Origin: a virus
Virus record (IMG/VR): IMGVR_UViG_3300033145_000668
Location: 31,175 to 95,174 of that record
DNA length: 64,000 nt
Direction: 5' to 3' (one strand)
Made by a program: the position numbers and the translations under genes. Below the pieces are notes generated by a model that saw nothing but the letters and a program-made list of their open reading frames with translations, searched no databases and had not been told where the DNA came from. How positions within the stretch are numbered: position 1 is the first letter of the stretch; each line of letters starts with the position of its first letter. This document shows, piece after piece, positions 1-64,000 of the stretch.

Positions 1-8
1 GTGTTGAA

Positions 9-689
9 ATGCCAACTAGTGATTCAATTGCTTATTGGAGATTTAATAAAAGTGGAACTATATTTAACGACGAAACTGGAAACTTTCCAGCAACTACTTT
101 TAGTGGAGTAGAACTTCAAGCTGGTGTATATGGAAATGGAAGTGCTTTAGCATTTGGAAGTCCTGCATATTGCACATATCCTTCATTAGGATTTGGTCCT
201 GGAAGTCCATTAAGTTTAACTGGCTGGTTACAATTAGGTTCTGATGGATTTAATGCATATAATTCTCAACCTGTTATACTTTCTAATTATTTAATATTAA
301 CAGTAAGAAATGATACAAATCAAATAAACTTTAGATATGATAATGCAGGAGCAAGAATCGTGGCATATCAATTAGGAACTGGAGATAGAGATTGGCATCA
401 TTTTGCTGGAATATTTGATGGTGGTAGTAGTACCTCGCTTTATGTAGATGGAATATTAAGAGATAGTGATGTTCATACAGCTGTACCAGCAGTAGATTAT
501 AATAACTATATTGGAAGATTTGGTGCTGAATTTTTTAGTGGATTAACCGATGGATTGAGAATTTACGATAGAGCTATATCATCATCAGAAGTAGGAAGCC
601 TCTACGAAGGAAAAACAATCCAACCACTTCTCGGAGATAGAAGAACAGGTTCAATATTAGAATATTCCGGAGGTTATCCAAATGTTTAA
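9..689 (+). CDS. LamG/concanavalin A-like domain virion (tail) protein, probably 5'-truncated by the window edge
   Basis: LamG_3 hallmarks 'IAYWRF', 'WHHFAGIFDG', 'LYVDG', 'DGLRIYDRAISSSEV'; the frame is open back to the window start. Confidence 0.75.
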   Translation: MPTSDSIAYWRFNKSGTIFNDETGNFPATTFSGVELQAGVYGNGSALAFGSPAYCTYPSLGFGPGSPLSLTGWLQLGSDGFNAYNSQPVILSNYLILTVRNDTNQINFRYDNAGARIVAYQLGTGDRDWHHFAGIFDGGSSTSLYVDGILRDSDVHTAVPAVDYNNYIGRFGAEFFSGLTDGLRIYDRAISSSEVGSLYEGKTIQPLLGDRRTGSILEYSGGYPNV

Positions 690-767
690 TCGTAGTGAAT
701 GGACTAAATTGCAACATAAAAATAATCCTAATTTTGGAATGAAATTTATAAATAAAAGGGGGTCAAA

Positions 768-1127
768 ATGATAAACAATTATGCAAAAAATAGAGCAATT
801 TTATTAATGGGAGGAAGTATTGCTGAAAATATTGATTATTTTATGATAGGTACTGGAAGTGCTACTGCAGTAGCCACACAAGATGCTCTAATAACACCAG
901 TAGATAGACAATTAGTAACAGCAACTACATATCCATCTCTTCAAAAAATAAAATTACAAGGTGATTGGAATAGTGTTGAAATGTCTGGAATTCAATTAAC
1001 TGAATTTGGTGTTGCAACAAGTGGAACGGGAACAACTGGTAGTATTTGGTCTAGAACTAATATTCCATCTTTAACATTCGATGGAACTAATGAACTTAGA
1101 TGCGAAGAGACGATATCTATATTTTAA
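768..1127 (+). CDS. Minor tail/baseplate (tail-collar-like) protein
   Basis: 'YFMIGTGS..A..TQDAL', 'LTEFGV' and 'SR.NIPSL.FDG' pattern typical of tail-collar-like proteins; lies between structural genes. Confidence 0.55.
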   Translation: MINNYAKNRAILLMGGSIAENIDYFMIGTGSATAVATQDALITPVDRQLVTATTYPSLQKIKLQGDWNSVEMSGIQLTEFGVATSGTGTTGSIWSRTNIPSLTFDGTNELRCEETISIF

Positions 1128-1269
1128 TAAATAAAAATAAAAAAGATAATTCTATAAATAATTTGATAAGTCTATGTATATCTTGCCATATGAGATTACA
1201 TAGATTAACGGATAAAACTATATAGATTTAAAATTAAACTTTATAAATGATAGATAATTTAATTTAAAA

Positions 1270-2301
1270 ATGGTAAACGAAGGAGATTTAAATAAAATAA
1301 ACGGTAATATTTGGTATGCCGGAGATGTAACTGCAGTAGTTAATGCTTTTGGTTTTATGTTAAAAGATTACTCACAAGTAATTTTTAATGCAGCTTATGA
1401 AACTTGGGACTCCAGACTAAATGGAGGAACACCAGATTTTATTAATGTAGATTATGATATTTTTATTGCTGATACAGCAGATACTAAAACTAATATTTCT
1501 TATAATTCAACTAAGGATTATTATTATACAAATTATCCCGACGCAAGTTTTACAACTTTAGATGAATTTAATGATTCCAGTGTTGATACAGGAATATGGG
1601 ATGTTGCTGTTACTGGAACCGGTAGTATTGTAGAAGGTGTAGCAAATTTAACCATAAGAGTTTCTGGAGGAGCAGGAACAGCAACTTTAACAACCGACGA
1701 TGATATTTTTGGAAATTATGCGAATAATATTAGAATACAACTTGCAAACACAGTTGACGGTCCAGCTACAGGAAGTCAAAATATTGAATTATATGATGGT
1801 ACTGATACTGTTATTTTATTATCTAAATCTCAATTTACTGATAATGATTTAATTGATATATCTAAAATTGATGCAAATAATGTTAAAATTAGAATAAATG
1901 GTGGTGCTTGGACTAATAAAGATATTAGTTCGTTATCAGGAACAATTAAATTAAGATTTAATTTATCTGATTCTAGTACTTTTGATTGGAATATTAATTG
2001 GATAAGATATTCTTCTGATACAATCACATCAACTTTAATTACAAATGTTGCTACAACTGCAAGTGCAACAATAACAAATGCCATGTTGTGTATTAATAGC
2101 GAAGATAATACAGATGCTGGAATAACTTACTATCTTTCTGCTGATAATGGTGCAAATTATGAAGAAGTTACGCCAAATAAAATTCATACATTTACTGATA
2201 CAGGAACTGAATTAAAATTAAAAGTGGAAGAAACTGGAATTGAAATTTATGCAAAAGATTTTACGGTTTATGAATATCTAGTTAAATATAATTTATATTA
2301 A
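1270..2301 (+). CDS. Putative tail fibre / receptor-binding structural protein
   Basis: T/D/N/S-rich and beta-rich; C-terminal 'YYLSADNGANYEEVTP...TGTELKLK' motif; TATA at 1240-1247. Confidence 0.5.
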   Translation: MVNEGDLNKINGNIWYAGDVTAVVNAFGFMLKDYSQVIFNAAYETWDSRLNGGTPDFINVDYDIFIADTADTKTNISYNSTKDYYYTNYPDASFTTLDEFNDSSVDTGIWDVAVTGTGSIVEGVANLTIRVSGGAGTATLTTDDDIFGNYANNIRIQLANTVDGPATGSQNIELYDGTDTVILLSKSQFTDNDLIDISKIDANNVKIRINGGAWTNKDISSLSGTIKLRFNLSDSSTFDWNINWIRYSSDTITSTLITNVATTASATITNAMLCINSEDNTDAGITYYLSADNGANYEEVTPNKIHTFTDTGTELKLKVEETGIEIYAKDFTVYEYLVKYNLY

Positions 2302-2568
2302 ATGACATACAAAAAAGAAGAAAACTACTGCACACTAAGTCCAGATGAATTATTCGGAGTAAGATTTAACCACGGATGTTATTTACACGATAGACAATAT
2401 CGAAATGAAGTTAAAAAAAGAAAAACAAGAGCGCAAGCAGATAAAGATTTAAGAGATAATATTTACAAAACATATTCTAAGAAAAATAAAAAAGTAACTG
2501 GATATATAGTAAGTAGAATTTACTATTATGCGGTAAAGGTATTTGCTGGTAGTGCTTGGGTTAAATGA
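2302..2568 (+). CDS. Small phospholipase A2-like/DUF1353-like protein
   Basis: 'CYLHDRQY', 'ADKDL' and 'YYYAVKVFAG' motifs. Confidence 0.5.
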   Translation: MTYKKEENYCTLSPDELFGVRFNHGCYLHDRQYRNEVKKRKTRAQADKDLRDNIYKTYSKKNKKVTGYIVSRIYYYAVKVFAGSAWVK

Positions 2569-2604
2569 TGATGACATACAAATTAAATTTAAATATAATT
2601 ATCA

Positions 2605-2859
2605 ATGGTTAAACAAAATTGTGATTTATCTAAAGAAAATCGTATTATAATAAATACTGTAAAAGAAAATATCAATAGTATAAAAACTTCAGTCGAAAAA
2701 ATTGAAAAATCTAATGGTGAAATGTTTAATCATTTTACGGAAAGATACGAGTCTATGTTTGAGAGGTTACGAAGCAGAGTTCCTGTTTGGGTAACAATAA
2801 TAACAACTACTATGAGTTCTGCTTTAGCTGGATTAATAGTATTATTAATTACTCTTTAA
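2605..2859 (+). CDS. Coiled-coil protein with C-terminal transmembrane anchor (holin/XhlA-like position)
   Basis: Heptad-like N-terminus, hydrophobic C-terminus 'VWVTIITTTMSSALAGLIVLLITL'. Confidence 0.45.
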   Translation: MVKQNCDLSKENRIIINTVKENINSIKTSVEKIEKSNGEMFNHFTERYESMFERLRSRVPVWVTIITTTMSSALAGLIVLLITL

Positions 2860-3085
2860 TAAACATGAATATACATATTACAATATAAATAATTTAGTGT
2901 AAATATGTTTAAAAGCAAACAAATTGGTATATATATGTTAAAACAAAGCGAATTAATATAAAAATACAAAAAAGTATTAAAAAGTACTACTATAAAACTT
3001 TTTAGTTCTCAAAACGTATTTAAAAATAAATCTAATAGTCAAATATGACAATATATAATTACAAGGAGGAATATAAATAATTAAA

Positions 3086-3718
3086 ATGACACAAAAAAAT
3101 AACACTGGATTGAAATTAGCAGCAGCAGTAACTGTAGGTTTATTAGTTGGTGGTTTTGCAACAGCAGGATATGTTAGTGACGATAGTAAAATTGACGACC
3201 TTAACATGAAAATTGCTGAATTAGAAAATATGCCAGCATCAGTAGCAGAGATTATTGAAGTTGAAGTAGATAACGGAAACTTAGATTTAGTTCTAAACAA
3301 TTTATATGATAACGCGGAAGATAATGAATATTTAGAATTATTAACAGACGATTTAGATGATGATGAAGTTAGTAAAATTACAGATAGAATTGTATTCATT
3401 AATGAAATTAAATCATTAGCAGTTAAAGCAGTAAAAGCCGAATTATACGACGAAGTTGATATGATGGATGTAGTTGAAAATTCTAGTGGTACAATTACAC
3501 CAATTCAATTAGATGAAGATGAATTATCAAGATTAAGAATTAACGACGATGATGATGAATTATCAGTTACAGTTGATGATTGGTCAGATAAAGAAGCTAC
3601 TGTTGAAGTAACTGGAACTTTTAGACAAAAGGACGATAACTTCGATTTTACTGCAAACGCAGTATTTGAAAACGGAGAATTTGATGAACTTAACATCGTT
3701 AGTATTACTCAACAATAA
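3086..3718 (+). CDS. Highly acidic secreted/membrane-anchored protein
   Basis: N-terminal signal/TM 'LKLAAAVTVGLLVGGFATAG', D/E-rich body, GGAGG RBS, T-rich tract after the stop. Confidence 0.6.
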   Translation: MTQKNNTGLKLAAAVTVGLLVGGFATAGYVSDDSKIDDLNMKIAELENMPASVAEIIEVEVDNGNLDLVLNNLYDNAEDNEYLELLTDDLDDDEVSKITDRIVFINEIKSLAVKAVKAELYDEVDMMDVVENSSGTITPIQLDEDELSRLRINDDDDELSVTVDDWSDKEATVEVTGTFRQKDDNFDFTANAVFENGEFDELNIVSITQQ

Positions 3719-3810
3719 ATAAACTATTAATTTAGTTTATTATTTTTTTTAAATTTTTAAACTTTTTTCTAAATAGAAACATTTATAAACCATAATATTG
3801 TATCAGTATT

Positions 3811-4383
3811 ATGGTAAATAATTCAAACGATTCAAAATTAGTAAGAAATTTCTTAATAGCCGGAGGTATCATATTCTTTTTTATAATGATTTCGATTATA
3901 TCTAATATATCAGATGCATCAAATATAGTTAAAAATGAATCGAATAAAATAAAAATAGAAACAGAAGAACATAAAATAAAAGAAGTTTCAAGCGATAAAA
4001 TTTCAAATGATGAAATTGAATATGCTGAATTAATATTAAAATTTAATTCATATATAATAAGTATAGACCAAGCTGCGGCTGATGTTTCTACTGCTGCATC
4101 GACTGGTAAAATTACTGCATATCAAGCCGGAGATTTATTTATTAAAGCCGAAAATACTTATAACATCGCGTTGATTACTTTAGATGAATTCAACGTTCCG
4201 ACTAAATACAAAATAGTTCACCAACATTATAGACAAGCTATAATTTATAAAATTGAAGCTATGTATTTAATTGCTGATGGTTTTTATATGAACGACGTTG
4301 ATAAAATAGATGCAGCTACAAATTATATTTATTTAGCTACAACAGAAATTGAAAAAGCTATATCTATTATAGAAAACTTTTAA
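3811..4383 (+). CDS. Membrane-anchored helical protein, unknown function
   Basis: N-terminal TM helix; TATA TTTATAAA at 3782-3789 (leaderless spacing). Confidence 0.6.
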   Translation: MVNNSNDSKLVRNFLIAGGIIFFFIMISIISNISDASNIVKNESNKIKIETEEHKIKEVSSDKISNDEIEYAELILKFNSYIISIDQAAADVSTAASTGKITAYQAGDLFIKAENTYNIALITLDEFNVPTKYKIVHQHYRQAIIYKIEAMYLIADGFYMNDVDKIDAATNYIYLATTEIEKAISIIENF

Positions 4384-4447
4384 ACTTCTTATGTACTCTA
4401 TAGAACGATAAAATATATAAACATGCGTTGTTTTATATGTATATAAA

Positions 4448-4951
4448 ATGGCAACTCAAACAAAAAAATGGTATAAAGAACAATTAAAACTTATAGATAA
4501 ATATTTACCAAAATTAAAAAAATTATTAAACACAGAAAATATTATATTAAATCCAGTTACTATAATAATTAATAAGAGAAAACATATGAGAAGTTTATGT
4601 GGTAGATGGGATGGTGAAAAAATAATTTTATATAAATACCATTATTCTGGTTTAACAAAAGAAACTTTATTACATGAATTATTACATTGTTTTATATCAC
4701 AAAATAAACTATGGAAATATGATAAAAAATCTAAATTATTTAATAAATTAGTATTAAACTTAAATACTAAAAAATTGAGAATTGGTAGTTGTCATGGTGC
4801 TTATTTATGGAAATATAAATGTAATTGTGGAGCTTGGTTAAAGACAAATGATAAACGTATAAATGGATGGAGATGTAGTCAATGTGGAGAACATATTAAA
4901 AAACCAATAATTAATATGACAAAGAAAATAGATTTTTTAATTAATCTTTAA
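4448..4951 (+). CDS. SprT-like zinc metalloprotease with Zn ribbon
   Basis: 'TLLHELLH' HExxH, then 'YKCNCG' and 'RCSQCG'. Confidence 0.75.
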   Translation: MATQTKKWYKEQLKLIDKYLPKLKKLLNTENIILNPVTIIINKRKHMRSLCGRWDGEKIILYKYHYSGLTKETLLHELLHCFISQNKLWKYDKKSKLFNKLVLNLNTKKLRIGSCHGAYLWKYKCNCGAWLKTNDKRINGWRCSQCGEHIKKPIINMTKKIDFLINL

Positions 4952-6079
4952 TTCTAATAAACATTCTTTTGCTTTAATTGCTGAATTGTTCCAAGTCCAT
5001 CTTTTAGAATCTTCTATAGCTATTTTACTTTTTTCAATAACTTCATTTTTATTATCATAAATATATCTCATTTGTTTTCTAATTTCTTTTATAGATGGAT
5101 ATTTCCACGATATATCTTCATACATTATATCCCACTTAACTTCTTTCATTTCTCCCTCCTTTAATAACCAACCATTTTCTTCGGTTACGAAATCAGATTG
5201 CCCACCATACTCCGTTGCCAAGACCGGTTTACCACAAGCCATTGCCTCCAACGGCGGAAGATTAAACGACTCTGCTAACGATGTAGTAACAAATACATCG
5301 CTTTTATTGTATAATGTGCTTAATTGGCTTAGAGTAATATTATCTGTAACAATGTTCAGTTTAGGTTTATTTGTATTTTGAATATCTAAATCTTTTATAT
5401 TTTTATCCAAGTCAACGCCATAACAAGCATTAATTTTTACTAACATCTCTGCATTATCTTCTTTAGTAAACTCTTCCATAAATGCTTTTATTCCATAACT
5501 TATTCCGCCTCTATCCTTCCACGAACTCGGCCAACCTTTGTTCATCATAAAAGTAAACTTATCACTAGCTTCTTTAGGTTGTTCTTCAAAAATAGATAAA
5601 TCAACTCCATGAGGAACTATTTTAATTTTATCTGCTATGTCAGGATGAAAACAAAAACTTTCTCCCTTATGTTCTACTCCCTTTATTGTTTGATTTAAAG
5701 TATTTAAAATAGCATTTTTTGTATGCATAGATGGAACCCAAATTTGAGTTACTCTTTCATCTTCTAAAATATTTAACCAACCTTTCGGTATTCGGTCGCC
5801 TTCGTGCACTACCATTCCTATGAATTTTTTGTCTTCGCATAGATAATATTCCCAACTCGGCGGAGTGCTTATTAATAAATTCACGTCAGCATCTAATCTG
5901 TTTCTTTGTATCATTTTTAATTCTTCGTCATTAACTCGTCTTAACCAATCTTCGGGTAGGTTAGTTGTAATACTAACGTCTATATTATCTAATTTATTCA
6001 GATGATTAGAAAATTGTCTAGCGTTATTTGAATATCCGTCGGTTCCAAAAAAAGACGAAATTATATTAACGTTTAACAT
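4937..6079 (-). CDS. Glycosyltransferase family 4 (GT-B)
   Basis: 'DGYSNNAR', 'VPHGVD', 'ESFNLPPLEAMACGKPV'; start set at MLNVNII. Confidence 0.9.
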   Translation of the reverse strand: MLNVNIISSFFGTDGYSNNARQFSNHLNKLDNIDVSITTNLPEDWLRRVNDEELKMIQRNRLDADVNLLISTPPSWEYYLCEDKKFIGMVVHEGDRIPKGWLNILEDERVTQIWVPSMHTKNAILNTLNQTIKGVEHKGESFCFHPDIADKIKIVPHGVDLSIFEEQPKEASDKFTFMMNKGWPSSWKDRGGISYGIKAFMEEFTKEDNAEMLVKINACYGVDLDKNIKDLDIQNTNKPKLNIVTDNITLSQLSTLYNKSDVFVTTSLAESFNLPPLEAMACGKPVLATEYGGQSDFVTEENGWLLKEGEMKEVKWDIMYEDISWKYPSIKEIRKQMRYIYDNKNEVIEKSKIAIEDSKRWTWNNSAIKAKECLLELKIN

Positions 6080-6683
6080 TTGAGTTCCCAAACAATTTAT
6101 TATCTGCACCGTGAAATAAATTCATAAATACTTGCAATTGCCAAATCCAATATTCTTTTCTTTTTTCCGCGTGTAACGTTCGATGACAACACCTACATAA
6201 TGAAATTAAATTATTATCGACGCAATTTAATTTATTATAATCTATATGATGAACAGATAGTGTTTCTTTTAATTTTTTATTTTTATTATTACATACTTGA
6301 CAAATAAGTTTATCTCTTCTTCTAATCTTTTGTCTTAATTCCTCAGTCCACTTTTCGGAATATCTTAATAATCCTCTATCTGCTATCCATAGATGATGTT
6401 CTTTACCTCTTTTCATTACTTGTAATTTTCGTTTTTCTCTTATAAGTTTTTTTGTTTTTTCGGTGTGAGGATGTCCTTTATGCGGAGGATTTATTTTGTT
6501 TAATCTACTTCTATTAGGATTCGGTCTTCCTCTTAACTTTTCAGCTTGTCTTTTAACACCTTCATTATTTTCTTTTGTAAACCCTTTTTTACTCGGATAA
6601 TCGTATTTTGTCCAAATATAAGATTTTGGATTTTTTGTTCCACCCTTTACAAATCTTCCCTTTTTATCTCTTTCTATTGTCAT
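6066..6683 (-). CDS. HNH homing endonuclease with NUMOD3-like repeats
   Basis: 'HTEKTKKLIR', 'RRDKLICQVC', 'VHHIDYNKLN..NNLISLCRCCH'. Confidence 0.85.
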   Translation of the reverse strand: MTIERDKKGRFVKGGTKNPKSYIWTKYDYPSKKGFTKENNEGVKRQAEKLRGRPNPNRSRLNKINPPHKGHPHTEKTKKLIREKRKLQVMKRGKEHHLWIADRGLLRYSEKWTEELRQKIRRRDKLICQVCNNKNKKLKETLSVHHIDYNKLNCVDNNLISLCRCCHRTLHAEKRKEYWIWQLQVFMNLFHGADNKLFGNSNVKR

Positions 6684-7450
6684 TTTATATCCGGTTTACC
6701 TCCTTTCTCGCTAAACCTCGACGAACTACTTGCTCCGCATTCCATACATCTATACCTTTGAAATTTAGAAATTCTTGTCATATAAAAACCATTCTTCTGT
6801 AATTTATTTTCTCCACAATTTGGACAAGCAAACTGTTTGTTTAAATATAATCCGTAATTAGGATGGTTTTTAATATAAGGTAAGAATCTCATATATAATT
6901 TCTCAGTTAATCTTACATCGCCTTTATTATATTTCATCATTAAGTTCCAAGCTTTTTTATCACCGCTCATACATTGTTTCCATAGTTTAAAACCAGTATG
7001 TGGTATCTTTTCTCCTAATTTTAAATGTTGTCCTAATGCATTTAATCCATTTTCATTAAACTTAAAATATTGTTTAGCAATTCTATATGTGTCGATATTT
7101 TTTACATCCGAAAAAGGTTTAAAACTATGATATAAGAATCTTGCATTTAATTTTCTAATATCAAAAGAAATACTATTATGTCCAATAACTATATCTGCCG
7201 AATCCAATAATTCCCACAACTTATTACATAACTCTAAATCATTAGTTTTATCTTTTTTATACAAACTAAAATCATTTAATTTGAATCCGTGAACTTTCTT
7301 TTCTCCTAACCATTTATATGCGAATGATAACATATACCATTCTTCTTTAAACTCTATTACATTCTGGTCGTACTTTCCCCATGTGTAAGATAAGTTTGGA
7401 GACGTTTCTATATCAAATATTAGTATCTTAGGTTTATTGTTTTCTTTCAT
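6680..7450 (-). CDS. RNase H-like (DnaQ/RNase_H_2) 3'-5' exonuclease with C-terminal Zn ribbon
   Basis: 'FDIET', 'GHNSISFD', 'YNKGDV', 'CPNCG...RYRCMECG'. Confidence 0.8.
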   Translation of the reverse strand: MKENNKPKILIFDIETSPNLSYTWGKYDQNVIEFKEEWYMLSFAYKWLGEKKVHGFKLNDFSLYKKDKTNDLELCNKLWELLDSADIVIGHNSISFDIRKLNARFLYHSFKPFSDVKNIDTYRIAKQYFKFNENGLNALGQHLKLGEKIPHTGFKLWKQCMSGDKKAWNLMMKYNKGDVRLTEKLYMRFLPYIKNHPNYGLYLNKQFACPNCGENKLQKNGFYMTRISKFQRYRCMECGASSSSRFSEKGGKPDIK

Positions 7451-7622
7451 TTTTCATTTGTAGCGTCATTTTAATATTTCTGATATCTTCTTCCATTTGT
7501 TTCATTCTTCTAACTAATTGTAAAATTGAAAATTCACCGTTCACCGTATAACTTTTTAAATATTTTAATACTTCGCTTCGTTGCGATGAATTCAGTTGTA
7601 TTCTATTTTGAAATGTGTTCAT
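7434..7622 (-). CDS. Hypothetical protein
   Basis: ORF abuts both neighbours in the operon. Confidence 0.45.
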   Translation of the reverse strand: MNTFQNRIQLNSSQRSEVLKYLKSYTVNGEFSILQLVRRMKQMEEDIRNIKMTLQMKNERKQ

Positions 7623-8527
7623 TATATAACACCTCTCATCAAATTAGTAGATTTAATATATTCGTCTGCATCTAACTTTCTTGGAATGGTGTCATTGCTC
7701 TCATAATATGTTTTTAAGAAATCACCGTGGCTTTCATGCATTCTTTTAACCGTGTCTTTAAATACTTGCATATTAAAACCAGCTTTATCTACAGTATCTC
7801 TTTCTCCTCCAGAAGGAGTCATCAGGTGGTAATTAACTGCCCCAGTATTTACCCCTAATTTAAATCCTTTTATAATAGCTTTAAAACTAAATATAGCTTC
7901 TTCTAAAAATCCGTGTTTACTTAATCTACTTTTATAATCAACGCCCGCTTTATGTAATTCTCTACGATACAAACACGAGCTTCTAAAATGAGGAGTTAAT
8001 AATATTTTTTCTTCAGTATAATGTTGTCCGCAATCATCACCCATATAAATAAGTTCTCCTTTTTCATTTAATTCACAGTATCCAATTACAGGCTCAACAA
8101 ACTTCACGTCTCTAACAACATTAGGTCCAGCAAACGCAGGAACGACTCCAGACATTAAATCATAACCTTGTTCTATCCCATATAATAACTTCTCAATATA
8201 ATCTGGTTCAACCGCAGAATCATCATCAATTCTACAAATCAATTCTTCTTTACCATTCTCCATAGTATAATCAACAAGTTGCTGTCTCGCTCCACTAACT
8301 CCAGCACTAATTTGATTTGTCAACATAGTTACATTATGTCCTTCTAATTTTAATCTATTAACAAGATAATTTACAAAATAAAAATTTGTAAGTGGAACTA
8401 ATGATGCGTCATCTAAGATTAAAATATTAAAATCTTGAAATGTTTGAGTTCTAAGACTTTGTAATAGTAAAGCTAATTCTGTTGCTCTGTTCTTTGATGC
8501 TATATGTATACTTATTTTTTTATTCAT
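7622..8527 (-). CDS. Glycosyltransferase family 2
   Basis: 'ISIHIASKNR', 'ILILDDAS', DxD-like 'RIDDD'. Confidence 0.85.
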   Translation of the reverse strand: MNKKISIHIASKNRATELALLLQSLRTQTFQDFNILILDDASLVPLTNFYFVNYLVNRLKLEGHNVTMLTNQISAGVSGARQQLVDYTMENGKEELICRIDDDSAVEPDYIEKLLYGIEQGYDLMSGVVPAFAGPNVVRDVKFVEPVIGYCELNEKGELIYMGDDCGQHYTEEKILLTPHFRSSCLYRRELHKAGVDYKSRLSKHGFLEEAIFSFKAIIKGFKLGVNTGAVNYHLMTPSGGERDTVDKAGFNMQVFKDTVKRMHESHGDFLKTYYESNDTIPRKLDADEYIKSTNLMRGVI

Positions 8528-9357
8528 TTTTTAATATCTACCTGACAGTCGAGACCATCAAGGAAGTGATTCATTTTTAACTTAATATCACAATAATTGC
8601 AATCTCCAAAATTAGAGCATTTTCTATACTGAGGTTTAGGTAAATTATGTTTTAACATTCCCGTAGCAAATTCGTCTTTGTATAAGTCTCGATGACATTT
8701 ATATATTAATCCGTCAGGAGCAATTAATAATTCTTTAGATTTACAAACTACATTTTCTAATTTCCCACTTAAACCTTCTGGATATTTATAGGTTCCATAT
8801 AATTGTCCATCTTGTTCTCCCATAAATTCTTTAGGATAAAAAAACAATTTTTTTAATCTAGTAATTTCTTCCATTTGATTGTTTTGTGCTCCTAATTCAG
8901 GACTAGTTAATCCAAATATACCTATTCTATATCCAGCATTTTGTAATTTTTCTGCTTTAGCTGCTAATTCATTTGGTTCCATTTGTGACGGATGATAACT
9001 TACTCTAATTGATTTATATGCCGGATTATCTTTATCGGTAAACCTTTCAGGAGTAGTATTTTTAATAAATTCATCGACATCAAATTGTAAATTAGTCAAT
9101 AAATCTACTTTAATATCATCTTTCAATCCATTTAATATTTTATAAAAATCCTTATGAATTGTCGGTTCTCCTCCTCCAAGAGTTAACGAAATATCTCTAA
9201 AATCAACTTTATTTAATTGTGCTATCCATTCATCACCCGACATTTCATTTCTTTTTCTTTTTACTGTTTTATTGTCATTAATACAATATGAACAATTAAG
9301 ATTGCATCGAAGAGTGAGGTAAGCTTCTACATAATTTATAGTTTCATCTATTTTCAT
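8524..9357 (-). CDS. Radical SAM protein with C-terminal Cys-rich (twitch/SPASM-like) domain
   Basis: CNLNCSYC, 'GGGEP', 'PDGLIYKC', 'CSNFGDCNYCD'. Confidence 0.9.
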   Translation of the reverse strand: MKIDETINYVEAYLTLRCNLNCSYCINDNKTVKRKRNEMSGDEWIAQLNKVDFRDISLTLGGGEPTIHKDFYKILNGLKDDIKVDLLTNLQFDVDEFIKNTTPERFTDKDNPAYKSIRVSYHPSQMEPNELAAKAEKLQNAGYRIGIFGLTSPELGAQNNQMEEITRLKKLFFYPKEFMGEQDGQLYGTYKYPEGLSGKLENVVCKSKELLIAPDGLIYKCHRDLYKDEFATGMLKHNLPKPQYRKCSNFGDCNYCDIKLKMNHFLDGLDCQVDIKK

Positions 9358-10028
9358 GGGCGACGCTTCTCCATTTTAGGATAAATAAACATATCAATAA
9401 TAGCATTATCTCCTCTCGTAGCAGTAAAATAAATTGCATCAACAACTTCTTTTACATCCATTTGTTCTGGATTAGGTTCATTAAAAGGTGTATTTGTTGC
9501 TCCTGGATAAATAGTACTAACAGAAATATTAGTATCTTGTTTAATTAATTCATCTCTAACCGAATGAGACATCCCAACGAGCGCATGCTTACTAGCTGAA
9601 TAAGGACTTAAAAATGCACACTCTCTAGTTCCAACAGTAGATGCAATATTTATTATTTTTCCATAACCTTGTTCTTTCATTATTGGTATTATATATTTCA
9701 TCATATTAAACGCACCTTTAACATTTACATCCATTACTTTATCAAATTCTTCTTCTGTAATATCTTCTAATTTTCCAGACGTTTTTGTTCCTGCATTATT
9801 AACGAGACATCCTATATTTTTAATATTTTTATATATTGCTTTTTTAACTTCTTCTGAATTACTTACGTCACATTTAAAAAAATAATTTTTAGTAAATTCT
9901 TTACTCAATCGTTCTACTCCTTCATCTGTAGTAGACGTTCCATAAACTCTCCAATCTTCTCTAACAAACTTTTTAGTTAATTCATATCCAATTCCGCTAC
10001 TTGCTCCTGTTATTAATATCGATTTCAT
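9354..10028 (-). CDS. Short-chain dehydrogenase/reductase
   Basis: TGASSGIG, NNAG, YSASK. Confidence 0.92.
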   Translation of the reverse strand: MKSILITGASSGIGYELTKKFVREDWRVYGTSTTDEGVERLSKEFTKNYFFKCDVSNSEEVKKAIYKNIKNIGCLVNNAGTKTSGKLEDITEEEFDKVMDVNVKGAFNMMKYIIPIMKEQGYGKIINIASTVGTRECAFLSPYSASKHALVGMSHSVRDELIKQDTNISVSTIYPGATNTPFNEPNPEQMDVKEVVDAIYFTATRGDNAIIDMFIYPKMEKRRP

Positions 10029-11431
10029 CTTTTAGTTGGTTCTAATTTATTTGTTTTCTTTACTAATGCTTTTTGCTCGTCATCTGAATGTTGATAATCA
10101 TAAACATTTTTAGCAAAGAAATCCGTTTTAACATGAAAGTATGCTTTGAAAAATGCTTCACTATATTCTGCATTTAATGCTTGCTCTACAATCATATCTT
10201 TTAACTCTGGATAATAACAAGCAACAGTTCCGAGCGTAGCAAGATTTTTTAATATTCTTTTTCTATCTTCACTAAAATTCATAACCGAGTGATGCCCAAA
10301 AGACATATGCATATCACTGAAGTCACCATTGAAATAATTATTTTTTATACAGTAGTCACCCAATTCTGTTTTAGGATACGGTTGATAAATTGGGAAGTCA
10401 CAATAACCAACTTTATTTTTTATAATAAAATCAATACCAGCTAAATCATCTTCTAATGTAGAAGTTGGTAATCCTAACATAATATTTGGAACAACTGTTA
10501 TTCCATTATCTTGACATAATTTAATTCCATCTTCCATTGTTTCATTAGACATATTTCTTTTTAGTATATCATTTCTTATTCTATCATTTGTAGATTCAAT
10601 CGAACATTGTAGCGCTCTACAACCGGCATCTTTTAATAACCCAACATTTTCTTCATTTAACATATCGTATCTCATCATAGTAAAAAATGGAACTCCTACT
10701 TCTTTTGGAAACTTATCTGCAAATTCTTTTAACCATTTAGTATTTTTAGTAGTAAAAACATCATCATAAAATTTAATAGATTCTAAACCATATTTTTCTT
10801 TAATTTGTTTTACTTCTTCTATTACATAATCAACCGAATGCTTTCTAATTCTTTTTTGTCCTTTATACATTTTTTTAGCACTACTATTAAAACAATATGT
10901 ACATTGATACGGACAACCTCTTCCTACCATAAAATGTTTAGAACCTGATTTGCCTGTTTCATTACATTCTTCATTATTAAAAAATAATTCTCTATCTGGA
11001 AAAGGTAAATCATCTAAATTTTCTACTAATGGTCCTGGCTGTATAACTCTATCTACTGGTCTTTCGTAAATAAAATCTTTAAAAGTATTTTCAGCTTCTC
11101 CTCTAATTAAATAATCAAACTTCCCTTCTTCTAATACTTCTGGAAAGTATGTAGCGTGCGGTCCACCAATAACAGTTAATTGATTGGGAAATAGTTTTTT
11201 TAAACTTCTATTAAAATTAGTATAAAATACATGTTCTCCAGTTCCTCCTCCGTAAGCAACTAAATCCGGTTTATTTTCTCTTATTTTTTGTAATACATTT
11301 CCTTTTTCTATTATACCTAATGAAGTAGTACATCCTTCTTGTTTAGCATTTGCTGATAGTTGCATTATTCCTAATGGAGGATAGTAATCAACTTCTTTCA
11401 TTACAAACATTATTTTTTCTAATTTTTTCAT
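10025..11431 (-). CDS. B12-binding radical SAM enzyme (class B methyltransferase-like)
   Basis: 'PLGI', 'IGGPHATY', 'RGEAE', 'LDDLPFPDR', 'RGCPYQCTYC'; start set at MKKLEK. Confidence 0.9.
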   Translation of the reverse strand: MKKLEKIMFVMKEVDYYPPLGIMQLSANAKQEGCTTSLGIIEKGNVLQKIRENKPDLVAYGGGTGEHVFYTNFNRSLKKLFPNQLTVIGGPHATYFPEVLEEGKFDYLIRGEAENTFKDFIYERPVDRVIQPGPLVENLDDLPFPDRELFFNNEECNETGKSGSKHFMVGRGCPYQCTYCFNSSAKKMYKGQKRIRKHSVDYVIEEVKQIKEKYGLESIKFYDDVFTTKNTKWLKEFADKFPKEVGVPFFTMMRYDMLNEENVGLLKDAGCRALQCSIESTNDRIRNDILKRNMSNETMEDGIKLCQDNGITVVPNIMLGLPTSTLEDDLAGIDFIIKNKVGYCDFPIYQPYPKTELGDYCIKNNYFNGDFSDMHMSFGHHSVMNFSEDRKRILKNLATLGTVACYYPELKDMIVEQALNAEYSEAFFKAYFHVKTDFFAKNVYDYQHSDDEQKALVKKTNKLEPTKR

Positions 11432-11898
11432 TTTAACTTCTTTAAACTCATAAAACACGGTTCATCAGTTTCAAATATTTTTTTAATACTACAATCTAAA
11501 GCTCGTTCATCAATAGGATAAAATTGCTCAATGTTATCAAATACTAACATTATCGATTCATCAATACACCTATGCGTAATTCCCTGGTCAGGATAATCAC
11601 AATATCCTATAAGTTTAACATTAGTTTTCATTGCATCAATATCTACTTTTATCATTTCAAACGCGCGTTCAATTAAAAATGGAGTAATTGTATAGACTAA
11701 TGGTTTTAATCCTTGTAGAGCCATTCCTGCAGCCATTGCAACCATCGTTTGTTCACATATACCGACATTAATAACTCTTTCTGGAAAATCTTTTTCACAA
11801 TCTGTGAAGACGCCATAGCCGATGTCTCCGAGTAGTAAAACTATTCGCTCGTCTTTTTTCATTTGCTTGTATAGTTCTTTTCCGAATTTATAACGCAT
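11428..11898 (-). CDS. Transketolase-like pyrimidine-binding subunit (no C-terminal domain)
   Basis: 'FPERVINVGICEQTMVAMAAGMA', 'ERAFEMIKVD', 'GITH'. Confidence 0.88.
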   Translation of the reverse strand: MRYKFGKELYKQMKKDERIVLLLGDIGYGVFTDCEKDFPERVINVGICEQTMVAMAAGMALQGLKPLVYTITPFLIERAFEMIKVDIDAMKTNVKLIGYCDYPDQGITHRCIDESIMLVFDNIEQFYPIDERALDCSIKKIFETDEPCFMSLKKLK

Positions 11899-11921
11899 TT
11901 TAAATTTAAAGGAAATCGCTA

Positions 11922-12053
11922 TTAGCGACTTCCTTTTAATCCACCTGTCTTTTTTCCGACTCCCTTTCCATCAGCTCTTCCCTTACCTTCTCCTCGTCCG
12001 TCTCTTGGTCCTTTAGCTCCACTTCTCGGTCCTGTTTTATCTCTTTTTGGCAT
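11922..12053 (-). CDS. 43-aa Gly/Lys/Arg-rich peptide (DUF5320-like), not in the ORF track
   Basis: Manual translation MPKRDKTGPRSGAKGPRDGRGEGKGRADGKGVGKKTGGLKGSR; GGAGG RBS upstream; starts 2 nt after the upstream stop. Confidence 0.7.
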   Translation of the reverse strand: MPKRDKTGPRSGAKGPRDGRGEGKGRADGKGVGKKTGGLKGSR

Positions 12054-12054
12054 T

Positions 12055-12663
12055 TTATTTTTCCTCCTTTATATTTTTAAAATCATTTATTATCTCCTCA
12101 TATTTTTCATCTGTAATTTCCATAACGTGCGGATATTCTTTTTTTCTACCGTAAAAATCTATGTCTGTAGTTTCCATTAAATTTTCAATCATTTTTACAT
12201 TAACATCTCTCATTGCTTGTTTACCATTATAATCAACGTGAATATGTAAATTAGTTAATTCTAATTCATTTGCTAATATTAAACTTTCCCAGGTAGTTCC
12301 TTCAGCGCATTCTCCATCTCCTAATAAAACATGAATAGTTCCTTCTTCTCCTTTTATAAATTTAGCAACGGCCATTCCAACAGCAAGTGGTAATCCATGT
12401 CCTAAGCTACCGGTTGTACAACTTACTCCATTTTCAATATCAATATCTGGATGTTGTTGTTTAAAATCTGGATTATAACCATAATATTCTAATACAGTAA
12501 ATAATGCTTTACACGCGTGACCTTTTGATAAAATAAAAACGTCATTATCAAAATCAAACTCTTCATAAATTTGTTCTATGATAGGAAGTGCGGATAGACA
12601 ACTAGCAAAGTGATGGTCACCATATTCTTTACATACATCTAATAATCTTTGTTTTAGTTCCAT
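12055..12663 (-). CDS. Transketolase N-terminal (TPP-binding) subunit
   Basis: 'FILSKGH', 'TGSLGHGLP', 'LGDGECAEGTTWE'. Confidence 0.9.
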   Translation of the reverse strand: MELKQRLLDVCKEYGDHHFASCLSALPIIEQIYEEFDFDNDVFILSKGHACKALFTVLEYYGYNPDFKQQHPDIDIENGVSCTTGSLGHGLPLAVGMAVAKFIKGEEGTIHVLLGDGECAEGTTWESLILANELELTNLHIHVDYNGKQAMRDVNVKMIENLMETTDIDFYGRKKEYPHVMEITDEKYEEIINDFKNIKEEK

Positions 12664-12664
12664 T

Positions 12665-13756
12665 TTAAATAAAATTAATCCCCCTTGGTGGATTTACGTA
12701 ATTATAAATAAATTCGTTAATTTTATCTTGTCTGCACGCTCCCTTACAATCATTATGAACATCAAAATTCTTCATTGTTTTAATTACTTCCCAATACTTC
12801 TCGCTTTCAATTATTTCTTTAATATTATTATCATGTATATTACCCATTAAAAATTCCTTTTTTCCGAATAGATGCCCACAAGGAAAAACATCTCCATTAC
12901 CTGATATTTGTACTAGTAAAGGAATTCCCAAACATCCATCATAAGGTCTTTTTCCTTCTTGTTCCATTAAAACTCTTTTAGCAATTATTTTAGTATTATC
13001 AGTTGACGTCGCTTCACAAATATCTAATACTTCTTTTACTCTCGGTGAGTTATAATCTTTTATATCAAACTTTATATCATTAACACTTTCATTTCCTTCT
13101 GGTAAACTACATTGTTTAATTAAAAAATAATCTACTCCTAACTCTACTGCCAGTTTAGCTTCTACAATCATTTCTTCATCCATCATTCCTGGAACATAAA
13201 CAGACTGTAAACCAATTTCACATTTATATCCTTTTTCTTTTTTTAGTTCAATCATTCTTCTAATATTTTTTAATAGTATATCGAATCCATCTACTCTATG
13301 TATTTTTAAATATCCTTCTTTAGTTCCTGCGCTTAAATTAAATCTCATCCAAGTACAATTTCTTAAAATATTTTCTATTTTTTTATCATCCGTTAATAAT
13401 AAACCATTAGTAGAAATAGCAATATCCAATCCATTTTTCTTTCCAACATCCATTGCTTCGTAAATATGAGGATTACAAGTCGGTTCTCCATCTCCAATCA
13501 ATCCAATTCCTTTAATTCCAATTTTAGGAGCAGTTTCAAATAAACTAATTAATGCATCTTTTTTGATATGTTCTCCTGACATGTTTTGATAAGCTCCATA
13601 ACAATAAACACAATTAATATTACAAGTTTTAGTTGCACCCATATCAATATATAGAGGAGCTATTCTTTTACCATCTCTAAAATGTTCATGAACTCTATCC
13701 ATATGCCAAAGCAATTTAGTTCCATTCATTCTGTGTGTTTTGTCTACTTTATTCAT
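12665..13756 (-). CDS. Radical SAM/SPASM protein
   Basis: CNINCVYC, 'GDGEP', 'GDVFPC', 'CKGAC'. Confidence 0.9.
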   Translation of the reverse strand: MNKVDKTHRMNGTKLLWHMDRVHEHFRDGKRIAPLYIDMGATKTCNINCVYCYGAYQNMSGEHIKKDALISLFETAPKIGIKGIGLIGDGEPTCNPHIYEAMDVGKKNGLDIAISTNGLLLTDDKKIENILRNCTWMRFNLSAGTKEGYLKIHRVDGFDILLKNIRRMIELKKEKGYKCEIGLQSVYVPGMMDEEMIVEAKLAVELGVDYFLIKQCSLPEGNESVNDIKFDIKDYNSPRVKEVLDICEATSTDNTKIIAKRVLMEQEGKRPYDGCLGIPLLVQISGNGDVFPCGHLFGKKEFLMGNIHDNNIKEIIESEKYWEVIKTMKNFDVHNDCKGACRQDKINEFIYNYVNPPRGINFI

Positions 13757-15470
13757 CTTTTTTCATTAACCTCCAATCTGGTACTTTAGCCATTACTATT
13801 AAATTATTTTTTTGTGCAAATTCATCAACAGCAATTTTAACTCCAGGATGATTTGGTTTAATATCATAATCGTGTCCGCATATAATTCCACCATCTTTCA
13901 ACATAGGATAATAATTTTCTATATCTTCCTTTACACTTTTATATGCATGATTTCCATCTAAATAAATAAAATCAATGTTATTAGGAATATCTTCAAGTGC
14001 GTCGGTAGCTGATTTTTTAATTCTAATTATTTTATCTTCACTCCCCTTCAATAATATATTAGATATTTTTTCAGCATCTTCAAAAGACGAGACCTTTAAA
14101 CTTGTATCCATAGTAGATATGCCATCTTTAAAATCATCAAACTCGCAATAAGGGTCTATTAGATATAATTTGTCTATATTCAAGTTTTGTAAAATAGATA
14201 ATGCATTTTCGCCTTTCCAGGTTCCAACTTCAACTGCAACTATTTTTTTATCTTCAAACTCTTTCATTGCTATTTCTGTTGAGGGTCTTAATTTTATTTC
14301 TTTTATAACCGGACTTGGACATTTTTTAAAATACATTATATTTCTATACGGTCTACTACTTTTTTCATCATAAATTAATTCAAAATTATGTTTTAATGAT
14401 AGTTCAAGTAATTTTTCTCTATCGCAACCTTTAATATTTTCTTGCATTCTTTTATATCCTTCCTGAACTCCAGAACTAAAACCTTCAAACTGGACTTCCA
14501 TAATTACTTCATTTGAATTACTAAATGCATCATTTAAAAATCTTTCTGTATTAGGAACATGATGTAGCATATTTAATATTAAAATAATATCGTGTCTTTC
14601 TGGTAATTTATCTTTACCTGCTTCGTATTTCTTAAAATCCATATTAGTAAAACATTTTACTTTTGCTATCTCTCCTGCTGTGTCACAAGCTTGTTGAAAT
14701 AAATCGTAACCAACTATTCTATTTGCTCTCATATCTCCAACCTTAAAACAATAATAACCGTTTAAACAACCTATATCTGCAACTGATTTATTTTTCCAAT
14801 TAACTAAATCCTTTATTTGATTCCAAGTTTCTATTTCATATCCAGCATATCCTCCTATTTGATAACCATAAGGCAATGATATAGTTTGATAAAATTTATC
14901 ATAATTAGTTCCATTTAGCGATTCTGCTGGTAATTTTTTCAAATCTTCAATTATTTTAATTACTTTATTTTCATCAACACCAATTATTATTTTCATCATT
15001 TTAGCATATTCTGTAATATTTTTAAATTTACCATTTATTGCATGATAACACTCTGCATTAGATAAATTGAAATTTTTATAAATTTTTTCATATGCATTAA
15101 TAACAAATCTTTTATCTACTCTATCTGGATTAATTCCTGAATCTCTTGATTGTATTCTATTCACTATTGTCTCTGCGTCTGTAAAAATTATAATTGGTTT
15201 AATAATATGAGTTTTTAATTTAGATTTTAAATACATAAAATTTTTACCATGCATCTTTCCATTTATAATTGATAAATATCCATCTAAAAATATATCGTCG
15301 TTTGGTTTGTCTTCGCATTCTTCTACAACTTTATCCATTGATAAATTGAACTCTTCTTCCGTTCCATAAATTGGTAATATATCGGCTGGTATTACAAATC
15401 CGCCTATTGACTTCGCAAATGTTGTTTTTCCACTTTCTCCCATTCCTAATAATATTTTTAGTTCAGCCAT
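13749..15470 (-). CDS. Tri-domain protein: P-loop kinase + class I methyltransferase + Methyltransf_24-like methyltransferase
   Basis: GMGESGKT; 'VADIGCLNG'; 'VEVGTWKG', 'DFIYLDGNHAY', 'GGIICGHDY'. Confidence 0.8.
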   Translation of the reverse strand: MAELKILLGMGESGKTTFAKSIGGFVIPADILPIYGTEEEFNLSMDKVVEECEDKPNDDIFLDGYLSIINGKMHGKNFMYLKSKLKTHIIKPIIIFTDAETIVNRIQSRDSGINPDRVDKRFVINAYEKIYKNFNLSNAECYHAINGKFKNITEYAKMMKIIIGVDENKVIKIIEDLKKLPAESLNGTNYDKFYQTISLPYGYQIGGYAGYEIETWNQIKDLVNWKNKSVADIGCLNGYYCFKVGDMRANRIVGYDLFQQACDTAGEIAKVKCFTNMDFKKYEAGKDKLPERHDIILILNMLHHVPNTERFLNDAFSNSNEVIMEVQFEGFSSGVQEGYKRMQENIKGCDREKLLELSLKHNFELIYDEKSSRPYRNIMYFKKCPSPVIKEIKLRPSTEIAMKEFEDKKIVAVEVGTWKGENALSILQNLNIDKLYLIDPYCEFDDFKDGISTMDTSLKVSSFEDAEKISNILLKGSEDKIIRIKKSATDALEDIPNNIDFIYLDGNHAYKSVKEDIENYYPMLKDGGIICGHDYDIKPNHPGVKIAVDEFAQKNNLIVMAKVPDWRLMKKDE

Positions 15471-16354
15471 TCATCCACCTGTTCTTTTATTTTATTATAA
15501 CAATCACTATCTGCATTTACAAATAAATAATTTTTATTTTCTAAATATTCTTTTCTCATTACTATTTCCGCCGGTCCTGCTCCCGTACTATCTGGAGTTG
15601 CTATAATTGTTGGTTTATTAGAATGAAATCTATGGTAAGTAAACATTGAACTACTTCCAAACATATAATCAATTGTTCTGATATAATAAAATAATTCACT
15701 TATAGTTAACTTACTTCTTAAATCAATAATAAGTCTATTACTAATATCTAAATTAATTTCTTCTAAATTTCCAATCAAAATACATCTTATATTATTACCG
15801 GTGCAATATTCAATAAATTTTTTATAAAATGTTTCATTAATAAAGATTCCTTTTTTTCTTACATGTATCAAAAGAATTTTAGGACTATTATTTGCTGACT
15901 CTAATGGTTTTCTTTCTAAATCTAATAAAATATTTTCACCATTTTTCCATTCATAAATTTCCTTTCCCATTACAGCAGAAATAAAAATATCATTATCGTT
16001 AATTTTATCTTTCATATATTCTTTTGTTTCTGATAATCTATAAAATAGAAAATCATTTTTAATATTTTCATAAATAATTCCTTTTTGTCTATCAACACCG
16101 TCTGGAAAATAAATATTTTTATAAGAACCACATTCTTTTGGGACAATAATCCAATCATCAGAATATCTATTTAATAATTCTTCAGCTGTAAATCTTTCAT
16201 TAATAAAAGTATTATCATGAAAATAAATACAATCTATATATATTTTTATATCTTCTTTTTTAAGATTTTTTTCTTTTAATATTGCTGGTAACATAGCTAA
16301 AAGGTCATACCAATCGCCCAACCCACACTGCAGATATAATATTAATTTTGTCAT
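15458..16354 (-). CDS. GT-B glycosyltransferase (GT9/GT11-like)
   Basis: 'CGLGD', 'LIHVR', 'IIDLRSKLTISEL', 'GSSS'. Confidence 0.55.
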   Translation of the reverse strand: MTKLILYLQCGLGDWYDLLAMLPAILKEKNLKKEDIKIYIDCIYFHDNTFINERFTAEELLNRYSDDWIIVPKECGSYKNIYFPDGVDRQKGIIYENIKNDFLFYRLSETKEYMKDKINDNDIFISAVMGKEIYEWKNGENILLDLERKPLESANNSPKILLIHVRKKGIFINETFYKKFIEYCTGNNIRCILIGNLEEINLDISNRLIIDLRSKLTISELFYYIRTIDYMFGSSSMFTYHRFHSNKPTIIATPDSTGAGPAEIVMRKEYLENKNYLFVNADSDCYNKIKEQVDEWLN

Positions 16355-16513
16355 TTTATTGTTCCCCTCTCATTGCTTTTACCCAACCACTGTAGCCACC
16401 AGATGGATATTTCTTTCCATTTTCATCTTTACAAAATACATCTTCAAACCATAATTTTTCTTGTGCCACTTCTTTTAATATTCTAATTTCTTCTTGTGTA
16501 AATTCTTCTTTAC

Positions 16514-17458
16514 TCATACAAACTTCACATGTTCAGGAATATTTTTAATTTTTTTGAGAGCATCATTATATTGTGAATAATAACAAACGTCACATACCGA
16601 ACCATCGAAATGTTTTTGTTCTTTAAATATGCATTCCAAATCTTCTAGTTCTCCCATTTTCATATTATCTACATAATCCCTATTTTGTCCTATAATAGCA
16701 TATTGCGCTCCGCAGCATGGAAATATTCCTTCTGGAGCAATTACTGGTTTTAATAAACTGATATAACAATCTTTTGTACCAAATGTACTATCTTTTCTTC
16801 CTTGATAAATAACCTTCGAATCATCAAAATTATTTTGAAAATATACCTGCAATAAACTTAAATCTGGAACATTTTTTAAATTTAAAAGGTCAGAAACTAA
16901 TCTTACATGAGTCATATTCACATCATTAGCAAACTTTATTACTTCTCCTATTATTTCATAATTAGGATTATTAGTAACAACGTGACTAAATGCCCAACCT
17001 GTGTTTGGATTTTTTTGAATAGCATTATATATTTTTGAAAAATTAGGAACTCTATCATCTGAACTTGATATTCTACACCAAGTTAAATTATCATGAAATT
17101 TTAATTTATCAATATTATTACCATTAGAAACTAAACCAACTTCCATTCCTTTTTCTAATGCATAATCTATTGTTTCATTAATTTGTTTATATAACATTGG
17201 TTCTCCTCCTCCAGTAATAGTCACAGCTTTAGTACCATATTCTTTACTAACATCTAATATTCTTTTTATTTCTTCAAATGGTATCTTTTTCTTTTTATCT
17301 CTATCTGAACAAGAACAAAATTCACAATTTAAATCACAAGCATTTGTTGGAATTAACTGGATGTGATATGGTTTAATTTTATCATTATCGTGTATATTAT
17401 TATGCATTAATTTAACCGGAAATGAACTTGCTGATGTGTATGATTCTACTGATTTCAT
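16514..17458 (-). CDS. Radical SAM/SPASM protein
   Basis: CDLNCEFC, 'TGGGEP', 'IFPCC', 'CDVC'. Confidence 0.9.
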   Translation of the reverse strand: MKSVESYTSASSFPVKLMHNNIHDNDKIKPYHIQLIPTNACDLNCEFCSCSDRDKKKKIPFEEIKRILDVSKEYGTKAVTITGGGEPMLYKQINETIDYALEKGMEVGLVSNGNNIDKLKFHDNLTWCRISSSDDRVPNFSKIYNAIQKNPNTGWAFSHVVTNNPNYEIIGEVIKFANDVNMTHVRLVSDLLNLKNVPDLSLLQVYFQNNFDDSKVIYQGRKDSTFGTKDCYISLLKPVIAPEGIFPCCGAQYAIIGQNRDYVDNMKMGELEDLECIFKEQKHFDGSVCDVCYYSQYNDALKKIKNIPEHVKFV

Positions 17459-18204
17459 TGTGCAAATAATTTCTCCATATCTTTAAATTCTCTAATGTCT
17501 AATTTACTTTCATCTTCTTCCATCCAAATTGCTTTTAATTCACCTTTATCATCATATCCAAATTTTTCTTTATCGTTGATGTATTTTTGTCGTTTCTCTT
17601 CTCTTAATTTTTTTGTCATGTGTCCAAAATGTTTTATCATTACATTAACATTTTGTTCGCTCGGTGTACAATTTTGAGGAATTACGCCACTATGTTCATC
17701 TTGAATATCATAAGCAAAATGTGATTGTACTTTATACATTTCATGTGACATTCTCGCATGTTTATCATTTTCTCCTTTTTTAGGTAGCATAACGTAATGG
17801 TCTTCGTCATTTCTCATTTCAAATAATGGAAACCCTATACTTTTATCGAATGTATTTAATAAATAAGTTCTAAACGAATTTAAATTAAATTCAGGAACAT
17901 ATTTGTCATGGTCTAAAAGCCAAACCCATTGACATTTTTCTTCTCTTGCCATATCTAATATTTTTTGATAATCTCTACTCATGTTTCTATTTTTAAAATG
18001 TTGTTTATGATATTGAACTACTTTTGGATGATTAATTAATTTTTCTCTAACCTCATCGTCAGCATCGTTATCAACTACTAAAATTACATCTCCACTTCTT
18101 TCAGCGCTTTCAATCCATTCGTTAATAAATTCCTTTCCTCCGCGAACTACTAAACCGATGGCGATTTTTGGATTCAATACTATTTCTATTTTTTCTTTAT
18201 TCAT
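17455..18204 (-). CDS. Glycosyltransferase family 2-like
   Basis: 'LVVDND', 'WVWLLDHD', 'IKHFG'. Confidence 0.7.
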   Translation of the reverse strand: MNKEKIEIVLNPKIAIGLVVRGGKEFINEWIESAERSGDVILVVDNDADDEVREKLINHPKVVQYHKQHFKNRNMSRDYQKILDMAREEKCQWVWLLDHDKYVPEFNLNSFRTYLLNTFDKSIGFPLFEMRNDEDHYVMLPKKGENDKHARMSHEMYKVQSHFAYDIQDEHSGVIPQNCTPSEQNVNVMIKHFGHMTKKLREEKRQKYINDKEKFGYDDKGELKAIWMEEDESKLDIREFKDMEKLFAQ

Positions 18205-18341
18205 TTTTTATTCCATTATTTAATTTATTTATATATAATTGAAAAGCAAAAAATACTTCTTCTTCAAATGGTTTATCATTTATTCTTCCTTCTTCATTCA
18301 TAATTCCAGTTAATAATGCTTTTGCTTCTTTTACGCATTTA

Positions 18342-19637
18342 TCAAATATTTTTTTCGTCATTTTTTCTCCCAATTAAAATCTGTTCATAAAACGACCAAT
18401 CTTTCGGTGTTTCTTTTATCTCTATTCCATATGATTCAATTAACTTAATCCATTCTTCTTTTGTTTTTTTCTGTATATGTGTTGAGTCTGCTTCTAAATT
18501 TGGGTCTCCTATGAATGGAATTGAAAATAAAAATTTCTTTCCATATTTAGATATATTTGTTAATGTTTTATCTAAATCTTCATCTGATAAATGTTCTAAA
18601 ACATCTATTGCTGTTATTAAATCTGCTTCGCATCCAATATATTTTTTTTCATTACTAATATCTCCTATTATCATTCCGGAAGTAAATGCATTTTTTATTG
18701 CCCACTCACTTATTTCTATTCCTAAACTTTTGTTAACATACCACTTCCAAAAGTATAAATAACATCCTCTTCCGCAACCTAAATCTAAAACACTCTCGGG
18801 GTTAAAATAGTCATTCCATTGCTTAACCATTAAACTATGTTTAACTTCTAATCCTCTATTAGCGAAATAAATCTCATCTTTATCAATACTAAATTTATTT
18901 AAAATAATCTCCGGTAACTCAATAGGATTTAATTTTGTAACAGGATACATTCCAAATAAATGCGCTCTACTCCAATTATTCAAAAAATCTTTTTCGTGAC
19001 TAACATCTTTTAGATGTCTCAACATTTGACCATCATATCTTTTTTTAACATCCCATACACCTCCAACATAGCCCATGTGCCAAATAACACCATTATGAAA
19101 ATTATAATTTTTTAATTCTTTAGCAGATAAAATACAATGTTCTGCATCTGGAAAAAATTTATCATTTGTAATTTTAAATACTCTAATAGGAACAAAATGA
19201 ATTGGCTTAGTAGAATCTTCATGACATAAATTTCCAATTAAGTGTCTCATTCTTGGATTAAACGTATCATTATCTTCCCAATCATGTTCATCTAATAATT
19301 TTCTATAAGCAGAAAAATCATCTACTATCTCATCAGAGTCCAAATATAAACACCAATAATCTTTATAATTTTCTTTTAAATAATTTAACCAATAATTTTT
19401 TTGTTTTGATATTGCTAATTTATCTTTTTGAATAAATTTATTTTTAATTATATCTATTTTATCGTCTGGTTTTTGATTTCTGCAAAATTCTAGTACCATA
19501 TCTAATGTATTATCTGTACTCCCACCATCGCAAAAAACAATCGCATCTGCGGTTTTAACCGATTCTAAGCACATATCAATTGTATTTTCACAATCTTGCC
19601 CCATGATAACACACACTATGCGATTTTTATTTTTCAT
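18342..19637 (-). CDS. GT2 glycosyltransferase fused to class I SAM methyltransferase
   Basis: 'DGGSTDNT', 'LDSDE'; 'VLDLGCGRG', 'DVLEH'. Confidence 0.85.
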   Translation of the reverse strand: MKNKNRIVCVIMGQDCENTIDMCLESVKTADAIVFCDGGSTDNTLDMVLEFCRNQKPDDKIDIIKNKFIQKDKLAISKQKNYWLNYLKENYKDYWCLYLDSDEIVDDFSAYRKLLDEHDWEDNDTFNPRMRHLIGNLCHEDSTKPIHFVPIRVFKITNDKFFPDAEHCILSAKELKNYNFHNGVIWHMGYVGGVWDVKKRYDGQMLRHLKDVSHEKDFLNNWSRAHLFGMYPVTKLNPIELPEIILNKFSIDKDEIYFANRGLEVKHSLMVKQWNDYFNPESVLDLGCGRGCYLYFWKWYVNKSLGIEISEWAIKNAFTSGMIIGDISNEKKYIGCEADLITAIDVLEHLSDEDLDKTLTNISKYGKKFLFSIPFIGDPNLEADSTHIQKKTKEEWIKLIESYGIEIKETPKDWSFYEQILIGRKNDEKNI

Positions 19638-19765
19638 TTTGAGTATATATCATTTTTATTTTTCCGCAATTATTACAAATTACTTCTGTTCGTTTTTTTA
19701 AATCATTAATCATAATTCTGAATAATTTCTTTTTACAATCATCGCATCGTTGTCTTTGTTCCATC

Positions 19766-21001
19766 TTAATAACTACCCCCCAATTCTTCTATAACTTTTT
19801 TCCACTCTTCTTTTAATACATTCCAGTCGTAGAATTTCATGACAGCATCTCTTCCATTTATTCCCATTTCTTTTCTTTTATCTGGATTATTAAATAAATA
19901 ATCTAATTTTTTAACACCATCTTTAATACTACAAATTCCTCGTTCTACTGCCCACGAACCTGTTATTGTTCCATCTATTATTTCTGTTCCATGAACGTCT
20001 GGATTTTCTTCTTCTGTTGTTCCAACCAAATTTATTCCTAAACCTGCATTATTATCAATCACAAGTTCTTTAGTAGTAGTATAATTCGTAGCTAATACCG
20101 GAACCTGACAAGCCATTGCTTCGATTATAGGAATACCAAATCCTTCTCCGGATGTAGTTAATAAAAAACAATCCATTACATTATAAACTTCATTCATATC
20201 TTTTTCATCAAATCCTTTATAATATTTAGTACCAGTAAAAAATACTCTATTTTGAATTCCATATTTATTTATTAAAGAATTAATTGGAAAAACTTGTGCA
20301 TTATCATCGGGGTCACAATGTAACATTAAAACAGCATTAGGATTTAGTTTAGCATATTCTCCCATTATTTTTAATGTTCTATCTAACATTTTTCTTCCTT
20401 GATTTCTTGCCACTACTCCAATAACAAACTTATCATTTACTCCCCACTTTTGTCTTAATCTATTTCTTTCTTCTATAGAAACTGGAAAATAATTTGAAAT
20501 ATCTATTCCGTGAGGTATATGGCGGGTTTCTAAATTATGAACTTTTTTACATTGTTCTTTACCAAATTTAGCCATCGCTATCGGTACATCTACTTTCCTT
20601 AGAATATTTTCACAACCAAGCGGCATCCCTCCTCCACCATCTGAGGGAAACCAAAAGATTGTTTTAGCTGGAGATAAATCTAATTCAAGTAAAAATGGAT
20701 AAAGCATGAAGGTGTCTAAAAGTATTATAAGAACATCTATTTTAAACTCCTTAACATAAGTCGATAATAAATCTTTAAAATAAGCTTCTCTACCTTGTCC
20801 CATAATTGTGAAGTTTAATTTTCTACCATCTTCAAATGTTACTGGAGGAACTATCGTTTGTCCTACATAAGTGTGAGCAAAATATCTAACATTATGTCCT
20901 TCTTCTACTAATATGTTTCCTAAACTTTTTGCCTGATTCGAGTACCCTGTTGTTATAAATGGAGAATCACTTAGTATTCCTATATTAAAACTTGTTTTCA
21001 T
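19766..21001 (-). CDS. Glycosyltransferase family 4
   Basis: 'SDSP..TTGY', 'IPHGID', 'RNQGRK', 'GEGFGIPIIEAMAC'. Confidence 0.9.
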   Translation of the reverse strand: MKTSFNIGILSDSPFITTGYSNQAKSLGNILVEEGHNVRYFAHTYVGQTIVPPVTFEDGRKLNFTIMGQGREAYFKDLLSTYVKEFKIDVLIILLDTFMLYPFLLELDLSPAKTIFWFPSDGGGGMPLGCENILRKVDVPIAMAKFGKEQCKKVHNLETRHIPHGIDISNYFPVSIEERNRLRQKWGVNDKFVIGVVARNQGRKMLDRTLKIMGEYAKLNPNAVLMLHCDPDDNAQVFPINSLINKYGIQNRVFFTGTKYYKGFDEKDMNEVYNVMDCFLLTTSGEGFGIPIIEAMACQVPVLATNYTTTKELVIDNNAGLGINLVGTTEEENPDVHGTEIIDGTITGSWAVERGICSIKDGVKKLDYLFNNPDKRKEMGINGRDAVMKFYDWNVLKEEWKKVIEELGGSY

Positions 21002-21004
21002 TTT

Positions 21005-21244
21005 TTATAAGTCAATAACATTTATTTTTTTTGAATGTATATTAATTTGTTTTTTTGAAAATGGCATTGGTATTGCACCAGACTCTAATATTAGGGAGGT
21101 TCCAGATTCATGAACTTTTACATAAATATTTTTCCACTTGTTCATAAATTGCACAGGAAGTACAACACCGTAAGTAGGTTGTAGGTTAGCGGGTTTCATT
21201 ATCACCCTTATTTTTCGAAGCCTGTTATTAGTTTTGAATATCAT
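21005..21244 (-). CDS. AbrB/SpoVT-like small DNA-binding protein
   Basis: 'TYGVVLP...VKVHESGTSLILE' swapped-hairpin pattern; TATA at ~21279-21286, first gene of the glycan operon. Confidence 0.5.
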   Translation of the reverse strand: MIFKTNNRLRKIRVIMKPANLQPTYGVVLPVQFMNKWKNIYVKVHESGTSLILESGAIPMPFSKKQINIHSKKINVIDL

Positions 21245-21317
21245 CTATATAGAATATAATAAACAATACATTTGTGCATTTATAAACATATTTACAATAA
21301 AGTATATATGTTGTGAT

Positions 21318-22010
21318 TTAAAATATCTTAATTTTTTCTCCAGTTTCTATACAAATGTCATAAACATGTAATTTTAATACATCGCCTTCTTTTACTTTTT
21401 CGGAAACTCTTCTATATGTATAGTCTGGAATTTTATCTCCTTCTGTTGGTTTTTTTCTGCATCCTTCTCCTTCGTAATGCCACATACCAAATTCGTTAGG
21501 TACGAAATTATAACCTTCTTCTAACAATTGTTCTCTAATTTTTAGATTATGTAAACCCTGATGATAAAGTTCTTCACTTTCGCTCAGTACACAATTGCTA
21601 CAACGAAACGCATATGCAATATTAACATTATTTTCTGAATCTATTATATAACCATTACCTATTCTTTTAAATTTAGTGTCTAAAGGAAATTTAAACATTT
21701 TACTGCCGCACAATCTACAAATAATAAATTCATTTTCTGATAATAAATCTTTTATTTGTTCTTTCATATTCAAATTAATTTTTCTTATCATAACTAATTT
21801 TTCTATTTTTTCATTTATTATTTTATCTTCATGAGATGGTTGTATTAAATTAACTCCATCTATCTTAAGTAAATCTGCTCGTATATTTTCGAGTTCTATT
21901 TCAATATTTTTTAATAAATTAGAAAAAAAGTTTCTACTAGTATCAATAGTTTTAACTAATCTCAACTCATATCTATTTTCTTTCGACTTTATATAAAATT
22001 CAAATTCCAT
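21318..22010 (-). CDS. Hypothetical Zn-finger protein
   Basis: CRLCG and CSNC pairs; own TATA upstream. Confidence 0.55.
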   Translation of the reverse strand: MEFEFYIKSKENRYELRLVKTIDTSRNFFSNLLKNIEIELENIRADLLKIDGVNLIQPSHEDKIINEKIEKLVMIRKINLNMKEQIKDLLSENEFIICRLCGSKMFKFPLDTKFKRIGNGYIIDSENNVNIAYAFRCSNCVLSESEELYHQGLHNLKIREQLLEEGYNFVPNEFGMWHYEGEGCRKKPTEGDKIPDYTYRRVSEKVKEGDVLKLHVYDICIETGEKIKIF

Positions 22011-22076
22011 TTTTTTATAATATAATTAACAAATTAGCATTTATAAACAAGTTTATAATTTATTGTTTATATTTTA

Positions 22077-22718
22077 TTATTTATATTCCAGTTCATCCAC
22101 AGATAACTTTTCTTGTTCGGGTTCAATGTCGTTATCTATCATTTCTTTTAATTCTGTTAACTCTTTTAATTTACTTTCGACTAATGGTTTGTCTAACTTC
22201 ACTGGAAATATTTTATTTATTTGTGTATTTTTATTCTCATAAAGTATCATTCCATTTTCTAAATTTGAAAAATATAAATAGAATTGTAATTGAAATATGT
22301 GAGAATTCAGAGGTTCTGTTAATTTTTGAAATGACCATAGGTTCATGGATTTAATTTCAACGATATAGTTTTTTTCACCATCTGTTATTATACAATCTAA
22401 TCTCCCCTTAACTATGTCATTGGCATTAATATCTATTTCACTGGCTACAAGAACTCCCATTTCTGCAAAATACCGTGCATATCTTTCATGCACCGAATCT
22501 CCATTATCAAAAACCTTTCTTAGATTTGCATTTATTTTAAACTGACTTCCTTTCTTTAATGTATCGAACAATTCCTTTTTAGATTTAGTTACCTCAGTAA
22601 CATAGAAATAATCTCGTATTCTCGGAGTAGTTTGCTTACTATCTAAGTGAAAGTCTATTGCTTTCTGCAAATCAAACTTATCTTCTTTTTCAAAACCGAG
22701 TCTAGATTTTATTGTCAT
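22077..22718 (-). CDS. Cas4-like PD-(D/E)XK exonuclease (recombination)
   Basis: 'GDSVH', 'KGRLD', 'VEIKS', 'QLQFY'. Confidence 0.8.
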   Translation of the reverse strand: MTIKSRLGFEKEDKFDLQKAIDFHLDSKQTTPRIRDYFYVTEVTKSKKELFDTLKKGSQFKINANLRKVFDNGDSVHERYARYFAEMGVLVASEIDINANDIVKGRLDCIITDGEKNYIVEIKSMNLWSFQKLTEPLNSHIFQLQFYLYFSNLENGMILYENKNTQINKIFPVKLDKPLVESKLKELTELKEMIDNDIEPEQEKLSVDELEYK

Positions 22719-22768
22719 ATTATATGCTATCAACAATTTAAATAAAAATAAAATCTAGAATCTCAGTT

Positions 22769-22951
22769 TTATTTTTTCTTTGTTTTGTTGTTTTTAACAG
22801 CTTGTTTCATTGCCTTTTCTTGACATTTTCTACAAACGTGCTTATTTAGAGTTCCAGCTTCTTCCTTTATCTTGTATTGCTGGTAGTTAGTTTTCTTAAC
22901 CGCTCCACATTTTTTACATTTTACAGTGTACATTTTTCCTTGTGTCTCCAT
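22769..22951 (-). CDS. Small Zn-ribbon protein
   Basis: CKKC...CRKC. Confidence 0.5.
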   Translation of the reverse strand: METQGKMYTVKCKKCGAVKKTNYQQYKIKEEAGTLNKHVCRKCQEKAMKQAVKNNKTKKK

Positions 22952-23000
22952 TTTAATTGGTTATGGCAAGATTATGTCACTTATAAATGTTTGCTTTTTG

Positions 23001-25439
23001 TTAAAATAGCGTCTTCTGACCGCTTAATTTTAATTTTGCGATTGCTACAATTTTATCCAATTCTTTCATTCTACCCAATACTTCATAAATTGGTTTTGCT
23101 TTTTGATATATATTTTTTATTACCATTGCCGACCAATCTATTTTAATATTTTTATCTTTAAACTGTGTTTCATCTTCGAAGCACATAACATCGGACACTT
23201 GTCCTGTAATATATAATAACTTAAATTTATTTCCTTCTCTTAATCTTAAACCTAAATTTTCATTGCTCCACTTCACTCCTCTAATAACCGGACGATTCGC
23301 TGGTTTAGTTGTTGTATGTCCTTCTTTATCTGTTCGTGTAATAGTATATTTTTCAATTGCTTTATTTAACTTAGAAGGAATAGCAATATCATTTAACTCT
23401 ATTTTTCTCATAATCATATCATCGATAGTTTTACAAACATAATCATTTAATAAATTAAAATCATCTTGCATTAATAACAATCTAAATAACTCCTTTTGAA
23501 AAACTTTTGACATTGGAGCAGTGTCGCTTCTCCTAACTTGCATTCCGCACGCTTTAATTTTATCACATTCTTCTCCATCATCCCAAGTTGTTCTTAAAAC
23601 ATATCTTTTCTTAGTTTGAATAAAAGCTTTTTTAGCAAACTTTTCGAATTCCATATTAATAGTACTCTTCGGCATACCTAAATCTTCTATTACAAACTTT
23701 TCAATTTGGTCGTTAATTAATTTTTGTAATCTTTTTCCTTCTACAATTGGGTCTTTATCTTTAGGAATTACAAATCCAATAGAATCAGTATCAGACATAA
23801 CATGAGTATATCCTGTATCTTCTACAACTATATCTCTAGCTTTACAAATTAATTGTCGAGCATTAGCTGTTACTGCATTTGCTAATCGCAAATCATTCAT
23901 TCTAAATCCATTAGATGCGAATACACCCCAAATACTATTGATAACGATTTTAATAGCAAACATTTTATCTCGTAAATCCTGTCCTCCAGTTCCTTGCATT
24001 TGTTCTTTTAATTCTTTTTTTAGTTGTAGCAAATCATCAATTACGCTTGGCATAATTCCTTGTCCTTGTTGGTCGACTTTTAAACCGGTTTCAATATTAA
24101 CAATTATTCCATCGTCGCTAATTTTTTCTTTACTTAAATTAAAAGTTTTAATAATATTTGGATACAATCCACTATAATCAAAAAATACTACATTATCATA
24201 TAATCCAGGATTAGTAAAAACATAAGCTCCTTGAAGATGTTCGTCTTCTCCTCGTTCTCTAAAAATAGGTTTAGTAGGAAATGATTTTTGAGTATTATAT
24301 TTTTTTAATATCTTAGTATCGTGAATTCTCGACATATAAAAACAATCAGTAATATTTCTTACTCCAGCAAAGTTTCTAATTTGTTCAAACAAATCTAATA
24401 ATTTACACTTCTCATTAATTCTAACTACTAATTCAACATCTTTTATATTATAATAAATCAGTTCTTCTAGGTTTTCCCTCCACGATTTGCTCATATCATG
24501 CACTGGTAACTTCTGGTCACCGAGCTCAGTATCAGCAACGCTATTTAAAGAATAACTCGCTAATTCTCCAAAGTGTAACTGTCTGTACATTTTTAAAGAA
24601 TCTGCTAATACTAATCCTAATATTTTTATTTCTCCCTTCATCATCTTTGCTACTCTTGCATTAAAATCAATTCCGTGCCACATTACTGTGTCGAGCGGAT
24701 TAGTAAAAGAACATAACTTTTCTACATCAATCTCTAAATGTTCCAGACGAGCATATAAATATCCTATATCGAATCCAATGTTCCATGCCGTTAATATGTC
24801 ACCGTCTTCACAATTAAGATAAAAAAGAAATTGTCTTAACATTTGGTCTTCATTATTAAAATAGTAAATAGTTTTATCGCCGTCTTTTTTAATTACACTT
24901 TCAATATCTTCTCTCCAAACATATGTAACATATTTATTACTAAAACTATCGTGCGCCGTAATGCAAGTTATTTTTTCAACAGGATTATCATTATCAGGAA
25001 ATCCTTTATCGCAAGTTGTTTCAATATCAAATGTTATTGTTTTATATTTTGTCGACTCAACCTTCTCAACTTTATCTATCATATATCGCATATCAATAGA
25101 TAAATCTAATTCGTATGTATTATCTAAATTACCTCGTAAGTCTGTAATATATTTTTTAAAAAATAATTGTTCTTTAGGATGATTAAATATAATCTTATAA
25201 ACCGGTTCTCCGTAAATATCATTAGGACCAAATCCAGACATTTGAGCATAAGTTGGAAGTATAAAGTTTTTACTTTTTAGGAGAGTATCGTTAACATAAC
25301 AATATGGCTTAAAATCAGTTACTCGTCTAACTTCTTTTGTTCCGTCTTTATTTCTAATAAATAAAAGTATAGTTGGCACACCATTAATAATCTTAGAACT
25401 AATATCATATAATCCAATATACGTGTCTCGTTGCGTCAT
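23001..25439 (-). CDS. polB: Family B DNA polymerase
   Basis: ExoI 'FDIET', ExoII 'WNIGFD', ExoIII 'YNIKD'; pol motifs 'DYSGLYP', 'KIVINSIWG', 'SDTDS', 'KKRY'. Confidence 0.95.
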   Translation of the reverse strand: MTQRDTYIGLYDISSKIINGVPTILLFIRNKDGTKEVRRVTDFKPYCYVNDTLLKSKNFILPTYAQMSGFGPNDIYGEPVYKIIFNHPKEQLFFKKYITDLRGNLDNTYELDLSIDMRYMIDKVEKVESTKYKTITFDIETTCDKGFPDNDNPVEKITCITAHDSFSNKYVTYVWREDIESVIKKDGDKTIYYFNNEDQMLRQFLFYLNCEDGDILTAWNIGFDIGYLYARLEHLEIDVEKLCSFTNPLDTVMWHGIDFNARVAKMMKGEIKILGLVLADSLKMYRQLHFGELASYSLNSVADTELGDQKLPVHDMSKSWRENLEELIYYNIKDVELVVRINEKCKLLDLFEQIRNFAGVRNITDCFYMSRIHDTKILKKYNTQKSFPTKPIFRERGEDEHLQGAYVFTNPGLYDNVVFFDYSGLYPNIIKTFNLSKEKISDDGIIVNIETGLKVDQQGQGIMPSVIDDLLQLKKELKEQMQGTGGQDLRDKMFAIKIVINSIWGVFASNGFRMNDLRLANAVTANARQLICKARDIVVEDTGYTHVMSDTDSIGFVIPKDKDPIVEGKRLQKLINDQIEKFVIEDLGMPKSTINMEFEKFAKKAFIQTKKRYVLRTTWDDGEECDKIKACGMQVRRSDTAPMSKVFQKELFRLLLMQDDFNLLNDYVCKTIDDMIMRKIELNDIAIPSKLNKAIEKYTITRTDKEGHTTTKPANRPVIRGVKWSNENLGLRLREGNKFKLLYITGQVSDVMCFEDETQFKDKNIKIDWSAMVIKNIYQKAKPIYEVLGRMKELDKIVAIAKLKLSGQKTLF

Positions 25440-25440
25440 A

Positions 25441-26202
25441 TTATAACACCCGCTTTACCATATCTATATTATATTGTATTGTGTTTAACTGGTCTTGTGT
25501 TAATTCAGAAATATTATGGTCTAATCTTTCTAATGGTTCCGTAATACATTCATCTAACTTAATTCCCATCGAACCTAACTTAAAACAAATATTCGAATCC
25601 ATACTTCTTACCAACGGATATTTTTTATATGTTTCGATTTCGTGAATTAAATAATGATTAGCTCCAGCACAATGAATTGGCTTCCTAACTAAATCTTGTT
25701 CGTGTAAAAACTCTAAACATTTAATTCTACAAATTGCAAAATCTTTTGTTCCTGCCATTTCTGCAAACGCTTCCACAGAATATTTACTAATAGCAATTAC
25801 ATCTATGCTTGGATGATTTAGCATCCATTTGTAGCAAGATATCCATTCGCTTGCGTTTTTACCTTGCGGAAGACCAACAATTCTAAAATTAATTTTATCG
25901 TTTGTTGTTAAGTGTGAAATAAACTCTTCTGTTAATCTTACAGTTTCTTCATAATCGTATAACTTATCACTTGCCCAAATTTCATTACTATTAACATCTC
26001 TAGCAGATTGTATTACTTGTTCGACTGGAGAACTAACTCCATTTTCTGCAGCCATATTATCTGTGATTTTATAATTTTTATGGTCCCTATAATAAGCAGT
26101 ATATTCAGGATTGTTATTTATCCAATCACAAAGAGTGAATGCTATTTCTCCTTGCTCTGAGAATTCTGGATAGTTTATTCCTGCTATAAATCCGAATTTC
26201 AT
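25441..26202 (-). CDS. TGT-fold guanine transglycosylase-like protein (DpdA-like)
   Basis: 'ITDNMAAE' (cf. xDNS/DSGxF/E), 'GLPQG', 'PIHCAG' (cf. IHLLG), 'RSMDSN' (cf. SxDSS); adjacent to que genes. Confidence 0.65.
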   Translation of the reverse strand: MKFGFIAGINYPEFSEQGEIAFTLCDWINNNPEYTAYYRDHKNYKITDNMAAENGVSSPVEQVIQSARDVNSNEIWASDKLYDYEETVRLTEEFISHLTTNDKINFRIVGLPQGKNASEWISCYKWMLNHPSIDVIAISKYSVEAFAEMAGTKDFAICRIKCLEFLHEQDLVRKPIHCAGANHYLIHEIETYKKYPLVRSMDSNICFKLGSMGIKLDECITEPLERLDHNISELTQDQLNTIQYNIDMVKRVL

Positions 26203-26990
26203 TTCGAACCTCGCTCATTAAGAATCTTTATTTTACTATAAATGTTAACATCTTCTTTAGTATAAGAATTATTTGCATTATTTTTTATTTTCCTATTATG
26301 TTTTTGTCTATTTAATAAATATTTTTTTAATAATATAGCTTGTTCTTTTTTAACGTATAAATGCGGTATAATTAAATCGCATAATTTAATTAAATCAACT
26401 TGTTTCGAAAACTTTACATTATAAGTTCTTTTCCACCTATTATTAGGATGTTTATAATCTGATATATTAATAATAGTAGACGATACATATTTATTAAAAA
26501 TATTTACACAACGTTCTATTGATTTTTTATGTGTTCCGCCTATAGAGATACCATAAGCATATGCAATACCATTTTTTCGCTTTGTCTGCCATATTCCAAT
26601 ATATCCCTCACCGTCTATAAAACCACACAACCACAACAAATCTGGGTCATAATTATTTTCAATATATGCTCCGTAATAACCATCTTCATTTATTTCAACT
26701 TTAACCTCTCGATTTTTATATTTTTTTTCAATTCTTTGTTTTAATGCTGACGCCATCATTTCACAACTTTTATTTTCAGTTAGTTTTATTTTTTTAATTA
26801 AACTATCTATATATCGCTGAAAACATATATATTCTATGTCGCGGTTATCGTGAAATTGTTCTATCCAAACGATAACTTTAAACTCATGATGGTGTTCATT
26901 TTTTAAAAAATCAACTTGTTTAATATTACAATCTACCCATTTATGCGTGTCTCTAAAGGATGTAGTTACTTTTGCAAATATTTTAATCAT
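26199..26990 (-). CDS. QueD-like T-fold protein (DpdL-like) fused in frame to a LAGLIDADG endonuclease
   Basis: N-terminal 'H.W', 'LKNEHHHEF', 'RDIEY', 'SCEMMA', 'EDG'; C-terminal 'WLCGFIDGEG', 'PHLYVKKEQA'. Confidence 0.75.
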   Translation of the reverse strand: MIKIFAKVTTSFRDTHKWVDCNIKQVDFLKNEHHHEFKVIVWIEQFHDNRDIEYICFQRYIDSLIKKIKLTENKSCEMMASALKQRIEKKYKNREVKVEINEDGYYGAYIENNYDPDLLWLCGFIDGEGYIGIWQTKRKNGIAYAYGISIGGTHKKSIERCVNIFNKYVSSTIINISDYKHPNNRWKRTYNVKFSKQVDLIKLCDLIIPHLYVKKEQAILLKKYLLNRQKHNRKIKNNANNSYTKEDVNIYSKIKILNERGSK

Positions 26991-27128
26991 TTATTATTTC
27001 TCCTATACTTTTTAGTTTTATTTTACATAACGTACATCTTCTACCACCAATTTTATCAACATACACGCCTCGTCTGTTACAGCGTTCACATCTTAAAATT
27101 TCTAATACTTTTTTAACTTCATAATTAG

Positions 27129-27956
27129 TCATTTTAAATCTCTACCGCAATTTAATACTGCAACAGCTTTATGCTGGTGAATTGATTCATTATGATTTAT
27201 TACAATTACATAATCATTAATTACATCATCTAAAATTTTATCTAATTCAATGGAAATATCTCTACTCATATCTTCAACAAATTTAGGATTATTATAAGCT
27301 GTTTCTGTTACATATTTTTCATCCGGTCTTTTTAATACTGACCATATAGGACAACTAGCACAATTTTCTACTATATTTATTATTTCTTCAATTAAAACAT
27401 CTTCTTTTAATTCAACAGTAACCGAAGCATTAGATAATTGATTATGAGCAGAATATTCTGAAATTTCTTTACTGCAAGGACATAAACTTGTATAAGGAAC
27501 GTTTACAGTTAAATATATTTTATCTTCACCATTAATACTTTTACCTTCTATCGTACAAAGATAATGTACATAACCTTTTATTTTACTAACCGGTGCTTCT
27601 TTTTTAAGAAAATAATTAAAATGAACTTTTATATAACTATCATTTGAATTTAATTTTTCCTTTAAATCTATTAATAATTGTCTAATAATATCTGTACTAA
27701 CGTAATCTTCTTCTAAAACATCATGTATTAAAATCGGTAACCTACTCATAGAAATTCCTTTTTCTTCTTCACTTAATGAAACATAAATACTCACATCTCC
27801 AACAGTAGACCTTATCTTTTTATTATGGTCTAATATTTTAATAGGAACGATTAAATCTCTTATACCAACTTTATTTATTTTTTTATGCCTCGCGTCTTTT
27901 TGTTCTTGAACATCTGGTAACGCATTTTTTAATTTTTCTAATTCAATTGAGTTCAT
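27129..27956 (-). CDS. folE2: GTP cyclohydrolase IB (FolE2)
   Basis: 'LPDVQ', 'KGISMSR', 'LCPCSK', 'AHNQ', 'LKRPDEKYVTE', 'PKFVED', 'ESIH'. Confidence 0.92.
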   Translation of the reverse strand: MNSIELEKLKNALPDVQEQKDARHKKINKVGIRDLIVPIKILDHNKKIRSTVGDVSIYVSLSEEEKGISMSRLPILIHDVLEEDYVSTDIIRQLLIDLKEKLNSNDSYIKVHFNYFLKKEAPVSKIKGYVHYLCTIEGKSINGEDKIYLTVNVPYTSLCPCSKEISEYSAHNQLSNASVTVELKEDVLIEEIINIVENCASCPIWSVLKRPDEKYVTETAYNNPKFVEDMSRDISIELDKILDDVINDYVIVINHNESIHQHKAVAVLNCGRDLK

Positions 27957-28314
27957 CTTCACCCTCCCAGGGGAAGACCAACCATTCGTTCTTCTTACCT
28001 TTTGTTTCAATAAAAAAATCAGGTTTAACCTTAGTCCACTTTGAATTATAAATACAAGCTATCTTTTTATTTTTTACATTTTGTAATGTTGTTCCTGTAT
28101 CTGAAATATCATCGCACACCAAAGTATTTTTAGTAGGATGTATTAAAATAGGTAATCTTAAAACGTGACTCATTTTAACTGCAACTGGTAATCCGCCTCT
28201 CGGCACTCCATAAACACCATCAAATTTTATTTTAGAATCTACTACCATGTCAGCTAACTCATCTATCATAGCTCCTACTCCTTCCCATTTAATATAAATA
28301 TATTTTTTTGTCAT
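27943..28314 (-). CDS. Type I phosphoribosyltransferase (Gpt-like)
   Basis: 'GVPRGG', PRPP loop 'LVCDDISDTGTT', 'WLVFPWE'. Confidence 0.88.
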   Translation of the reverse strand: MTKKYIYIKWEGVGAMIDELADMVVDSKIKFDGVYGVPRGGLPVAVKMSHVLRLPILIHPTKNTLVCDDISDTGTTLQNVKNKKIACIYNSKWTKVKPDFFIETKGKKNEWLVFPWEGEDELN

Positions 28315-28484
28315 TTTGAATCTCCCATTATTATATCTGTTAATCCTCGTTCATATAAAAAAGTATCTTCTGGTTCAATTCCCAAGTCATTGCATGATTT
28401 ATAATATGCAACTGCATTTTGAATTTGTTGATATTCTATTCTTTTATCATTTAATTCTTTTAGCTTTACTTCATAAGGTTTCAT

Positions 28485-29111
28485 TTAAACTCCTTTCTCA
28501 TTGCCCCATACATCAATATGTATTCTCTGGCAATATTTTTTATTATTTTTAACACAATAATTCCAAACATCTTGTTGAATTTTTTTATCTTTTTCTTTAT
28601 CATTTGTTGTTAAAGGCATAAGCATTGTTGCATCTGATATCATATCTTTATTCATTTTTAAATCTGTAACTATTTTTATATCACATTTTGTTGACTCATC
28701 TAATCTTTCAGAAAACGCTATAACATTTTGTTGAGCTCGCTTATGCTTTGGACTAAATGCAATATAAGAAAATAAATCAGCATACAATGGAAGAATGTCA
28801 CCATTTGTTTCTAGATGATGGTATATATATTCTTCTATGTTATAGATTCCAAATCCACATTCTTGTATTACTTCATATATTTCATCTTGTTGTAACATTG
28901 GCTCTCCTCCTGTCCAGACAACAATATTACATTTACTTTTTTTAATTTCTTTTGTAATTTGTGCAACTGACATTTTTTTTCCTTTAATATGATACTTTGT
29001 GTCACAGAAGTCGCAATTTCTATTACATCCAGATGTTCTTATAAATAATACTGGGTGACCAGAATATTTACCTTCCCCTTGAATTGATTTAAAAATTTCT
29101 GAGATTATCAT
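28485..29111 (-). CDS. queE: 7-carboxy-7-deazaguanine synthase QueE
   Basis: 'EIFKSIQGEG', 'FIRTSGCNRNCDFCDT', 'TGGEP', 'LETNG', 'SPK'. Confidence 0.93.
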   Translation of the reverse strand: MIISEIFKSIQGEGKYSGHPVLFIRTSGCNRNCDFCDTKYHIKGKKMSVAQITKEIKKSKCNIVVWTGGEPMLQQDEIYEVIQECGFGIYNIEEYIYHHLETNGDILPLYADLFSYIAFSPKHKRAQQNVIAFSERLDESTKCDIKIVTDLKMNKDMISDATMLMPLTTNDKEKDKKIQQDVWNYCVKNNKKYCQRIHIDVWGNEKGV

Positions 29112-29380
29112 TCTTTATTATCTCCAACTTTAATTTCATCTAAACTTATTTCTCTTACTGAGCCATCTGGATAACTACAACAATCAAAATATGCAATAGT
29201 ACCATCTTTGAACGTTATCTTAATATTTCCAATTTCACTATCTTCTATTTTTAAAAATTCTTTTCCTATTAGTGCTTCTGCTTCGTCATAAATATGCCTT
29301 AAAGTTTTATCGCAACACTTTCCGGGCATGCCTACATCATCATAAATCTTACCACAACCGTGACAAATATATTTAGTCAT
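29108..29380 (-). CDS. Hypothetical Cys-rich protein
   Basis: CHGC...CC; overlaps both neighbours. Confidence 0.5.
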   Translation of the reverse strand: MTKYICHGCGKIYDDVGMPGKCCDKTLRHIYDEAEALIGKEFLKIEDSEIGNIKITFKDGTIAYFDCCSYPDGSVREISLDEIKVGDNKE

Positions 29381-29796
29381 TCTAAATCCTCCGAATCAAT
29401 TTCACAATAAGAATTTGGACTCTCATAAACTTTAATTTTATAAGATAATCTATCATCCATTTGTTTTAGAAGTTTTAATATTTCATAACATAAATTCTCT
29501 GCTGTTGAATTTTCATCCATCCAATAAATTGCACCATCTCCGCAAATAAATGTAATCATTCCACCTAACTCTCTATTTTCCTCACAATCTTTTAATATAG
29601 TTTTATGGTCAAAATATTCCTTTAATTTTTTACGATTAGTAAAGTCCCAAAGAATTCCTACATCATCAAAATGCTTATCGTCACCATTTATTTCGAGATG
29701 AACCTCCCACCTATGACCGTGTAAAAAATTACATTTACCATCATATCCAACCAGTCTATGTGCTGCATCAAAATCGAATCTTGTGTTTAATTTCAT
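29377..29796 (-). CDS. queD: 6-carboxytetrahydropterin synthase QueD
   Basis: 'FDAAHRL', 'CNFLHGH', 'FDHK', 'TAENL', 'YES'. Confidence 0.93.
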   Translation of the reverse strand: MKLNTRFDFDAAHRLVGYDGKCNFLHGHRWEVHLEINGDDKHFDDVGILWDFTNRKKLKEYFDHKTILKDCEENRELGGMITFICGDGAIYWMDENSTAENLCYEILKLLKQMDDRLSYKIKVYESPNSYCEIDSEDLE

Positions 29797-29874
29797 TTAT
29801 TGTTTTGTTTATGTTTACTTGTGTTTTAATTTAAAAAAAATAAAAAATAATATATCCAAACTAGTATTAAACAC

Positions 29875-30300
29875 TTAAATACTAATTCTTAATCTTCCGT
29901 TGTTAGTTTTTGGATTAACTTTCTTAATAATTACGACTTCAGTTCCGATTACATTTTTAAATGCATCAACTTTGTACTTAGCAAGGAATTGTGCTGTTTT
30001 TGACTTTTCATGCATACCAACAATCCACTTCCCATCCATCTCTTTAAGATTATAAGTTTCTACATGAGTAATTGCTCTTCCAATTTGCTCAGCTCCAAAT
30101 TCTTCAGTTATTAATTTAATTACTTGTACATCTCGCAACTGTCCTTCTGGTAACGGTTGTCCATCAAGTCCAAATTTTGATGTGCTTTCATCAACATCAC
30201 ATTCTTTAATCTTTACTCTTGTACCGTCCAATTTATCCATTTCTTCTTCCGATGGACCTCCAAATTTAACATACTCTAGGTTATCTACTTTTTCTGACAT
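29875..30300 (-). CDS. Hypothetical protein, possible ssDNA-binding (OB-like) protein
   Basis: Beta-rich, strong GGAGGT RBS, located in the replication module; function is inference only. Confidence 0.35.
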   Translation of the reverse strand: MSEKVDNLEYVKFGGPSEEEMDKLDGTRVKIKECDVDESTSKFGLDGQPLPEGQLRDVQVIKLITEEFGAEQIGRAITHVETYNLKEMDGKWIVGMHEKSKTAQFLAKYKVDAFKNVIGTEVVIIKKVNPKTNNGRLRISI

Positions 30301-30468
30301 TCTACTATACCTCCTTTCATTACGCCTTCTTCGTTTTTTCGGTTACTTATGCAACCTTCTTTTATTCGAAAACTATTATTAATTTTATTTTGTTTTTTCA
30401 TATTTTATTAAATTGTTATTTACTTATAAACACATTTATAGAGTTTTATTTATAATCTATTATATATT

Positions 30469-32700
30469 TTACATTTCATTTGAATCTAGGTAACTATTTC
30501 CTGCCTCGTTTATCATTATCATTGTATTTCTTCCAGATTCAAAAGTTCCTATTAATTCTAAATCTATTAATTGTTTTATCATTTTTGACCTCATATTCGA
30601 TGTCTTTATTTTGAATCTATTTTCTAGTTCATAATGCATTTGCATTTTTGGCATGCTGCCCTTTAATGATAATAATTTTAAGATAGAAAACTTTATTTTT
30701 TTATCTTTATTTTGACTAGTAACTAAAATCTTAATACTATCAATACACTCCATAATAATATTATAACAACTTTTAATCATTTTTTTCTCTATTAGTGTTT
30801 GTTTTCTCCAAACAGCATCCAGCACACATAATTTATATAAATGAACACTTTCTCTTCTAACCATTGAATTTAAAATTTCTTTATCTATTGCCATAAATTC
30901 ACTATAATTTGCTTCAGCTATTTCCCACAAGTCATCAACAAAATTATCACTACCAGCTTCAAATTTAAAATCTTTTTTATTTTCTTCATACCATTTTTTC
31001 ATATCTCTTAATTTTTCTAATAATTTCATAATGTATTTTTCTTTATTAAAACTTTTTTCCGTCTTAGTATTAAATTTAGATTTAACAATATGCTTTCTAA
31101 TTACTTTATGGTCAACGTCTGTTAAATCTTTTAAGTAAAAAATAGCTCTTTGAAACAATCCATTATGTAAAATAGCATTTACAATATTATCCATTTTATA
31201 AGTTGTTAAAACTATTGAAGTATTTGTTGTAACAGGAATACTATAACCGGCAACTCCTTTTTCAATTCTTCTCGACTTATCCATAGCTTGTCTTAAAATA
31301 ATTTGAACGTGTTTATTATGCGCTCCTGGTCTAAAAATACTTTCTGATTCTGACAACGCTAACCAATGAGTATTTTCTAACCAACCTTTTTCAATTGGAT
31401 TTTTATAAGTCTTACTACCATTAATTTGATTTTCTTCTGTTAATCCGTTTTTGGTATTAAATTCTACAGCTACTTGATTTACCGCACCTAATAATGTTCT
31501 ATCTGTAACTTCGGCTGGTCTTTTTGTAATATATTTTAATCGCTCTAATATTTCATTAATTAAATTAACACCCTCATCTTTTCCAGAAGTAGAATATGAA
31601 GAAAAAATTAAATGAACTCTTAAGTCGTCTTGTTTTTCATCTAATATGGTTCCTAATAAATTATAAAAGCAAAGTTCTTTCCAAACAGGTTGTTGAGCAA
31701 TACTATTATCCCAAATCTTATCCCATAATTGTTTAATAGTATAAAAATCAATAATTTCTTCACCGTTATTTAGTTCATACATAACAGGATAATCGTGTTC
31801 AATAGACCACTGAACCATTTCTGATTTATTATATTCTGTTATTTGACCGTCCATTGCTTTATCAACCCAACCCATAAACTCACCTACATTTTTCCCAGGA
31901 CAATTTTCTACTATTTTTTGAGCATAATTTGTAGCTATTTCATCTTTTGTTAAACCGCTTAATACTAATCCAACAGCTAGATTTTTGAACAGCGTGTTGT
32001 TTCTATCTCCGTTTTCTATCATATTATTCATCGCGTATTTTAAATAAGGGTCGTTTAAATGAAAGTCGACTATTATCTTCTTATTTTCTATTTGCTGTAC
32101 TTTTTTATTTTCAATATCTTTTTTACAATATTCAATTATTTCTTCATCAATTAAATTTTTTTCATTTGTGTTTACTGTATCATATAAATATTTTTCTTTT
32201 CCTGTTTTTAAGTGTTTAGAATATTCAAGAGCTAACCATTGATTTTCTTTCGCTAGTTTTTCATCTGTTCTAAAATATGTAATTATATATTTTCTTATTC
32301 TGTTTCTTAAATCTAAATCCAATTTTGCAAAATTGTCAAATAATATAGATATATGATAACCTCTCGAGCCAGTGTCCCAAATTACATAACTCCAATTTTT
32401 TTCAGTTAACTTTGTTTGAATATCATGTATTTTATATTTTTCCTCGACATCTAAAATTATTTCGTTTTTAAAACTTTTTCTTAAATTTATTTCAATTTTT
32501 TCATCTTCTGATAATTCAGAAATAATCTTTTCAGAAATCCATCTATTTTTATGTTTGCATTTTTTACAAACACCATAGGTATCTAAATCGGCTGACTTAC
32601 AACCATTACATACTTTACTATTATACATAACTTTCATTTCAGAATTCTCTTTAAGTATTTTCCTTAAAAAATTCTCTTTAAGTTTTTTATAATTAGTCAT
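30469..32700 (-). CDS. Primase (AEP)-helicase fusion with MCM-like AAA+ and winged-helix C-terminus
   Basis: AEP 'ILDVE', 'TGSRGYH', 'HLKTG'; PriCT-like 'GDRNNTLF'; 'STSGKD', 'LRQAMD', 'GLFQR'. Confidence 0.7.
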   Translation of the reverse strand: MTNYKKLKENFLRKILKENSEMKVMYNSKVCNGCKSADLDTYGVCKKCKHKNRWISEKIISELSEDEKIEINLRKSFKNEIILDVEEKYKIHDIQTKLTEKNWSYVIWDTGSRGYHISILFDNFAKLDLDLRNRIRKYIITYFRTDEKLAKENQWLALEYSKHLKTGKEKYLYDTVNTNEKNLIDEEIIEYCKKDIENKKVQQIENKKIIVDFHLNDPYLKYAMNNMIENGDRNNTLFKNLAVGLVLSGLTKDEIATNYAQKIVENCPGKNVGEFMGWVDKAMDGQITEYNKSEMVQWSIEHDYPVMYELNNGEEIIDFYTIKQLWDKIWDNSIAQQPVWKELCFYNLLGTILDEKQDDLRVHLIFSSYSTSGKDEGVNLINEILERLKYITKRPAEVTDRTLLGAVNQVAVEFNTKNGLTEENQINGSKTYKNPIEKGWLENTHWLALSESESIFRPGAHNKHVQIILRQAMDKSRRIEKGVAGYSIPVTTNTSIVLTTYKMDNIVNAILHNGLFQRAIFYLKDLTDVDHKVIRKHIVKSKFNTKTEKSFNKEKYIMKLLEKLRDMKKWYEENKKDFKFEAGSDNFVDDLWEIAEANYSEFMAIDKEILNSMVRRESVHLYKLCVLDAVWRKQTLIEKKMIKSCYNIIMECIDSIKILVTSQNKDKKIKFSILKLLSLKGSMPKMQMHYELENRFKIKTSNMRSKMIKQLIDLELIGTFESGRNTMIMINEAGNSYLDSNEM

Positions 32701-32893
32701 CCTCTTTTATTTCTAATCGTTTAATTGAACTCCTAAGAAATGGAGTTGGAATTGAGTCCGATAATATTGTTAGAAATACATGCGTTTCATCATAATCAAT
32801 AAAAATTCCATCTCGTGGTCGAATTTTATTACCGTCTATTACATATAACCTTACTTTTTTATTTTTATATAAATCCCAAATTTTTTCCTTCAT
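32693..32893 (-). CDS. Sm/Lsm-like protein
   Basis: 'NKKVRL...G.FIDYDETHVFL...FLRSSIKRLE' fits the Sm1/Sm2 pattern. Confidence 0.5.
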   Translation of the reverse strand: MKEKIWDLYKNKKVRLYVIDGNKIRPRDGIFIDYDETHVFLTILSDSIPTPFLRSSIKRLEIKEDD

Positions 32894-33146
32894 TTAATCC
32901 TTTTACTCCTTTTAAAATGATATAAATTAGAAACAATAATTAGTTTTAAACATATTTATAAAGAATTATATATAATTTATTGTATTTATCTACTACTTTC
33001 GCTTTTTTTGTATAATATCGCACTCACAAAATTTACAAAGCTCTATTGATAGATATTTTTTATAATTAACTCCTTTCGGAATTTTATAATATTTCTCTTT
33101 ATCGCAGTTTTCGCATCTAACTTTTTTACTATAGAATTCTGTCATT

Positions 33147-33428
33147 TTATAAATATCTTATTAAAATGTCATTAAAACTTTCTTTAGATATTGAACCACT
33201 AAATCGTTCGAGTTCCACGCCATCATCTAAAAGAAGAAACGTTGGAAGAGACATAACATTATATTTTTTAGCTATAGATTCTTCTTTTTCAACATTAATT
33301 TTAACAAATTTTATTTTATTTTTAAATTTTCTACTTAAACTATCAACAATTGGAGACATTAATTTACAAGGTGCACACCAATCAGCATAGAAATCGATTA
33401 CAACAAGTATGTTATCTAAATTTTTCAT
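33147..33428 (-). CDS. trxA: Thioredoxin
   Basis: 'DFYADWCAPC', 'SLPT'. Confidence 0.93.
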   Translation of the reverse strand: MKNLDNILVVIDFYADWCAPCKLMSPIVDSLSRKFKNKIKFVKINVEKEESIAKKYNVMSLPTFLLLDDGVELERFSGSISKESFNDILIRYL

Positions 33429-34249
33429 TATTGTAAAGCAACATTAATTTTATGTTTACTACCATCTAAAGTTAATAATGGAGAACCTTGTCTTGCAGGT
33501 TCCATAGATTTTATATGAGCATAAGAATTCCAATATTTTAAATAAGCTCCAGTTAATATAAAGTGTTTTGACTTTCTATCAATAGTTTTACTTCTTTTAT
33601 TTATTCCGTAACATTCTCGTACATGATGACTTAATTGATGTAAGTGTCCCATTGCATAAATTTCAACGTCGTCGATAATTTTTTCTAAATCTAATACACC
33701 TTTAATTTTAGTATGAGCCATTCTCGCTCCACTTGCACCATGAGTAGTATAAAGCGAATACGATTCTTTTCCTACTCTAAAAGAAATAGGTTTTGCAACG
33801 CCTAAATATTTACCTTTAATTTGTCTGCACATGTGTCTCATAATATTTACTCCATCATCTTTAAATACTCTCGCTTCGTGATTTCCAACATGTGCTCCAA
33901 GAAATAATCCTTCTTTAACAAACGGTTCATAAATAGCCATCCAATCTGACATTTGTTTATCTAAAATATCTTCTTGTTCATAAACACCAGAACCAACAGA
34001 CCCTCTAGTTGCGCTTTCAACACCGTCACCCATATGTAAAATATGTATTTTATTATTATAAGCCCATTCAAGATTATTCATTAATTTTTCTCTATTATGT
34101 TGAGCGTTTCCAATATGCTCATCACCAACCAGAAAAATTTGTAATTGGTCTAAATCAAATTTTTTGTAAAAAAGAGTTGGATTTTCTTCTTCATATCGTA
34201 AGTTTTTTTCTGTTTCTAATTTATTTCTTACATTATCTTTATAACTCAT
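33428..34249 (-). CDS. Calcineurin-like metallophosphoesterase
   Basis: GDEH, GD, GNHE, HG, GHLH motifs. Confidence 0.88.
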   Translation of the reverse strand: MSYKDNVRNKLETEKNLRYEEENPTLFYKKFDLDQLQIFLVGDEHIGNAQHNREKLMNNLEWAYNNKIHILHMGDGVESATRGSVGSGVYEQEDILDKQMSDWMAIYEPFVKEGLFLGAHVGNHEARVFKDDGVNIMRHMCRQIKGKYLGVAKPISFRVGKESYSLYTTHGASGARMAHTKIKGVLDLEKIIDDVEIYAMGHLHQLSHHVRECYGINKRSKTIDRKSKHFILTGAYLKYWNSYAHIKSMEPARQGSPLLTLDGSKHKINVALQ

Positions 34250-34312
34250 TTTGATGTATTATACTTAAGTTATTTCTGTTTAAAAATGTTTAAATAACAC
34301 CTATATAGATAA

Positions 34313-34651
34313 TCAATAATTATTATTTTTAAGATGTTCGTGAAGATAACCCATGCAATTAAACATCAATCCACAAATGGCTTCTTCGATTCCTTCTCTT
34401 GATTTTATTCCTCTATGCTCTTCCCACCAATCAAAAAAGTGTCTAAATCCAGATTTCATATATTCTTCTTTCGGCATTCCCTTTTGCCAATTATCCGAGC
34501 TTCTTATTGTCCCGTCCTTTTGAAATCTATTTTTGTGCATATATTCAGCAAATCGTTTTAGAACTATTGGACTCAGGAAACCCTCGAAGTCTAATTTATC
34601 TTCATCGGTGTCTCGAGTTGCTCCGCTGGCGAACTTTCTTACTTTTGTCAT
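34313..34651 (-). CDS. dATP/dGTP diphosphohydrolase-like (DUF5664-like) protein
   Basis: 'F.SGATRD', 'LSPIVLKRFAEYM', 'NWQKGMP', 'RH', 'FN'. Confidence 0.65.
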   Translation of the reverse strand: MTKVRKFASGATRDTDEDKLDFEGFLSPIVLKRFAEYMHKNRFQKDGTIRSSDNWQKGMPKEEYMKSGFRHFFDWWEEHRGIKSREGIEEAICGLMFNCMGYLHEHLKNNNY

Positions 34652-35280
34652 TGTTTGTGCCTAGGTCCTTCAGAGAACCAATCGAACATATCTCTTCGAA
34701 GTTTAGCCATTCGTCCATCTGGATGGGTAAATACTATTCCTTCAACAAAATGTTCTGTTTCGTTTTCTTCTGTTTTTCCGTGTATTCTTAAATTATATAA
34801 TGGCATTAATTCTCTAAACCATTCTCTTATAGATTCAAATGTTTTTGGATACTTACCCCAACATTTATACATAAGATGGTTTTGTCCATAAGTTTCAAAT
34901 GGTATCCATATATGTTCATCTAAGTTATAAGGATTACCATTAATTTTTGGGCCAATACACTCGCCAAAATGTTGGCCATCTCCTAAAAATTCAGTATAAC
35001 CTTTTGAATAAGAATTCATAATTCCTATAATTATATGTTGTTTACCTTTATTAAAAAACGGTATTCTTTCTGTTCTGTTCCACACAGCTGTGATTACTCC
35101 ATCTGTTATATTTATAGAAACATTAGTACCATGTAATTTTTCAACTGCCATTACCGACTCGTCTTCAAACACCCACTCCATATCTTCTGCTATTTCATCT
35201 GTAACTATGTAGTGTCCATCTATTTCTTTTCTCACAAATGGTGAATATAATTTTGGCATGTCTTTTATTTTATCTATCAT
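34648..35280 (-). CDS. ATP-dependent RNA ligase (Rnl2-like nucleotidyltransferase domain)
   Basis: Motif I 'EKLHGTN', 'FGECIG', motif IV 'EGIVF', motif V 'AKLR'. Confidence 0.75.
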   Translation of the reverse strand: MIDKIKDMPKLYSPFVRKEIDGHYIVTDEIAEDMEWVFEDESVMAVEKLHGTNVSINITDGVITAVWNRTERIPFFNKGKQHIIIGIMNSYSKGYTEFLGDGQHFGECIGPKINGNPYNLDEHIWIPFETYGQNHLMYKCWGKYPKTFESIREWFRELMPLYNLRIHGKTEENETEHFVEGIVFTHPDGRMAKLRRDMFDWFSEGPRHKQ

Positions 35281-35320
35281 TTTATTTTATAGCATTTATG
35301 GTTTATAAATGTATTTATAA

Positions 35321-35818
35321 TTAATTATATATAAATTCTTTATATTTAACAATAATTTTCCTACCTTGCCTTTCTTTTGATGCAATTAGTATTTTTGAAA
35401 ATACTCGGTTGTCTAAATACCACTTACATTTCTTTCGCTCAGTTTTATTTAGGTAGCTGTTGATTTTTGATTCTACTCCGATTACTTCGCACACTTCGAC
35501 ATAAATACCATCTTCATTTTTCATAGATTTATATGGTTTATATGTTCGTTTAAATGCAATAAAATCAGGAAAGCCAGTTCCTATCGCCATTACTTTATTA
35601 AAAGGATTAAACTTTCTTTTTGCTGGGATTATTTTTATTTCTCCAGAAAAGTTTCCTTCGTCGTTATCAAATTTAACACATTCTAAATTATTACTCCACT
35701 TATCCACAATCCACCCATTCGCCTCGAGGTCTTTCCTCACCTTTAACTCAAATACAGCGCCTGCTGCTTTATTCTTTTTACCTTGCTTTACTTTTTTTGG
35801 GTCTTTTATTTTTTCCAT
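35321..35818 (-). CDS. Holliday junction resolvase (Hjc-like PD-(D/E)XK)
   Basis: 'GAVFELKVRKDLE..GW', 'PDFIA', 'GVESK'. Confidence 0.75.
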   Translation of the reverse strand: MEKIKDPKKVKQGKKNKAAGAVFELKVRKDLEANGWIVDKWSNNLECVKFDNDEGNFSGEIKIIPAKRKFNPFNKVMAIGTGFPDFIAFKRTYKPYKSMKNEDGIYVEVCEVIGVESKINSYLNKTERKKCKWYLDNRVFSKILIASKERQGRKIIVKYKEFIYN

Positions 35819-35914
35819 TTTCTGACATTAATTTTAAAAATTTTGGTCCTAACCAAATCAAACCTAATATTAATCCTATTTTTATGAATTTATCAAACAT
35901 AGTTTCTTTCTTTT

Positions 35915-38489
35915 TCATTTTACTTTATCAGATACACAAACTTTAATTCCAAATATTTCCATAATTTCTTTATTTTCTATTTTATTATTAGTTTCTACAA
36001 TGAAATCATTCATCCATCTCATACCTTTTTCTTTGAGTTTAATTTCTTGGGCTCCTAAATCATTTCCTGTTATTATTTGATAATCGTCCTCATATAAAAT
36101 TCTAAGTGGCTCTAATCTTAGATAAGCCATTGCTTGTTGTACATCGGCAATGGTTAAAATGTTATTCATTTTCTATATCTGTACCGTGTTCTTCTTTTAG
36201 ATGTTTAATTAAATCTACCCAAGTTTTTCCATAATCATGACTTACGCAAAGAACTCTATTTATATGTTTATATATTCTTCTTGAATATGCCATTACTCTT
36301 TCTTCGCTTTCTTTATTTTATCTTCAAACATTTCATCTATTACTTTAACCATTTCAGTTAAGTCTGTTCCGTCTGGAGCGTTTCTTGCAATCATTCCTAT
36401 TGACATCCAAAATGTTTTTTGTAAGTTTTTTATTTCTTCTTTTGTTTCATCCATTGGTTTTATCCTCCCTTTCAATCTTTTCACATGAACCCCATTGTAA
36501 TTCTTTAAAAATAGCAATGTTTTCTTTTCCAAATTCTTGAATTATAGTGTCTTCGATTATTACTGTATTATATTCGCCACAATGTTCACAAGGGTCTTTC
36601 ATTAATATTTTACCATCGTGTAAAAATTCACAACCTATTGTTAATGCACTCATTGCACATTCTCCTAATTTGGTTTGTGAAATAGTATCTTTTCCACAAT
36701 TTGGACATTTGTAAATAAAGTTGTCATACATTCCCATTATTCTTTTACCTCATTTTGTAACCAATATAATACATCATAATCTGCACTAATATTTGTCATT
36801 ATTTCAGTTTTTTCTTCAACATCATACGTTGGAACATTTAGATGTTTAAACATTTCATAATCTTTTGGTTCTAAATCATTGCATATTATATCTGTTGCAT
36901 TGCTTGCTAATTTACAAACAAATTTAAATGCATTTCGTTCGTCTTCAGATTCTAAAATCATTCTTCTTTCACCTCTGTTAATTTATTAGAACAATAAGGA
37001 CAATAACTAAATGATTTTTTTAATCCTTTTGAATAACCTCTAACAACTTGCATTGTTAATGTTGATGATAATATAGGAATATTTTCTTGCCAATCTTGGC
37101 ATTTGCATTCTCTTTGTGTCATTTTATTTTTCATTACCAAAACACCCACCCTAGCGACCACCATATCAAAATGAATTGTATTATATAAGCAAATATAGCA
37201 GTAAAAATATTATGTTTACCAGCATCTTCGCCATGTTTATTTGCTATAAATAATAAACTAACGAATGATACTATATATAAAATTATTAATCCCCAAATCA
37301 TTTTATAAAACTCAAAAGGACTTCTTTTTCTATTTGCTTAATTACTTTAAAATTATCTTTATTTTTAAGACTTATTTGAGGTCGTGGTTTTACTACTCCA
37401 AACATACTATAAACTATATCTTCGAATTCAACAAACTCTTGTTCAACGCAACAAATAGTTAATTCTTTCCAAACATAATAATCATCGTGTTCAATTCTTT
37501 TTAATTCAATTATATCTTCAGGAGAATTTTTAAATGAACCTCTACTATATCCATCTTCTAAATCAAGACCAGTGCAATCACATTTACAAAAATCCATTTG
37601 GTGAGTTAGTTTGCTATTTGATATTTGGATGCTATTACAAAGTGCGCATTTCCATATTATTATTGTCATTTTATATTACTATGTATTCTATATCAATTTC
37701 TGGTAATTCAGAAACTTCTAAGTTTAAATTTATTTGTTTTATTCCTTCTATTTTATATCCGTGTTTTTTCAATACTTCTAAGATATCTTGTTCGAATTTA
37801 GTTTTATCCATTTTATATTACTCCAAAATACATCATTACTTTAATTACTACCCAACCTGAGAATAATAGTATTGATGTACTTATTACTATTCCAAAAGCC
37901 CACATTGCTTTAAATTGCCAAGGTAATTCTTTAAAAAAGTTATCCATTTTAAACTACGAATGCCAACCCCTTTACTATCAAATGAAATATAACATATAAC
38001 CACGACAATAAACCATGTAAAATAACCCATAAAATATTATTACCATTTACATAAGAAATAATTACAGCTATTAAGCTACCTAAACCAAGTCCACCTGTTC
38101 CTATATTTACTTTTGTATCACTCATTTTTTTCCTCCAATAATTCTGGACTATCGAAAGTATAACTCACATTTGTTGTAATTTCATATTCACAATCACATT
38201 CGTCGCAATAAATTGAATGTTGCCCATCGCAATAAATATCTCCGCTTTCTCCATCGTAAGGGTTTTGAGTATGTCCACACTTTGGACATCTAACTAAATT
38301 CTCGTGATTTATTTCTTCTTTATCTGTTAATCTGGTACATGAATAACATAATCTTTTTTCTCCTTTACCTAATCCAATAAATTGTTTACAGTTATCATTA
38401 CTGCATCTTTCTCCTATATCTATTTCTGCTTGATTGTATGCATCCCAATCTGTTCTTCCATCTTTTTTAAAATCGTTTATATTTGTCAT
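35915..38489 (-). other. Array of small hypothetical ORFs, several with Zn-ribbon Cys pairs (35915-36169, 36447-36737, 36737-36961, 36958-37164, 37298-37669, 38118-38489 and smaller)
   Basis: Abutting minus-strand ORFs with GGAG/GAGGT RBS and CxxC motifs. Confidence 0.55.
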
Positions 38490-38662
38490 TTTATTATCTC
38501 TTACTGAAAATTAGTTCCATTCCATCTTCATCAGCATTAACCATTAGTTTACAATCGATGTCTAATGTTTCGAATGCTTCATTTAATTTTTCTATTTCAT
38601 CTAAATTGAATTCTTCACCTCTTCCTTGATACAATGATACTGTTTGTTTTATTTCTACCATT

Positions 38663-39142
38663 TTAATTATTATTAAATTCTATTTTAAATTGTTCTTCAG
38701 ACATAAATTTTTTATGTAATTTAATATATTTTTGTGTTTCTTCTTCCATATCTTGATAATTAAAATATAATGTTTTATGTAATTTTGTTCTTAAACAAAT
38801 TATTTTTTCCGGACAATGAATATTATCATTATTTAGTAAATCAAAATAAATTTCGTCATATAAAATTACATCTGGAACATTTCTAATTAATTCATCTTTT
38901 AATATATATTTTAATAAATGAATTGATTCATTTTCTAATTCTTTTATTAATCTTTCATAAAAAAGTTTTTTCATACCTTCAGTTGGAGCCTTATATAATA
39001 TCCTGTTATGATTTTTTAATTCTTCTATGGCTATATAGACAAGTAATTCTGTTTTACCACACTGTCTTGGACAATCAGCCCAGACTTTATTATTAATTTT
39101 ATATTCTATATATATTTGTGTTTGTATATTATTTAGTTTCAT
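38663..39142 (-). CDS. Stand-alone truncated terminase-large-subunit-like ATPase domain
   Basis: 'CPRQCGKT' Walker A, 'YKAPT', 'VILYDE' Walker B, ends 'MSEEQFKIEF'; no nuclease domain. Confidence 0.55.
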   Translation of the reverse strand: MKLNNIQTQIYIEYKINNKVWADCPRQCGKTELLVYIAIEELKNHNRILYKAPTEGMKKLFYERLIKELENESIHLLKYILKDELIRNVPDVILYDEIYFDLLNNDNIHCPEKIICLRTKLHKTLYFNYQDMEEETQKYIKLHKKFMSEEQFKIEFNNN

Positions 39143-39143
39143 T

Positions 39144-39500
39144 TTATTGAATATTATAATTATCAATACCATTTTGTATGTTGATAATATTCATACTATT
39201 TTTAATATGATATTCCCTTAATATAAATCTTAAATCTATTTTATCTATTAAAATTTCTTTATCTTTTTCTATAATAGTTTTTTCATAATCATTAATAGAA
39301 TTTACTTTTTCTACAGAAAGAGTTCTTCTTTTTTCAATATTAGATAATTCAAGTTCTTTGGATTTTTTATATTCCAATTCTAATAGAAATGTTTCTATAG
39401 CAATTAATTTTTCATATTCTTTTTTTAATTCTTCTATTTTAAATTCTTTTTCCAAAATTTCAAGTTCTTTTTCTTTTATTTTTATATTTAGTTTTTTCAT
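39144..39500 (-). CDS. Coiled-coil hypothetical protein
   Basis: K/E-rich ORF. Confidence 0.45.
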   Translation of the reverse strand: MKKLNIKIKEKELEILEKEFKIEELKKEYEKLIAIETFLLELEYKKSKELELSNIEKRRTLSVEKVNSINDYEKTIIEKDKEILIDKIDLRFILREYHIKNSMNIINIQNGIDNYNIQ

Positions 39501-39504
39501 TTTG

Positions 39505-39690
39505 TTTGAGTAGGCCCCAGGAACGAGTATTGCTACTGATTACCCGTTCTGCCCTTCCGGTGAGAGCTCGACGGCATTTCCTGAATATGATTAGTGAATA
39601 CGTGTACTAAATCTTGAATCGACGTGCCACACGACTTAAACCTTTGCTCCAAGTTTGAAAGGTCCAAGCCGAACGGGACGTCGGGATTTG
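39505..39690 (-). ncRNA. Structured RNA A (overlaps the 3' end of ORF 39533-40123)
   Basis: GC-rich island; minus-strand stems with G-U pairs (GGCUUGGACCUU/AAGGUUUAAGUC; GAACGGGUA/UACUCGUUC); shares an 18/19-nt linker with RNA B. Confidence 0.55.
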
Positions 39691-40123
39691 GTTGAATATT
39701 TGGTTGAATATTTGGTTTTTTATTATCTGGTACGTTAAATATCTGACATATTTCGTCCACCATTTTAACAAAATCTATTGGTATATCTGACATTAAATCT
39801 TTTAATCGATGAGCATTATCAGCGTGATTATCCACATCCACAGGTATATGCTCTTCTTTATTTTCTTCCCCTGTTTTGCTTCGGGTCTCCAGATAATTAC
39901 TAGTTTGAGCCTCGCAATTATCCTTTTTTCGCTGATTATTAATTTCAATTCTTTCTAATGGCTTTCCATCTAATGTTACCATTTTAGAGTTTATTATTAT
40001 ATCCATTTTTAACATTTCTAATATATTAATCATTTGACCATAATTTAATTTAGAGTCTTTTAATGTGTTTGATATTTTATCTGATACTATGTTTAGTTCT
40101 TTAATTGATTCTTGTTTATTCAT
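39533..40123 (-). CDS. Hypothetical protein with in-frame PNIQ repeat
   Basis: ORF track; the C-terminus runs into structured RNA A. Confidence 0.45.
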   Translation of the reverse strand: MNKQESIKELNIVSDKISNTLKDSKLNYGQMINILEMLKMDIIINSKMVTLDGKPLERIEINNQRKKDNCEAQTSNYLETRSKTGEENKEEHIPVDVDNHADNAHRLKDLMSDIPIDFVKMVDEICQIFNVPDNKKPNIQPNIQPNPDVPFGLDLSNLEQRFKSCGTSIQDLVHVFTNHIQEMPSSSHRKGRTGNQ

Positions 40124-40674
40124 TTTATCTTTTTTAATTTGGTCTTATTTAATTTGGTCTTGTTTAATTTAGCTGCTTCATCGAGAGCTTTGTATAGTTT
40201 ATCATTTTTATTAAATTGTTCTAACCATAAGTTTCTTTGTTCTATTGAGTCTATAATTATTTTCTTTTTTAAGTCCTCGTTAAGATGTTCTAGTTCGTGT
40301 TTAGCTCCGCTTAGTAACCGCTCATGGTATTTTAAATTATATTCTATTTTTTCTTTTTCAGTTGCGCTTGGGTTACCAATCATTATATCTGCAAACCATT
40401 TGTTTTCTATTTTATCTTTTTGCTCTTTAGGTAAGTCTGATTCTCTTACTTTATTATAAGCATGTTTCATTAGTTTTAGAAACATCTCGTTGAAGTAAGG
40501 TCCACCTGTGCAAGATTCTATGAATGAATGTCGTAATATTGTTTCAACATATCTATCAAATCCTGTTTTTGCTTGCTCTATCTTTTGTTTAAGAATTTTA
40601 ATTTCCCATTCTTCTTTTGTTTTTGGTTCTTTGTCTAACATCTTTTTTATTGTTGATTTTTTTGTTTTTGCCAT
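40120..40674 (-). CDS. Hypothetical helical protein
   Basis: ORF track, start set at MAKTKK; KLNKT repeat at the C-terminus. Confidence 0.55.
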   Translation of the reverse strand: MAKTKKSTIKKMLDKEPKTKEEWEIKILKQKIEQAKTGFDRYVETILRHSFIESCTGGPYFNEMFLKLMKHAYNKVRESDLPKEQKDKIENKWFADIMIGNPSATEKEKIEYNLKYHERLLSGAKHELEHLNEDLKKKIIIDSIEQRNLWLEQFNKNDKLYKALDEAAKLNKTKLNKTKLKKIK

Positions 40675-40675
40675 T

Positions 40676-40894
40676 TTAAAATTCACCTGCGTCATGTATA
40701 TGACTTCCTTCTTTATTATAAGCATACATCTTTAGCATTTGTCCTCGTTTGGAGTTTGAATGGTCTATTGCTTCTTCATCTGTTTCGCAGTAGCCTTCCA
40801 ACCAATCGGTTCCGTCGAAAGTGTCTACTCCAATTACGAACGGTTTGCCACATAATTCAACCGATGTATCGCCTATTTGTATTTTATTTGTCAT
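40676..40894 (-). CDS. Hypothetical protein
   Basis: ORF coupled to neighbours. Confidence 0.5.
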   Translation of the reverse strand: MTNKIQIGDTSVELCGKPFVIGVDTFDGTDWLEGYCETDEEAIDHSNSKRGQMLKMYAYNKEGSHIHDAGEF

Positions 40895-41305
40895 CTTTTA
40901 CTTTTGTCCATTTACTTGTATATTCTTCATTTTCATATAATCCTAATTCAAACGATTGAGTTGATAATATGATTTGTAATACTGTTTCAGTTTCTTTATG
41001 TAGATTAGTCATATAATCATATATTTCTTCAGGTATTTCAAAATCTTCTATATCTATTTTGTATTCTTTTCCATTTATTTTCCATTTATTTTCCATTTAT
41101 TTTCCATTTATTTTCCATTTATTTTCATAACTGTTTCTGGTTTACCATATAATATTTCAAACATGTCTTCAAGCACTCCTGAATTACCATAAGGTCTCTT
41201 TGGGTTTATTTCTGGTGCTCCAAATTCACAATCTTGCCATCCTACATTTGCTTTTTTTAAAAGAGTTAAATGTTCTTGTTTTAATTCGAATTGTTTATTT
41301 GTCAT
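40884..41305 (-). pseudogene. Single gene split into two ORFs (41108-41305 and 40884-41096) by an 11-nt tandem expansion
   Basis: With one repeat copy the frames fuse: ...ETVMKINGKEYKIDIEDF... Confidence 0.7.
41071..41125. repeat. Tandem repeat (CCATTTATTTT) x5
   Basis: Read directly from the sequence. Confidence 0.95.
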
Positions 41306-41404
41306 TTTAATTAATATATCCTTGTTCTTTCAAACATTCCTGCTATTGATAACACTTTGAATTGGATTACTCGATTACTCCTATTACTCCTATTATATTT
41401 GCCA

Positions 41405-41911
41405 TTATTTCTTTACCTTTCTCTTTTTCGTTTTAGTTTCTTTCTTTATTGGATGTTCTTTAATATATTTGTCTAGCTTTTCTTTTAACTCTCTTGTTTC
41501 TGATAATTGGTAAGAGGGTTTGAAATCGTGATTTTGATTGTATTGATTAAGACAATGATTTATTTCAATTCCTTCAACATCGTTTAAGTCTTCGAATGTC
41601 ATTATTACTTTATCTTCTGGATAGAAATATTTGTAGTATCCTTCGTTGTAACAACCGCACTCGGCGCAATATGTTGATAGTCCTATTTCCGTTAAACGGA
41701 ATTGCCGGTCTTCTTTATAATACATCACGCCGAAACCATCAAACTCTTCTACTATTATTCCATACCTTGGTTCGATGTAGAATAGGTTTGAGTGACAGTT
41801 ATTGCACATTGTTAATTGTTCTTGAGTTGAAAGTCGCCAGCCACTGTCTTGAAGCTCGATGCTATCCGGCGTAAGGATTAGCTTTGGTATCCGCTCTTTT
41901 TCTTTTATCAT
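41405..41911 (-). CDS. Hypothetical Zn-finger protein, first gene of the leftward unit
   Basis: CNNC and CAECGC; ATG at 41911 about 21 nt after TATA at 41933-41940. Confidence 0.6.
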   Translation of the reverse strand: MIKEKERIPKLILTPDSIELQDSGWRLSTQEQLTMCNNCHSNLFYIEPRYGIIVEEFDGFGVMYYKEDRQFRLTEIGLSTYCAECGCYNEGYYKYFYPEDKVIMTFEDLNDVEGIEINHCLNQYNQNHDFKPSYQLSETRELKEKLDKYIKEHPIKKETKTKKRKVKK

Positions 41912-42086
41912 AATTAATATAGAATTATTAGTTTTATAAATGTATTTATTGTGGATTATATATAATTTATTGTATTTTGATTGTGATTTTCGGGTGTTTG
42001 ATTGTCCTATATTTGTCATGAAAAATTTGCTTCTATTGTGTCCATTTTTCGAGATGCGATTTTGATTTGATTTATCCTTCATTTAT

Positions 42087-42421
42087 TCCAATTTATCCTT
42101 GATTTACCGAATCATGGTCTCAATTTATTATTTATCGCGGGCTTATACTTTTTTTTCTTAGTTTTAGATTTGTTTTTTAAATAAATTGGAATTAAAAAGA
42201 GTATAATACTAATAGAGCTCATATTAGCGCGAGATATCGCAATTCCTATTTATTATTTGAAATAAATTGGAGATAAATTGAACCCCCGGGTTACATGCTT
42301 AGTATATAAAGGCTTGCTTTTTTAATTCCAATTTATCTCCAATTTATCAAAACGATGGAAAGCTTTATAAATAGGCCACAGTTTCATTTATCGTTCATTT
42401 ATCGCCGAAAAATAAATTGGA
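42087..42421. repeat. Iteron-like ATAAATTGGA repeats in both orientations (candidate replication origin)
   Basis: Forward at 42181, 42262, 42412; reverse at 42087, 42327, 42338; extra partial copies; lies at the coding-strand switch. Confidence 0.7.
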
Positions 42422-42556
42422 ATAAAATTATTAATTTTAAAATAATCATCAATAATATAATTAATACTTTTATCATGGCCGTCATTTTCGTCTCTCAACT
42501 GTGGCCGCGATTTCGCGTAATTTTACCACATTTTGATTGGCCTTTATTTGTTATCG

Positions 42557-42777
42557 CGAATCAGTAAGAGAATATCAATAGAATTGGTAAACTTTATTGA
42601 TAATCTGCTACTGATTCGTATTAAATATAAAACCAGCAGGGATATGTTTACGTGTGCAAGTGGTTTCCCCCAGAAAGATTTTCCTATCCTTCTGTTGCTG
42701 GTTGAGTATGATTAGTGAATAGTACCGGGAACGCAATTAATAGTCGCACGCGCGTTAAACACATCAACGACGTTCCC
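42557..42777 (-). ncRNA. Structured RNA B, immediately downstream of a tRNA-like element
   Basis: Stems GGGAACG/CGUUCCC and AACCAGCA/UGCUGGUU, long terminal hairpin 42557-42618, linker shared with RNA A. Confidence 0.55.
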
Positions 42778-42847
42778 CGTAACGAATCGGATTTGAACCG
42801 ATGTATCGGGTATCTCCCGCGCACTTACCAGGCTGTGCTATCGCTAC
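42778..42847 (-). tRNA. tRNA-like element with shortened anticodon arm (no assignable anticodon)
   Basis: Acceptor GUAGCGA/UCGUUAC; D arm GCAC-AGCCUGGUAA-GUGC; CGGG-AGAUA-CCCG in place of the anticodon arm; T arm AUCGG-UUCAAAU-CCGAU; TTTAAATA box ~25 nt upstream. Confidence 0.75.
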
Positions 42848-42967
42848 CTATATTATACATAGGAAAAGTGAGTATTTAAATGCTTGCCCTCTCTACTAAT
42901 GGCCACTCTATTACGGAAATCTTTATAAGTGGCTTTGTCCTTATAATATTGATTTATGAAATCCCAA

Positions 42968-43065
42968 TTTTGGAATTTGGATTTTGGATTTTGGAATTTG
43001 GATTTTGGAATTTGGAATTTGGATTTTGGATTTTGGATTTTGGATTTTGGATTTTGGATTTTGCA
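42968..43065. repeat. Heptamer tandem array (WTTTGGA) x13 plus one degenerate unit
   Basis: Read directly from the sequence. Confidence 0.95.
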
Positions 43066-44257
43066 AATGTGTTTATTGAATTTAACATCGTCAGCGCTTA
43101 TATAGTATAATCATTGAGCGTATAGTATAATTTATAGGAAGAGCGATAGTATGCTGATGAGTGTTGTTCACTATGCATCCTCACAAAGAGATACAATTTT
43201 TTGCATCGTAAACATAGTTATTTGACGTTTTTTTATATAATATGATAATTATATCGATTGTTTTAAAATAATCTTTAAACAATTTAAAAATAATTTTTTC
43301 AATTTTTTTGGTTGTGAGGGTTTGAGAGGATTTTAACATAAAAATACATATAAATTTTGGTGAGGGTTTTGGACGATTTATACATATAAACACATATACC
43401 TATTGTTTACTTGGATATGTGATGTTCCAGTATACATGTTCGGTTCATCATATATGTTCCACTAAGTGACCACATCATAAGGATATTTCTATACTTACTC
43501 ATTTAGAGGTTATACTCCAAAGGAGAAAGGAAAACAATGTTTATAAACACCTGTATATTCTAACATACGCTTCCTATGGCCATAACATTTATAACTAACT
43601 ATGGTCTTATTCTTATTATGGAAACAAAAATATTTGAAGAAATGGAAGAAGAAATTTGGAAGTTGACAAAAAAATTAAATAAGTTATTATTTGATTTTGA
43701 AGACGAACCTAAACTTAGTTTAGAAGTTGTAGACTATTTAAATGAGGGAGGTAAATAAATGGATGAATATGAATTTGAGTATAGTGTTGAAGGTTTAGAT
43801 GAGCATATACAACTTTTGAAAGATTGTGTTAAGAATAAAGTTGATATACTTATTCACAACGAAGAAGAAGAGTGGTTTGTGTTGGGAGAACAAAAAGTTG
43901 TTATTTATAGTATGTTTGAAAGATATGGAGATGTGGATAGAGAAAAAATAACAATTGATGAGTTGATTGAAAAATGGGAAGAAGAAAAGAAAGAATTGGA
44001 AGAAGAAGAGAGATTGGAAAATATAAGAGAAGTGAGTGTAGATGAACATAAACAAATGCATTAATTAAATCACAATAGATTTTTTTTACTCGAATTCTCA
44101 AGTATATAAACCTTTTGGTATCCCTCTCCAATGATACTTTTTCTTTGTCATTCTATAATGAATACAAACATTTATAAACAAAAGGATGATAGTGTTTCTT
44201 TATAAAGATATGGAAAGATTTATAAATAAAAAACATGTCTGTTTGAGGACACATACC

Positions 44258-44277
44258 TTTATAAAGGACTATGGCCT
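44258..44277 (+). promoter_or_regulatory. Conserved promoter TTTATAAAGGACTATGGCCT (copy 1)
   Basis: Identical copy at 46136; variants at 43588, 44753, 45730, 46811. Confidence 0.7.
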
Positions 44278-44559
44278 TTTATTTTTAATTAAATATGGAG
44301 AATAAAATTTAAAATGAAACTAAATGACTTAATGAATGCGATTGCTGACTATAAGAGATATGTGGCAATGAACAGAAGACAAGTTGTTATATTTAAAAAA
44401 GCAATAGCTGATTTTGAATATAATGTTGACTTTCCTATGTTTGGTTTATTAGAAGAAGATATTTTGAATATGAAGAAGAAGTTAAATGCTTTTTTGGAAA
44501 AACCAGAAGATTTTTGTAGAGAATTTATTTTGGAAGACTTTGTTGATTAATTATTATTC

Positions 44560-44594
44560 AGAGAGTTGGAGAAATCTGACTCTCTATTTTTTTT
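44560..44594 (+). terminator. GAAA-tetraloop hairpin + T-tract (copy 1)
   Basis: AGAGAGTTGGA-GAAA-TCTGACTCTCT then T8, just after a stop codon. Confidence 0.7.
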
Positions 44595-44752
44595 CTTAAA
44601 TTATTTCCTTTAAAAAGCTTTTGGTATTACTCAAGAATGCTAACAAAAAGTTGTCATTATATAATGATGCTAAGTTAGAAAATAAATCAGTTGATGGTGA
44701 TTAGGGAAAAAGACTTTATAAATGTTTGCGAGGCCAATTGAGTATACAAAGC

Positions 44753-44772
44753 TTTATAAAGGCCATTGGCCT
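44753..44772 (+). promoter_or_regulatory. Conserved promoter variant TTTATAAAGGCCATTGGCCT
   Basis: Followed by the same 'TAATTAAATATGGAGAA' leader as copy 1. Confidence 0.7.
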
Positions 44773-45632
44773 TATATAATTAATTAAATATGGAGAACAA
44801 AATTTAATGGAAAAAACAACTTACGAAGGAAATGAGCTTGAAGTAGAGATGAACAGCGGTGCTTGGATTTATGATGGTGTTGAGCATGAAAAAGTTTTGA
44901 AGATGAATCCAGAATTGCATGCTGCAATATGCATTTTTGTAGAAGATTATGTGGCTAATTTCGAAGCGATTAAGAAGAAAGAGCGAGAAGAAGCTCGAGT
45001 GAAGCGAGTTGCTGAGCGAGCAGCTGAGATTGCAGAATTTAAGAAATCGTTTGAAGCCGAGCACGGAGATAAGTTTAAAGAAGTTGAGTTGAGTTATGCA
45101 AATCCAGAAGGAATTGGTTATAATGCCAAATTTGTGAAATTTGGAAATACTGGATTTCGGATAGAGTATAATGAGAATGTGTATGGCACTGGATATTATA
45201 GTTCGAAAACTAAGTTGTCTTGGGCTGTGCAAGATAGTGACTACAAAACTCGAAGATATGCAAAACTCGAAACTGCAGTGAATAAGATTGTTGAAAGAAT
45301 TGTCGAGCAAGAAGAAGAACGAGAGCAAAAAATTGTTGCGTCAAATGAGACCGAGCGAAAAGAAAATCTTATGAAAGAATTTGCTGAAAAGCTTGGACTT
45401 GTTTACAAGAAAGAGACAAAATATCATTCCGGGAATTACGGTCGGAGCGGATATGACACAACTCACTACCGAGCGATAAAAGGAAATGTGAGAGTAGTGC
45501 TTGAATGGGATTATTCGAACAAGTGTGTTAAATCGGGCACGTGCACGTTGACTAAGGAAGATGCATCGCAAACTTTAATTGCTGAGATGGTTCGGTTAGA
45601 CGAAAAGCTTAATTAATATTTTTTTATTATTC

Positions 45633-45667
45633 AGAGAGTCGGAGAAATCTGACTCTCTATTTTTTTT
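45633..45667 (+). terminator. GAAA-tetraloop hairpin + T-tract (copy 2)
   Basis: AGAGAGTCGGA-GAAA-TCTGACTCTCT then T8; near-identical to copy 1. Confidence 0.7.
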
Positions 45668-46135
45668 CTTGAAAATTGCCATTTATAAACTTATGTGTCC
45701 TTTAACAACATTGTCTTATGTCCATAAGATTTATAAAGAATCGTGTTCTTAAATTATTAATTAAAATGGAGAATTTAAAATGACTGAAATAAACGATACG
45801 AAGGAAAATTGGATTGTGAATTGCGAGGATGTTCCGGAGAGCTTAATTGGTTTAACATTAGATGAAGCTAGACAAGCAGTAATGGATAACGTTTGCATTT
45901 CCTTGGATGAAGGGGAGGAGGAATAAAATGTTAAACGATAACTCGGTTGTATTCTGTGCTGAATGTCCTATCGAAAACGGTGACCAAGTTTATTGCGATA
46001 AGTGTGCAAAAAAACAAATCGATAAGTTAGACAAATTTAATGACGAACTTTTATAAGAATAGATTTTTTTTTACTCTGTTTCGATAGTACTTAAACTTAT
46101 GTATTCTCTAACGAATGTGTCTAAAGGCCACAAGA

Positions 46136-46155
46136 TTTATAAAGGACTATGGCCT
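46136..46155 (+). promoter_or_regulatory. Conserved promoter TTTATAAAGGACTATGGCCT (copy 2)
   Basis: Exact match to 44258-44277. Confidence 0.7.
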
Positions 46156-47994
46156 TGGTATATTATAATAATCGCGAAAGTGTTATTATGGGTTGAGGAA
46201 GAGGTAGCTGACGGACTTCATAATGCAACTTGGAAATGCTGAGCCTCAACAATACGGCCTTTGAAAGACAGGGAAGAGGGAAAGACCCTCACTTTATAAT
46301 CAAAATGAAAAACAAAATTAAATTTGTTATTGCTATTGTGATTGTTGTTTCAATAATCGTTTTTAGTATTATGAATTCAGGATGTCCGAATGGCTATGTT
46401 ATGGCTGAGGATTATTCTTGTGTGATTGATACTTTTTGGAATAATTAAATAAAAGGAGGTATAAAGTGAAGAACTATAAAGATTTGAAAGTGTTGGAGAA
46501 ATACATACAGGAGAATGGATTTGAAGATTATTTTAAGGTCGGTGGAATAATTTATACACAACAAGAATATGATGAAGAGGGTAAGCAAGTTAGTTACGGG
46601 AATAAGAAAAACGAAACGGGGTTTATCGTTAATACAGAAAATAGGTATGAATTAGGAACTAAAGACGCAGAAATAGAAGAATTTGATGAGTGGTATTTGA
46701 GAAATGATATCAGTTATTTAGAATAAGTAGAAATTAGATTTTTTTTTATTCGAAAAAGCCGTTTATAAGTATTTGCATTGTCCATTGTCCTATGTCCGAA
46801 GACCATAACACTTATAAAGGCCTTTTGTCTTATTATATTATGGAAATAACAAATACTGAGAGAGAGGAGAAAGAAGTTTTAAAAGTGCTAAAGCACAAGT
46901 TAAAGCTTTTAGCTACTGCACCAAACTTAGACTATAAGATGGTGTTAGAAGTTAAGCAAAAAGTTTTATTTTGTGAAGAGAGCAAATTAATGATGGTAGA
47001 TGATAAATTCGGATATGGTTGGATAAGTTTTGAAGATATGGCTGATTTCGCAAGAAAAAGAGATTTTGAATTTATTCAGATTGTGGAGGTTGTACGAAAT
47101 GAATAATACTCTAAAATTAAATTTCAGTTATTTTTTAACTGAAACGGCGAGTGAGAAATCACTCGCTTCATAATCATAATGGAAAATCAAGAAATGGCAG
47201 AACAAGTAATCGGCGCTGAAATGCTGGACTCAATTAAAGATGATTTAGAGCGATTTGGATTAGATGAGGAGTTATTGGATTTAAAATGAAAACCTATTGC
47301 AGACAAAACAAAGTGCAGAAATCAATAAGTGATATAATAAAGCCGTTTATGAAAGATGGAGATAGAATCGCGGAGTTGAAGAATGCTGGCATCGATACTT
47401 ATACCCCTCTTATATACCGGATAAAACTAGGCGCTTATTTAATAGCACTCGGTATATCGCTATTCATCCCGTTTACTACAAGCGGGTTAATTATAATTGG
47501 AAGGAGGTTATTGAAATGAGTTATGAAGATTTGAAATGTCCAGCGTGTGGATGTGTGGGTAAGAATACTATCGACCCTTATATAGTATCAGAGCATCCGA
47601 ATGTGGAGGAGGATTGGGTAGTATGTCAGTGCGGTGAGTATATAAGAGCAGTAAGCGAGCTCGAGTAAGCGAGCTTGAGTAATGAGCTTTGTATATATGT
47701 AGCGACAGCGAGGGGCGCGGCAAGCATATATGTATAGGTGTAGACAACACATGTCGGAAGCGTATGATAAAGTAGCGTGTATAGCATTGCTACATAATAG
47801 GGCGCATGGTTTAAAAGCGACAGTGAAAAAAAAGTTGTTTCTACATACGAAAATTTTGCGCAACGTATTTTTGGGGAGGTTTTTTATATAATTAATAATT
47901 CTACGCACACCCGCTGCATACTTGTCGCATACCCACACCAGATTATATATAATCCTCAGTCAATACATTTATAAATTTAATAATTTTATTATTC

Positions 47995-48212
47995 ACAGGT
48001 TCATAACCCATAAGCTCCTAAGAGGCGAAAATATCTTTGCTTAGCGGCGAGGAGGAGCAATCTCTACAATCGTTATGAAATCCCTAATTAAGCGCTGATG
48101 CGTGGGTAACGATGCTGCGATGTCACATTCCAATAAATTTAGAGTCTGATGATATCGCAAGCAACTTTCCCGAACTCGACGTGACAGCTAGCACCGTCGG
48201 GTCGGGGTGCAT
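47995..48212 (+). ncRNA. Structured RNA C
   Basis: TATA at ~47968; stems UUCAUAAC/GUUAUGAA, GCUCCU/AGGAGC, UGCGAUGUCA/UGAUAUCGCA, CCCGA..CUCGACG/CGUCGGG..UCGGG. Confidence 0.55.
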
Positions 48213-48230
48213 GTTCAAAAAATAATAAAT

Positions 48231-48310
48231 AATAAAAAATGATAAAAAATGATAAAAAATGATAAAAAATGATAAAAAATGATAAAAAATGATAAAAAAT
48301 GATAATAAAA
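48231..48310. repeat. Tandem repeat (GATAAAAAAT) x6 plus degenerate flanks
   Basis: Read directly from the sequence. Confidence 0.95.
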
Positions 48311-48685
48311 ATAATAAATAAACTACCGTGGGATATCTTATACTCTATAGGAATTGTAATTATCTTATACATACTAATAACAAAATGATAAAAATGAAAA
48401 TGGAGGAAATAAGCAATGAAAATTAGTAGAAGTTTTAACAAGATGATTAAGTTATCAGAAAAGATTAGCAAAGCAAAAGAAGAAGCTAAAGGAATGATTG
48501 TAGATATTGGTGTAGAACGAGAAGAACTTGACACATTAGAAACACAAATCAAGTCAGTTATTAAATTATAATAAATAGTAACATTTATAAACCAGTAGTG
48601 TTTAGTATTATAGTCTTTAATGACGCGAAAGAGGACGGAGATGGAAAGCCGTTAATCAGATGAAGGAGGACTCGGCGGGCTATAG

Positions 48686-48755
48686 GGATGCATAGTGCAG
48701 TGCTAGCATTTCTGCGATGCCGCAGAAGACCCAGGTTAAATTCCTGGTGCATCTT
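48686..48755 (+). tRNA. Degenerate tRNA-like element with 6-nt anticodon loop
   Basis: Acceptor GGAUGCA/UGCAUCU; D GUGC/GCAU; UCUGC-GAUGCC-GCAGA; T CCAGG-UUAAAUU-CCUGG. Confidence 0.65.
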
Positions 48756-48760
48756 ACTTT

Positions 48761-48850
48761 CGAGAAGAATCTGGAAACAGATTAGAAGTAAAACGAGGCG
48801 TTAGTGCACGCCTATCCTCATTGTTGCAGGTTCGAATCCTGCCTCTCGCA
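48761..48850 (+). tRNA. tRNA-like element: perfect T arm, partial acceptor, non-canonical D and anticodon regions
   Basis: GCAGG-UUCGAAU-CCUGC; CGAGA/UCUCG; AAUCUG-GAAA-CAGAUU; AGGCGU/ACGCCU. Confidence 0.5.
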
Positions 48851-49463
48851 TAAGGCGTGTAGTTGGTGGCGTCGTAAAAAAAAGCACTACTTGATACCGA
48901 TAATTCGGTACTTGGGGATGGCAAAACTAACCTCTTATGAAAATAAAGCAGGAGAACACATCCCCAGCCCTTAAGGGCAATTATAATCAAAATGACAGAA
49001 TACAAATGCCCAAGTGAAATAGAATTAGAAGAAAAGATACATTTTCAAGAAACAATGAAGAGAAATAGAGAAATAGATAAAGATTTTTATATGTTTGAAG
49101 AAATTTCAAAAGGAATTATGAATTTATAATAAAATGAAAAACAAAAATAAAATTGTATGTGAATTAAATTGTTATTTAGATGGAGATAGTTTATGTATTA
49201 TAAAAAATAATTTTATTAATTTACAAGAAAGTGAAGCAGTTTTTATAAAACCCACAAAAAAACAATTAAGAGAAATAATTAAATTAAAAAGGAGAAAAAG
49301 ATGAAAATACAAAGAAAAATAATTGAAGATATTACTAAGATTGTTTTAAGACAATTAAATTTAGATGGGGTAATTGATGGTAATAAATATCAAGGAAAAG
49401 ATTTTGATAAATTAATTAACAAAATAATTTTACTATGAGAAATATAGGAGAAAAAACTTTAAA

Positions 49464-52400
49464 ATGAAAAAAGAAAATAAAATCGGATGTGGGAAAGGAT
49501 TAGAAGAATATGGGAATGAAATTGATTGTGGATATAAAGATATTAAAGGAATTTATTTATGCCCAGAATGTCAAAGTCAGCAGGAACTCAATTCTAAAAA
49601 GAACTGTGTAAAATGTAAACCTGTTGACACCTCAAAATCGCAGTTTAATTTGAAAGAGAAAAGGATATTAAATAATGGAGCATATGGAGAATTAGACATT
49701 GAAAAAGTATACATGGAAGAAGATATCAAAGAGTTTATTCGGCTGGAAGATGAATTAATTAATAATTTCAGATTTAAAATAGATTCAAATGGATGTGTCT
49801 GTAATTTAGATGAATTAAAAGAAGAAAGAGAAAAACTCTCGGGGTTTTCGTCTGATTCCTCGAACACACACCAAAATAAAAAAGGATTTGGTAGAAGTTA
49901 TGGTTATCCTATACAATCACCATCAAAAGTAAATCAGGAGGAGAAAAGATGATAATAGAAATATCAACAAAAGATAAACAAGATGAATATCTTTTTTCAG
50001 ATGATCAATACGAAAATATAAAGAAAGTAATTGAGGCACTTAGGGAAATTACATATTAACAAAAGAATGAAACAAAGAAAAGAAACAAGAATTGAAATAA
50101 TAGATATGGATGATGAAACTAAAAGAAAATTTGTTAGACGGAATTGTAAAATTGAAGAATCAATTCAAGATAATGGAAGAACATTAAAATTATTTATATC
50201 GTCAAAATTACCTATCACTAAATTAAATAAAATGGAGGAAAAATAAAATTAAATACGGGTTCGTCTTAGTCATAAATTAAAATGATACAAAACTCATGAT
50301 AACTGAAACAATGGAAAAAGAAAAGAAATGTATATTTTGTGAATGGGAAAAAGCAACACAAAAAGAAAGAGATGATTGCGAATGGTATAATTGTCCTAAA
50401 TGTAAAATTAAATGTGGGTTAAGTTCGTCTTAGTCATAAATTCCGTCGATAAAACTAAATATTACTAAAAACAATACATTTATATACTACTTATTCTTAT
50501 ACTTATTATAATGGAAACAATAAAAGCAAAATGTCAAAAATGTTCTTACGAATGGGAAACAAACTCTAAGATGATTATGGTTAGTTGTCCATCGTGTTGT
50601 GCAAAAGTAAAAATTAGAGAGATTAAAAAATGAATAAAGAAACAAGATTAATTATAGAAAATCAAAAAGAAATAATGGAATTTTTATTATATCCAAATTA
50701 TCCTGAAAGTTTGATTAAACAAAAGAATAAAATTATAGAATTACTAATTCCAAAAGAATCAGATAATGAACAAAAAATAAAAAAATCACTTACGTCAAAA
50801 GGGGAGAAACGGAATTAAAATGGTAAAATTAATAATAGAAGCTGCTGCAATATTGAACGAGGATAATAAAGAGTTTTTTTCGGAACTTATGAGTAAAGGA
50901 GTTGATGCAGTTGAACCAGAGATGAAAAAACAATTAAATAGGGGAAAAGAAGAATGGATGATACAAATTACTTAGTATTTTTATTGAATAATAGATTAAA
51001 TGAAAATTATAGTATTAGAGAGTTGAAAAATGAAATAAAAGAAAGATTAAAAGAAATAGGAGTTATGAACGAATATGAAGATATTGATGAAGAAAAGCTT
51101 TCGTCAAAGAACACGGAGGAGAATCAGAATGAAAATTAAATATAATAAAGAATTAAAAGCTAAAATGTGTGTTCCTGAAACACCATTAGAAGCAGTTGAG
51201 CAATTAGAAATATTTTTTGAATCAGATATATGGTATTCTAAAGAAAATGAATGGAAAACAAAAGAAGATATGATTAAATATTTAAGAGGATATTTTAATA
51301 TTTGTAAAAAAGCAATTAAAAAATGTTCCAAGAAGAACACAGGAGTGAAACAAGAATGAAAGATAGATATTTATGGGGTTCATTAATATTTGGACTTTTA
51401 ACAACGTGGACAGGAACATTAGTTTATAATTCTCATTGGGGAAAGTTAGGATTAATCCCATGGTTAATAATTGCTATTCTATATTGGATTGATATGTGTT
51501 CTAAAAAGAACATGGAGGAGAATAAATGACTAATTTAAAGTATCACGAAAGTTTATTAGTATTTGGTTCAATAGGTTCTACACTAACAGGAATTGTATTT
51601 TATTTTATAATGAGAATTAAAGGAATCTTTGGTTCATTAATTACTATTTTACTTTTGATATTTGTCTATGTTGGAGTTGAAGTTTATACTAATATGAAAA
51701 AGGATTTAATAAAATATGAGCTTTCACTTTTGAAAGGAAATAAGAACGATGGATAAAAAAGAGATTCAATCAGAAGCAAAAGATTATTGTGGAGATATAC
51801 TTCATTGGATAAATAAAGGAGATTATTCTTCAGCACAAAGAATGCTAACTTCTTTTAGAAAAGCAATAGGTATGTGGAAAAAGGAAGGTGCACAATAATG
51901 ACATTAAGAGAACAACTTTCAGATTTAGAACATAAGCAATGGGCTCACTGGACAGATTATTTATTAAATTTATCTACAACAGAATTTAGTGAAAATATTG
52001 AAAGATGGCATAGACAAATTAATACAGATTATAAAGACCTTTCAGAAAAAGAAAAAGATTCTGATAGAAGTTGGGCAGATAAAGTTTTAGAATTAACAAA
52101 AGTGAGTATAGGAGAGTTGATTGAGAAAGAGATTATACATTTTGAAAAACCAGAGACGGAAGTAAACAAGGCAATGGTGTTTTATTTAAGAGATTTATTG
52201 AGAAAATTAGATACGCTTTGTAGTCCTTTGACGACAGGAGAGAAAGAATAATGTGTTTATTTTATAATTGGGTATATAAAGACAAAGAATTAGTTTCAAC
52301 TTCTGATGATATATGTGAAACTGTCATTTATACAAAAAGATTTTGTAGAAAATGTGGAAAACTTCAAGAAGATTATGGTAAGTTTAAAGGGGTTCAAGAG

Positions 52401-52478
52401 TGTTATTCTTATAAACATAAGTGGAGAACTATTGGATATTTAAAAAAAGGTTCGCATGATTCAGAGGAGAAGAAATGA
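49464..52478 (+). other. Array of small hypothetical ORFs (including two small membrane proteins) with related 3' ends
   Basis: Abutting ORFs ending in (C/L)S(K/S)KNxxE-like tails that overlap the next RBS. Confidence 0.55.
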
Positions 52479-53016
52479 CATATGAAAATTGCGAATATTG
52501 CGAACACAGATTTGATGCCAAAGGAGAAGAGCTGTGTCGCTCAGAAGAATATAAGGATTTAAATACAGCGCAAGAAGAATACATGATTGAGAGTGGAATG
52601 GAGTCGATTCGAGGTGATTTAGAATGATAGAATTACCTTTGTGGATAAAACAAATATTTTGTGTGCATGATTGGAAATATGCGCGCTCGTTTAGATTGGT
52701 AACGTCGGCATATGTATGTAACAAATGTAATTTGGTGAGGATAGATAAATGATAAGCGAAAAAGGTCTTGAAAGATATAGAGAATTAAAAGAATTCAAGA
52801 AAACGTGTGGTTTAAGTAAAAAAGAACAGCAAGAATTGAAGAAATATACTAAAATATTAGAGGTGAAATAATGAAAACACTACTATATTTAAGCGGATTT
52901 ACCGGAATTGAAGCATATCATAAATTATTTATGAGTGCTTTGAATTTTATAAATAGGTGGAAGTAATAGGTATGATTTTAGTTAATCATATATTTTATTT
53001 TTATTTTTTTAAATTA

Positions 53017-53095
53017 CAGTCGGGTTGTGACGAAATAGGTAAGCGGTGACAACCTTTTCGACTGAAAGGCAGCTAATATGGTGCGTCTTGTCACA
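53017..53095. ncRNA. Intergenic structured element
   Basis: CAGTCG/CGACTG and GGTTGT/ACAACC stems, alternative TGTGAC/GTCACA pairing, GC-rich island. Confidence 0.4.
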
Positions 53096-53169
53096 TAATC
53101 ATAATACTATATAGATAAAAAACGAACCTTAATAAATAGGTAGCATTTTGTAAGGTTACTTTTATTACC

Positions 53170-54033
53170 ATGAATGAAAAAACATATATAATAAATAAAG
53201 GAACCCAGAATAATTTTGAAAAAGATTATATTAATTATTTACGTGTGTATGGTGATTTATATTATTCTATTGAAGAAGTTGGTAAGCTAGAACATAAATT
53301 ATTAAAAGATTATGATATAACAATCAGTCAATTAAAAAATAATAAATTTATTTATGTCAGAAAACATTTAAAAGATAATGAATACTAAAGATTATATTAA
53401 ATATCAAGTTGATTATCTCAAATTTGAGAGAGGTATAATATTCAAAGACGAATTTTCTGCATATCGTTTCCTTAGAGATTTATATGTCGATGAAAGAATT
53501 GATAAAAAGATGTTCTGGTTAGCTGCTGGAATAACTACTGCTATGTTAACTCATAGTTATGTTGAACATTGGAAAGATAAAAAGAAAGTTTTTGAAGAAA
53601 TTAAAAAAAGTAGTTTGGAGGATAAATTAAAATGAGAAAACTAACAAAAAATATATTAGTTTCAGTAACGTTTGTTGCTATTTGGACAGGTTTGTTTATG
53701 AAGTATTCAAAAGGAGAAACAATTAATCGATTTGATAATTATAGGGAGAAAGCAAAATATTCTTGGCATGAATTTAGTGATATAGAGCAAGGTAAAAAGA
53801 TTGGAGCAGTTTATGATTTAGATGGTGATATGAAACCAGATTGTGCAGAATTTTATGATATAATGATTGGTCCTTTTGGACATATGTATAAATCTGATAA
53901 TCCAAATATGTATTGGTTTGATAATTTTCCTAATAATAAAATCGAAATACACGAATTATATAATGATGCAAGTGCTGATGGTTTAAACGGGAATGAAGTT
54001 CAACAAAAATATAAATTAGAAAATTTAATATGA
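53170..54033 (+). other. Three hypothetical ORFs (53170-53388, 53378-53635, 53632-54033; the last membrane-anchored with a DxDGD loop)
   Basis: Overlapping ORFs; 'DLDGDMKPD'. Confidence 0.5.
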
Positions 54034-54341
54034 GTCAATCTAAACACGATAAAGCATTAGAAAAAATAGTGAATAATCCAGATATTTTTATTCCAGATAA
54101 ATTATTTTGGAGTGCTAAAGAAACTAATTTTTATAGAACGAACGGACAACTTTTGGCACAGCCGGACTTTATGGGATATACAAGAAAAGGAGATTTGTAT
54201 ATTTTAGAGTATAAAGGAAGTGATAATACAAGTGCAAGAAGTAAAGCAAGACATCAATTAGAAACGGCTAAACGATTTGTTGAAGAAATGGGATTTACTG
54301 GAAGAATTGAGACACTTTATGTTAGCGGTAGAATAAAATGA
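54030..54341 (+). CDS. Small PD-(D/E)XK nuclease-like protein
   Basis: 'QPDF...ILEYK...KARHQL'. Confidence 0.55.
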   Translation: MSQSKHDKALEKIVNNPDIFIPDKLFWSAKETNFYRTNGQLLAQPDFMGYTRKGDLYILEYKGSDNTSARSKARHQLETAKRFVEEMGFTGRIETLYVSGRIK

Positions 54342-54816
54342 AACTCGATTTAGTTAAATATTTATTTGACATAGAAAAGTATTTTGATAGAAGTATGGAT
54401 GAAATAATTATTAATGACGATTGCTTACCTTATGTTGCTGATGGTCTGGTTGGAGCAATTTATGTTTTGGATTATGAAAGAAGAATTCCAGAAACTTTTG
54501 AACAATATATACAAATGATACAACCAGCTTTTAATGAGCTGATAATACGCGGAATGTTTGACCCTAAAAAACAAGTGAAGGCATACTGATGAATTTGGAA
54601 TATAAAATTAACCAAGGAGAACTAATTGAATTTGAAACAGAGATTACCAGATACCACTTTAAAAGAATTCAATCAAGAAGAAACCAAGGAACAGAAGCTA
54701 TACATCAAATGAGAAAAAAAATTATAGAAAAATATAATTTAAATGAAGATGAGTTTGCGAATAATTATAAAACACATTATAATAGGATTTGTAACTAATA
54801 TAGAATATAACAAAAA

Positions 54817-55215
54817 ATGGGATTAATAGAATTAATTACAGCTGTAACTTTTATTCTTGGTGGTAATTCTTATCATGTTGATAGGGAAGTTAATTGGAAT
54901 GAAGAAAATAACATTAGAGGAATTGAGTTTCAATTAAAAGATTCTAATTATAGTCCATTCATTAAATTTTTAGATAATTCTTTTAATCAACCATCTAAAA
55001 CAATAGGAATAAATTACCAGAGATGTACAAACGGAGAATTGAAACTTTGTGGAGGATATTCCGCTGGTGTTGTTGATGGATATAAAGATAAAGAATACCC
55101 AACGTTTCCTTATGCTGCACCTTACGGAAGTATAAAATATAAGAATTTTGAATTAGGCGGTGGATGTTTACCAACTGCTTGTATGTATGAATTGAAATTA
55201 AAAGTAGATTTTTAA
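54817..55215 (+). CDS. Secreted beta-barrel-like protein (PagP-like hypothetical family)
   Basis: 'SYHVDR...NEENN.RGIE', 'NSFNQPS', 'GVVDGY', alternating beta strands, terminal Phe. Confidence 0.45.
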   Translation: MGLIELITAVTFILGGNSYHVDREVNWNEENNIRGIEFQLKDSNYSPFIKFLDNSFNQPSKTIGINYQRCTNGELKLCGGYSAGVVDGYKDKEYPTFPYAAPYGSIKYKNFELGGGCLPTACMYELKLKVDF

Positions 55216-55273
55216 AAGAAAAGGTTTATAAACTTGTTATTTTTTATTTATTCATAATGGAGGAAAATATAAA

Positions 55274-55660
55274 GTGAATAAAAAAGGACAAAGTGAAGGT
55301 GGAGTAATAATTTTTTTTGTTTGTTTAATAGTTGTAATTATTCTATTAGGTATGTGGGGAATGCCTAAGTATGGAGTTTATTCTAAGGAGTTAAGTGGTA
55401 AGGCGCAGTTGAAGGAAGCCGAATGGAATAGACAAATTGCAATTCAAGAAGCAGAAGCAGAGAAAGCAAGTGCAGGATTAAAGGCGGAAGCTGAAGTAAT
55501 CAGAGCGCGTGGTATTGCCGAAGCAAATGAAATTATTGCTGGAAGTATAACTGAAAGTTATTTAAAATATAGATTTATTGAAGGTTTGAACAATGGTGTC
55601 GGTGAAGTGATTTATGTTCCAACTGAAGCAAATTTACCTATTTTAGAAGCTAGAGGTTAA
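55274..55660 (+). CDS. SPFH/prohibitin-like membrane protein (short form)
   Basis: TM helix, AE-rich coil 'AEVIRARGIAEAN', 'IYVPTEANLPILEA'. Confidence 0.7.
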   Translation: MNKKGQSEGGVIIFFVCLIVVIILLGMWGMPKYGVYSKELSGKAQLKEAEWNRQIAIQEAEAEKASAGLKAEAEVIRARGIAEANEIIAGSITESYLKYRFIEGLNNGVGEVIYVPTEANLPILEARG

Positions 55661-56099
55661 ACAAAGTAATTTATTTTTTTATTTTTTTAAATTTTTATGG
55701 TTCTAATAGGGAAGAAAAGTGGAGTAAAATATTCAGAAACATTTTTTAGGTTTTGTAATGAATGTAATAAACGATATAAGCCGGATGGTAAGGCTCAAAA
55801 AATATGTAATAAGTGTATAAGTGAAAGGAAATTTGGTATGAAGTTAAAGAGCAGCAATATTAGCAAACATTTATAAACTATTTGTGCGTGAGTGTTATAT
55901 AGTAAAATGGATAAATTAAAAACACAAAAGCAAAAGGAGGTTATAATGATGGATAAAGTAAAAATAAAAATTTTTAAAAATGATTCTCCTGATAAAGTTG
56001 CTGAAGAAATTAATAGTTTTGGTAATGTTAAAAATGTAATTGCAACACAACCGTTCAGTGTAAATAATAAATGGATTGTGTGGTGTTATTATAAATAAT

Positions 56100-56286
56100 A
56101 TAAATTTAAAAATTGGTGATTAAAATAGTAACAAAAATAAATAGTTGGAGAAAAAGAAAGAAAGGAAATATTGGAAATCAGAATAGTGTTGATGTTAAGA
56201 GAAAAGTGAGTAAGATATTAAAAGACAAAGGGGAAATAGAAAACGAATTAAATTGCCAATTTATAAGGATAAAAGATTATAAGTAG
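56100..56286 (+). pseudogene. Remnant of a NUMOD3/DUF559-type endonuclease
   Basis: Fragment 'EIENELNCQFIRIKDYK*' resembles the C-terminus of 58250-58930. Confidence 0.35.
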
Positions 56287-56373
56287 TGATAGGTAATAGT
56301 ATGCTTTAAAGTATACAAACATTTATAATATATATTTTATTATAAATATAAAAGGAGTAAAAGAAGTGATAAA

Positions 56374-56661
56374 ATGAATAAAATAATAAATATATTTTGC
56401 AAAGAAAAACCGTCTCTAATTTTACTATCGTTAAATAAAAACAGTGGCACCGAAAAAACCATAAGTAATTTGGCAAAAGATTCTGATTGTGTTTTTGCTC
56501 ATGTTACCAATATACTTAAGGCTTTTCATAAAGAAAATATTACAACATTTAAAAAAGAAGGTAGAACAAAAATAATTAGTTTAACCGAAAAAGGAAAATT
56601 AATAGCTACATCACTTGAACAAATGATAAATGTTGAAAGCACACTTATAAGCAACTCTTAA
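56374..56661 (+). CDS. Winged helix-turn-helix transcription regulator (archaeal MarR-like)
   Basis: 'SNLAKDSDCVFAHVTNILK', 'KKEGRTKIISLTEKG'. Confidence 0.8.
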   Translation: MNKIINIFCKEKPSLILLSLNKNSGTEKTISNLAKDSDCVFAHVTNILKAFHKENITTFKKEGRTKIISLTEKGKLIATSLEQMINVESTLISNS

Positions 56662-56697
56662 ATATTAGGAGATTAATTAAAATGGAGATAAATTAAA

Positions 56698-56775
56698 ATG
56701 CCTGAAGATGAAGTAGAAACACCGGAAGAAGCAGTTGAAGAAGTAGAAGTAGAAGCTGAAGAAGAAGCTGAATAA
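56698..56775 (+). CDS. 25-aa highly acidic micropeptide, not in the ORF track
   Basis: MPEDEVETPEEAVEEVEVEAEEEAE; GGAGA RBS, T-rich tract downstream. Confidence 0.5.
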   Translation: MPEDEVETPEEAVEEVEVEAEEEAE

Positions 56776-57031
56776 GTCTTCTGAAAAATTTATTATTTTT
56801 TTATTTAATATTAAAAACAAAATGACAAAAATCGATTACGAAAATGTAGGAAAAGATGTAAAGGAATGTCTTTATAGTTTTAATGATAAGTTTTCTAAAT
56901 TGGAAAGAAAAAAAGATGAACTGGATAGTCAATTTTTAAAAAGAATTGTTAATAACAGAAAAAGATGTTTAAATAAATTAACAAACGACAAACATTTATA
57001 AAAGACAGGTTCCTTTATATTATATAATAAA

Positions 57032-58075
57032 ATGATAACTAAAATACTAAAAGAAGTAAATAGAGTAATGAAACCGCATGCTGTATATGCCGTTGGTGGA
57101 TGTGTGCGTGACCATTTATTAGGAATCGAGCCAAAAGATTACGATTTTTGTACTTCTGCTACTCCAGAACAAATTGAAAAATGTATTAAATCTAAATCTA
57201 TGAGAGCATATTTAACTGGAAAGAGATTTGGTACTATTGGGTGTAAAGTAAAAGTTGATGGTAATTACCACATGATTGAGATAACAACTTTTAGGAAAGA
57301 GCAGTATGCAAAAGGAGATAGAAAACCCGACGTTGAGTTTGTTACTTCGTTACATGAGGATTTAAGTAGAAGGGATTTTACTATTAATAGCATGTGTGCA
57401 AGATTGGTAAACGACAAGCTAAAAATAGTAGACCCATTCAACGGTCAGGAAGATTTGAAGAATGGAATAATTAGAGCAGTTGGTAATCCTAAAATAAGAT
57501 TCAAAGAGGACCCATTGAGAATTTTAAGATGTGTAAGGTTTGCTTGTAGATTTAATTATGAAATAGAAGAAAAAACAAGAAAGAAAATGGAAAGTGGAGC
57601 AATCCAAATTTTAAATATTAGTAAGGAACGGTGGGTTATAGAGTTGGATAAGATTTTACAATCTAATAATGTTAGAAAGGGATTAGAATTATTATGGGAT
57701 ACTAAATTGTTTATTTATATGATACCAGAATTGTCTTTACAGCGAGGGTATGAGCAAAACTCTCAATATCATAATTTTACATTAGATGAGCACACTATTA
57801 AAGTTGTAGAAGCGGTTAGAAAGGATACTGATGATTTGAATTTACTTTGGGCTGCGTTACTTCATGATTGTGGAAAGGTTTTTTGTAAAACAGAAAATAA
57901 AAAAGGTTATAATAATTATATATCCCATGAAAATATAAGTTCTGAAATTGTTTTAAAATATGTTAATTATTTAAAATGGAGTAATGAAAGAAAAAATAAA
58001 GTATATGATTTAGTTCTCAATCACTTAGATGATGATTGTGAACTTAGAAAATATGATAACTTAGGTAAAGTGTAA
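57032..58075 (+). CDS. cca: Class II CCA-adding enzyme (tRNA nucleotidyltransferase) with HD domain
   Basis: 'VGGCVRD.LLG..PKDYD', flexible loop 'RKEQY..GDRKP', 'RRDFTIN', 'EDPLRILR', 'LLHDCGK'. Confidence 0.9.
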   Translation: MITKILKEVNRVMKPHAVYAVGGCVRDHLLGIEPKDYDFCTSATPEQIEKCIKSKSMRAYLTGKRFGTIGCKVKVDGNYHMIEITTFRKEQYAKGDRKPDVEFVTSLHEDLSRRDFTINSMCARLVNDKLKIVDPFNGQEDLKNGIIRAVGNPKIRFKEDPLRILRCVRFACRFNYEIEEKTRKKMESGAIQILNISKERWVIELDKILQSNNVRKGLELLWDTKLFIYMIPELSLQRGYEQNSQYHNFTLDEHTIKVVEAVRKDTDDLNLLWAALLHDCGKVFCKTENKKGYNNYISHENISSEIVLKYVNYLKWSNERKNKVYDLVLNHLDDDCELRKYDNLGKV

Positions 58076-58128
58076 TATATATAATTTATTATAAATACAT
58101 TTAAATACTCATTATAATATATTATAAT

Positions 58129-58266
58129 ATGAAAATAACAAAAAAACTAGTGAAAATAGGAGATAGTATTGGTATCATTATTGATAAACCAATACTTGAA
58201 AAAATGAAATTGAAAGAAAAAGATTTAGTTGAAATAAATATTAAAATAGTTGAAAATGAAGAATAA
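58129..58266 (+). CDS. AbrB/MazE-like DNA-binding protein, not in the ORF track
   Basis: MKITKKLVKIGDSIGIIIDKPILEKMKLKEKDLVEINIK...; TTTAAATA box upstream. Confidence 0.75.
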   Translation: MKITKKLVKIGDSIGIIIDKPILEKMKLKEKDLVEINIKIVENEE

Positions 58267-58930
58267 AGGTTCTTGGAAGAAAGGTCATGTCCCTTGGAAT
58301 AAAGGTAAAAAGTATAAATTAGAAGAAATTCATAGTAAAGAAAAAGCTGAAGAAATAAGAATAAAAATGAGAGACTCCATGGTAGGTAAAAAGCACACAG
58401 AAGAAGCAAAAGAAAAAATGAAAAAAACTTATAAAGAAAAATATGAAACCGGATATGAAAATAATAGAAAAGGAAAAGAAACACCAGAATCTACTAAAAT
58501 AAAATTAAGTAAAGCAAATAAAGGTCGCAAACCTTGGATAACTGGCGGTCACCATACGGAAAAAACTAAAGAAAAAATAAGTAAATCTAAAATTGGAAAT
58601 AAACATACAGAAAAAGCAAAAATGAATATGAGAATATCAAGATGTAATTATATAAAAAAGGTTGGTGGACCTACGTTTGGCAAAAACGAAACTCAAATAC
58701 TAAATGAATTTGAATTATCTAATGGTATTAAGTTGATAAGGCAATATAGTATCGTAGGATATTTAATAGATGGATGTTGTAAAGAATTGAATTTAGTGGT
58801 TGAAGTTTATGAAAAGTTTCATGAAAATCAAAAAGAAAAAGATGAAAAAAGAAAACAAAAAATAATAAATAAATTAAATTGTGATTTTGTAATAATAGAA
58901 GATAATTTTGATAACGAGAGGACAAAGTGA
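58250..58930 (+). CDS. NUMOD3-repeat endonuclease (DUF559/Vsr-like catalytic domain)
   Basis: 'PWNKG', repeated 'HTE..K.K.', 'RQY..GYLIDG...VEVYE..H'. Confidence 0.75.
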   Translation: MKMKNKGSWKKGHVPWNKGKKYKLEEIHSKEKAEEIRIKMRDSMVGKKHTEEAKEKMKKTYKEKYETGYENNRKGKETPESTKIKLSKANKGRKPWITGGHHTEKTKEKISKSKIGNKHTEKAKMNMRISRCNYIKKVGGPTFGKNETQILNEFELSNGIKLIRQYSIVGYLIDGCCKELNLVVEVYEKFHENQKEKDEKRKQKIINKLNCDFVIIEDNFDNERTK

Positions 58931-59124
58931 CACCCAAAAAATGTTCAGAGTGTACAAGATTTATTCCAGAAGCAAGAATTAAACAATATAAAAACAGAAC
59001 AATATATACATGTTCAAAACCATGTTCAATTAAACGAGAATACAGCAGACCTAGTAGATATAAAAATAAAAAATGAAAAGGACAATGTTTATAAAGACCG
59101 TTTTCCTATATATTATATAACAAA

Positions 59125-60246
59125 ATGAAACAAGAATTAAAAAAAATATACAAAAGAAACACAAACGGAAGTGTAAATCAATGGCAAATATTTGTTGTTG
59201 ATAATAGTTATTACACGGAAGAAGGAATATTGGATGGTAAAATAACTACATCTAAATCTAAAATAATAGTTGGTAAAAACATAGGAAGAAGCAATGAGAC
59301 AACTGATTATGAGCAAGCTATTAAAGAAGCTGAAGCTAAACAGACGAAAAAATTGGATTCTGGATATTCTGAAGACCTAAATAAAATAGATACAGCAAAA
59401 ACATTTTTCGCTCCGATGTTAGCACATAAGTACGAAAAATATAAAGACAAAATTGAATTTCCATTATTAGTATCTCCGAAGATAGACGGAGCTAGAATGG
59501 TAATTCAAGAAGATGGTTTGTTCACTAGAAACGGAAAAGAATATGTTTCGTGCCCACACATTACTGAATTATTTAAACCACTTTTCGAAAAATATCCTAA
59601 TTGGGTAATTGATGGAGAAGTATATGCTCACGATGTTTCATTTGAGAAAGTTATGAGTTTAGTTAGAAAAAGTAAACCAACTGAGGAAGATATACAAGAA
59701 TCTGAAAAGATGATTAGTATTTATATTTTTGATGGTGTTGTTGACGACACTAATTTAGGATTTGAAAAAAGGTTTGAGTTGATTAGAAAAGAAATAAATA
59801 ATATTATCGGAGAAACAGAAAAAATAAAATATGTTGAAAATAATATAATAACATCAGATGCCGAAGTAGAAAAATATCATAGTGAATTTGTTGCTGATGG
59901 TTATGAAGGACTAATGATAAGAATACCAAATTCTATTTATGAAAACAAAAGAAGTAAGATGTTGTTAAAATACAAACATTTTTTGGATGAGGAATTCAAA
60001 ATTATAGATGTTGTTGAAGGATTGGGTAATCGTTCAGGAATGGCAGGAAATCTTGTGTTAGAGATGGAAGATGGAAAAACATTTTCTTCAGGAATAAAAG
60101 GCGGAGAAGATTATTATAAATATTTATTAGAAAATAAATCTAAGATTATTGGAAAATTTGCTACAATTAGGTATCAAAATTTATCCGATAAAGATAAGTT
60201 ACCGAGGTTTCCGGTTTGTGTAGATATTGGGAGGATTGATTTATGA
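59125..60246 (+). CDS. lig: ATP-dependent DNA ligase
   Basis: 'PMLA', motif I 'SPKIDGAR', 'DGE', 'FD', 'EGLM', 'LKYK', OB tail 'PRFP'. Confidence 0.92.
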   Translation: MKQELKKIYKRNTNGSVNQWQIFVVDNSYYTEEGILDGKITTSKSKIIVGKNIGRSNETTDYEQAIKEAEAKQTKKLDSGYSEDLNKIDTAKTFFAPMLAHKYEKYKDKIEFPLLVSPKIDGARMVIQEDGLFTRNGKEYVSCPHITELFKPLFEKYPNWVIDGEVYAHDVSFEKVMSLVRKSKPTEEDIQESEKMISIYIFDGVVDDTNLGFEKRFELIRKEINNIIGETEKIKYVENNIITSDAEVEKYHSEFVADGYEGLMIRIPNSIYENKRSKMLLKYKHFLDEEFKIIDVVEGLGNRSGMAGNLVLEMEDGKTFSSGIKGGEDYYKYLLENKSKIIGKFATIRYQNLSDKDKLPRFPVCVDIGRIDL

Positions 60247-60638
60247 CAAAATATAAATGGAAAGTAAATTATGTAAATGAAGGACAATTTGATATGTTAG
60301 ACTATCCAGAAAAATATATTGGAGAGCATGAAATTATTATAAAATTATCTTCTTCTATTGAATTTTTTAGTAAAGAAGTAAATGATTTTCTTAAAAAAAA
60401 TAAAATAAAAAATGTTTATGCACATAATACAATAAAAAATAGACAAGATTGGACTTATAATATGAAGAAAAGTGTTAATACTATTATGATAAGAGATTTA
60501 AAAAAAGATAGCGATGATAAAAAAGAAGTAGAAAAAATTATGAAGTTAATTCCAAAATTACATAAAGACCCTAAATATAGAGCAAAGAGAAAATTAATAG
60601 AAGAAATTAAAAATAGAAAAGGACAAGGAGTTATATAA
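60243..60638 (+). CDS. Hypothetical protein
   Basis: Coupled ORF in the operon. Confidence 0.5.
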   Translation: MTKYKWKVNYVNEGQFDMLDYPEKYIGEHEIIIKLSSSIEFFSKEVNDFLKKNKIKNVYAHNTIKNRQDWTYNMKKSVNTIMIRDLKKDSDDKKEVEKIMKLIPKLHKDPKYRAKRKLIEEIKNRKGQGVI

Positions 60639-61405
60639 TGATAAATACATTAGAAGATATGCAAAAATTTGAAAGATACTCAAATATAAATATATTGAAA
60701 GATTGCTTTTTTGCAATCAGGGTTGATGGTCGGTCATTCCATACAGAAGTTAAAAAAATGAAAATGGAAAGACCTTTTGATAAAAAATTAAGGAATGCTA
60801 TAAATAAGGCTATTAAATCTGTCATGAAAGATTTCGGATGTTTATTCGCATATACCGAAAGCGATGAAGTGACTTTTTTATTCTCTAAAAATTCAGAATT
60901 ATTTGATAGAAGATTGGAAAAATTAATATCATTGGTTGCTTCAAAAATGAGTGTTGAATTTTCAAAAAGTAAAATAGCAAAAGGAACATGTCCAACATTT
61001 GATGCAAGAATTCTAGAACTACCATCTAACGATTTAGTAATTAAATGTTTTCAATGGAGACAAATGGATTCTCATAGAAATGCAATTTCTACTCAATGTT
61101 TTTGGAGATTAGTTAAAGAAGGAGAATCAGAAAGAAAGGCAACAAAAATAATGGAAGGAATGAAAGATGCAGATAAAAATGAATTACTATTTAAAAGATT
61201 TAATTGTAATTATAATAATACTCCAGAATGGACAAGAAAAGGTACTATGTTTTACATAAAAGAATATAATAAGAAAGGTTATAATCCAATTAAAAAACAG
61301 AAAGAGAATGCAATAAGAAAAAAGATAGTTTGTGAAAACATCACGGTTCATTTTAGAAAAGATAATCTTAAAGATTGGTTAAATAAAGGAGTGAAAATCA
61401 TTTAA
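60638..61405 (+). CDS. thg1: tRNA(His) guanylyltransferase / Thg1-like protein
   Basis: 'IRVDGRSFH', 'PFD', 'YTESDE', 'FDAR', 'WRQMD..RN', 'KNELL', 'RKGT'. Confidence 0.92.
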   Translation: MINTLEDMQKFERYSNINILKDCFFAIRVDGRSFHTEVKKMKMERPFDKKLRNAINKAIKSVMKDFGCLFAYTESDEVTFLFSKNSELFDRRLEKLISLVASKMSVEFSKSKIAKGTCPTFDARILELPSNDLVIKCFQWRQMDSHRNAISTQCFWRLVKEGESERKATKIMEGMKDADKNELLFKRFNCNYNNTPEWTRKGTMFYIKEYNKKGYNPIKKQKENAIRKKIVCENITVHFRKDNLKDWLNKGVKII

Positions 61406-61406
61406 A

Positions 61407-61772
61407 ATGACAGAAGAGATAAAAATACCATATAAACAGTACATCGTTGTGCCTCGTAAGCCGAAAATGACAAAAGGTAAAATCGGAAGTCAAGTGGCCC
61501 ACGCAACATTCTTAGCACTTGAAAAACAAAAAGATAAAAAACTTATTAATGAATGGAAAGATAAAGGAATGTGTGTAATTGTACTTGAATGTGATAATGA
61601 ACTTCAGTTAAATAATTTAGCTAAATATTTAGAACAATGGAAAGTTCCTCATCATATGTATGTTGACGAGGGGCTGTATGGTTGTAAACCTTTTACGGCT
61701 ACAGCTTTGGCTACTGGTGTTTTGACTGAAGAATATTATTGGATGTTTGAAACAATGAAGTTGTTTAAATGA
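61407..61772 (+). CDS. pth2: Peptidyl-tRNA hydrolase Pth2
   Basis: 'KQYIVV', 'MTKGKIGSQVAHA', 'W...G...IVL', 'VDEG', 'TALA'. Confidence 0.88.
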   Translation: MTEEIKIPYKQYIVVPRKPKMTKGKIGSQVAHATFLALEKQKDKKLINEWKDKGMCVIVLECDNELQLNNLAKYLEQWKVPHHMYVDEGLYGCKPFTATALATGVLTEEYYWMFETMKLFK

Positions 61773-61816
61773 AAACATTTATAAACCCTAAATTATTAAA
61801 TATAATATAAAAGAAA

Positions 61817-62242
61817 ATGGTGAAAGTAGATATAAAATTAAAAGAGACAAGAATAAAAAACAAAGAGATACTGAAAAGTATTGATGTGCTTGATAAAACT
61901 TATTGTAAAAATTTAAAGACAATTGCAAAATTGCAAGCCGAAAATGTTTTAGCAAAATCAAAACAGAGAAGATTGAGAACTAATATTATAACAATGAGAA
62001 ATATAAAAATAGATAGAAGATTAAGCACTAAAGAAAAACTTAAAATAATAAAAGACAGAGGAAATAAATGTAAAGAGTGTTCAGCCACAACAAGATTAAC
62101 TATTCATCATAAAAAGAGTTTGTCGTTAGGTGGAACTAATCGTGATAATAATTTAGAAGTACTGTGTATAGATTGTCACAGAAAACATCACCCAATAAAT
62201 GAAACTGCAATATTAAATGGAGAGATACCGAAAGTAAAATGA
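61817..62242 (+). CDS. HNH endonuclease
   Basis: 'CKEC', 'TIHHK...GGTN..NNL.VLCIDCH'. Confidence 0.85.
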   Translation: MVKVDIKLKETRIKNKEILKSIDVLDKTYCKNLKTIAKLQAENVLAKSKQRRLRTNIITMRNIKIDRRLSTKEKLKIIKDRGNKCKECSATTRLTIHHKKSLSLGGTNRDNNLEVLCIDCHRKHHPINETAILNGEIPKVK

Positions 62243-62457
62243 CATTAATTAAATGTAAAAACTGTAATAGAGAACATCCGGAGTCAACTTCTAACTGTTG
62301 TTGGATAAGTTGTGAATGCGGAAAAACAATTTGCGGTCAGTGCGATTATGCTGGAGAAAATTGGACCGACGTTTCCAGCGGTGATGATGAAGACCAGTAT
62401 TGGTGCTGTAAAGGATGTCCAGATTGTGGATTAAGTGGTTGTGCGATGTGTATTTAA
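62239..62457 (+). CDS. Cys-rich small protein
   Basis: Multiple CxxC/CC motifs in 72 aa. Confidence 0.55.
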   Translation: MTLIKCKNCNREHPESTSNCCWISCECGKTICGQCDYAGENWTDVSSGDDEDQYWCCKGCPDCGLSGCAMCI

Positions 62458-62485
62458 AATGATAGTAAATGGAGAAGTATAAAAG

Positions 62486-63238
62486 ATGAGTAAATATAAA
62501 TTAAATAAAAAATGTATTATATGCAATAAGAATATTTTAGATAAAAATAAAACTGGGTTTTGTAATAAACATAGAGATAGAACAGGAAAGAATAATCCAT
62601 TTTATGGTAAAAAGCATACAATAGAATATAAAGAAAAAGCAAGAATTAGAAGTTCTATATCGACTAAAAAACTTTGGCAAGACCCAGAATATAGAAATAA
62701 AGTTATTAAAGGAACTTCTAAACCTAGACGAGAAAAATTTAAACAGGAGCAAAGTGAAAGAATAACACAGTGGTATATAGATAATCCAGAACAAAGAGAA
62801 ATTAGAAGAGAAAAAATGAAAGAATCTTGGAAGAATGGAAAGATTACTCCAAATAAACGTGTTATTTCAAATAAAAGTAAAAAAGAAAAAAAATTATTTT
62901 TGAAAATAAAAAGATTATTTATCAACGCTGATGATAAATGTACTATACACTCCGAAACTAATTGGTTTCTTCCGGATATTTATATTGAAGATATAAACCT
63001 AATTATAGAATTTAAAGGAAATTATTGGCACGCTAATCCTAAATATTATAATGAAGACGATATTGTTCATCACAATATTATAGCTAAAGATATTTGGGAA
63101 AAAGATAATTTAAGAGAAAAAGAATTAGAAAAATTAGGTTATGAAGTATTTGTAGTTTGGGAAGATGATTATGATAATGATATAAATTATATTATTAAGA
63201 ATATAGATAGTTATAATTGGGAGAGTTGTTCAATATGA
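62486..63238 (+). CDS. NUMOD3 + Vsr/DUF559-like homing endonuclease
   Basis: 'NPFYGKKHT', 'PDIY...IIEFKGNYWH', 'LGYEVFVVWE'. Confidence 0.8.
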   Translation: MSKYKLNKKCIICNKNILDKNKTGFCNKHRDRTGKNNPFYGKKHTIEYKEKARIRSSISTKKLWQDPEYRNKVIKGTSKPRREKFKQEQSERITQWYIDNPEQREIRREKMKESWKNGKITPNKRVISNKSKKEKKLFLKIKRLFINADDKCTIHSETNWFLPDIYIEDINLIIEFKGNYWHANPKYYNEDDIVHHNIIAKDIWEKDNLREKELEKLGYEVFVVWEDDYDNDINYIIKNIDSYNWESCSI

Positions 63239-64000
63239 CAATACAAAAAATATATTATAATAAAAAATTACAAAAAGTTCCAATTAAAAGTTGGGTAACA
63301 GATATAGAATCAAGTACAATAGAACAAGCAAAAAATTTATCTCAACTTTCATTTATTTTTAAACATATTGCATTAATGCCTGATGCTCATTGTGGTTATG
63401 GACCACCAATCGGGTCTGTTTTTGCAACAAAAGATGTTGTAATTCCATATGCGGTGGGAAGCGATATCGGGTGTGGAATGATTGCAGTAAGGACTTCGAT
63501 TAAGACAATGGAGTTTAAAACAGAAGAATTAAAAAGCATCATAGGAGAAGTAAGAAAAGAAATTCCAACTGGGTTTAAAAAACACAGTACGTGTCAAGGT
63601 GAAATGCCACAACCGTGTATACTATTAACTTCAAATAAATCTATAGTAATGCAAGAATGGAAAAATGCTCAAATTTCGTTAGGCACGTTGGGTTCGGGCA
63701 ATCATTTTTTGGAATTTCAAAAAGGAGATGATGGTTTTGTTTGGATAATGATTCATTCGGGAAGTCGAAATCTAGGTCAAAAAGTTTGTAAACATTATCA
63801 TGAGTTAGCTAAAGAATTAAATAAAAAGTGGTGCATTACTATTCCAGATGATTGGAGGTTAAATTATTTTCCAATAGATTCAGATGAGGGAAAAATGTAT
63901 TTAGCAGAAATGAATTACTGTTTGGAATTTGCTCAAGCTAATAGAGATGCTATGATGAACAAATGCAAAGAAGTATTCATTAAAATAATAGGAGAAGGAA
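63235..64000 (+). CDS. rtcB: RNA-splicing/repair ligase RtcB, 3'-truncated by the window edge, not in the ORF track
   Basis: Manual translation: 'LMPDAHCGYGPPIG', 'VGSDIGCGM', 'LGTLGSGNHFLE', 'HSGSRNLG'. Confidence 0.92.
   Translation, partial: MTIQKIYYNKKLQKVPIKSWVTDIESSTIEQAKNLSQLSFIFKHIALMPDAHCGYGPPIGSVFATKDVVIPYAVGSDIGCGMIAVRTSIKTMEFKTEELKSIIGEVRKEIPTGFKKHSTCQGEMPQPCILLTSNKSIVMQEWKNAQISLGTLGSGNHFLEFQKGDDGFVWIMIHSGSRNLGQKVCKHYHELAKELNKKWCITIPDDWRLNYFPIDSDEGKMYLAEMNYCLEFAQANRDAMMNKCKEVFIKIIGEG

Follow-up and report, generated by a model that had tools for sequence, protein, structure and literature searches.

In an uncultured tailed virus we identify a gene cluster that is probably a 7-deazaguanine DNA-modification module of the DpdL/DpdA3 type and the gene-for-gene homologue of the one in Cellulophaga phage phiST. 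For the modified base in the viral DNA, dDG is the best prediction, given the DpdL signature of the cluster and a gene order matching that of phiST, whose G is fully replaced by dDG. The window analysed (64,000 nucleotides, positions 31,175–95,174 of IMG/VR record IMGVR_UViG_3300033145_000668) belongs to a linear contig of 95,174 bp, an estimated ~68% of the genome. The arrangement of CDG genes, DpdL, DpdA3 and polymerase is already published for phiST (PMC10516641), and with it the core biochemistry; what sets the present cluster apart is chiefly its host and a putative guanine-salvage phosphoribosyltransferase (PRTase) from the host lineage.

Judging from its capsid protein, PolB and PRTase, the virus probably has an archaeal host of the DPANN group, in keeping with the archaeal virus proposed in a preliminary description of the sequence. 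The best-coverage matches of PolB among isolates are haloarchaeal tailed viruses. Searching the capsid protein against Atlas returned only "Uroviricota", which is of no help on the host, and two large ORFs of the structural region (L003:9057-10604 and L003:13010-14107) have no match among isolated phages. An ORF at 35321-35818 was considered as a Holliday-junction resolvase and rejected (no support from Pfam, nothing there in Rfam).

Cluster layout and the phiST counterpart

The cluster (25441-29796) is a tightly packed run of minus-strand genes adjoining PolB, which begins 2 nt downstream of dpdA3 (Table 1). The preliminary description had named queD, queE, a PRTase, folE2, a QueD-like gene, a TGT-like gene and polB, and all were recovered in place. 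QueD keeps its CxxxHGH motif in alignment. QueE has the radical SAM CxxxCxxC motif, and its five best NCBIfam matches are all QueE models, scoring far below cut-offs (75 bits versus 260). A FolE2-type GTP cyclohydrolase, as first proposed, is confirmed by the NF010200 equivalog (259.3 bits, cut-off 215), with the MptA model at 138 bits (cut-off 220) and GCH-IV models also under their cut-offs; its probable start is the ATG at 27956. Two small proteins have no assigned family. The Cys-rich protein between queD and queE matches no Pfam or PHROG family, gives a faint rubrerythrin-like-domain hit (E = 0.046) and has no homologue in related loci; the 141-residue protein upstream of queD lacks a match in Pfam, NCBIfam and PHROG-type profile searches, and its position is kept in the sister virus L049.

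Table 1. Genes and domains of the cluster and its borders (positions in the window)
Feature	Position	Strand	Remarks
141-aa protein, no assigned function	29875..30300	-	upstream of queD; phmmer E = 2e-23 to L049:1205-1681
QueD, 6-carboxytetrahydropterin synthase	29377..29796	-	139 aa; PF01242 E = 3.8e-22; TIGR03367 E = 1.6e-18; phrog_2389
Cys-rich protein (CxxC...CC)	29108..29380	-	90 aa; between queD and queE
QueE, predicted radical SAM 7-carboxy-7-deazaguanine synthase	28485..29111	-	208 aa; phrog_2076 QueE-like E = 1.1e-33; PF04055
Mini type I PRTase, predicted purine (6-oxopurine) type	27943..28314	-	123 aa; PF00156
FolE2, GTP cyclohydrolase IB	27129..28010	-	PF02649 E = 1.2e-77
DpdL domain (residues 1-113), T-fold QueD paralogue, proposed CDG decarboxylase	26652..26990	-	BLASTP E = 2e-8 to phiST DpdL
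LAGLIDADG homing-endonuclease domain	26199..26651	-	in-frame C-terminal fusion to DpdL; phrog_5046 E = 1.8e-13
DpdA3, TGT-fold 7-deazaguanine transglycosylase	25441..26202	-	253 aa; BLASTP E = 5e-20 to CGPG_00065
PolB, family B DNA polymerase	23001..25439	-	PF00136, PF03104; phrog_262 E = 4.5e-109

The DNA of phiST contains 302,000 dDG per 10^6 nucleotides and shows no peak for dG, and its genes run QueD-QueE-FolE-MazG-DpdL-x-DpdA3, followed by polymerase genes (Cui, Hutinet et al., NAR 2023, PMC10516641). Leading up to DNA polymerase genes, both viruses carry QueD, QueE, a GTP cyclohydrolase, DpdL and DpdA3 with little difference in order, and neither cluster has QueC. They differ in the cyclohydrolase (FolE in phiST, FolE2 here), in the gene at the MazG/dUTPase-like position (here the purine PRTase), in the lack here of CGPG_00064 and CGPG_00066 homologues, in the fusion of DpdL to a LAGLIDADG endonuclease, and in origin (a Flavobacteriia phage versus an archaeal-looking virus). 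One related locus, L009, has the same order as here, QueD-QueE-PRT-FolE-DpdL-DpdA3. The haloarchaeal virus HVTV-1, with a DpdA4/DUF6610 system for preQ1, is likewise tailed and has its deazaguanine cluster near PolB, but it has QueC and QueF, makes dPreQ1 at 30% of G, and the transglycosylases show no significant BLASTP similarity.

In the pathway that we infer, including the base inserted, the timing of its insertion and the role of the PRTase, FolE2 would open GTP to dihydroneopterin triphosphate, QueD would convert this to 6-carboxytetrahydropterin and the radical SAM enzyme QueE would form 7-carboxy-7-deazaguanine (CDG). DpdL, in place of QueC, would then take the carboxyl off CDG to give 7-deazaguanine. 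DpdA3 would insert this base into the viral DNA in exchange for guanine and, on the model of phiST, probably at the majority of G positions or at all of them. The PRTase most likely turns the expelled guanine into GMP; such recycling would refill the GTP used by the pathway and would matter in a purine-auxotrophic DPANN host.

DpdL and DpdA3

The second QueD-like T-fold protein was described at the outset as a DpdL type, and similarity to phiST DpdL, the family signature and the T-fold model all bear this out. Its signature reads L29-KNE-H33-H34-H35-E-F37 (LxxxHHHxF), differing from the DpdL motif LxxxHRHxF, which stands where QueD has CxxxHGH, by an Arg-to-His change that leaves both metal-binding His, the Leu and the Phe in place, and 13 of 13 invariant family residues are kept. 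A further match is to ACP17 DpdL (tblastn E = 1e-13). The modelled N-domain (pLDDT ~90) has beta-beta-alpha-alpha-beta-beta topology, with PTPS (2dj6) and E. coli QueD (4ntk) as the top Foldseek matches (TM 0.74–0.76). The endonuclease domain occupies residues ~114-263 (phrog_5046 covers 117-249; PF00961 E = 0.005), has a GFIDGEG motif and weak I-OnuI fold matches, and is joined to DpdL with no stop codon at the junction. An intein was considered and rejected, because DpdL is already whole where the endonuclease domain begins and nothing follows the latter. DpdL homologues elsewhere are stand-alone proteins of 108–129 residues, and the contig has no second copy; the 150-residue C-terminal domain could disturb the DpdL T-fold oligomer. 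The CDG decarboxylase role of phiST DpdL is a proposal, and dDG reconstitution in E. coli failed (Cui et al., PMC10516641); the same activity is predicted for the present domain.

The TGT-like protein had been taken for a divergent DpdA with unusual motifs. Judged by sequence and predicted structure, it is instead an ordinary DpdA3: it matches CGPG_00065 of phiST, on which the subfamily is defined (29% identity over 222 residues; tblastn E = 1e-12), and homologues number 1,023 cluster representatives at E <= 0.001. The motifs in question, DN(G)AAE and HxxG, are conserved ones of the DpdA3 family, with only Met50 unusual here. Searching the PDB by sequence with the protein and with its family profile gave nothing significant (TGT/DpdA entries only at E ~0.4), and the TGT identity was settled by fold search and profile alignment. 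An AlphaFold2 model (pLDDT 97.8, pTM 0.93) forms a (beta/alpha)8 TIM barrel, whose top Foldseek matches are human, mouse, archaeal and bacterial TGTs (E = 4e-6 and higher, probability 1.0). Aligning an 80-member DpdA3 family to a TGT alignment with hhalign (94.7%, E = 6e-8) matches D48 to the DSGGFQ aspartate, D79 to the LD aspartate and D202 to the MFDS aspartate; within the family, D48 and D202 do not vary and D79 hardly does. Both the barrel and the catalytic Asp residues, on which the TGT reading depended, are therefore present. For locus searches we used an 11-member seed alignment, the 80-member one being too divergent. Membership of DpdA4 was rejected (PF20314 finds nothing in the contig at E <= 1; BLASTP to HVTV-1 gp69 non-significant); to the DpdA3-family profile, DpdA4 is only a distant TGT-fold relative (hhalign 70%, E = 3.9e-5), though 8 of the 80 DpdA3-like members do touch PF20314. 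Exchange of guanine for 7-deazaguanine in DNA is the activity we predict for DpdA3.

QueC exclusion and origin of the PRTase

Profiles for QueC (PF06508), TGT (PF01702), QueF (PF14489), the ArcS core (PF17884) and DUF6610 (PF20314) have no match in the 95,174-bp contig. The absence of QueC, QueF and ArcS noted earlier for the window therefore extends to the whole contig (~68% of the genome), and the idea of a QueC-less deazaguanine DNA-modification module gains support. Among 93 related viral records (phylogenetically non-independent, as are all co-occurrence counts given here for DpdL, QueC and PRTase), QueC occurs in none of the 18 with DpdL and in 56 of the 75 without. Two of the DpdL-positive records, G059 and G070, are bounded by terminal repeats and are complete by estimate. 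None of our conclusions depends on the unpublished genomes G341, G420, G431 and G458. In the sister virus L049 (PolB E = 1e-112), QueC takes the position held here by FolE2 and DpdL, and the DpdA3 falls in another clade than that of the contig. It is very improbable that the third of the genome absent from the contig holds a queC and that the virus makes preQ0 or ADG: an estimated completeness of 68% leaves room for such a gene, but the 18 DpdL-bearing records are uniformly without QueC, and that of the sister virus sits inside the cluster.

Among solved structures, the PRTase is closest to the P. horikoshii purine PRTase 1vdm (E = 8e-13) and to S. solfataricus GpT-2. The PRPP-binding and C-terminal FPWE motifs of these archaeal 6-oxopurine enzymes are conserved; the viral family differs in being shorter (117–123 residues), the viral PRTase lacking ~25 residues that 1vdm has between its first two matched stretches, and its gene is here part of a viral DNA-modification cluster. 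Identity to chromosomal genes of Woesearchaeota, Nanoarchaeota and Pacearchaeota MAGs is 49–62%, which suggests the ordinary 6-oxopurine specificity of these DPANN housekeeping enzymes. In the sequence phylogeny the viral protein forms a clade with the DPANN genes (SH-aLRT 96), apart from bacteriophage-cluster PRTases; its nesting among Woesearchaeota/Nanoarchaeota cellular genes marks it as taken from the lineage of the probable DPANN host. Across 80 viral loci of the PRTase family, 64 have QueD, QueE or FolE genes within 8 kb, at a gap of <= 300 bp in 55 of them. Because the PRTase also accompanies QueC-type clusters (31 of 50 records), its presence is uninformative on the base made. We found no role for a PRTase in deazaguanine DNA modification in searchable papers, and the word "phosphoribosyl" is absent from Cui 2023 (PMC10516641) and Hutinet 2019.

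Alternative routes and implications

The preliminary description left the base as DG or CDG; dDG stands as the best prediction and dCDG becomes less likely, every invariant DpdL residue being intact. It is unlikely, if the least so of the alternatives, that DpdA3 inserts CDG, leaving dCDG in the DNA or a base that DpdL decarboxylates after insertion. Cui et al. do see CDG as a possible common DpdA3 substrate, since DpdA3 serves both ADG- and DG-containing phages, and the endonuclease fusion might weaken DpdL; phiST DNA, however, has dDG and no dCDG (PMC10516641). DpdL-linked DpdA3s can moreover be placed on one side of a weakly supported branch, with the QueC-linked DpdA3 of the sister virus elsewhere, a split that would suit an enzyme matched to its base. 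Slightly less probable again is a pre-replicative route resembling the early steps of tubercidin synthesis, in which the PRTase would couple CDG or DG with PRPP to a nucleotide that DpdL decarboxylates, and PolB would use 7-deaza-dGTP as a substrate, with DpdA3 acting on nucleotides or only as a back-up. The tubercidin clusters of Streptomyces (with FolE/QueD/QueE homologues) do proceed from CDG without QueC, pairing a PF00156 PRTase with a decarboxylase to reach an unsubstituted 7-deazapurine (bioRxiv 10.64898/2026.04.15.718813); here too the PRTase gene lies within the cluster, which adjoins PolB, and the full G replacement of phiST is easier to picture before replication. Those clusters differ in having no transglycosylase, in yielding a free nucleoside antibiotic and in using a UbiD-type decarboxylase (PF01977 has no match in our contig), whereas the viral PRTase is of the archaeal 6-oxopurine type. 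A tubercidin-type pathway would call for a GMP-reductase-like enzyme as well as a UbiD-family decarboxylase next to the PRTase. Against such a route, the contig (~68% complete) contains no UbiD, MazG, dUTPase-like or class I/II ribonucleotide reductase gene, the kinship to DPANN housekeeping enzymes suggests ordinary 6-oxopurine specificity, the association with QueC-type clusters implies a PRTase not tied to one deazapurine, and DpdA is always present alongside.

About as remote as a missed queC is the reading of the cluster as auxiliary metabolic genes that serve tRNA modification in the host or the supply of pterin or folate, rather than the viral DNA. A study of DPANN viruses files folE and queC/D/E under folate metabolism (PMC12647753), and the DPANN MAGs examined encode TGT; the genes nevertheless form one block with DpdA3 beside the DNA polymerase, as in phages with known modified DNA, and DG is no known tRNA precursor.

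Archaeal viruses have so far been reported to have only DpdA4/preQ1-type systems and an unexplained dCDG. The present cluster extends the phiST-type dDG pathway, known from Flavobacteriia and Proteobacteria phages, to a probably archaeal tailed virus, and the comparison with L049, in which QueC and DpdL are swapped together with the DpdA3, amounts to a natural experiment on the matching of transglycosylase to base. More tentatively, and with rather less confidence than in the module itself, this may be the first DpdL/DpdA3 system in a DPANN virus, replacing most or all G with 7-deazaguanine, with a guanine-type PRTase acquired from the host lineage and separately from the PRTases of bacteriophage clusters. 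A host-derived PRTase in a separate clade provides independent evidence that a small purine PRTase works in viral deazaguanine modules. If the fuller reading holds, purine phosphoribosyl transfer would be a convergently recruited and functionally required step of deazaguanine DNA modification, serving guanine recycling or, less likely, the building of the modified nucleotide.

Gene content of the cluster

The window spans bases 31175-95174 of a linear IMG/VR viral contig of 95,174 bp (completeness estimate 68%), and window positions 23001-30300 carry a tight run of open reading frames on the minus strand (table). Every gene of the 7-deazaguanine cluster claimed in the preliminary description is present. 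FolE2 scores 259 bits against NF010200, exceeding the cut-off of 215, and 138 bits against the archaeal MptA model, under its cut-off of 220. QueC had been reported missing from the window; the rest of the contig holds none either, and a classical tRNA-guanine transglycosylase (TGT), QueF, an ArcS core and DUF6610 were likewise not found in the whole 95,174 bp (about 68% complete). The Cys-rich protein wedged between queD and queE has a CxxC...CC arrangement near its N terminus and a homologue in none of the related loci compared; candidate identities are a zinc-ribbon protein and a small redox protein partnering the radical SAM enzyme.

Genes of the deazaguanine cluster and its flanks (window coordinates)
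Product	Position	Strand	Basis
141-aa protein, function unassigned	29875-30300	-	no family match
QueD	29377-29796	-	PF01242 E = 3.8e-22; CxxxHGH motif
90-aa Cys-rich protein	29108-29380	-	no family match
QueE	28485-29111	-	radical SAM CxxxCxxC; phrog_2076 E = 1e-33
Mini purine phosphoribosyltransferase (PRTase), 123 aa	27943-28314	-	PF00156
FolE2	27129-28010	-	PF02649 E = 1e-77
Two-domain protein (DpdL + LAGLIDADG), 263 aa	26199-26990	-	
DpdA3, 253 aa	25441-26202	-	no Pfam match
PolB	23001-25439	-	PF00136, PF03104

Elsewhere in the window, a block of ~16 kb (4937-21001, minus strand) encodes GT4 and GT2 glycosyltransferases, several methyltransferase domains and four radical SAM proteins, of which one is B12-binding and one of the SPASM type; it resembles a large glycan or sugar-modification cluster encoded by the virus. 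Positions 34648-35280 encode a protein of the RNA ligase family, and positions 57032-63999 a CCA-adding enzyme of class II that carries an HD domain, an ATP-dependent DNA ligase, a Thg1-like protein and two NUMOD3/DUF559 endonuclease-like genes. Outside the window, the same contig (L003:2005-3537) encodes a 510-aa protein matching phrog_850, 'RNA-binding protein' (E = 1.7e-149).

The transglycosylase and DpdL

Among isolated phages, the transglycosylase finds some of its best matches in the Cellulophaga phage phiST protein CGPG_00065 and its relatives (tblastn E = 1e-12; BLASTP E = 5e-20); Cui et al. gave the phiST protein the name DpdA3 (PMC10516641). Exhaustive HMMER searching returned 1023 cluster representatives of this family at E <= 0.001. 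An alignment of 80 of these shows D48, R159, H177, G180 and D202 (window numbering) to be invariant and N49, E53, D79, Q113 and G114 nearly so; the AlphaFold model built on it is a (beta/alpha)8 barrel (pLDDT 97.8), whose best solved fold matches are eukaryotic, archaeal and bacterial TGTs (E = 4e-6 and higher, probability 1.0). Profile-profile alignment with five TGTs (probability 94.7%, E = 6e-8) pairs D48 with the DSGGFQ aspartate, D79 with the base-binding LD aspartate, Q113-G114 with QGG, H177-G180 with LMGAG and D202 with the nucleophile aspartate of MFDS. Both the TIM barrel and the active-site aspartates (D48, D79 and D202) are thus present, and from sequence and model together we assign the protein as DpdA3. 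It had earlier been called a divergent DpdA with unusual motifs (DNMAAE and IHCAG); the phiST match makes it an ordinary DpdA3, and these motifs are conserved in that family itself, with Met50 (usually Gly, Ser or Cys) as the sole departure. Identity with DpdA4 was rejected: BLASTP to HVTV-1 gp69 is not significant, PF20314 has no match in the contig, and the DpdA3 family profile reaches only 70% probability against DpdA4. Among cellular TGTs, we observed a short form of 379-390 aa with full-length PF01702 (E = 1e-131 to 1e-137) in Woesearchaeota and Nanoarchaeota MAGs (loci L178-L180, genomes G094-G096, 0.7-1.0 Mb), as against forms of 560-580 aa in Thermococcus and Marine Group III genomes.

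The second QueD-like T-fold protein of the preliminary description matches DpdL over residues 1-113 (Acidovorax phage ACP17, E = 1e-13; phiST, E = 2e-8). Conserved residues in the alignment are H16, L29xxxH33-H34-H35xF37, R50, E53, S75-C76-E77 and E102-D103; the signature LxxxHRHxF has its Arg replaced by His and otherwise keeps the published form, and all 13 columns invariant among 13 family members are retained. The N-domain model is a T-fold (pLDDT ~90), closest to P. horikoshii PTPS and E. coli QueD (TM 0.74-0.76). Residues ~114-263 form a LAGLIDADG-type endonuclease domain (phrog_5046 E = 1.8e-13; PF00961 E = 0.005; GFIDGEG motif) with weak fold matches to I-OnuI, joined to DpdL with no intervening stop codon. 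An intein was considered and rejected, since no sequence follows the endonuclease domain; the protein is therefore a fusion produced by read-through into an inserted homing gene. Unfused DpdL homologues of 108-129 aa exist (identity up to 58%), and DpdL is also unfused in the closest relative, viral locus L005. Several homing-endonuclease-like genes (HNH, LAGLIDADG and NUMOD3) occur in the virus, an HNH gene lying outside the window at L003:8125-8976.

Tailoring enzymes and the phosphoribosyltransferase

Scanning viral contigs with close DpdA3 relatives gave 43 loci, 9 with DpdL adjoining DpdA3 and 34 without DpdL; QueC is present in 0/9 of the former records and 25/34 of the latter. Nine more DpdL-positive records came from the loci of a PRTase scan and all nine are QueC-negative, including the terminal-repeat-bounded G059 and G070, both estimated complete. 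In the pooled sets QueC occurs in 0/18 DpdL-positive versus 56/75 DpdL-negative records (Fisher's test, p = 2.4e-9, not a true probability given the relatedness of the records). The window's gene order, QueD-QueE-PRT-FolE-DpdL-DpdA3, recurs in the related viral locus L009. A sister virus, L049 (IMGVR_UViG_3300033149_005609, 1205-7841; PolB E = 1e-112, 141-aa protein conserved), reads orf141-QueD-QueE-x-PRT-QueC-DpdA3-FolE-PolB, with QueC in the slot of the window's FolE2 and DpdL. A DpdA3 tree allows the 12 DpdL-linked enzymes to be separated from the rest by one branch, which is weakly supported; the window enzyme pairs with that of L005 (SH-aLRT 97), and the QueC-linked L049 enzyme belongs to another clade. 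DpdA3 therefore appears to travel with the tailoring enzyme and not with the polymerase, a pattern that fits a transglycosylase adapted to the base it inserts. Ser followed by Lys/Arg (I-x-x-S-K; S139-K140, window 25786-25791) is found in 12/12 DpdL-linked DpdA3s versus Pro-Arg, Pro-Lys or Ser-Tyr in most QueC-linked ones, making this position a candidate specificity determinant.

The PRTase has archaeal purine PRTases as its best solved relatives (1vdm, E = 8e-13, then Sulfolobus GpT-2), and its family is common in viral contigs (>453 matches). QueD, QueE or FolE genes lie within 8 kb in 64 of the best 80 of these loci, 55 of the 64 with a gap of <=300 bp; the literature searched on deazaguanine DNA-modification clusters makes no mention of a PRTase in them. 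Because it is found with QueC-type and DpdL-type clusters alike (QueC in 31/50 records), the enzyme would serve the pathway generally and not one base. Its simplest reading is guanine salvage: each DpdA3 exchange would consume one GTP and free one guanine, which the PRTase would return to GMP. It might instead build a deazapurine nucleotide, like TubE of the tubercidin pathway, which lacks QueC (bioRxiv 10.64898/2026.04.15.718813), a role we disfavour given its high identity to housekeeping enzymes and the absence from the contig of UbiD, MazG, dUTPase-like and ribonucleotide reductase genes. Woesearchaeota, Nanoarchaeota and Pacearchaeota MAGs of 25-34% G+C carry the closest cellular homologues (49-62% identity), set there among housekeeping genes, for example those for pyruvate:ferredoxin oxidoreductase, an ABC transporter and deoxyhypusine synthase. 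Nine such DPANN genes form one clade with the PRTases of the window, L048 (another related viral locus) and L049 (SH-aLRT 96); those of other viral deazaguanine clusters fall in separate clades, well-supported branches forcing at least three label changes.

Probable host and predicted modification

Among isolates, haloarchaeal tailed viruses alone match the capsid protein (E = 5e-13), and they also give the PolB matches of greatest protein coverage; with the DPANN-type PRTase, these make the archaeal host of the preliminary description likely. Counting against it are the CCA-adding enzyme, of bacterial/eukaryotic class II type, and the lack of any CRISPR spacer match. DPANN archaea are a reasonable guess for the host: a G+C content of 28% suits such genomes, and DNA searches with window 22000-41999 gave matches at E <= 1e-12 in 10/401 genomes of the phylum to which the Woesearchaeota MAG belongs versus one of 401 from a Patescibacteria phylum. 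The former fall on the 3' part of folE2, on ORF 35321-35818 and, at 33.2-34.0 kb, on a thioredoxin gene (PF00085 E = 7e-25) with the gene next to it. These two genes (33147-34249; the second encodes 273 aa) show 65-71% nucleotide identity over 200-590 nt to several DPANN-phylum MAG contigs; the 5' end of ORF 35321-35818, which has no Pfam family, shows 77-85% over about 70-95 nt to around ten such MAGs.

In phiST the same components are arranged almost identically, lying between genes for 7-carboxy-7-deazaguanine (CDG) and the polymerase. There are 302,000 7-deazaguanine nucleosides (dDG) per 10^6 nucleotides of phiST DNA, with no dG peak and no dCDG, and dDG reconstitution in E. coli failed (PMC10516641). 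By homology, FolE2, QueD and QueE would convert GTP to CDG, DpdL would decarboxylate CDG to 7-deazaguanine, and DpdA3 would exchange this into DNA. The cluster most likely makes dDG-containing viral DNA by such a phiST-like route. It is real and was correctly described, and represents an already known system, the DpdL/DpdA3 dDG module; new are a host that is probably archaeal, the use of FolE2 instead of FolE, the host-derived PRTase, the homing endonuclease fused to DpdL and a sister virus that has QueC instead.

Follow-up and report, generated by a model that had tools for sequence, protein, structure and literature searches.

A short sequence block shared by two otherwise dissimilar segments in the genome of an apparently archaeal virus, one of them within a predicted tRNA-like-led structured RNA

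Sibling small RNAs with a common seed, e.g., OmrA/OmrB of Escherichia coli and Qrr1-5 of Vibrio, are each furnished with their own promoter and terminator and are similar in length and fold. Cis-acting RNA sites repeated in phages include the boxA-boxB elements of lambda nutL/nutR, the putL/putR sites of HK022, and the RNase III sites of T7. Transcripts led by a tRNA-like element are exemplified by the TMERs of MHV68 and by MALAT1-mascRNA, and the HSURs of Herpesvirus saimiri represent viral RNAs of the Sm class. To our knowledge, hardly any regulatory RNA encoded by an archaeal virus is known. Ro60 binds the Y RNAs of bacteria and phages (YrlA); the tRNA-like domain of YrlA is internal, and its Ro60-binding stem is built from the ends of the RNA (PMC4201824).

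The DNA considered here (the window) is a stretch of 64,000 nucleotides of the 95,174-bp IMG/VR record IMGVR_UViG_3300033145_000668. The virus is apparently archaeal, as is its host judging by TATA-type boxes, and its genome carries enzymes of RNA ends (CCA-adding enzyme, Thg1, and RNA ligase). A first-pass annotation had reported two 19-mers near 39582 and 42703, identical at 18 of 19 positions and accompanied by GTAC, together with a second common 11-mer at 39531 and 42606; all of these proved exact in the sequence. Copy A of the 19-nt block occupies 39582-39600(-) (plus-strand letters TGAATATGATTAGTGAATA, RNA sense UAUUCACUAAUCAUAUUCA) and copy B occupies 42703-42721(-) (plus-strand letters TGAGTATGATTAGTGAATA, RNA sense UAUUCACUAAUCAUACUCA), the single difference between them being a transition. 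On the RNA, GUAC is located 3 nt 5' of block A (39604-39607(-)) and directly 5' of block B (42722-42725(-)); GTAC is a rare tetramer, with 107 copies in the 95-kb record. The 11-mer (plus-strand TGCTACTGATT, RNA sense AAUCAGUAGCA) lies at 39531-39541(-) in copy A, where its UAG is the stop codon of the ORF 39533-40123, and recurs exactly at 42606-42616(-) in copy B, in the 5' arm of a hairpin (hairpin 3, see below); its distance from the 19-mer is 40 nt in A and 86 nt in B. A and B form direct repeats with a spacing of 3.1 kb, the 19-nt block is not palindromic, and the local genes are all on the minus strand, i.e., the strand of both copies. At up to three mismatches, the 19-mer matches just A and B in the window, and it is again limited to these two in the whole record.

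As judged from predicted folding, copy B is convincing as a structured RNA and copy A is weaker. Unit B, read on the minus strand, begins with a candidate promoter, the TATA-like box TTTAAATA (42873-42880(-)), situated ~26 nt before the 5' end of an anticodon-less tRNA-like element (42778-42847(-)). This element scored 47.8 bits against the Rfam tRNA model, above its cloverleaf threshold of 29 bits; its anticodon arm is replaced by a 4-bp stem with a 5-nt loop, AGAUA, instead of the 5-bp stem and 7-nt loop, and it was not called by ARAGORN. Four hairpins follow: hairpin 1 (42725-42779(-), -21.9 kcal/mol, z -2.05), hairpin 2 with a three-way junction (42631-42703(-), -26.5 kcal/mol, z -4.39), hairpin 3, a near-perfect inverted repeat (42557-42618(-), z -7.93), and hairpin 4 (42477-42542(-), z -3.03). 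The block is lodged between hairpins 1 and 2, and the unit overall is strongly structured (z -5.58).

Copy A is found at the junction of two ORFs, downstream of B and likewise on the minus strand, where it comes immediately after a single long hairpin. Its significant structure is confined to this upstream stem (A hairpin 1, 39620-39683(-), ~25 pairs including G-U, -30.5 kcal/mol, z -4.27); the GC-rich 3' part (39505-39581(-)) is structured at the level of shuffled sequences (z +0.57). The last 55 codons of an ORF of 196 aa (39533-40123(-)) cover copy A. The tail of this ORF displays a GC3 of 0.54 vs 0.10-0.32 in ten comparison ORFs and a poor codon score, by which measures copy A is not ordinary coding sequence; the ORF itself and another one of 225 aa are ORFans among 5.8 billion proteins. 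Coding homology of A and B was rejected, since the 19-mer is read in different frames because of its unequal spacing from the 11-mer. No promoter-like box of its own was found for copy A, which overlaps the ORF tail, and the Rfam covariance-model search revealed no tRNA-like head there.

How far the resemblance of A and B exceeds chance depends on what it is counted against. For the A/B pair alone, 0 of 2000 dinucleotide shuffles reached 18/19 (the best shuffle gave 16/19), so the shuffle check proposed with the original claim did not yield equal matches frequently, and the 11-mer had p ~0.002. Genome-wide, the A/B match is the top of a tail, because the record, with its 29% GC, holds 126 other clusters of 18/19 repeats. 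Hence, plain coincidence deserves attention: AT-rich 15-19-mers recur in such a genome, B would be a tRNA-like-led ncRNA, A would be the GC-rich tail of an ORF, unrelated to B and bearing a single hairpin, and the blocks would be functionless. In line with this explanation, two random 150-nt segments have an exact common 11-mer with P = 0.03, exact 15-mers are also common to two other unrelated pairs of GC-rich islands, and no search returned a third copy. Among 6806 comparisons of GC-rich islands (true repeats left out), the best two-block chain was that of A/B, with a score of 26, but the next ones scored 24, 23, and 22. Outside the 19-mer and the 11-mer, the similarity of A and B is at shuffle level (p 0.55 and 0.91); this counts for coincidence as well, and it also suggests that any constraint acts on the block alone. 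On the other hand, the 18/19 block, the 11-mer, and the rare GTAC are collinear, on the same strand, and beside significant hairpins, and A and B both belong to the small number of GC-rich islands devoid of a normal coding signal. A rough estimate of the corrected p spans 0.001 to 0.07, the value varying with the way in which features noticed after the fact (GTAC, the common strand, and the neighbouring hairpin) enter the count. On balance, coincidence seems somewhat unlikely.

The preference for the minus strand, also claimed initially, is borne out by the folding energies of A hairpin 1 (minus -30.5 vs plus -22.7 kcal/mol), B hairpin 1 (-21.9 vs -12.0 kcal/mol), and B hairpin 2 (-26.5 vs -23.3 kcal/mol). 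The exception is B hairpin 3, whose plus strand is at least as stable (-28.2 vs -25.7). This hairpin, an inverted repeat carrying the 11-mer, would be compatible with a site acting at the DNA level, where a viral DNA-binding protein would bind or recombine the DNA, and so would the direct-repeat arrangement of the copies. Inverted AAATAAATTGGA-type repeats occur at 42179-42348, within 300-600 bp of B, and copy B borders an iteron-rich divergent region, a possible origin. Still, the G-U pairs of the flanking hairpins work on one strand only, the block lacks a palindrome, the surroundings of copy A show neither iterons nor other features of an origin, and no recombinase was found nearby, so a DNA site is regarded as very unlikely.

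The accessibility of the block was predicted to be intermediate: the unpaired probability of the 19-nt linker is ~0.53 in A and B alike, and its weak predicted partners differ between the copies. The predicted context of the 11-mer is opposed, being unpaired in A (0.83) and in a strong stem in B (0.10), and this inconsistency speaks for coincidence too. Thus, the picture of a single-stranded linker between two long unrelated stems holds for the unrelated flanks and for the hairpins of B, but not for the 3' side of A, and the linker is predicted to be only about half unpaired. A helix between GUAC...AUUC and the 11-mer is possible in B; it was rejected as a common structure because its partner in A would be a different sequence. 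By eye, the block could not be fitted to a BHB, K-turn, H/ACA, or anticodon loop.

The search for relatives of the two segments was extensive. In Rfam 15, no family exceeded its gathering threshold over A or B, and tRNA matches alone passed; at E up to 10 (39300-43200), additional matches to miRNA models and C0465 appeared far below threshold on hairpin 3 and nearby AT-rich sequence. Searches of IMG/VR, metagenome contigs, GTDB genomes, INPHARED phages, the nearest PolB relative (40 kb), and 1.0 Mb of PolB-related loci turned up no further copy and no homologue. In scans for the exact motif, the 14-mer gave only chance matches devoid of context in IMG/VR, and the 15-mer plus GTAC gave 0 matches in IMG/VR and 11 context-free ones in the metagenome contigs. 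The 19-mer had eight scattered matches in GTDB genomes, about the chance expectation, and blastn of A and B against INPHARED phages found no match. Four proteins, PolB and those of 196, 201, and 225 aa, likewise led to no close relative when used as queries; the nearest PolB relatives are 42-48% identical and mostly located on Logan contigs, and the single PolB relative in IMG/VR (40 kb) contains no tRNA and no motif. In Methanobacteriaceae, the PolB search of 314 genomes revealed no close homologue, and blastn of unit B in 151 of these matched only its AT-rich tail. The idea of a new ncRNA class is not sustained by these results, with no Rfam family, no further copy, and two known copies in one genome; A and B represent a modest lead, not a new RNA class.

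If A and B were sibling trans-acting sRNAs, the common block would pair as a seed with some RNA of the host or the virus, 23S rRNA included, and the position of the block between hairpins in B would suit such a role. The complementarity to 23S rRNA suspected earlier did not withstand comparison, as 25-98% of shuffled linkers paired as well or better with three Methanobacteriaceae LSU rRNAs, which may not be those of the host. Moreover, the 23S segment proposed earlier reads GAUAGCGUACUAGUACCG in these rRNAs, so that only ~8 nt of copy B, the larger part of them beyond the common block, could pair. Within the virus, the best trans site, 38177-38216(-), favours a seed: it pairs at -19.1 kcal/mol with the block and at -22.9 with the extended linker of A, which none of 12 shuffled motifs attained, but it pairs much less well with B (-15.4). 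In one Methanobacteriaceae MAG, an exact target of the 19-mer falls on the stop codon of an aminotransferase gene; it was dismissed as a chance match, the target not being conserved in 101 genomes of the family, where matches with up to two mismatches were about as frequent as those of a reversed control pattern, and the MAG has no other link to the virus. The chance number of GTDB matches and the lack of a recognisable promoter or a structured 3' end in A likewise tell against sibling sRNAs, to which we assign a low probability. Of the earlier suggestion that a conserved linker with divergent stems would serve as a protein-binding or guide sequence, a non-random block with unlike flanks is retained and the 23S guide is not. 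A box C/D sRNA (C box RUGAUGA on the 5' side and D box CUGA on the 3' side of the transcribed strand, guides of 10-12 nt) was rejected too: UGAUUA-like and CUGA motifs are present on the plus strand only, with D preceding C by 40 and 86 nt, and folding favours the minus strand.

The explanation preferred here, albeit tentatively and at somewhat less than even confidence, is that GUAC(N0-3)UAUUCACUAAUCAUAYUCA has been selected as a genuine recognition element at the RNA level, carried by leftward (minus-strand) transcripts, and is neither a coincidence nor an rRNA guide. Copy B would lie inside an ncRNA of ~300-380 nt, probably processed, in a unit made up, in order, of the TATA-like box, the anticodon-less tRNA-like head, hairpin 1, the block, the three-way junction, and two more hairpins. 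We infer that the region is transcribed and that, in A and B alike, a stable hairpin 5' of the block and a sequence just after it, able to start a helix, would present the block as an accessible stretch to one common partner. Such a partner would most likely be a sequence-specific RNA-binding protein or endonuclease, which would bind or process the RNA at the block; a role of the block as a base-pairing seed appears less likely. No candidate binding protein for the block was identified. The recognition element is supported by the significant hairpins that immediately precede the block in A (z -4.27) and in B (z -2.05), by the shuffle result for the pair, the collinear 11-mer, the neighbouring GTAC, the common better-folding strand, the strong structure of unit B, the unusual coding character of A, and the enzymes of RNA ends in the genome. 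It is weakened by the restriction to two copies in one genome, the genome-wide tail of similar matches, the unstructured 3' part of A, the half-paired block, the opposed contexts of the 11-mer, and, for A, the overlap with an ORF and the missing box. A bolder version, which we consider distinctly improbable, is that A and B belong to an undescribed archaeal-virus RNA family showing a 19-23-nt exposed sequence between unrelated hairpins, with one member fused to an anticodon-less tRNA mimic; the sequence would then be a common docking or cleavage signal tying viral RNAs to the CCA-adding enzyme, Thg1, and RNA ligase, or to a sequestered host factor.

With two copies in one orphan genome, the value of the finding is that of a lead attached to a more solid neighbour, structured RNA B with its tRNA-like head. 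Should the block prove to be a genuine recognition element, it would offer a short testable handle, i.e., a 19-nt pull-down bait and a site for mutagenesis, and with it a possible way of learning how this virus, with its many tRNA-repair genes, arranges or processes the RNAs that it makes.

Compared with the known systems, A and B are like OmrA/OmrB and Qrr1-5 in occurring in one genome and in the same orientation with a near-identical short block and a divergent remainder; unlike them, A has no recognisable promoter or terminator, the folds differ, the domain of life is another one, and no chaperone gene was found. They would resemble HSURs as viral small RNAs with common short motifs, which are single-stranded in HSURs and would be exposed here, but the block contains no U tract or U-rich Sm site, and the Sm-like protein claimed for this virus was not recovered: a six-frame search of the 95-kb record (68% complete) with PF01423 (the LSM domain) gave nothing at E <= 0.1. 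The resemblance to TMERs and MALAT1-mascRNA concerns unit B only, where a non-decoding tRNA-like head is directly followed by hairpins; therefore, RNase P and RNase Z could set its ends. Unlike TMERs, A has no such head, and the hairpins of B are not miRNA precursors (the miRNA-model matches being far below threshold). Like YrlA, B would be a non-coding RNA that includes a tRNA-like module, and the genome around it has many tRNA-repair genes; still, a Y RNA or YrlA was rejected, for the tRNA-like part of B is 5'-terminal, Rfam gave no Y RNA/YrlA match, and the TROVE domain (PF05731) has no match in the record. Finally, the nut, put, and RNase III sites have no sequence or structural similarity to the block, whose function is putative and which belongs to a virus of an apparently archaeal host; what they have in common with it is a short conserved linear motif by hairpins, repeated on viral transcripts and read by a single protein or machine, a reader that is putative here.

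The virus record (95,174 bp, 29% GC, estimated completeness 68%), of which the window represents positions 31175–95174, harbors two GC-rich islands sharing a 19-nt block, read as RNA from the minus strand and identical at 18 of its 19 positions (39582–39600 in unit A, 42703–42721 in unit B). The copies lie where the first-pass annotation placed them, as do the GTAC tetramers beside both (39604–39607 and 42722–42725, respectively) and a second common block, an exact 11-mer at 39531 (A) and 42606 (B). No third copy of the 19-mer was found in the whole record with up to four mismatches allowed. The GTAC tetramer is rare in the whole record (107 copies in 95 kb vs. ~255 expected from the base composition by our own calculation), hence its adjacency to the block adds some weight. 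Of the 107 occurrences, two sit beside the 19-mer; the scarcity itself may stem from avoidance of a GTAC-specific restriction system. The block, initially regarded as a single-stranded linker, is predicted to be unpaired with a probability of only about half (0.53 and 0.54 in the two copies).

Unit B (~42477–42880) is a convincing structured unit. On the minus strand, it is headed by a TATA-like TTTAAATA box (42880–42873) situated ~26 nt ahead of a tRNA-like element (42847–42778; 47.8 bits vs. Rfam tRNA), in which the anticodon arm is replaced by a 4-bp stem with a 5-nt loop and which yields no ARAGORN call. Hairpin 1 comes next, followed by the block, a three-way junction, and a further pair of hairpins; the stretch 42440–42780 folds with z = −5.58, the individual z-scores being −2.05, −4.39, −7.93, and −3.03. 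The z-score of −7.93 belongs to hairpin 3 (42557–42618), a near-perfect inverted repeat folding on both strands, one arm of which carries the 11-mer and the other its imperfect complement; the 11-mer is predicted to be buried in a stem in B (unpaired probability 0.10) and unpaired in A (0.83).

The sequence ATGGAAAG(C/A)TTTATAAATA occurs on the plus strand at 42355–42373 and 44210–44228 and looks like a BRE/TATA promoter; the putative promoter at 42355 would drive rightward transcription through 42400–42880, yielding RNA antisense to unit B, its tRNA-like element included. The 13-mer AACCGATGTATCG from the T-arm region (42797–42809) of the tRNA-like element reappears at 40858–40870 inside the ORF 40676–40894, probably by chance, since about a dozen 13-mers of this kind are common to the islands.

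Unit A (~39505–39683) is weaker. The proposed pair of long stems around its block turned out to be half right: the minus-strand hairpin at 39683–39620 is significant (z −4.27), and the 77 nt following the block are no better structured than shuffles (z +0.57). No promoter-like box of its own was seen for this unit. Copy A falls within the last 55 codons of the ORFan ORF 39533–40123, whose tail combines a GC3 of 0.54 (vs. 0.10–0.32 in ten compared ORFs) with a poor codon score, so that, judging by composition, it is not ordinary coding sequence.

A preference for minus-strand folding was evident, as claimed, in hairpin 1 of A (−30.5 vs. −22.7 kcal/mol on the plus strand) and hairpins 1 and 2 of B (−21.9 vs. 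−12.0 and −26.5 vs. −23.3 kcal/mol), and the neighboring genes are all on the minus strand. The plus-strand fold of hairpin 3 is the slightly stabler one (−28.2 vs. −25.7 kcal/mol), hence this inverted repeat could act as DNA or on either transcript; that the block itself is a DNA-level site seems improbable.

For the A/B pair alone, the sharing exceeds chance: 18/19 was reached by none of 2000 dinucleotide shuffles (maximum 16/19), and the 11-mer has p ~0.002. Beyond the two blocks, similarity between the units stays at the level of shuffled sequence (p 0.55 and 0.91). On the scale of the whole record, the sharing is less striking: 126 clusters of 18/19 repeats are present, two random 150-nt segments have an exact 11-mer in common with P = 0.03, and exact 15-mers also link two further pairs of unrelated GC-rich islands. 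At the same time, with true repeats and tRNAs excluded, the A/B two-block chain ranked best (26) among 6806 island comparisons, followed by 24, 23, and 22. Overall, the sharing is probably non-random, and coincidence is the less likely explanation.

The block could alternatively be a trans-acting seed, which we consider doubtful. The best pairing site in the whole record is GAAUGUGAUU-GUGAAUA (38177–38216, minus strand), located 1.4 kb downstream of A on the same strand, within ORF 38118–38489, which codes for a 123-aa protein rich in Cys. It forms ~17 pairs with the block, with one bulge and one G-U, at −19.1 kcal/mol (−22.9 with the extended linker of A, −15.4 with that of B), a value attained by none of 12 shuffled motifs (best −17.8). 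The suggested pairing with 23S rRNA is a very improbable version: the proposed target segment reads GAUAGCGUACUAGUACCG in three Methanobacteriaceae LSU rRNAs (a single archaeal family, which may not be the host's), and duplexes with linker A, linker B, or the block did not outperform those formed by shuffled linkers, 25–98% of which did equally well. An exact complement of the 19-mer in a Methanobacteriaceae MAG (locus L218, 1799–1817 = G002:C6:33799–33817; GTDB match) covers the final four codons and the stop of a class-III aminotransferase gene and reaches 4 nt into its 3′ UTR. The site lacks conservation across 101 genomes of the family, where near matches were equally common for a reversed control pattern, and nothing else was common to this MAG and the virus; hence, the hit is treated as chance.

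Apart from the tRNA-like head of B, neither unit matched an Rfam family, whether judged by gathering scores or with E relaxed to 10. The supposed virus-encoded Sm-like protein was not recovered, as a six-frame search of the record with PF01423 came back empty; TROVE (PF05731) likewise gave no match there. The RNA-repair setting of the virus is partly real, given a Pfam-confirmed class-II CCA-adding enzyme, Thg1, RNA ligase (PF09414), and ATP-dependent DNA ligase (59125–60246, plus strand; PF01068 with an OB domain), along with a 15-tRNA array at the record start; nothing links these genes directly to the block. Two homing-endonuclease-like genes with Pfam NUMOD3 and DUF559 (Vsr-like) domains (58250–58930 and 62486–63238, plus strand) are interspersed with those for the CCA-adding enzyme, DNA ligase, and Thg1.

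Scanning IMG/VR, metagenome contigs, and GTDB genomes for the motif returned context-free matches only, blastn against phage records gave no match, and the neighboring proteins are ORFans. The closest PolB relatives show 42–48% identity; a 40-kb IMG/VR record of one such relative carries neither tRNA nor the motif, and 1.0 Mb of PolB-related loci contained no block copies at ≤3 mismatches. Several of the closest PolB homologs (P0004, P0006, P0008, P0009) are 1138–1562 aa long and match in 2–3 separate stretches, which suggests intein-containing polymerases in related viruses.

Both copies reside on one strand downstream of the box at 42880, each right behind a significant hairpin and amid unrelated flanks, so the simplest reading, albeit a tentative one, is an RNA-level recognition element that the two have in common and that serves one partner. 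The partner would most likely be a protein, with the block as its binding or cleavage site; B would be part of a processed ncRNA, the 5′ end of which could be set at 42777 by RNase Z, and A a site on a polycistronic mRNA at an ORF junction. The sequence observation behind the proposed new ncRNA class is real; establishing the class would take homologs or transcripts in addition to the two copies. The shared block thus represents a modest lead attached to a more solid neighbor, unit B. It would work like the repeated RNA sites of phages (nut, put, RNase III sites) or, alternatively, like the seed that sibling sRNAs have in common, in both cases by likeness and not as a family member.

Follow-up and report, generated by a model that had tools for sequence, protein, structure and literature searches.

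The window analyzed here, the whole stretch of DNA under study, spans 64,000 nt (bases 31175-95174) of the IMG/VR record IMGVR_UViG_3300033145_000668. The record is 95,174 bp long, with ~28% GC and an estimated completeness of 68%. It encodes the major head protein, terminase, tape-measure protein, and tail fibers of a tailed virus, together with a family B DNA polymerase (PolB). The locus lies inside a 1.5-kb gene-free region of the window in which the direction of the genes and the cumulative GC skew switch. It forms a GC-rich island, with 44-53% GC against a background of 28%, and on the minus strand it carries a promoter-like element, a tRNA-like element, and a series of predicted RNA structures (Table 1). 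One flank holds ~15 copies of a 7-nt unit (ATTTTGG/AATTTGG, 42946-43085), and the other holds inverted ATAAATTGGA repeats (42080-42430). Placed as they are at the skew switch, these flanking repeats make up a candidate replication origin or control region.

Table 1. Features of the locus, tRNA-related genes of the same virus, and handle tRNAs of other viral sequences. Positions are those of the window unless marked otherwise.
Feature	Position	Strand	Description
Promoter-like element	42871-42887	minus	GCAAGCATTTAAATACT; contains the TATA-like box TTTAAATA
tRNA-like element	42778-42847	minus	70 nt; matched by Rfam RF00005 and by a model of the virus's own tRNAs; MFE fold a cloverleaf
Truncated "anticodon" arm	42807-42819	minus	CGGG-AGAUA-CCCG: 4-bp stem, 5-nt loop
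Hairpin 2	42727-42777	minus	RNA positions 71-121; begins at the base after the discriminator; several G-U pairs
Predicted single-stranded linker	42704-42726	minus	23 nt; unpaired in MFE folds of 220- and 298-nt transcripts
Domain 3	42631-42703	minus	RNA positions 145-217; three-way: 7-bp closing stem and two hairpins
Hairpin 4	42557-42618	minus	long imperfect inverted repeat, 29-nt arms
Second 17-mer copy	42301-42317	minus	570 nt downstream, within the ATAAATTGGA repeats; the leftward protein genes begin after it (first gene 41405-42082)
Class II CCA-adding enzyme with HD domain	57032-58075		
ATP-dependent ligase	59125-60246		
Thg1-like enzyme	60638-61405		
RtcB	63217 to window end		
Ro60-like protein gene	record 2005-3537	plus	510 aa; directly after the tRNA array; outside the window
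Handle tRNAs, examples (IMG/VR loci L108-L187)	L182:2063-2415, L187:2115-2467, L129:4225-4772		
Handle tRNA, Synechococcus phage B23	L107:4854-4963		annotated as "tRNA-Undet"

The original prediction had described a cloverleaf with canonical acceptor, D, and T arms at this position, and this description held. The Rfam model RF00005 aligned with the element end to end (model positions 1-71) at 47.8 bits (gathering score, 29), with an E value of 9e-9 in a 1.4-kb search and 4.1e-7 across the whole 64-kb window. Judged by this match, which is beyond chance, the element is certainly tRNA-derived. The Rfam run with the default filter passed over it, and ARAGORN did not call it as a tRNA. A model built from 12 ordinary tRNAs of the virus scored the element at 46.3 bits. 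The RF00005 score lies at the bottom of the range obtained for the real tRNAs of this virus (47.8-68.9 bits), despite the incomplete anticodon arm. When folded in isolation, the element adopts exactly the cloverleaf as its MFE structure (-22.4 kcal/mol), and the cloverleaf is also the MFE structure inside 220-nt and 298-nt transcripts folded from the first base.

The element is laid out as a 7-bp acceptor stem with one G-U pair, a D arm with a 4-bp stem and a GG-containing loop, a shortened anticodon arm, a 4-nt variable region, and a T arm with a 5-bp stem and the loop UUCAAAU. The discriminator is G (42778), and CCA is not encoded. An intact elbow and acceptor had also been claimed, and all the corresponding nucleotides of the elbow and core were found in place: U8, A14, G15/C48, G18 G19, G26/A44, U54 U55 C56, and A58. 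The anticodon arm alone is altered, by at least two separate changes, and the nucleotides of the tertiary pairs are intact. Identity to any of the virus's own tRNAs is at most 69%, so a fresh pseudogene copy of one of them is unlikely.

A normal tRNA anticodon arm has 5 bp and a 7-nt loop, and U33 is near-universal. Set against a canonical tRNA, the element has the cloverleaf, the acceptor, D, and T arms, and the elbow, and lacks the 5-bp/7-nt anticodon arm. The short stem and 5-nt loop that the original prediction had reported in its place were recovered exactly (Table 1), and the Rfam alignment counts 5 nt in the anticodon region against 9 in the model. Opening one pair gives a 3-bp stem and the 7-nt loop GAGAUAC, which, as read from the sequence, places A at the U33 position. 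The alignment and the fold leave no plausible decoding with such an arm and agree with the earlier view that the RNA cannot decode; on these models, the element is almost certainly unable to do so.

The "TATA box" of the original prediction corresponds to TTTAAATA at 42880-42873 on the minus strand, with 25 nt between the box and the first base of the tRNA-like element. The hexamer TATAAT also occurs at 42857-42852 (minus strand), and the stretch can be read as TTTAAA-17-TATAAT; sigma-70 consensus sites showed no enrichment in this genome. The 17-mer pattern GCAAGCNTTTAWATACT has exactly two occurrences in the window, one at the promoter-like element and one downstream of the structured RNA, and the position of the second makes it a likely outer limit for the RNA unit.

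The box is of a kind found repeatedly in this virus, which lends further support to reading it as a TATA box. Across the record, TTTATAAA was observed 43 times against 24.6 expected. TTTATAAA/TTTAWAWA boxes cluster ahead of start codons at a distance of 21-31 nt, in many cases exactly 29 nt. Most of these start codons have no Shine-Dalgarno sequence, and examples of the form (A)ACA/ATG-TTTATAAA stand at 56995, 59088, 55870, 43540, and 22040 (minus strand). A simple count of TTTAWATA gave no enrichment, the enrichment being limited to the TTTATAAA form and its spacing. Shine-Dalgarno sequences precede 29 of 68 genes inside operons versus 18 of 60 first genes. TTTATAAA boxes also stand ahead of two further RNA islands, at ~47970 and 48584. 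By sequence, the arrangement is similar to that of archaeal TATA promoters whose transcripts have no leader or a very short one, and the archaeal-like box spacing predicts an RNA start within a few nucleotides of 42847.

Directly after the element, ~220 nt of stems had been proposed on the minus strand. This region (42777-42557) resolved into three folded modules, with a z score of -7.0 on the minus strand versus -4.9 on the plus strand. The fold of 42540-42850 gave a z score of -6.5, and 0 of 100 shuffled sequences were as stable. No ORF of at least 50 aa was found on the minus strand at the locus, and the source annotation calls no gene there either. The ORF-free sequence and the better folding on the minus strand both accord with a structured RNA headed by the element. 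Two short ORFs of 26 and 28 codons were given little weight. The 28-codon ORF (42399-42485, minus strand), which lies downstream of the structured RNA, encodes a very hydrophobic peptide ending in RR and may be a chance product of AT-rich DNA.

Hairpin 2 folds at -23.7 kcal/mol (z -3.0) on the minus strand versus -12.3 kcal/mol (z -0.9) on the plus strand. This difference of ~11 kcal/mol fits an RNA read from the minus strand. Domain 3 shows the same preference (z -4.3 versus -3.0) and is followed by the U-rich run UUUUAUAUUU (~42630-42619, minus strand), a possible end of transcription as judged from the sequence. Hairpin 4 is stable whichever strand is read (z -8.0 and -6.7), so it cannot be assigned to either, and no U-tract comes after it. 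It could be part of the RNA or a DNA-level repeat of the control region or replication origin.

The linker carries the 15-nt word UAUUCACUAAUCAUA (42721-42707), of which a second copy lies at 39600-39586 on the minus strand. The exact repeat has an E value of 0.029 and is followed by a collinear 11-mer (42616-42606 and 39541-39531). The second site (39500-39700, minus strand) has 46-47% GC and coincides with the 3' end of a 196-codon ORF. The shared 15-nt word is in the same reading frame at 42.7 kb and 39.5 kb, and the 11-mer holds the stop codon of the ORF. The fold at the 39.5-kb site is unremarkable (z -1.6). From these sequences, the shared words may represent a common RNA module or a trace of recombination, and the locus may contain recombination debris. 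Complementarity of the linker to viral tRNAs or other viral transcripts was not above that of shuffled controls.

Other RNA islands were observed in the same window. A second promoter-driven island extends over 48584-48950 on the plus strand, with a TTTATAAA box at 48584. It contains a tRNA-like element at 48686-48755 that scored 46.8 bits and was called tRNA-Gln CTG by ARAGORN. Its "anticodon" loop has 6 nt, and degeneracy affects both the D loop, which lacks GG, and the T loop (UUA). Further on, at 48801-48893, a perfect T arm lies inside a weak YrlA-like match (23.6 bits, E 0.029, against a gathering score of 69). The abnormal tRNA-like element within this unit is taken as a recurrence of the same design in this virus. 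A third GC-rich island (47968-48210, plus strand, 42-49% GC) stands behind a TTTATAAA box and is followed by six tandem 10-nt A-rich units. Rfam returned no match on this third island.

Relatives of the locus were sought at several levels. A blastn search with 42200-43200 returned no relative among GenBank phages. In IMG/VR, neither the exact 20-mer of the short arm nor GTAC plus the 15-nt linker word identified a relative. The neighboring 225-aa protein had no relative in IMG/VR, and it retrieved only itself from a set of 5.8 billion proteins. A pattern for a tRNA shorter by 4 nt gave one match in IMG/VR, an ordinary tRNA-Ile by ARAGORN, and six matches in metagenomes, all unrelated. The nearest IMG/VR relative by PolB (42% identity) had no tRNA-like element at all. 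The locus thus stands as a single sequence, with no relative in GenBank phages, IMG/VR, or metagenomes as searched.

The virus is well supplied with tRNAs and with genes acting on them. At least 16 tRNA genes lie at record positions 1-1825, none with an encoded CCA, and the record begins inside a tRNA gene. A CCA-adding enzyme, a Thg1-like enzyme, an ATP-dependent ligase, and RtcB are encoded in the window, and the gene for a Ro60-like protein lies outside it (Table 1). Three homing-endonuclease-like genes with NUMOD3 and DUF559 domains (58250-58930 and 62486-63238, both plus strand, and record 5686-6357) are interspersed among the tRNA-repair and packaging genes. The Ro60-like protein has the Pfam domains DUF2828 and DUF7788 and a vWA metal-site motif, and it belongs to the DUF2828 branch rather than to Pfam TROVE. 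Its AlphaFold model (pLDDT 88.9) had Ro60 structures as its best Foldseek matches, namely frog Ro60, Thermus phage Ro60, and Deinococcus Rsr, all over the full length, at an E value of ~5e-7 and a TM score of ~0.55. On this model, the protein is predicted to fold like Ro60. Among GenBank phages, 711 records contain relatives of this protein, frequently next to tRNA arrays. The tRNA-like element, at record position ~73950-74020, lies ~70 kb from this gene. The original prediction had stressed features that tRNA enzymes read, and a virus with its own CCA enzyme, Thg1-like enzyme, RtcB, and Ro60-like protein offers a fitting context.

The affinities of these genes diverge. PolB relatives that are 85% and 69% identical occur only on contigs of 12 kb and 6 kb, and those in cellular genomes are all archaeal, at only 24-29% identity. 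The nearest relatives of the CCA enzyme, the Thg1-like enzyme, and the Ro60-like protein come from bacteria and bacteriophages. PolB and the promoter layout therefore point to an archaeal host, whereas the RNA-repair genes look bacterial or phage-like, and the host may belong to either domain.

Bacterial and phage Ro60 proteins have partners that are tRNA mimics handled by tRNA enzymes (PMC4201824), and the Ro60 of a Thermus phage binds Y-like RNAs that are encoded by phage (PMC12135203). Based on these published partners, loci with relatives of the Ro60-like gene were searched for RNAs of this kind, using 80 IMG/VR loci and a model of this virus's tRNAs. In 30 of the 80, one to three full-length matches of 110-126 nt lay within ~0.7 kb of the Ro60-like gene, and ARAGORN did not call them. 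Aligned with one another, these RNAs are tRNAs with a ~45-nt insert at the anticodon loop, and the insert consists of a covarying ~7-bp hairpin followed by ACAGCAA (the "handle"). Some of them keep a complete anticodon arm after the insert, with loops such as CUGGUAA and CUUGUAA.

These handle RNAs and the element share several properties: both go with the same protein family (DUF2828), both are tRNA-derived with altered anticodon regions, and the handle RNAs lie in or near tRNA arrays. They differ in that the handle RNAs are longer and carry the insert and conserved handle, whereas the element is shortened and has no handle. A model built from 50 handle RNAs gave no match at the tRNA-like locus and found no member in the 95 kb of this virus. 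A scan of the same 95 kb for a ~7-bp hairpin followed by C-n-G-C-A-A returned only weak AU stems inside genes. With no handle RNA in the 95 kb and an element devoid of the handle, the link to Ro60 is circumstantial. The tRNA array runs on into the third of the genome that the record lacks, and the real partner RNAs may lie there.

Taking these observations together, we tentatively read the locus as a separate, promoter-driven non-coding RNA gene. Its product would be a stable, non-decoding tRNA mimic that matures as tRNAs do and serves in the contest between virus and host over tRNAs, and the downstream RNA would be a second product. Transcription would start within a few nucleotides of the 5' end of the mimic. 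Since no CCA is encoded, we propose that RNase Z would cut after the discriminator G and that a viral or host CCA-adding enzyme would then add CCA. We infer this maturation from the established behavior of CCA-less tRNA genes and tRNA mimics. Of the two stable products expected from this, the first would be a 70-nt tRNA-shaped RNA that reads no codon. The second would be a downstream RNA of ~145 nt, or ~225 nt with hairpin 4, whose new 5' end would be buried in a hairpin.

The tRNA-shaped product would be the main effector, occupying proteins that recognize the body of a tRNA. Candidate targets would be host defense enzymes that cut or modify tRNAs, or the virus's own Ro60-like and repair proteins. 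To an enzyme that cuts anticodon loops, the mimic would offer no normal 7-nt loop. It could thereby serve the same program of tRNA supply and repair as the tRNA array, the CCA enzyme, the Thg1-like enzyme, and RtcB. A role as decoy or adaptor is a plausible speculation, being in keeping with the tRNA-repair theme of the genome. Its specific form is decidedly improbable, namely that a virus with archaeal-looking promoters makes CCA-tailed, anticodon-less tRNA decoys for host tRNA-cutting enzymes, or handle-less adaptors for the Ro60-like protein.

A decayed tRNA gene would account for many of the same observations. In that case, the element would be a relic that lost part of its anticodon arm, possibly after once carrying a loop insert, and the nearby stems would be unrelated repeats of the control region. 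The element is a singleton with no detectable relatives, the region is full of repeats, and the more degenerate element at 48686-48755 indicates that tRNA decay does occur in this virus. In other phages, moreover, tRNAs with loop inserts accompany the Ro60-like gene, and the arm could have become shorter when such an insert was lost imprecisely. However, the damage is confined to the anticodon arm, whose remaining 4-bp stem is perfectly paired, and neither the other stems nor any elbow or tertiary position is affected. The element also has no close paralogue and hence is not a recent duplicate. We favor a maintained, transcribed RNA over a relic because of this confined damage, the element's own promoter-type box at the right distance, the strand-specific structure that continues from the base after the discriminator, and the recurrence of the design at 48.6 kb. 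Decay is thus rather doubtful as an explanation, but it stays a serious rival, given that the searches returned no relative of the locus.

The element could instead act purely as a processing handle, recruiting RNase Z, with or without RNase P, to free a downstream effector RNA that works, for example, through its open linker. Hairpin 2 begins right after the discriminator, so that cleavage by RNase Z would hide the resulting 5' end inside its stem. Folding predicts an open linker, and a second GC-rich locus shares its 15-nt word. Precedents exist in mascRNA/MALAT1 (PMC11693755) and in plant mitochondrial t-elements (PMC1920247). An ORF, however, contains the second copy of the linker word in the same reading frame, and no viral target complementary to the linker was found. 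The element also stands at the very 5' end, where its sole use would be to detach the downstream RNA; transcription start alone could define a 5' end without a 70-nt mimic. This position at the 5' end of the transcript, beside the promoter, makes a mere handle less likely than a role for the tRNA-shaped product, and we regard the handle as an unlikely account of the locus.

A transcript linked to a replication origin, acting as primer precursor or origin-opening activator with the tRNA-like fold as a processing or protein-binding site, is very improbable: the locus does lie in a gene-free region at the switch of gene orientation and GC skew, between the 7-nt tandem repeats and the inverted repeats toward which transcription from 42880 would head, but divergent transcription explains the skew switch equally well, and stable RNA-DNA hybrids are disfavored by an RNA strand that is not rich in G. 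To our knowledge, no replication system employs a tRNA mimic for such a purpose.

Several other identities were considered and rejected. For archaeal intron or BHB processing, a scan of 42380-42870 on the minus strand gave only AU-rich chance candidates and no motif. An attP integration site is contradicted by the lack of a tyrosine integrase in the record and by the presence of both tRNA halves in the element. For a group I intron, ribozyme, tmRNA, RNase P RNA, and C/D or H/ACA RNA, there was no Rfam match at E values up to 10 and no motif by eye.

Viruses answer host attacks on tRNAs with spare tRNAs and repair enzymes. If the preferred reading of a non-decoding tRNA mimic is true, a purpose-built look-alike would add a third tactic, mimicry, as decoy or adaptor. 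If the improbable decoy or adaptor form holds, resupply and repair would be joined by a new front in the struggle between virus and host for tRNAs. The locus is a compact candidate for such a tactic, in a virus that joins at least 16 tRNAs, a CCA enzyme, a Thg1-like enzyme, RtcB, a Ro60-like protein, and archaeal-looking promoters. Even if the RNA is a mere relic, the locus points out the central control region in a group of viruses that has been little sampled.

The element can be compared with three known groups of tRNA look-alikes. YrlA Y RNAs (RF02553; PMC4201824; PMC12135203) are likewise tRNA-mimicking, non-decoding, and found in genomes with a Ro60-type ring protein, and some occur in phages and are linked with RtcB-type repair genes. 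In YrlA, the Ro-binding stem is built from the RNA ends, which occupy the "anticodon" position, and the T arm precedes the D arm. In contrast, the element has the normal tRNA order, ends at the acceptor, and is not adjacent to the Ro60-like gene. An identity as YrlA was rejected on this unpermuted order, on the ~70 kb that separate the element from the Ro60-like gene, and on the absence of an RF02553 match in 42000-43400 at E values up to 10.

Plant mitochondrial t-elements are also tRNA-like and non-decoding, and they are RNase P and RNase Z sites that define the ends of neighboring transcripts (PMC1920247). They differ in being organellar, in flanking mRNAs, and in having no sequence relation to the element, for which an equivalent function is putative.

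Look-alikes of the mascRNA type are substrates of RNase P and/or RNase Z and acquire CCA (PMC11693755). The structural prerequisites of processing as in mascRNA or t-elements, an acceptor and T arm with no encoded CCA, are present in the element. No match to RF01684 (mascRNA) was found in 42000-43400 at E values up to 10. The element shares with the mascRNA/MEN-beta RNAs of that family, and with the tRNA-miRNA transcripts of MHV68, the inability to decode, a reduced anticodon arm, and the retention of the acceptor and T arm. Those RNAs are eukaryotic and nuclear or Pol III-driven, and the hairpins at the present locus are not miRNA precursors. In the MHV68 transcripts, the tRNA look-alike is likewise processed by RNase P and/or RNase Z and receives CCA. 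The tRNA-like part of the gammaherpesvirus transcripts contains Pol III promoters. The herpesvirus analogy drawn in the original prediction rests on these internal promoters, which have no counterpart here, and in this respect it is not supported. Both MHV68 and this virus place a tRNA look-alike 5' of hairpins; the promoter comes from the tRNA part in MHV68 and from an upstream box in this virus.

Follow-up and report, generated by a model that had tools for sequence, protein, structure and literature searches.

Genes between 57,032 and 64,000

The window analysed here is the 64,000-nucleotide stretch from position 31,175 to position 95,174 of IMGVR_UViG_3300033145_000668, a 95-kb contig that is ~68% complete, with a genome of ~140 kb by estimate. 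Its source is an uncultured, large, AT-rich tailed virus, probably with a DPANN archaeon as host. Coordinates are those of the window unless the contig is named. Genes for a CCA-adding enzyme, a Thg1-like protein, Pth2 and RtcB all lie inside 57032-64000, as the original prediction had claimed; Pfam and PHROGs agree on them, their motifs are intact, and by rough estimate a 95-kb contig would have four enzymes directed at tRNA within 7 kb by chance with a probability of ~0.002. The same stretch encodes a DNA ligase, three homing endonucleases, all of them free-standing, and a pair of small orphan ORFs, which the prediction had left out.

56992..57002, + strand: promoter-like box ACATTTATAAA, 29 nt upstream of the CCA start codon
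57032..58075, + strand: predicted class II CCA-adding enzyme of 347 aa, HD phosphohydrolase domain at its C terminus (Pfam, phrog_2244)
58250..58930, + strand: NUMOD3 + Vsr/DUF559-like free-standing homing endonuclease (Pfam)
59125..60246, + strand: ATP-dependent DNA ligase (Pfam; phrog_114, 5e-80)
60243..60638, + strand: orphan ORF between ligase and Thg1, 131 aa (orf131), translationally coupled
60638..61405, + strand: Thg1-like protein (TLP type), 3'-5' nucleotidyl transferase, 255 aa (Pfam)
61407..61772, + strand: Pth2-type peptidyl-tRNA hydrolase (PTH2 PF01981, 1e-20)
61775..61785, + strand: promoter-like box ACATTTATAAA, preceding the HNH gene
61817..62242, + strand: HNH endonuclease, free-standing homing endonuclease (Pfam)
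62239..62457, + strand: Cys-rich ORF, 72 aa (translation)
62486..63238, + strand: second NUMOD3/Vsr-like homing endonuclease (Pfam)
63235..63999, + strand: RtcB RNA ligase, first ~255 aa, truncated where the contig stops (Pfam RtcB PF01139, 3.6e-61, on the frame 63217-63999)

With up to 1 mismatch allowed, the promoter-like box occurs 54 times where 29 would be expected, and its exact copies are intergenic, with the same orientation as the local genes in 9 of 10. The DNA ligase is the first gene of an operon with Thg1 and Pth2 downstream; its stop codon overlaps the start codon of the next ORF (60243), and ligase, orf131, Thg1 and Pth2 are translationally coupled after one promoter-like box upstream of the ligase. 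For orf131 there was no Pfam or PHROG match, no relative in related loci and no usable Atlas match, and the Cys-rich ORF matched no Pfam family. Paralogues of the homing endonuclease at 58250-58930 occur elsewhere in the contig and match one and the same stretch of another viral contig, L031.

The CCA enzyme is assigned to class II on its predicted domains and motifs. Pfam matched the PolyA_pol head (PF01743, 1.5e-35), PolyA_pol_RNAbd (PF12627, 2.7e-15) and the HD domain, whose ligands are present, and motifs A (GGCVRD, DYD), B (RRDF) and D (EDPLR, nucleotide-selecting) are intact and invariant across an alignment of 28 relatives. The closest solved structure is a bacterial CCA-adding enzyme (6ibp, 4e-42), and CCA-adding enzymes are the best of the solved relatives, with poly(A) polymerases scoring close behind. 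It had been proposed that archaea use class I enzymes and that the viral one is therefore of bacterial type, but this is too simple: class II CCA enzymes are reported from one Pacearchaeota (DPANN) clade in a 2026 preprint, and the viral enzyme has a single close relative with a name, a MAG protein annotated Candidatus Pacearchaeota (62% identity), so that by sequence relationship the enzyme does not appear clearly foreign to the host. In a quick tree the Pacearchaeota-labelled protein groups with the viral enzyme (SH-aLRT 83) and nests in a clade full of viral contigs, a finding that bears on the origin of the Pacearchaeota class II CCA enzymes.

The Thg1-like protein matched both Thg1 (PF04446, 4e-32) and Thg1C (PF14413, 2e-21), and its catalytic metal-binding carboxylates D30, D76 and E77 do not vary across 30 sequences. 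The eukaryotic HINNLYN motif, which serves to recognise the His anticodon, is replaced by HRNAIST in the aligned segment, and for this reason the protein was filed as Thg1-like (TLP). It shares the two domains, the catalytic carboxylates and the absence of HINNLYN with the bacterial and archaeal proteins of Rao et al. (2011, NAR, PMC3061083), but it is about equally distant by sequence from eukaryotic Thg1 and archaeal TLP structures and is here encoded by a virus, in one operon with Pth2. Thg1 is unusually conserved (74-89% identity among metagenome relatives) and is common, gene-bounded, to otherwise dissimilar viruses; a single-protein Thg1 scan of IMG/VR gave no match.

The Pth2 motifs GK..SQ..HA and DEG (segments GK..Q..HA and D.G...T) are conserved in the alignment, and the top solved relatives of the protein are archaeal Pth2 structures, with 1wn2 at 1e-10. 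The RtcB match spans only HMM positions 1-264 of 426, as the contig stops there, before the C-terminal guanylylated histidine. The metal ligands of RtcB, a Cys and two His in DIGCG, GNHF and HSGSR, align to the ligand positions of P. horikoshii RtcB, and L031 encodes a full-length relative (397 aa, 60% identity). A DNA search against cultured phages gave a 147-nt RtcB patch as its sole match.

tRNA genes, tRNA-shaped RNAs and outlying enzymes

Contig positions 1-1825 hold 15 complete and 1 truncated tRNA genes, none of which encodes CCA, and their anticodons suit the dominant A-ending codons of the virus (AGA 76%, AAA 85%, CAA 86%, UUA 70%, AUA 45%). The original prediction had tied the enzymes to counter-defence unless a canonical tRNA cluster elsewhere in the genome explained them. 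This array is such a cluster, and because of it ordinary maturation already explains the CCA enzyme and possibly others; array and kit stand at opposite ends of the ~68%-complete contig. ARAGORN, run with its intron search, gave no tRNA with an intron for which RtcB would be required. The idea that the TLP simply adds G-1 to the viral tRNA-His was unsupported, since G-1 is already encoded and position 73 is U rather than the C of the G-1:C73 mostly encoded by tRNA-His genes of other viruses, and a simple G-1-addition role is therefore not obvious. Four further features lie elsewhere in the window:

33428..34249, - strand: metallophosphoesterase, calcineurin-type, 273 aa (phrog_7339, motifs)
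34648..35280, - strand: ATP-dependent RNA ligase, adenylyltransferase domain only, 210 aa (PF09414, phrog_14301, phrog_548)
42778..42847, - strand: second tRNA-shaped RNA, 5-nt loop (Rfam tRNA, 47.8 bits)
48686..48755, + strand: tRNA-shaped RNA, 6-nt 'anticodon' loop (Rfam tRNA, 46.8 bits)

It is possible that the RNA at 48686..48755 is a substrate or partner of the kit. A TROVE/Ro60-type protein, composed of DUF2828 and DUF7788, is encoded at contig 2005-3537. The bacterial Ro60 (Rsr)/YrlA Y-RNA system has been linked to rtcBA, and YrlA is reported to be recognised by the CCA-adding enzyme (Chen et al. 2014, RNA, PMC4201824). The present genome likewise combines a TROVE-type protein, RtcB and non-decoding tRNA-shaped RNAs, but its sole YrlA-like match, at 48801-48893 after the tRNA-shaped RNA, is a weak one, at 23.6 bits where the gathering score is 69, and the surroundings of the TROVE gene, in this contig as in L023, yielded no YrlA match. 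One could imagine that the kit gives DPANN hosts the missing Thg1-type 5' repair and HD-linked class II CCA activity, that it works with the TROVE/Ro60-like protein and the 5-6-nt-loop tRNA look-alikes as a Ro60/Y-RNA-type particle handing damaged tRNAs to RtcB, TLP and CCA enzyme, and that this viral clade was the route of class II CCA into Pacearchaeota, the last part drawing on the position of the Pacearchaeota-labelled enzyme inside the viral-contig clade. We consider this combination unlikely.

A distant Rnl2-like ligase and a phosphoesterase had also been counted with the kit. The ligase does carry nucleotidyltransferase motifs I, III, IV and V (KLHGTN, FGE, EGIVF, KLRR) and narrowly passes PF09414 (29.6 bits against a cut-off of 27), but the Rnl2-type C-terminal domain is absent and the protein stops soon past motif V. 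A PDB sequence search found no solved relative, and the viral contig L025 has a copy with 61% identity, placed ~900 bp upstream of its Thg1 gene. The second protein is a true metallophosphoesterase (PF00149 was matched by 39 of 60 homologues), but its membership of the kit seems improbable. A PDB sequence search gave nothing useful; the AF2 model (pLDDT 95.9) has PolD DP1, Mre11 and LpxH as its nearest folds in Foldseek, and phrog_7339 is named DNA repair exonuclease. Since the modelled fold is nearest the DNA nucleases PolD DP1 and Mre11, the enzyme is probably a DNA nuclease outside the kit. A role in RNA end healing was unsupported, as the fold was not nearest to lambda-phosphatase or Pnkp-type phosphatases. 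The end-healing and gap-filling partners Pnkp (PF13671), RlaP (PF10127) and RtcA (PF01137) had no match in the incomplete 95-kb contig, where no polynucleotide kinase, archease or splicing endonuclease was found either.

Related contigs, host and role of the gene set

The trio of Thg1, RtcB and CCA recurs in L031, Rnl and Thg1 are linked in L025, Thg1 lies 5 kb upstream of an 11-tRNA array in L026, and L050, L125 and L126 have Pth2 beside CCA or a tRNA array. Among 80 IMG/VR contigs, the stretch within 10 kb of the CCA gene contained Thg1 in 27 (which include many near-duplicates), RtcB in 7, Pth2 in 2 and arrays of at least 3 tRNAs in 9. Order and membership vary, since L031 is without Pth2 and the ligase, while for L026 and L030 Thg1 is all that is shared. 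The kit genes are interspersed with three homing endonuclease genes, and their operon also includes a DNA ligase unrelated to them, as would suit a loose set of separately captured cellular genes, with no coordinated function, in an accessory region rich in homing endonucleases. Such a reading seems highly improbable to us, given that all four enzymes act on tRNA ends, that the pairwise linkages recur across many unrelated viral contigs and that coding frames and active sites are intact.

The case for an archaeal host is indirect and plausible. A small archaeal MAG, G001, carries a contig related to the viral contig, and Pfam scans of the replication-block ORFs gave no marker that decides the host domain. 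Thg1 was found in 0 of 60 relatives of this MAG and class II CCA in 2 of 301 genomes of its class, and the argument for a host without these activities takes its host assignment from that one binned contig.

We favour, with moderate confidence, a reading in which the kit would serve a large AT-rich tailed virus, probably one of DPANN archaea, as a module for tRNA supply and maintenance. The virus would supply its own tRNAs for its A-ending codons, and the 3' ends of these CCA-less tRNAs would be completed by the viral class II CCA enzyme, whose HD domain may first clear 2',3'-cyclic or 3'-phosphate ends. The Thg1-like enzyme would rebuild or extend 5' ends, either G-1 of tRNA-His or those of 5'-truncated tRNAs; broken tRNAs could be resealed by RtcB and the small ATP-dependent Rnl, and Pth2 would release tRNAs from dropped-off peptidyl-tRNA. 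Nuclease damage would be repaired by the same reactions, on the same molecules. We infer these substrates, and likewise that maturation and upkeep of the tRNA pool during infection would be the main job of the enzymes.

Archaeal hosts come with RtcB, Pth2 and a CCA enzyme of their own, and the duplication of these in a virus needs a reason beyond simple maturation. A rival reading, that of the original prediction, is dedicated counter-defence: the kit would mainly undo the cuts made by host immune nucleases that act on tRNA (anticodon nucleases, acceptor-end toxins, HEPN/VapC-type RNases), with RtcB and Rnl resealing cuts, the HD-CCA enzyme and TLP restoring trimmed ends and Pth2 clearing stalled peptidyl-tRNA. 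Two ligation chemistries together with restoration of 3' and 5' ends and Pth2 exceed the needs of maturation, the CCA enzyme bears an HD domain, the conservation of Thg1 and its gene-bounded sharing among dissimilar viruses point the same way, and Iyer et al. (PMC7824862) read the same jumbo-phage set so. The counts around G001 suggest that the virus may add activities that the cell is without, although this hangs on one binned contig. We nevertheless find counter-defence as the main role plausible but less likely, since no Pnkp, RlaP or RtcA was found for the Rnl route in the incomplete 95-kb contig and the canonical tRNA array is a simpler substrate set.

Comparison with known tRNA toolkits

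The repair logic of the original prediction agrees with published reasoning on large phages. The jumbo-phage RNA-repair and tRNA toolkit (Iyer, Anantharaman, Krishnan, Burroughs, Aravind 2021, Viruses 13:63, section 3.4.9, PMC7824862) and the virus described here have in common their own tRNAs, RtcB, an ATP-dependent Rnl, a CCA-adding enzyme, Thg1, PTH2 and a TROVE/Ro60-type protein. Unlike those phages, this virus has an estimated genome of ~140 kb and is not jumbo, its host is probably archaeal, RlaP and Pnkp were not found in the incomplete contig, and its Rnl is a 210-aa catalytic domain only.

A tRNA-metabolism gene set has also been described for the haloarchaeal tailed virus HGTV-1 (Liu et al. 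2021, PLoS Biol, PMC8651126). In excerpts of that report, the set shares with ours many tRNAs, a CCA-adding enzyme, RtcB and Rnl2-family ligases, in an archaeal tailed virus (as is probably the case here); the excerpts list LysRS, whereas Thg1 and Pth2 are not among the genes they list. The virus analysed here has an AT-rich genome, and its probable hosts are DPANN archaea, not halophiles. The gene set is real and of a kind already known from giant phages and, as far as these excerpts go, in part from one archaeal virus, HGTV-1. It reveals no new mechanism, but it extends the phage-style toolkit for tRNA maintenance and repair to a probable DPANN virus, a group barely characterised, and adds Thg1 and Pth2 to the archaeal-virus set known from those excerpts on HGTV-1. 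It also offers compact enzymes for biochemistry, namely the HD-CCA of 347 aa, the TLP of 255 aa and the Rnl of 210 aa.

The tRNA enzyme genes and their linkage

The contig (95,174 bp, the last 64 kb of which form the window) has a completeness rating of about 68%, which leaves an estimated ~45 kb missing, and a GC content of about 28%. From 57032 to the contig end all long ORFs lie on the + strand, and their identities were assigned by Pfam and PHROGs.

ORFs from window position 57032 to the contig end, with the source of each identity
57032-58075, +, class II CCA-adding enzyme with HD domain (Pfam, PHROGs)
58250-58930, +, NUMOD3/Vsr-like homing endonuclease (Pfam, PHROGs)
59125-60246, +, ATP-dependent DNA ligase (Pfam, PHROGs)
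60243-60638, +, orphan ORF, 131 aa
60638-61405, +, Thg1-like protein (Pfam, PHROGs)
61407-61772, +, Pth2 (Pfam, PHROGs)
61817-62242, +, HNH endonuclease (Pfam, PHROGs)
62239-62457, +, Cys-rich ORF, 72 aa
62486-63238, +, second NUMOD3/Vsr-like endonuclease (Pfam, PHROGs)
from 63235, +, RtcB, cut by the contig end at HMM position 264/426 (Pfam, PHROGs)

The CCA, Thg1, Pth2 and RtcB identities of the original prediction were borne out by these assignments and by intact active-site motifs in every one of the four enzymes over the sequence present, which for RtcB reaches only to the contig end; the set of genes is genuine and not a chance grouping. The HINNLYN motif of eukaryotes is absent from the Thg1-like protein, which was therefore classed as a TLP. 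Stops and starts overlap or abut across the DNA ligase, the 131-aa ORF, Thg1 and Pth2, and these four genes are therefore considered one operon.

Relatives of Thg1 in metagenomes are 74-89% identical. The related contig L031 holds Thg1, a 179-aa ORF, a full-length RtcB, an HNH gene, CCA and a Vsr-like endonuclease; its CCA enzyme has an identical counterpart on a 92-kb contig, and a 74%-identical Thg1 is recorded on a contig of equal size. In another related contig, L026, Thg1 (84%) is the only gene in common, and an array of 11 tRNAs follows 5 kb downstream. DNA likeness to the relatives ends at the borders of the Thg1 gene, a pattern that points to exchange of gene-sized segments or to exceptionally strong constraint. 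When L026 and a further relative, L030, were compared with 60638-61405, Thg1 was 75-84% identical and no other common protein was detectable within 20 kb.

The class II CCA gene occurs in at least 558 IMG/VR contigs, and within 10 kb of it in the best 80 of these we found Thg1 in 27 (many of them near-duplicates), RtcB in 7 and Pth2 in 2. Among the relatives of CCA and Pth2, many are encoded on contigs of identical size, some just 2-5 kb, indicating that the two genes are often adjacent, as was confirmed at two further loci, L050 and L125. Among cultured phages, Thg1 homologues are found in 161 records and this Pth2 type in only 7.

Free-standing homing endonucleases number at least four of the NUMOD3/Vsr-like type and at least two of the HNH type (window 58250-58930, 61817-62242 and 62486-63238; contig 729-1244, 5686-6357 and 8125-8976). 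Three are interspersed among the tRNA enzymes, an arrangement also seen in L031, and one lies inside the tRNA array.

Viral tRNAs and the role of the enzymes

It had been proposed that these enzymes, together with tRNA mimics, may act as a counter-defence against tRNA damage. A canonical tRNA array, which that proposal had named as counting against it, is present on the same contig and weakens this reading; counter-defence is plausible. The contig starts within a tRNA gene and 15 complete tRNA genes follow at contig 58-1825, none with an encoded CCA and with anticodons that fit the dominant codons of the virus. tRNAs for Ala, Asp, Asn, Cys, Glu, Gly, Met and Tyr are not among them. The tRNAs that the virus itself encodes would give the enzymes an obvious routine substrate, and the set is best read as serving tRNA supply and maintenance, repair capacity included. 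An HNH gene lies within the array, which is followed by a gene for a TROVE-type (DUF2828 + DUF7788) protein.

This kind of gene set is already known, and the virus adds another case. Jumbo phages carry tRNAs, RtcB, Rnl1/2, TROVE with a tRNA-like partner, RlaP, CCA, Thg1 and PTH2, a set interpreted as RNA repair in conflicts (Iyer et al. 2021, PMC7824862), and a partial match is halovirus HGTV-1, for which Liu et al. 2021 (PMC8651126) describe tRNAs, CCA, RtcB and Rnl2. Bacterial and phage Ro60 has companion Y RNAs that contain tRNA-like domains and that the CCA enzyme recognises (Chen et al. 2014, PMC4201824). By analogy, two tRNA look-alikes with 5-6-nt loops may be Y-RNA-type partners; a YrlA match in the contig was weak, and there was none beside the TROVE gene.

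Viral tRNA-His genes elsewhere mostly encode G-1:C73. Here tRNA-His (contig 465-536, outside the window) is unusual: it encodes G at -1 with U73, its acceptor stem contains two U·U mismatches and its anticodon stem three G·U pairs, and of all tRNAs in the array it scores lowest in Rfam (47.8 bits). At 3881-3954 of the viral contig L049, which also carries a related CCA enzyme, a tRNA-His has T at -1, A73 and an encoded CCA, without the usual encoded G-1.

The distant RNA ligase and the metallophosphoesterase

The RNA ligase at 34648-35280(-), a protein of 210 aa, passed PF09414 only narrowly; it carries ligase motifs I, III, IV and V, and the Rnl2 C-terminal domain is missing. At a related locus, L025, a 61%-identical copy is followed, ~900 bp downstream, by a Thg1 of 54% identity, and this adjacency supports a functional tie of the ligase to the tRNA enzymes. 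An ORF of 112 aa co-transcribed with it (34313-34651(-)) has a weak likeness to the dATP/dGTP diphosphohydrolase N-terminal domain (25 bits, under the cut-off).

The phosphoesterase that had been placed with the ligase is indeed a metallophosphoesterase (273 aa, 33428-34249(-)), but it probably does not belong to the set. An AlphaFold model built from 60 homologues (pLDDT 95.9) has PolD DP1, Mre11 and LpxH as its nearest folds, and the reading as an RNA end-healing enzyme was set aside as unsupported on these grounds. Several homologues have a length of about 565-600 aa; in these an insert of ~250 aa, possibly an intein, breaks the match in two. From the neighbours of the modelled fold, the protein is read as a putative DNA nuclease of the replication block.

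Host and promoter-like boxes

Comparison of sequences points to a DPANN archaeon as the likely host. L025 is part of G001, a MAG of 0.7 Mb labelled 'uncultured archaeon'. Searches of 60 relatives of G001 found no Thg1, and class II CCA was found in 2 of 301 genomes of its class. When G001 and 30 relatives were searched for Pth2, 29 of these 31 genomes had it, with identities of just 27-40%. Of the close relatives of the CCA enzyme, the only named one (62% identity) comes from a Candidatus Pacearchaeota MAG, and a 2026 preprint describes CCA enzymes of class II in a clade of Pacearchaeota. A quick tree places the Pacearchaeota protein together with that of the virus studied here, inside a clade of viral contigs.

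The box ACATTTATAAA is repeated at intergenic sites in the same orientation as the genes, with 54 matches at up to one mismatch against 29 expected. Where it precedes a first gene, 21-31 nt separate it from the start codon, and internal genes have GGAG-type ribosome sites. Copies precede the CCA gene, the HNH gene and the RNA ligase at 35280(-), with a near-copy before the DNA ligase. A TATA-like box so near the ATG, implying near-leaderless first genes, matches archaeal transcription and is moderate evidence for an archaeal host.

Between 42000 and 49500, ~7 kb are nearly free of long ORFs; the GC content there is a little higher (0.30-0.34), and the stretch holds a dozen of these promoter-like boxes (for example at 44168, 44715(-), 47965 and 48581). 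This region has the appearance of a small-RNA gene cluster and includes both tRNA look-alikes.
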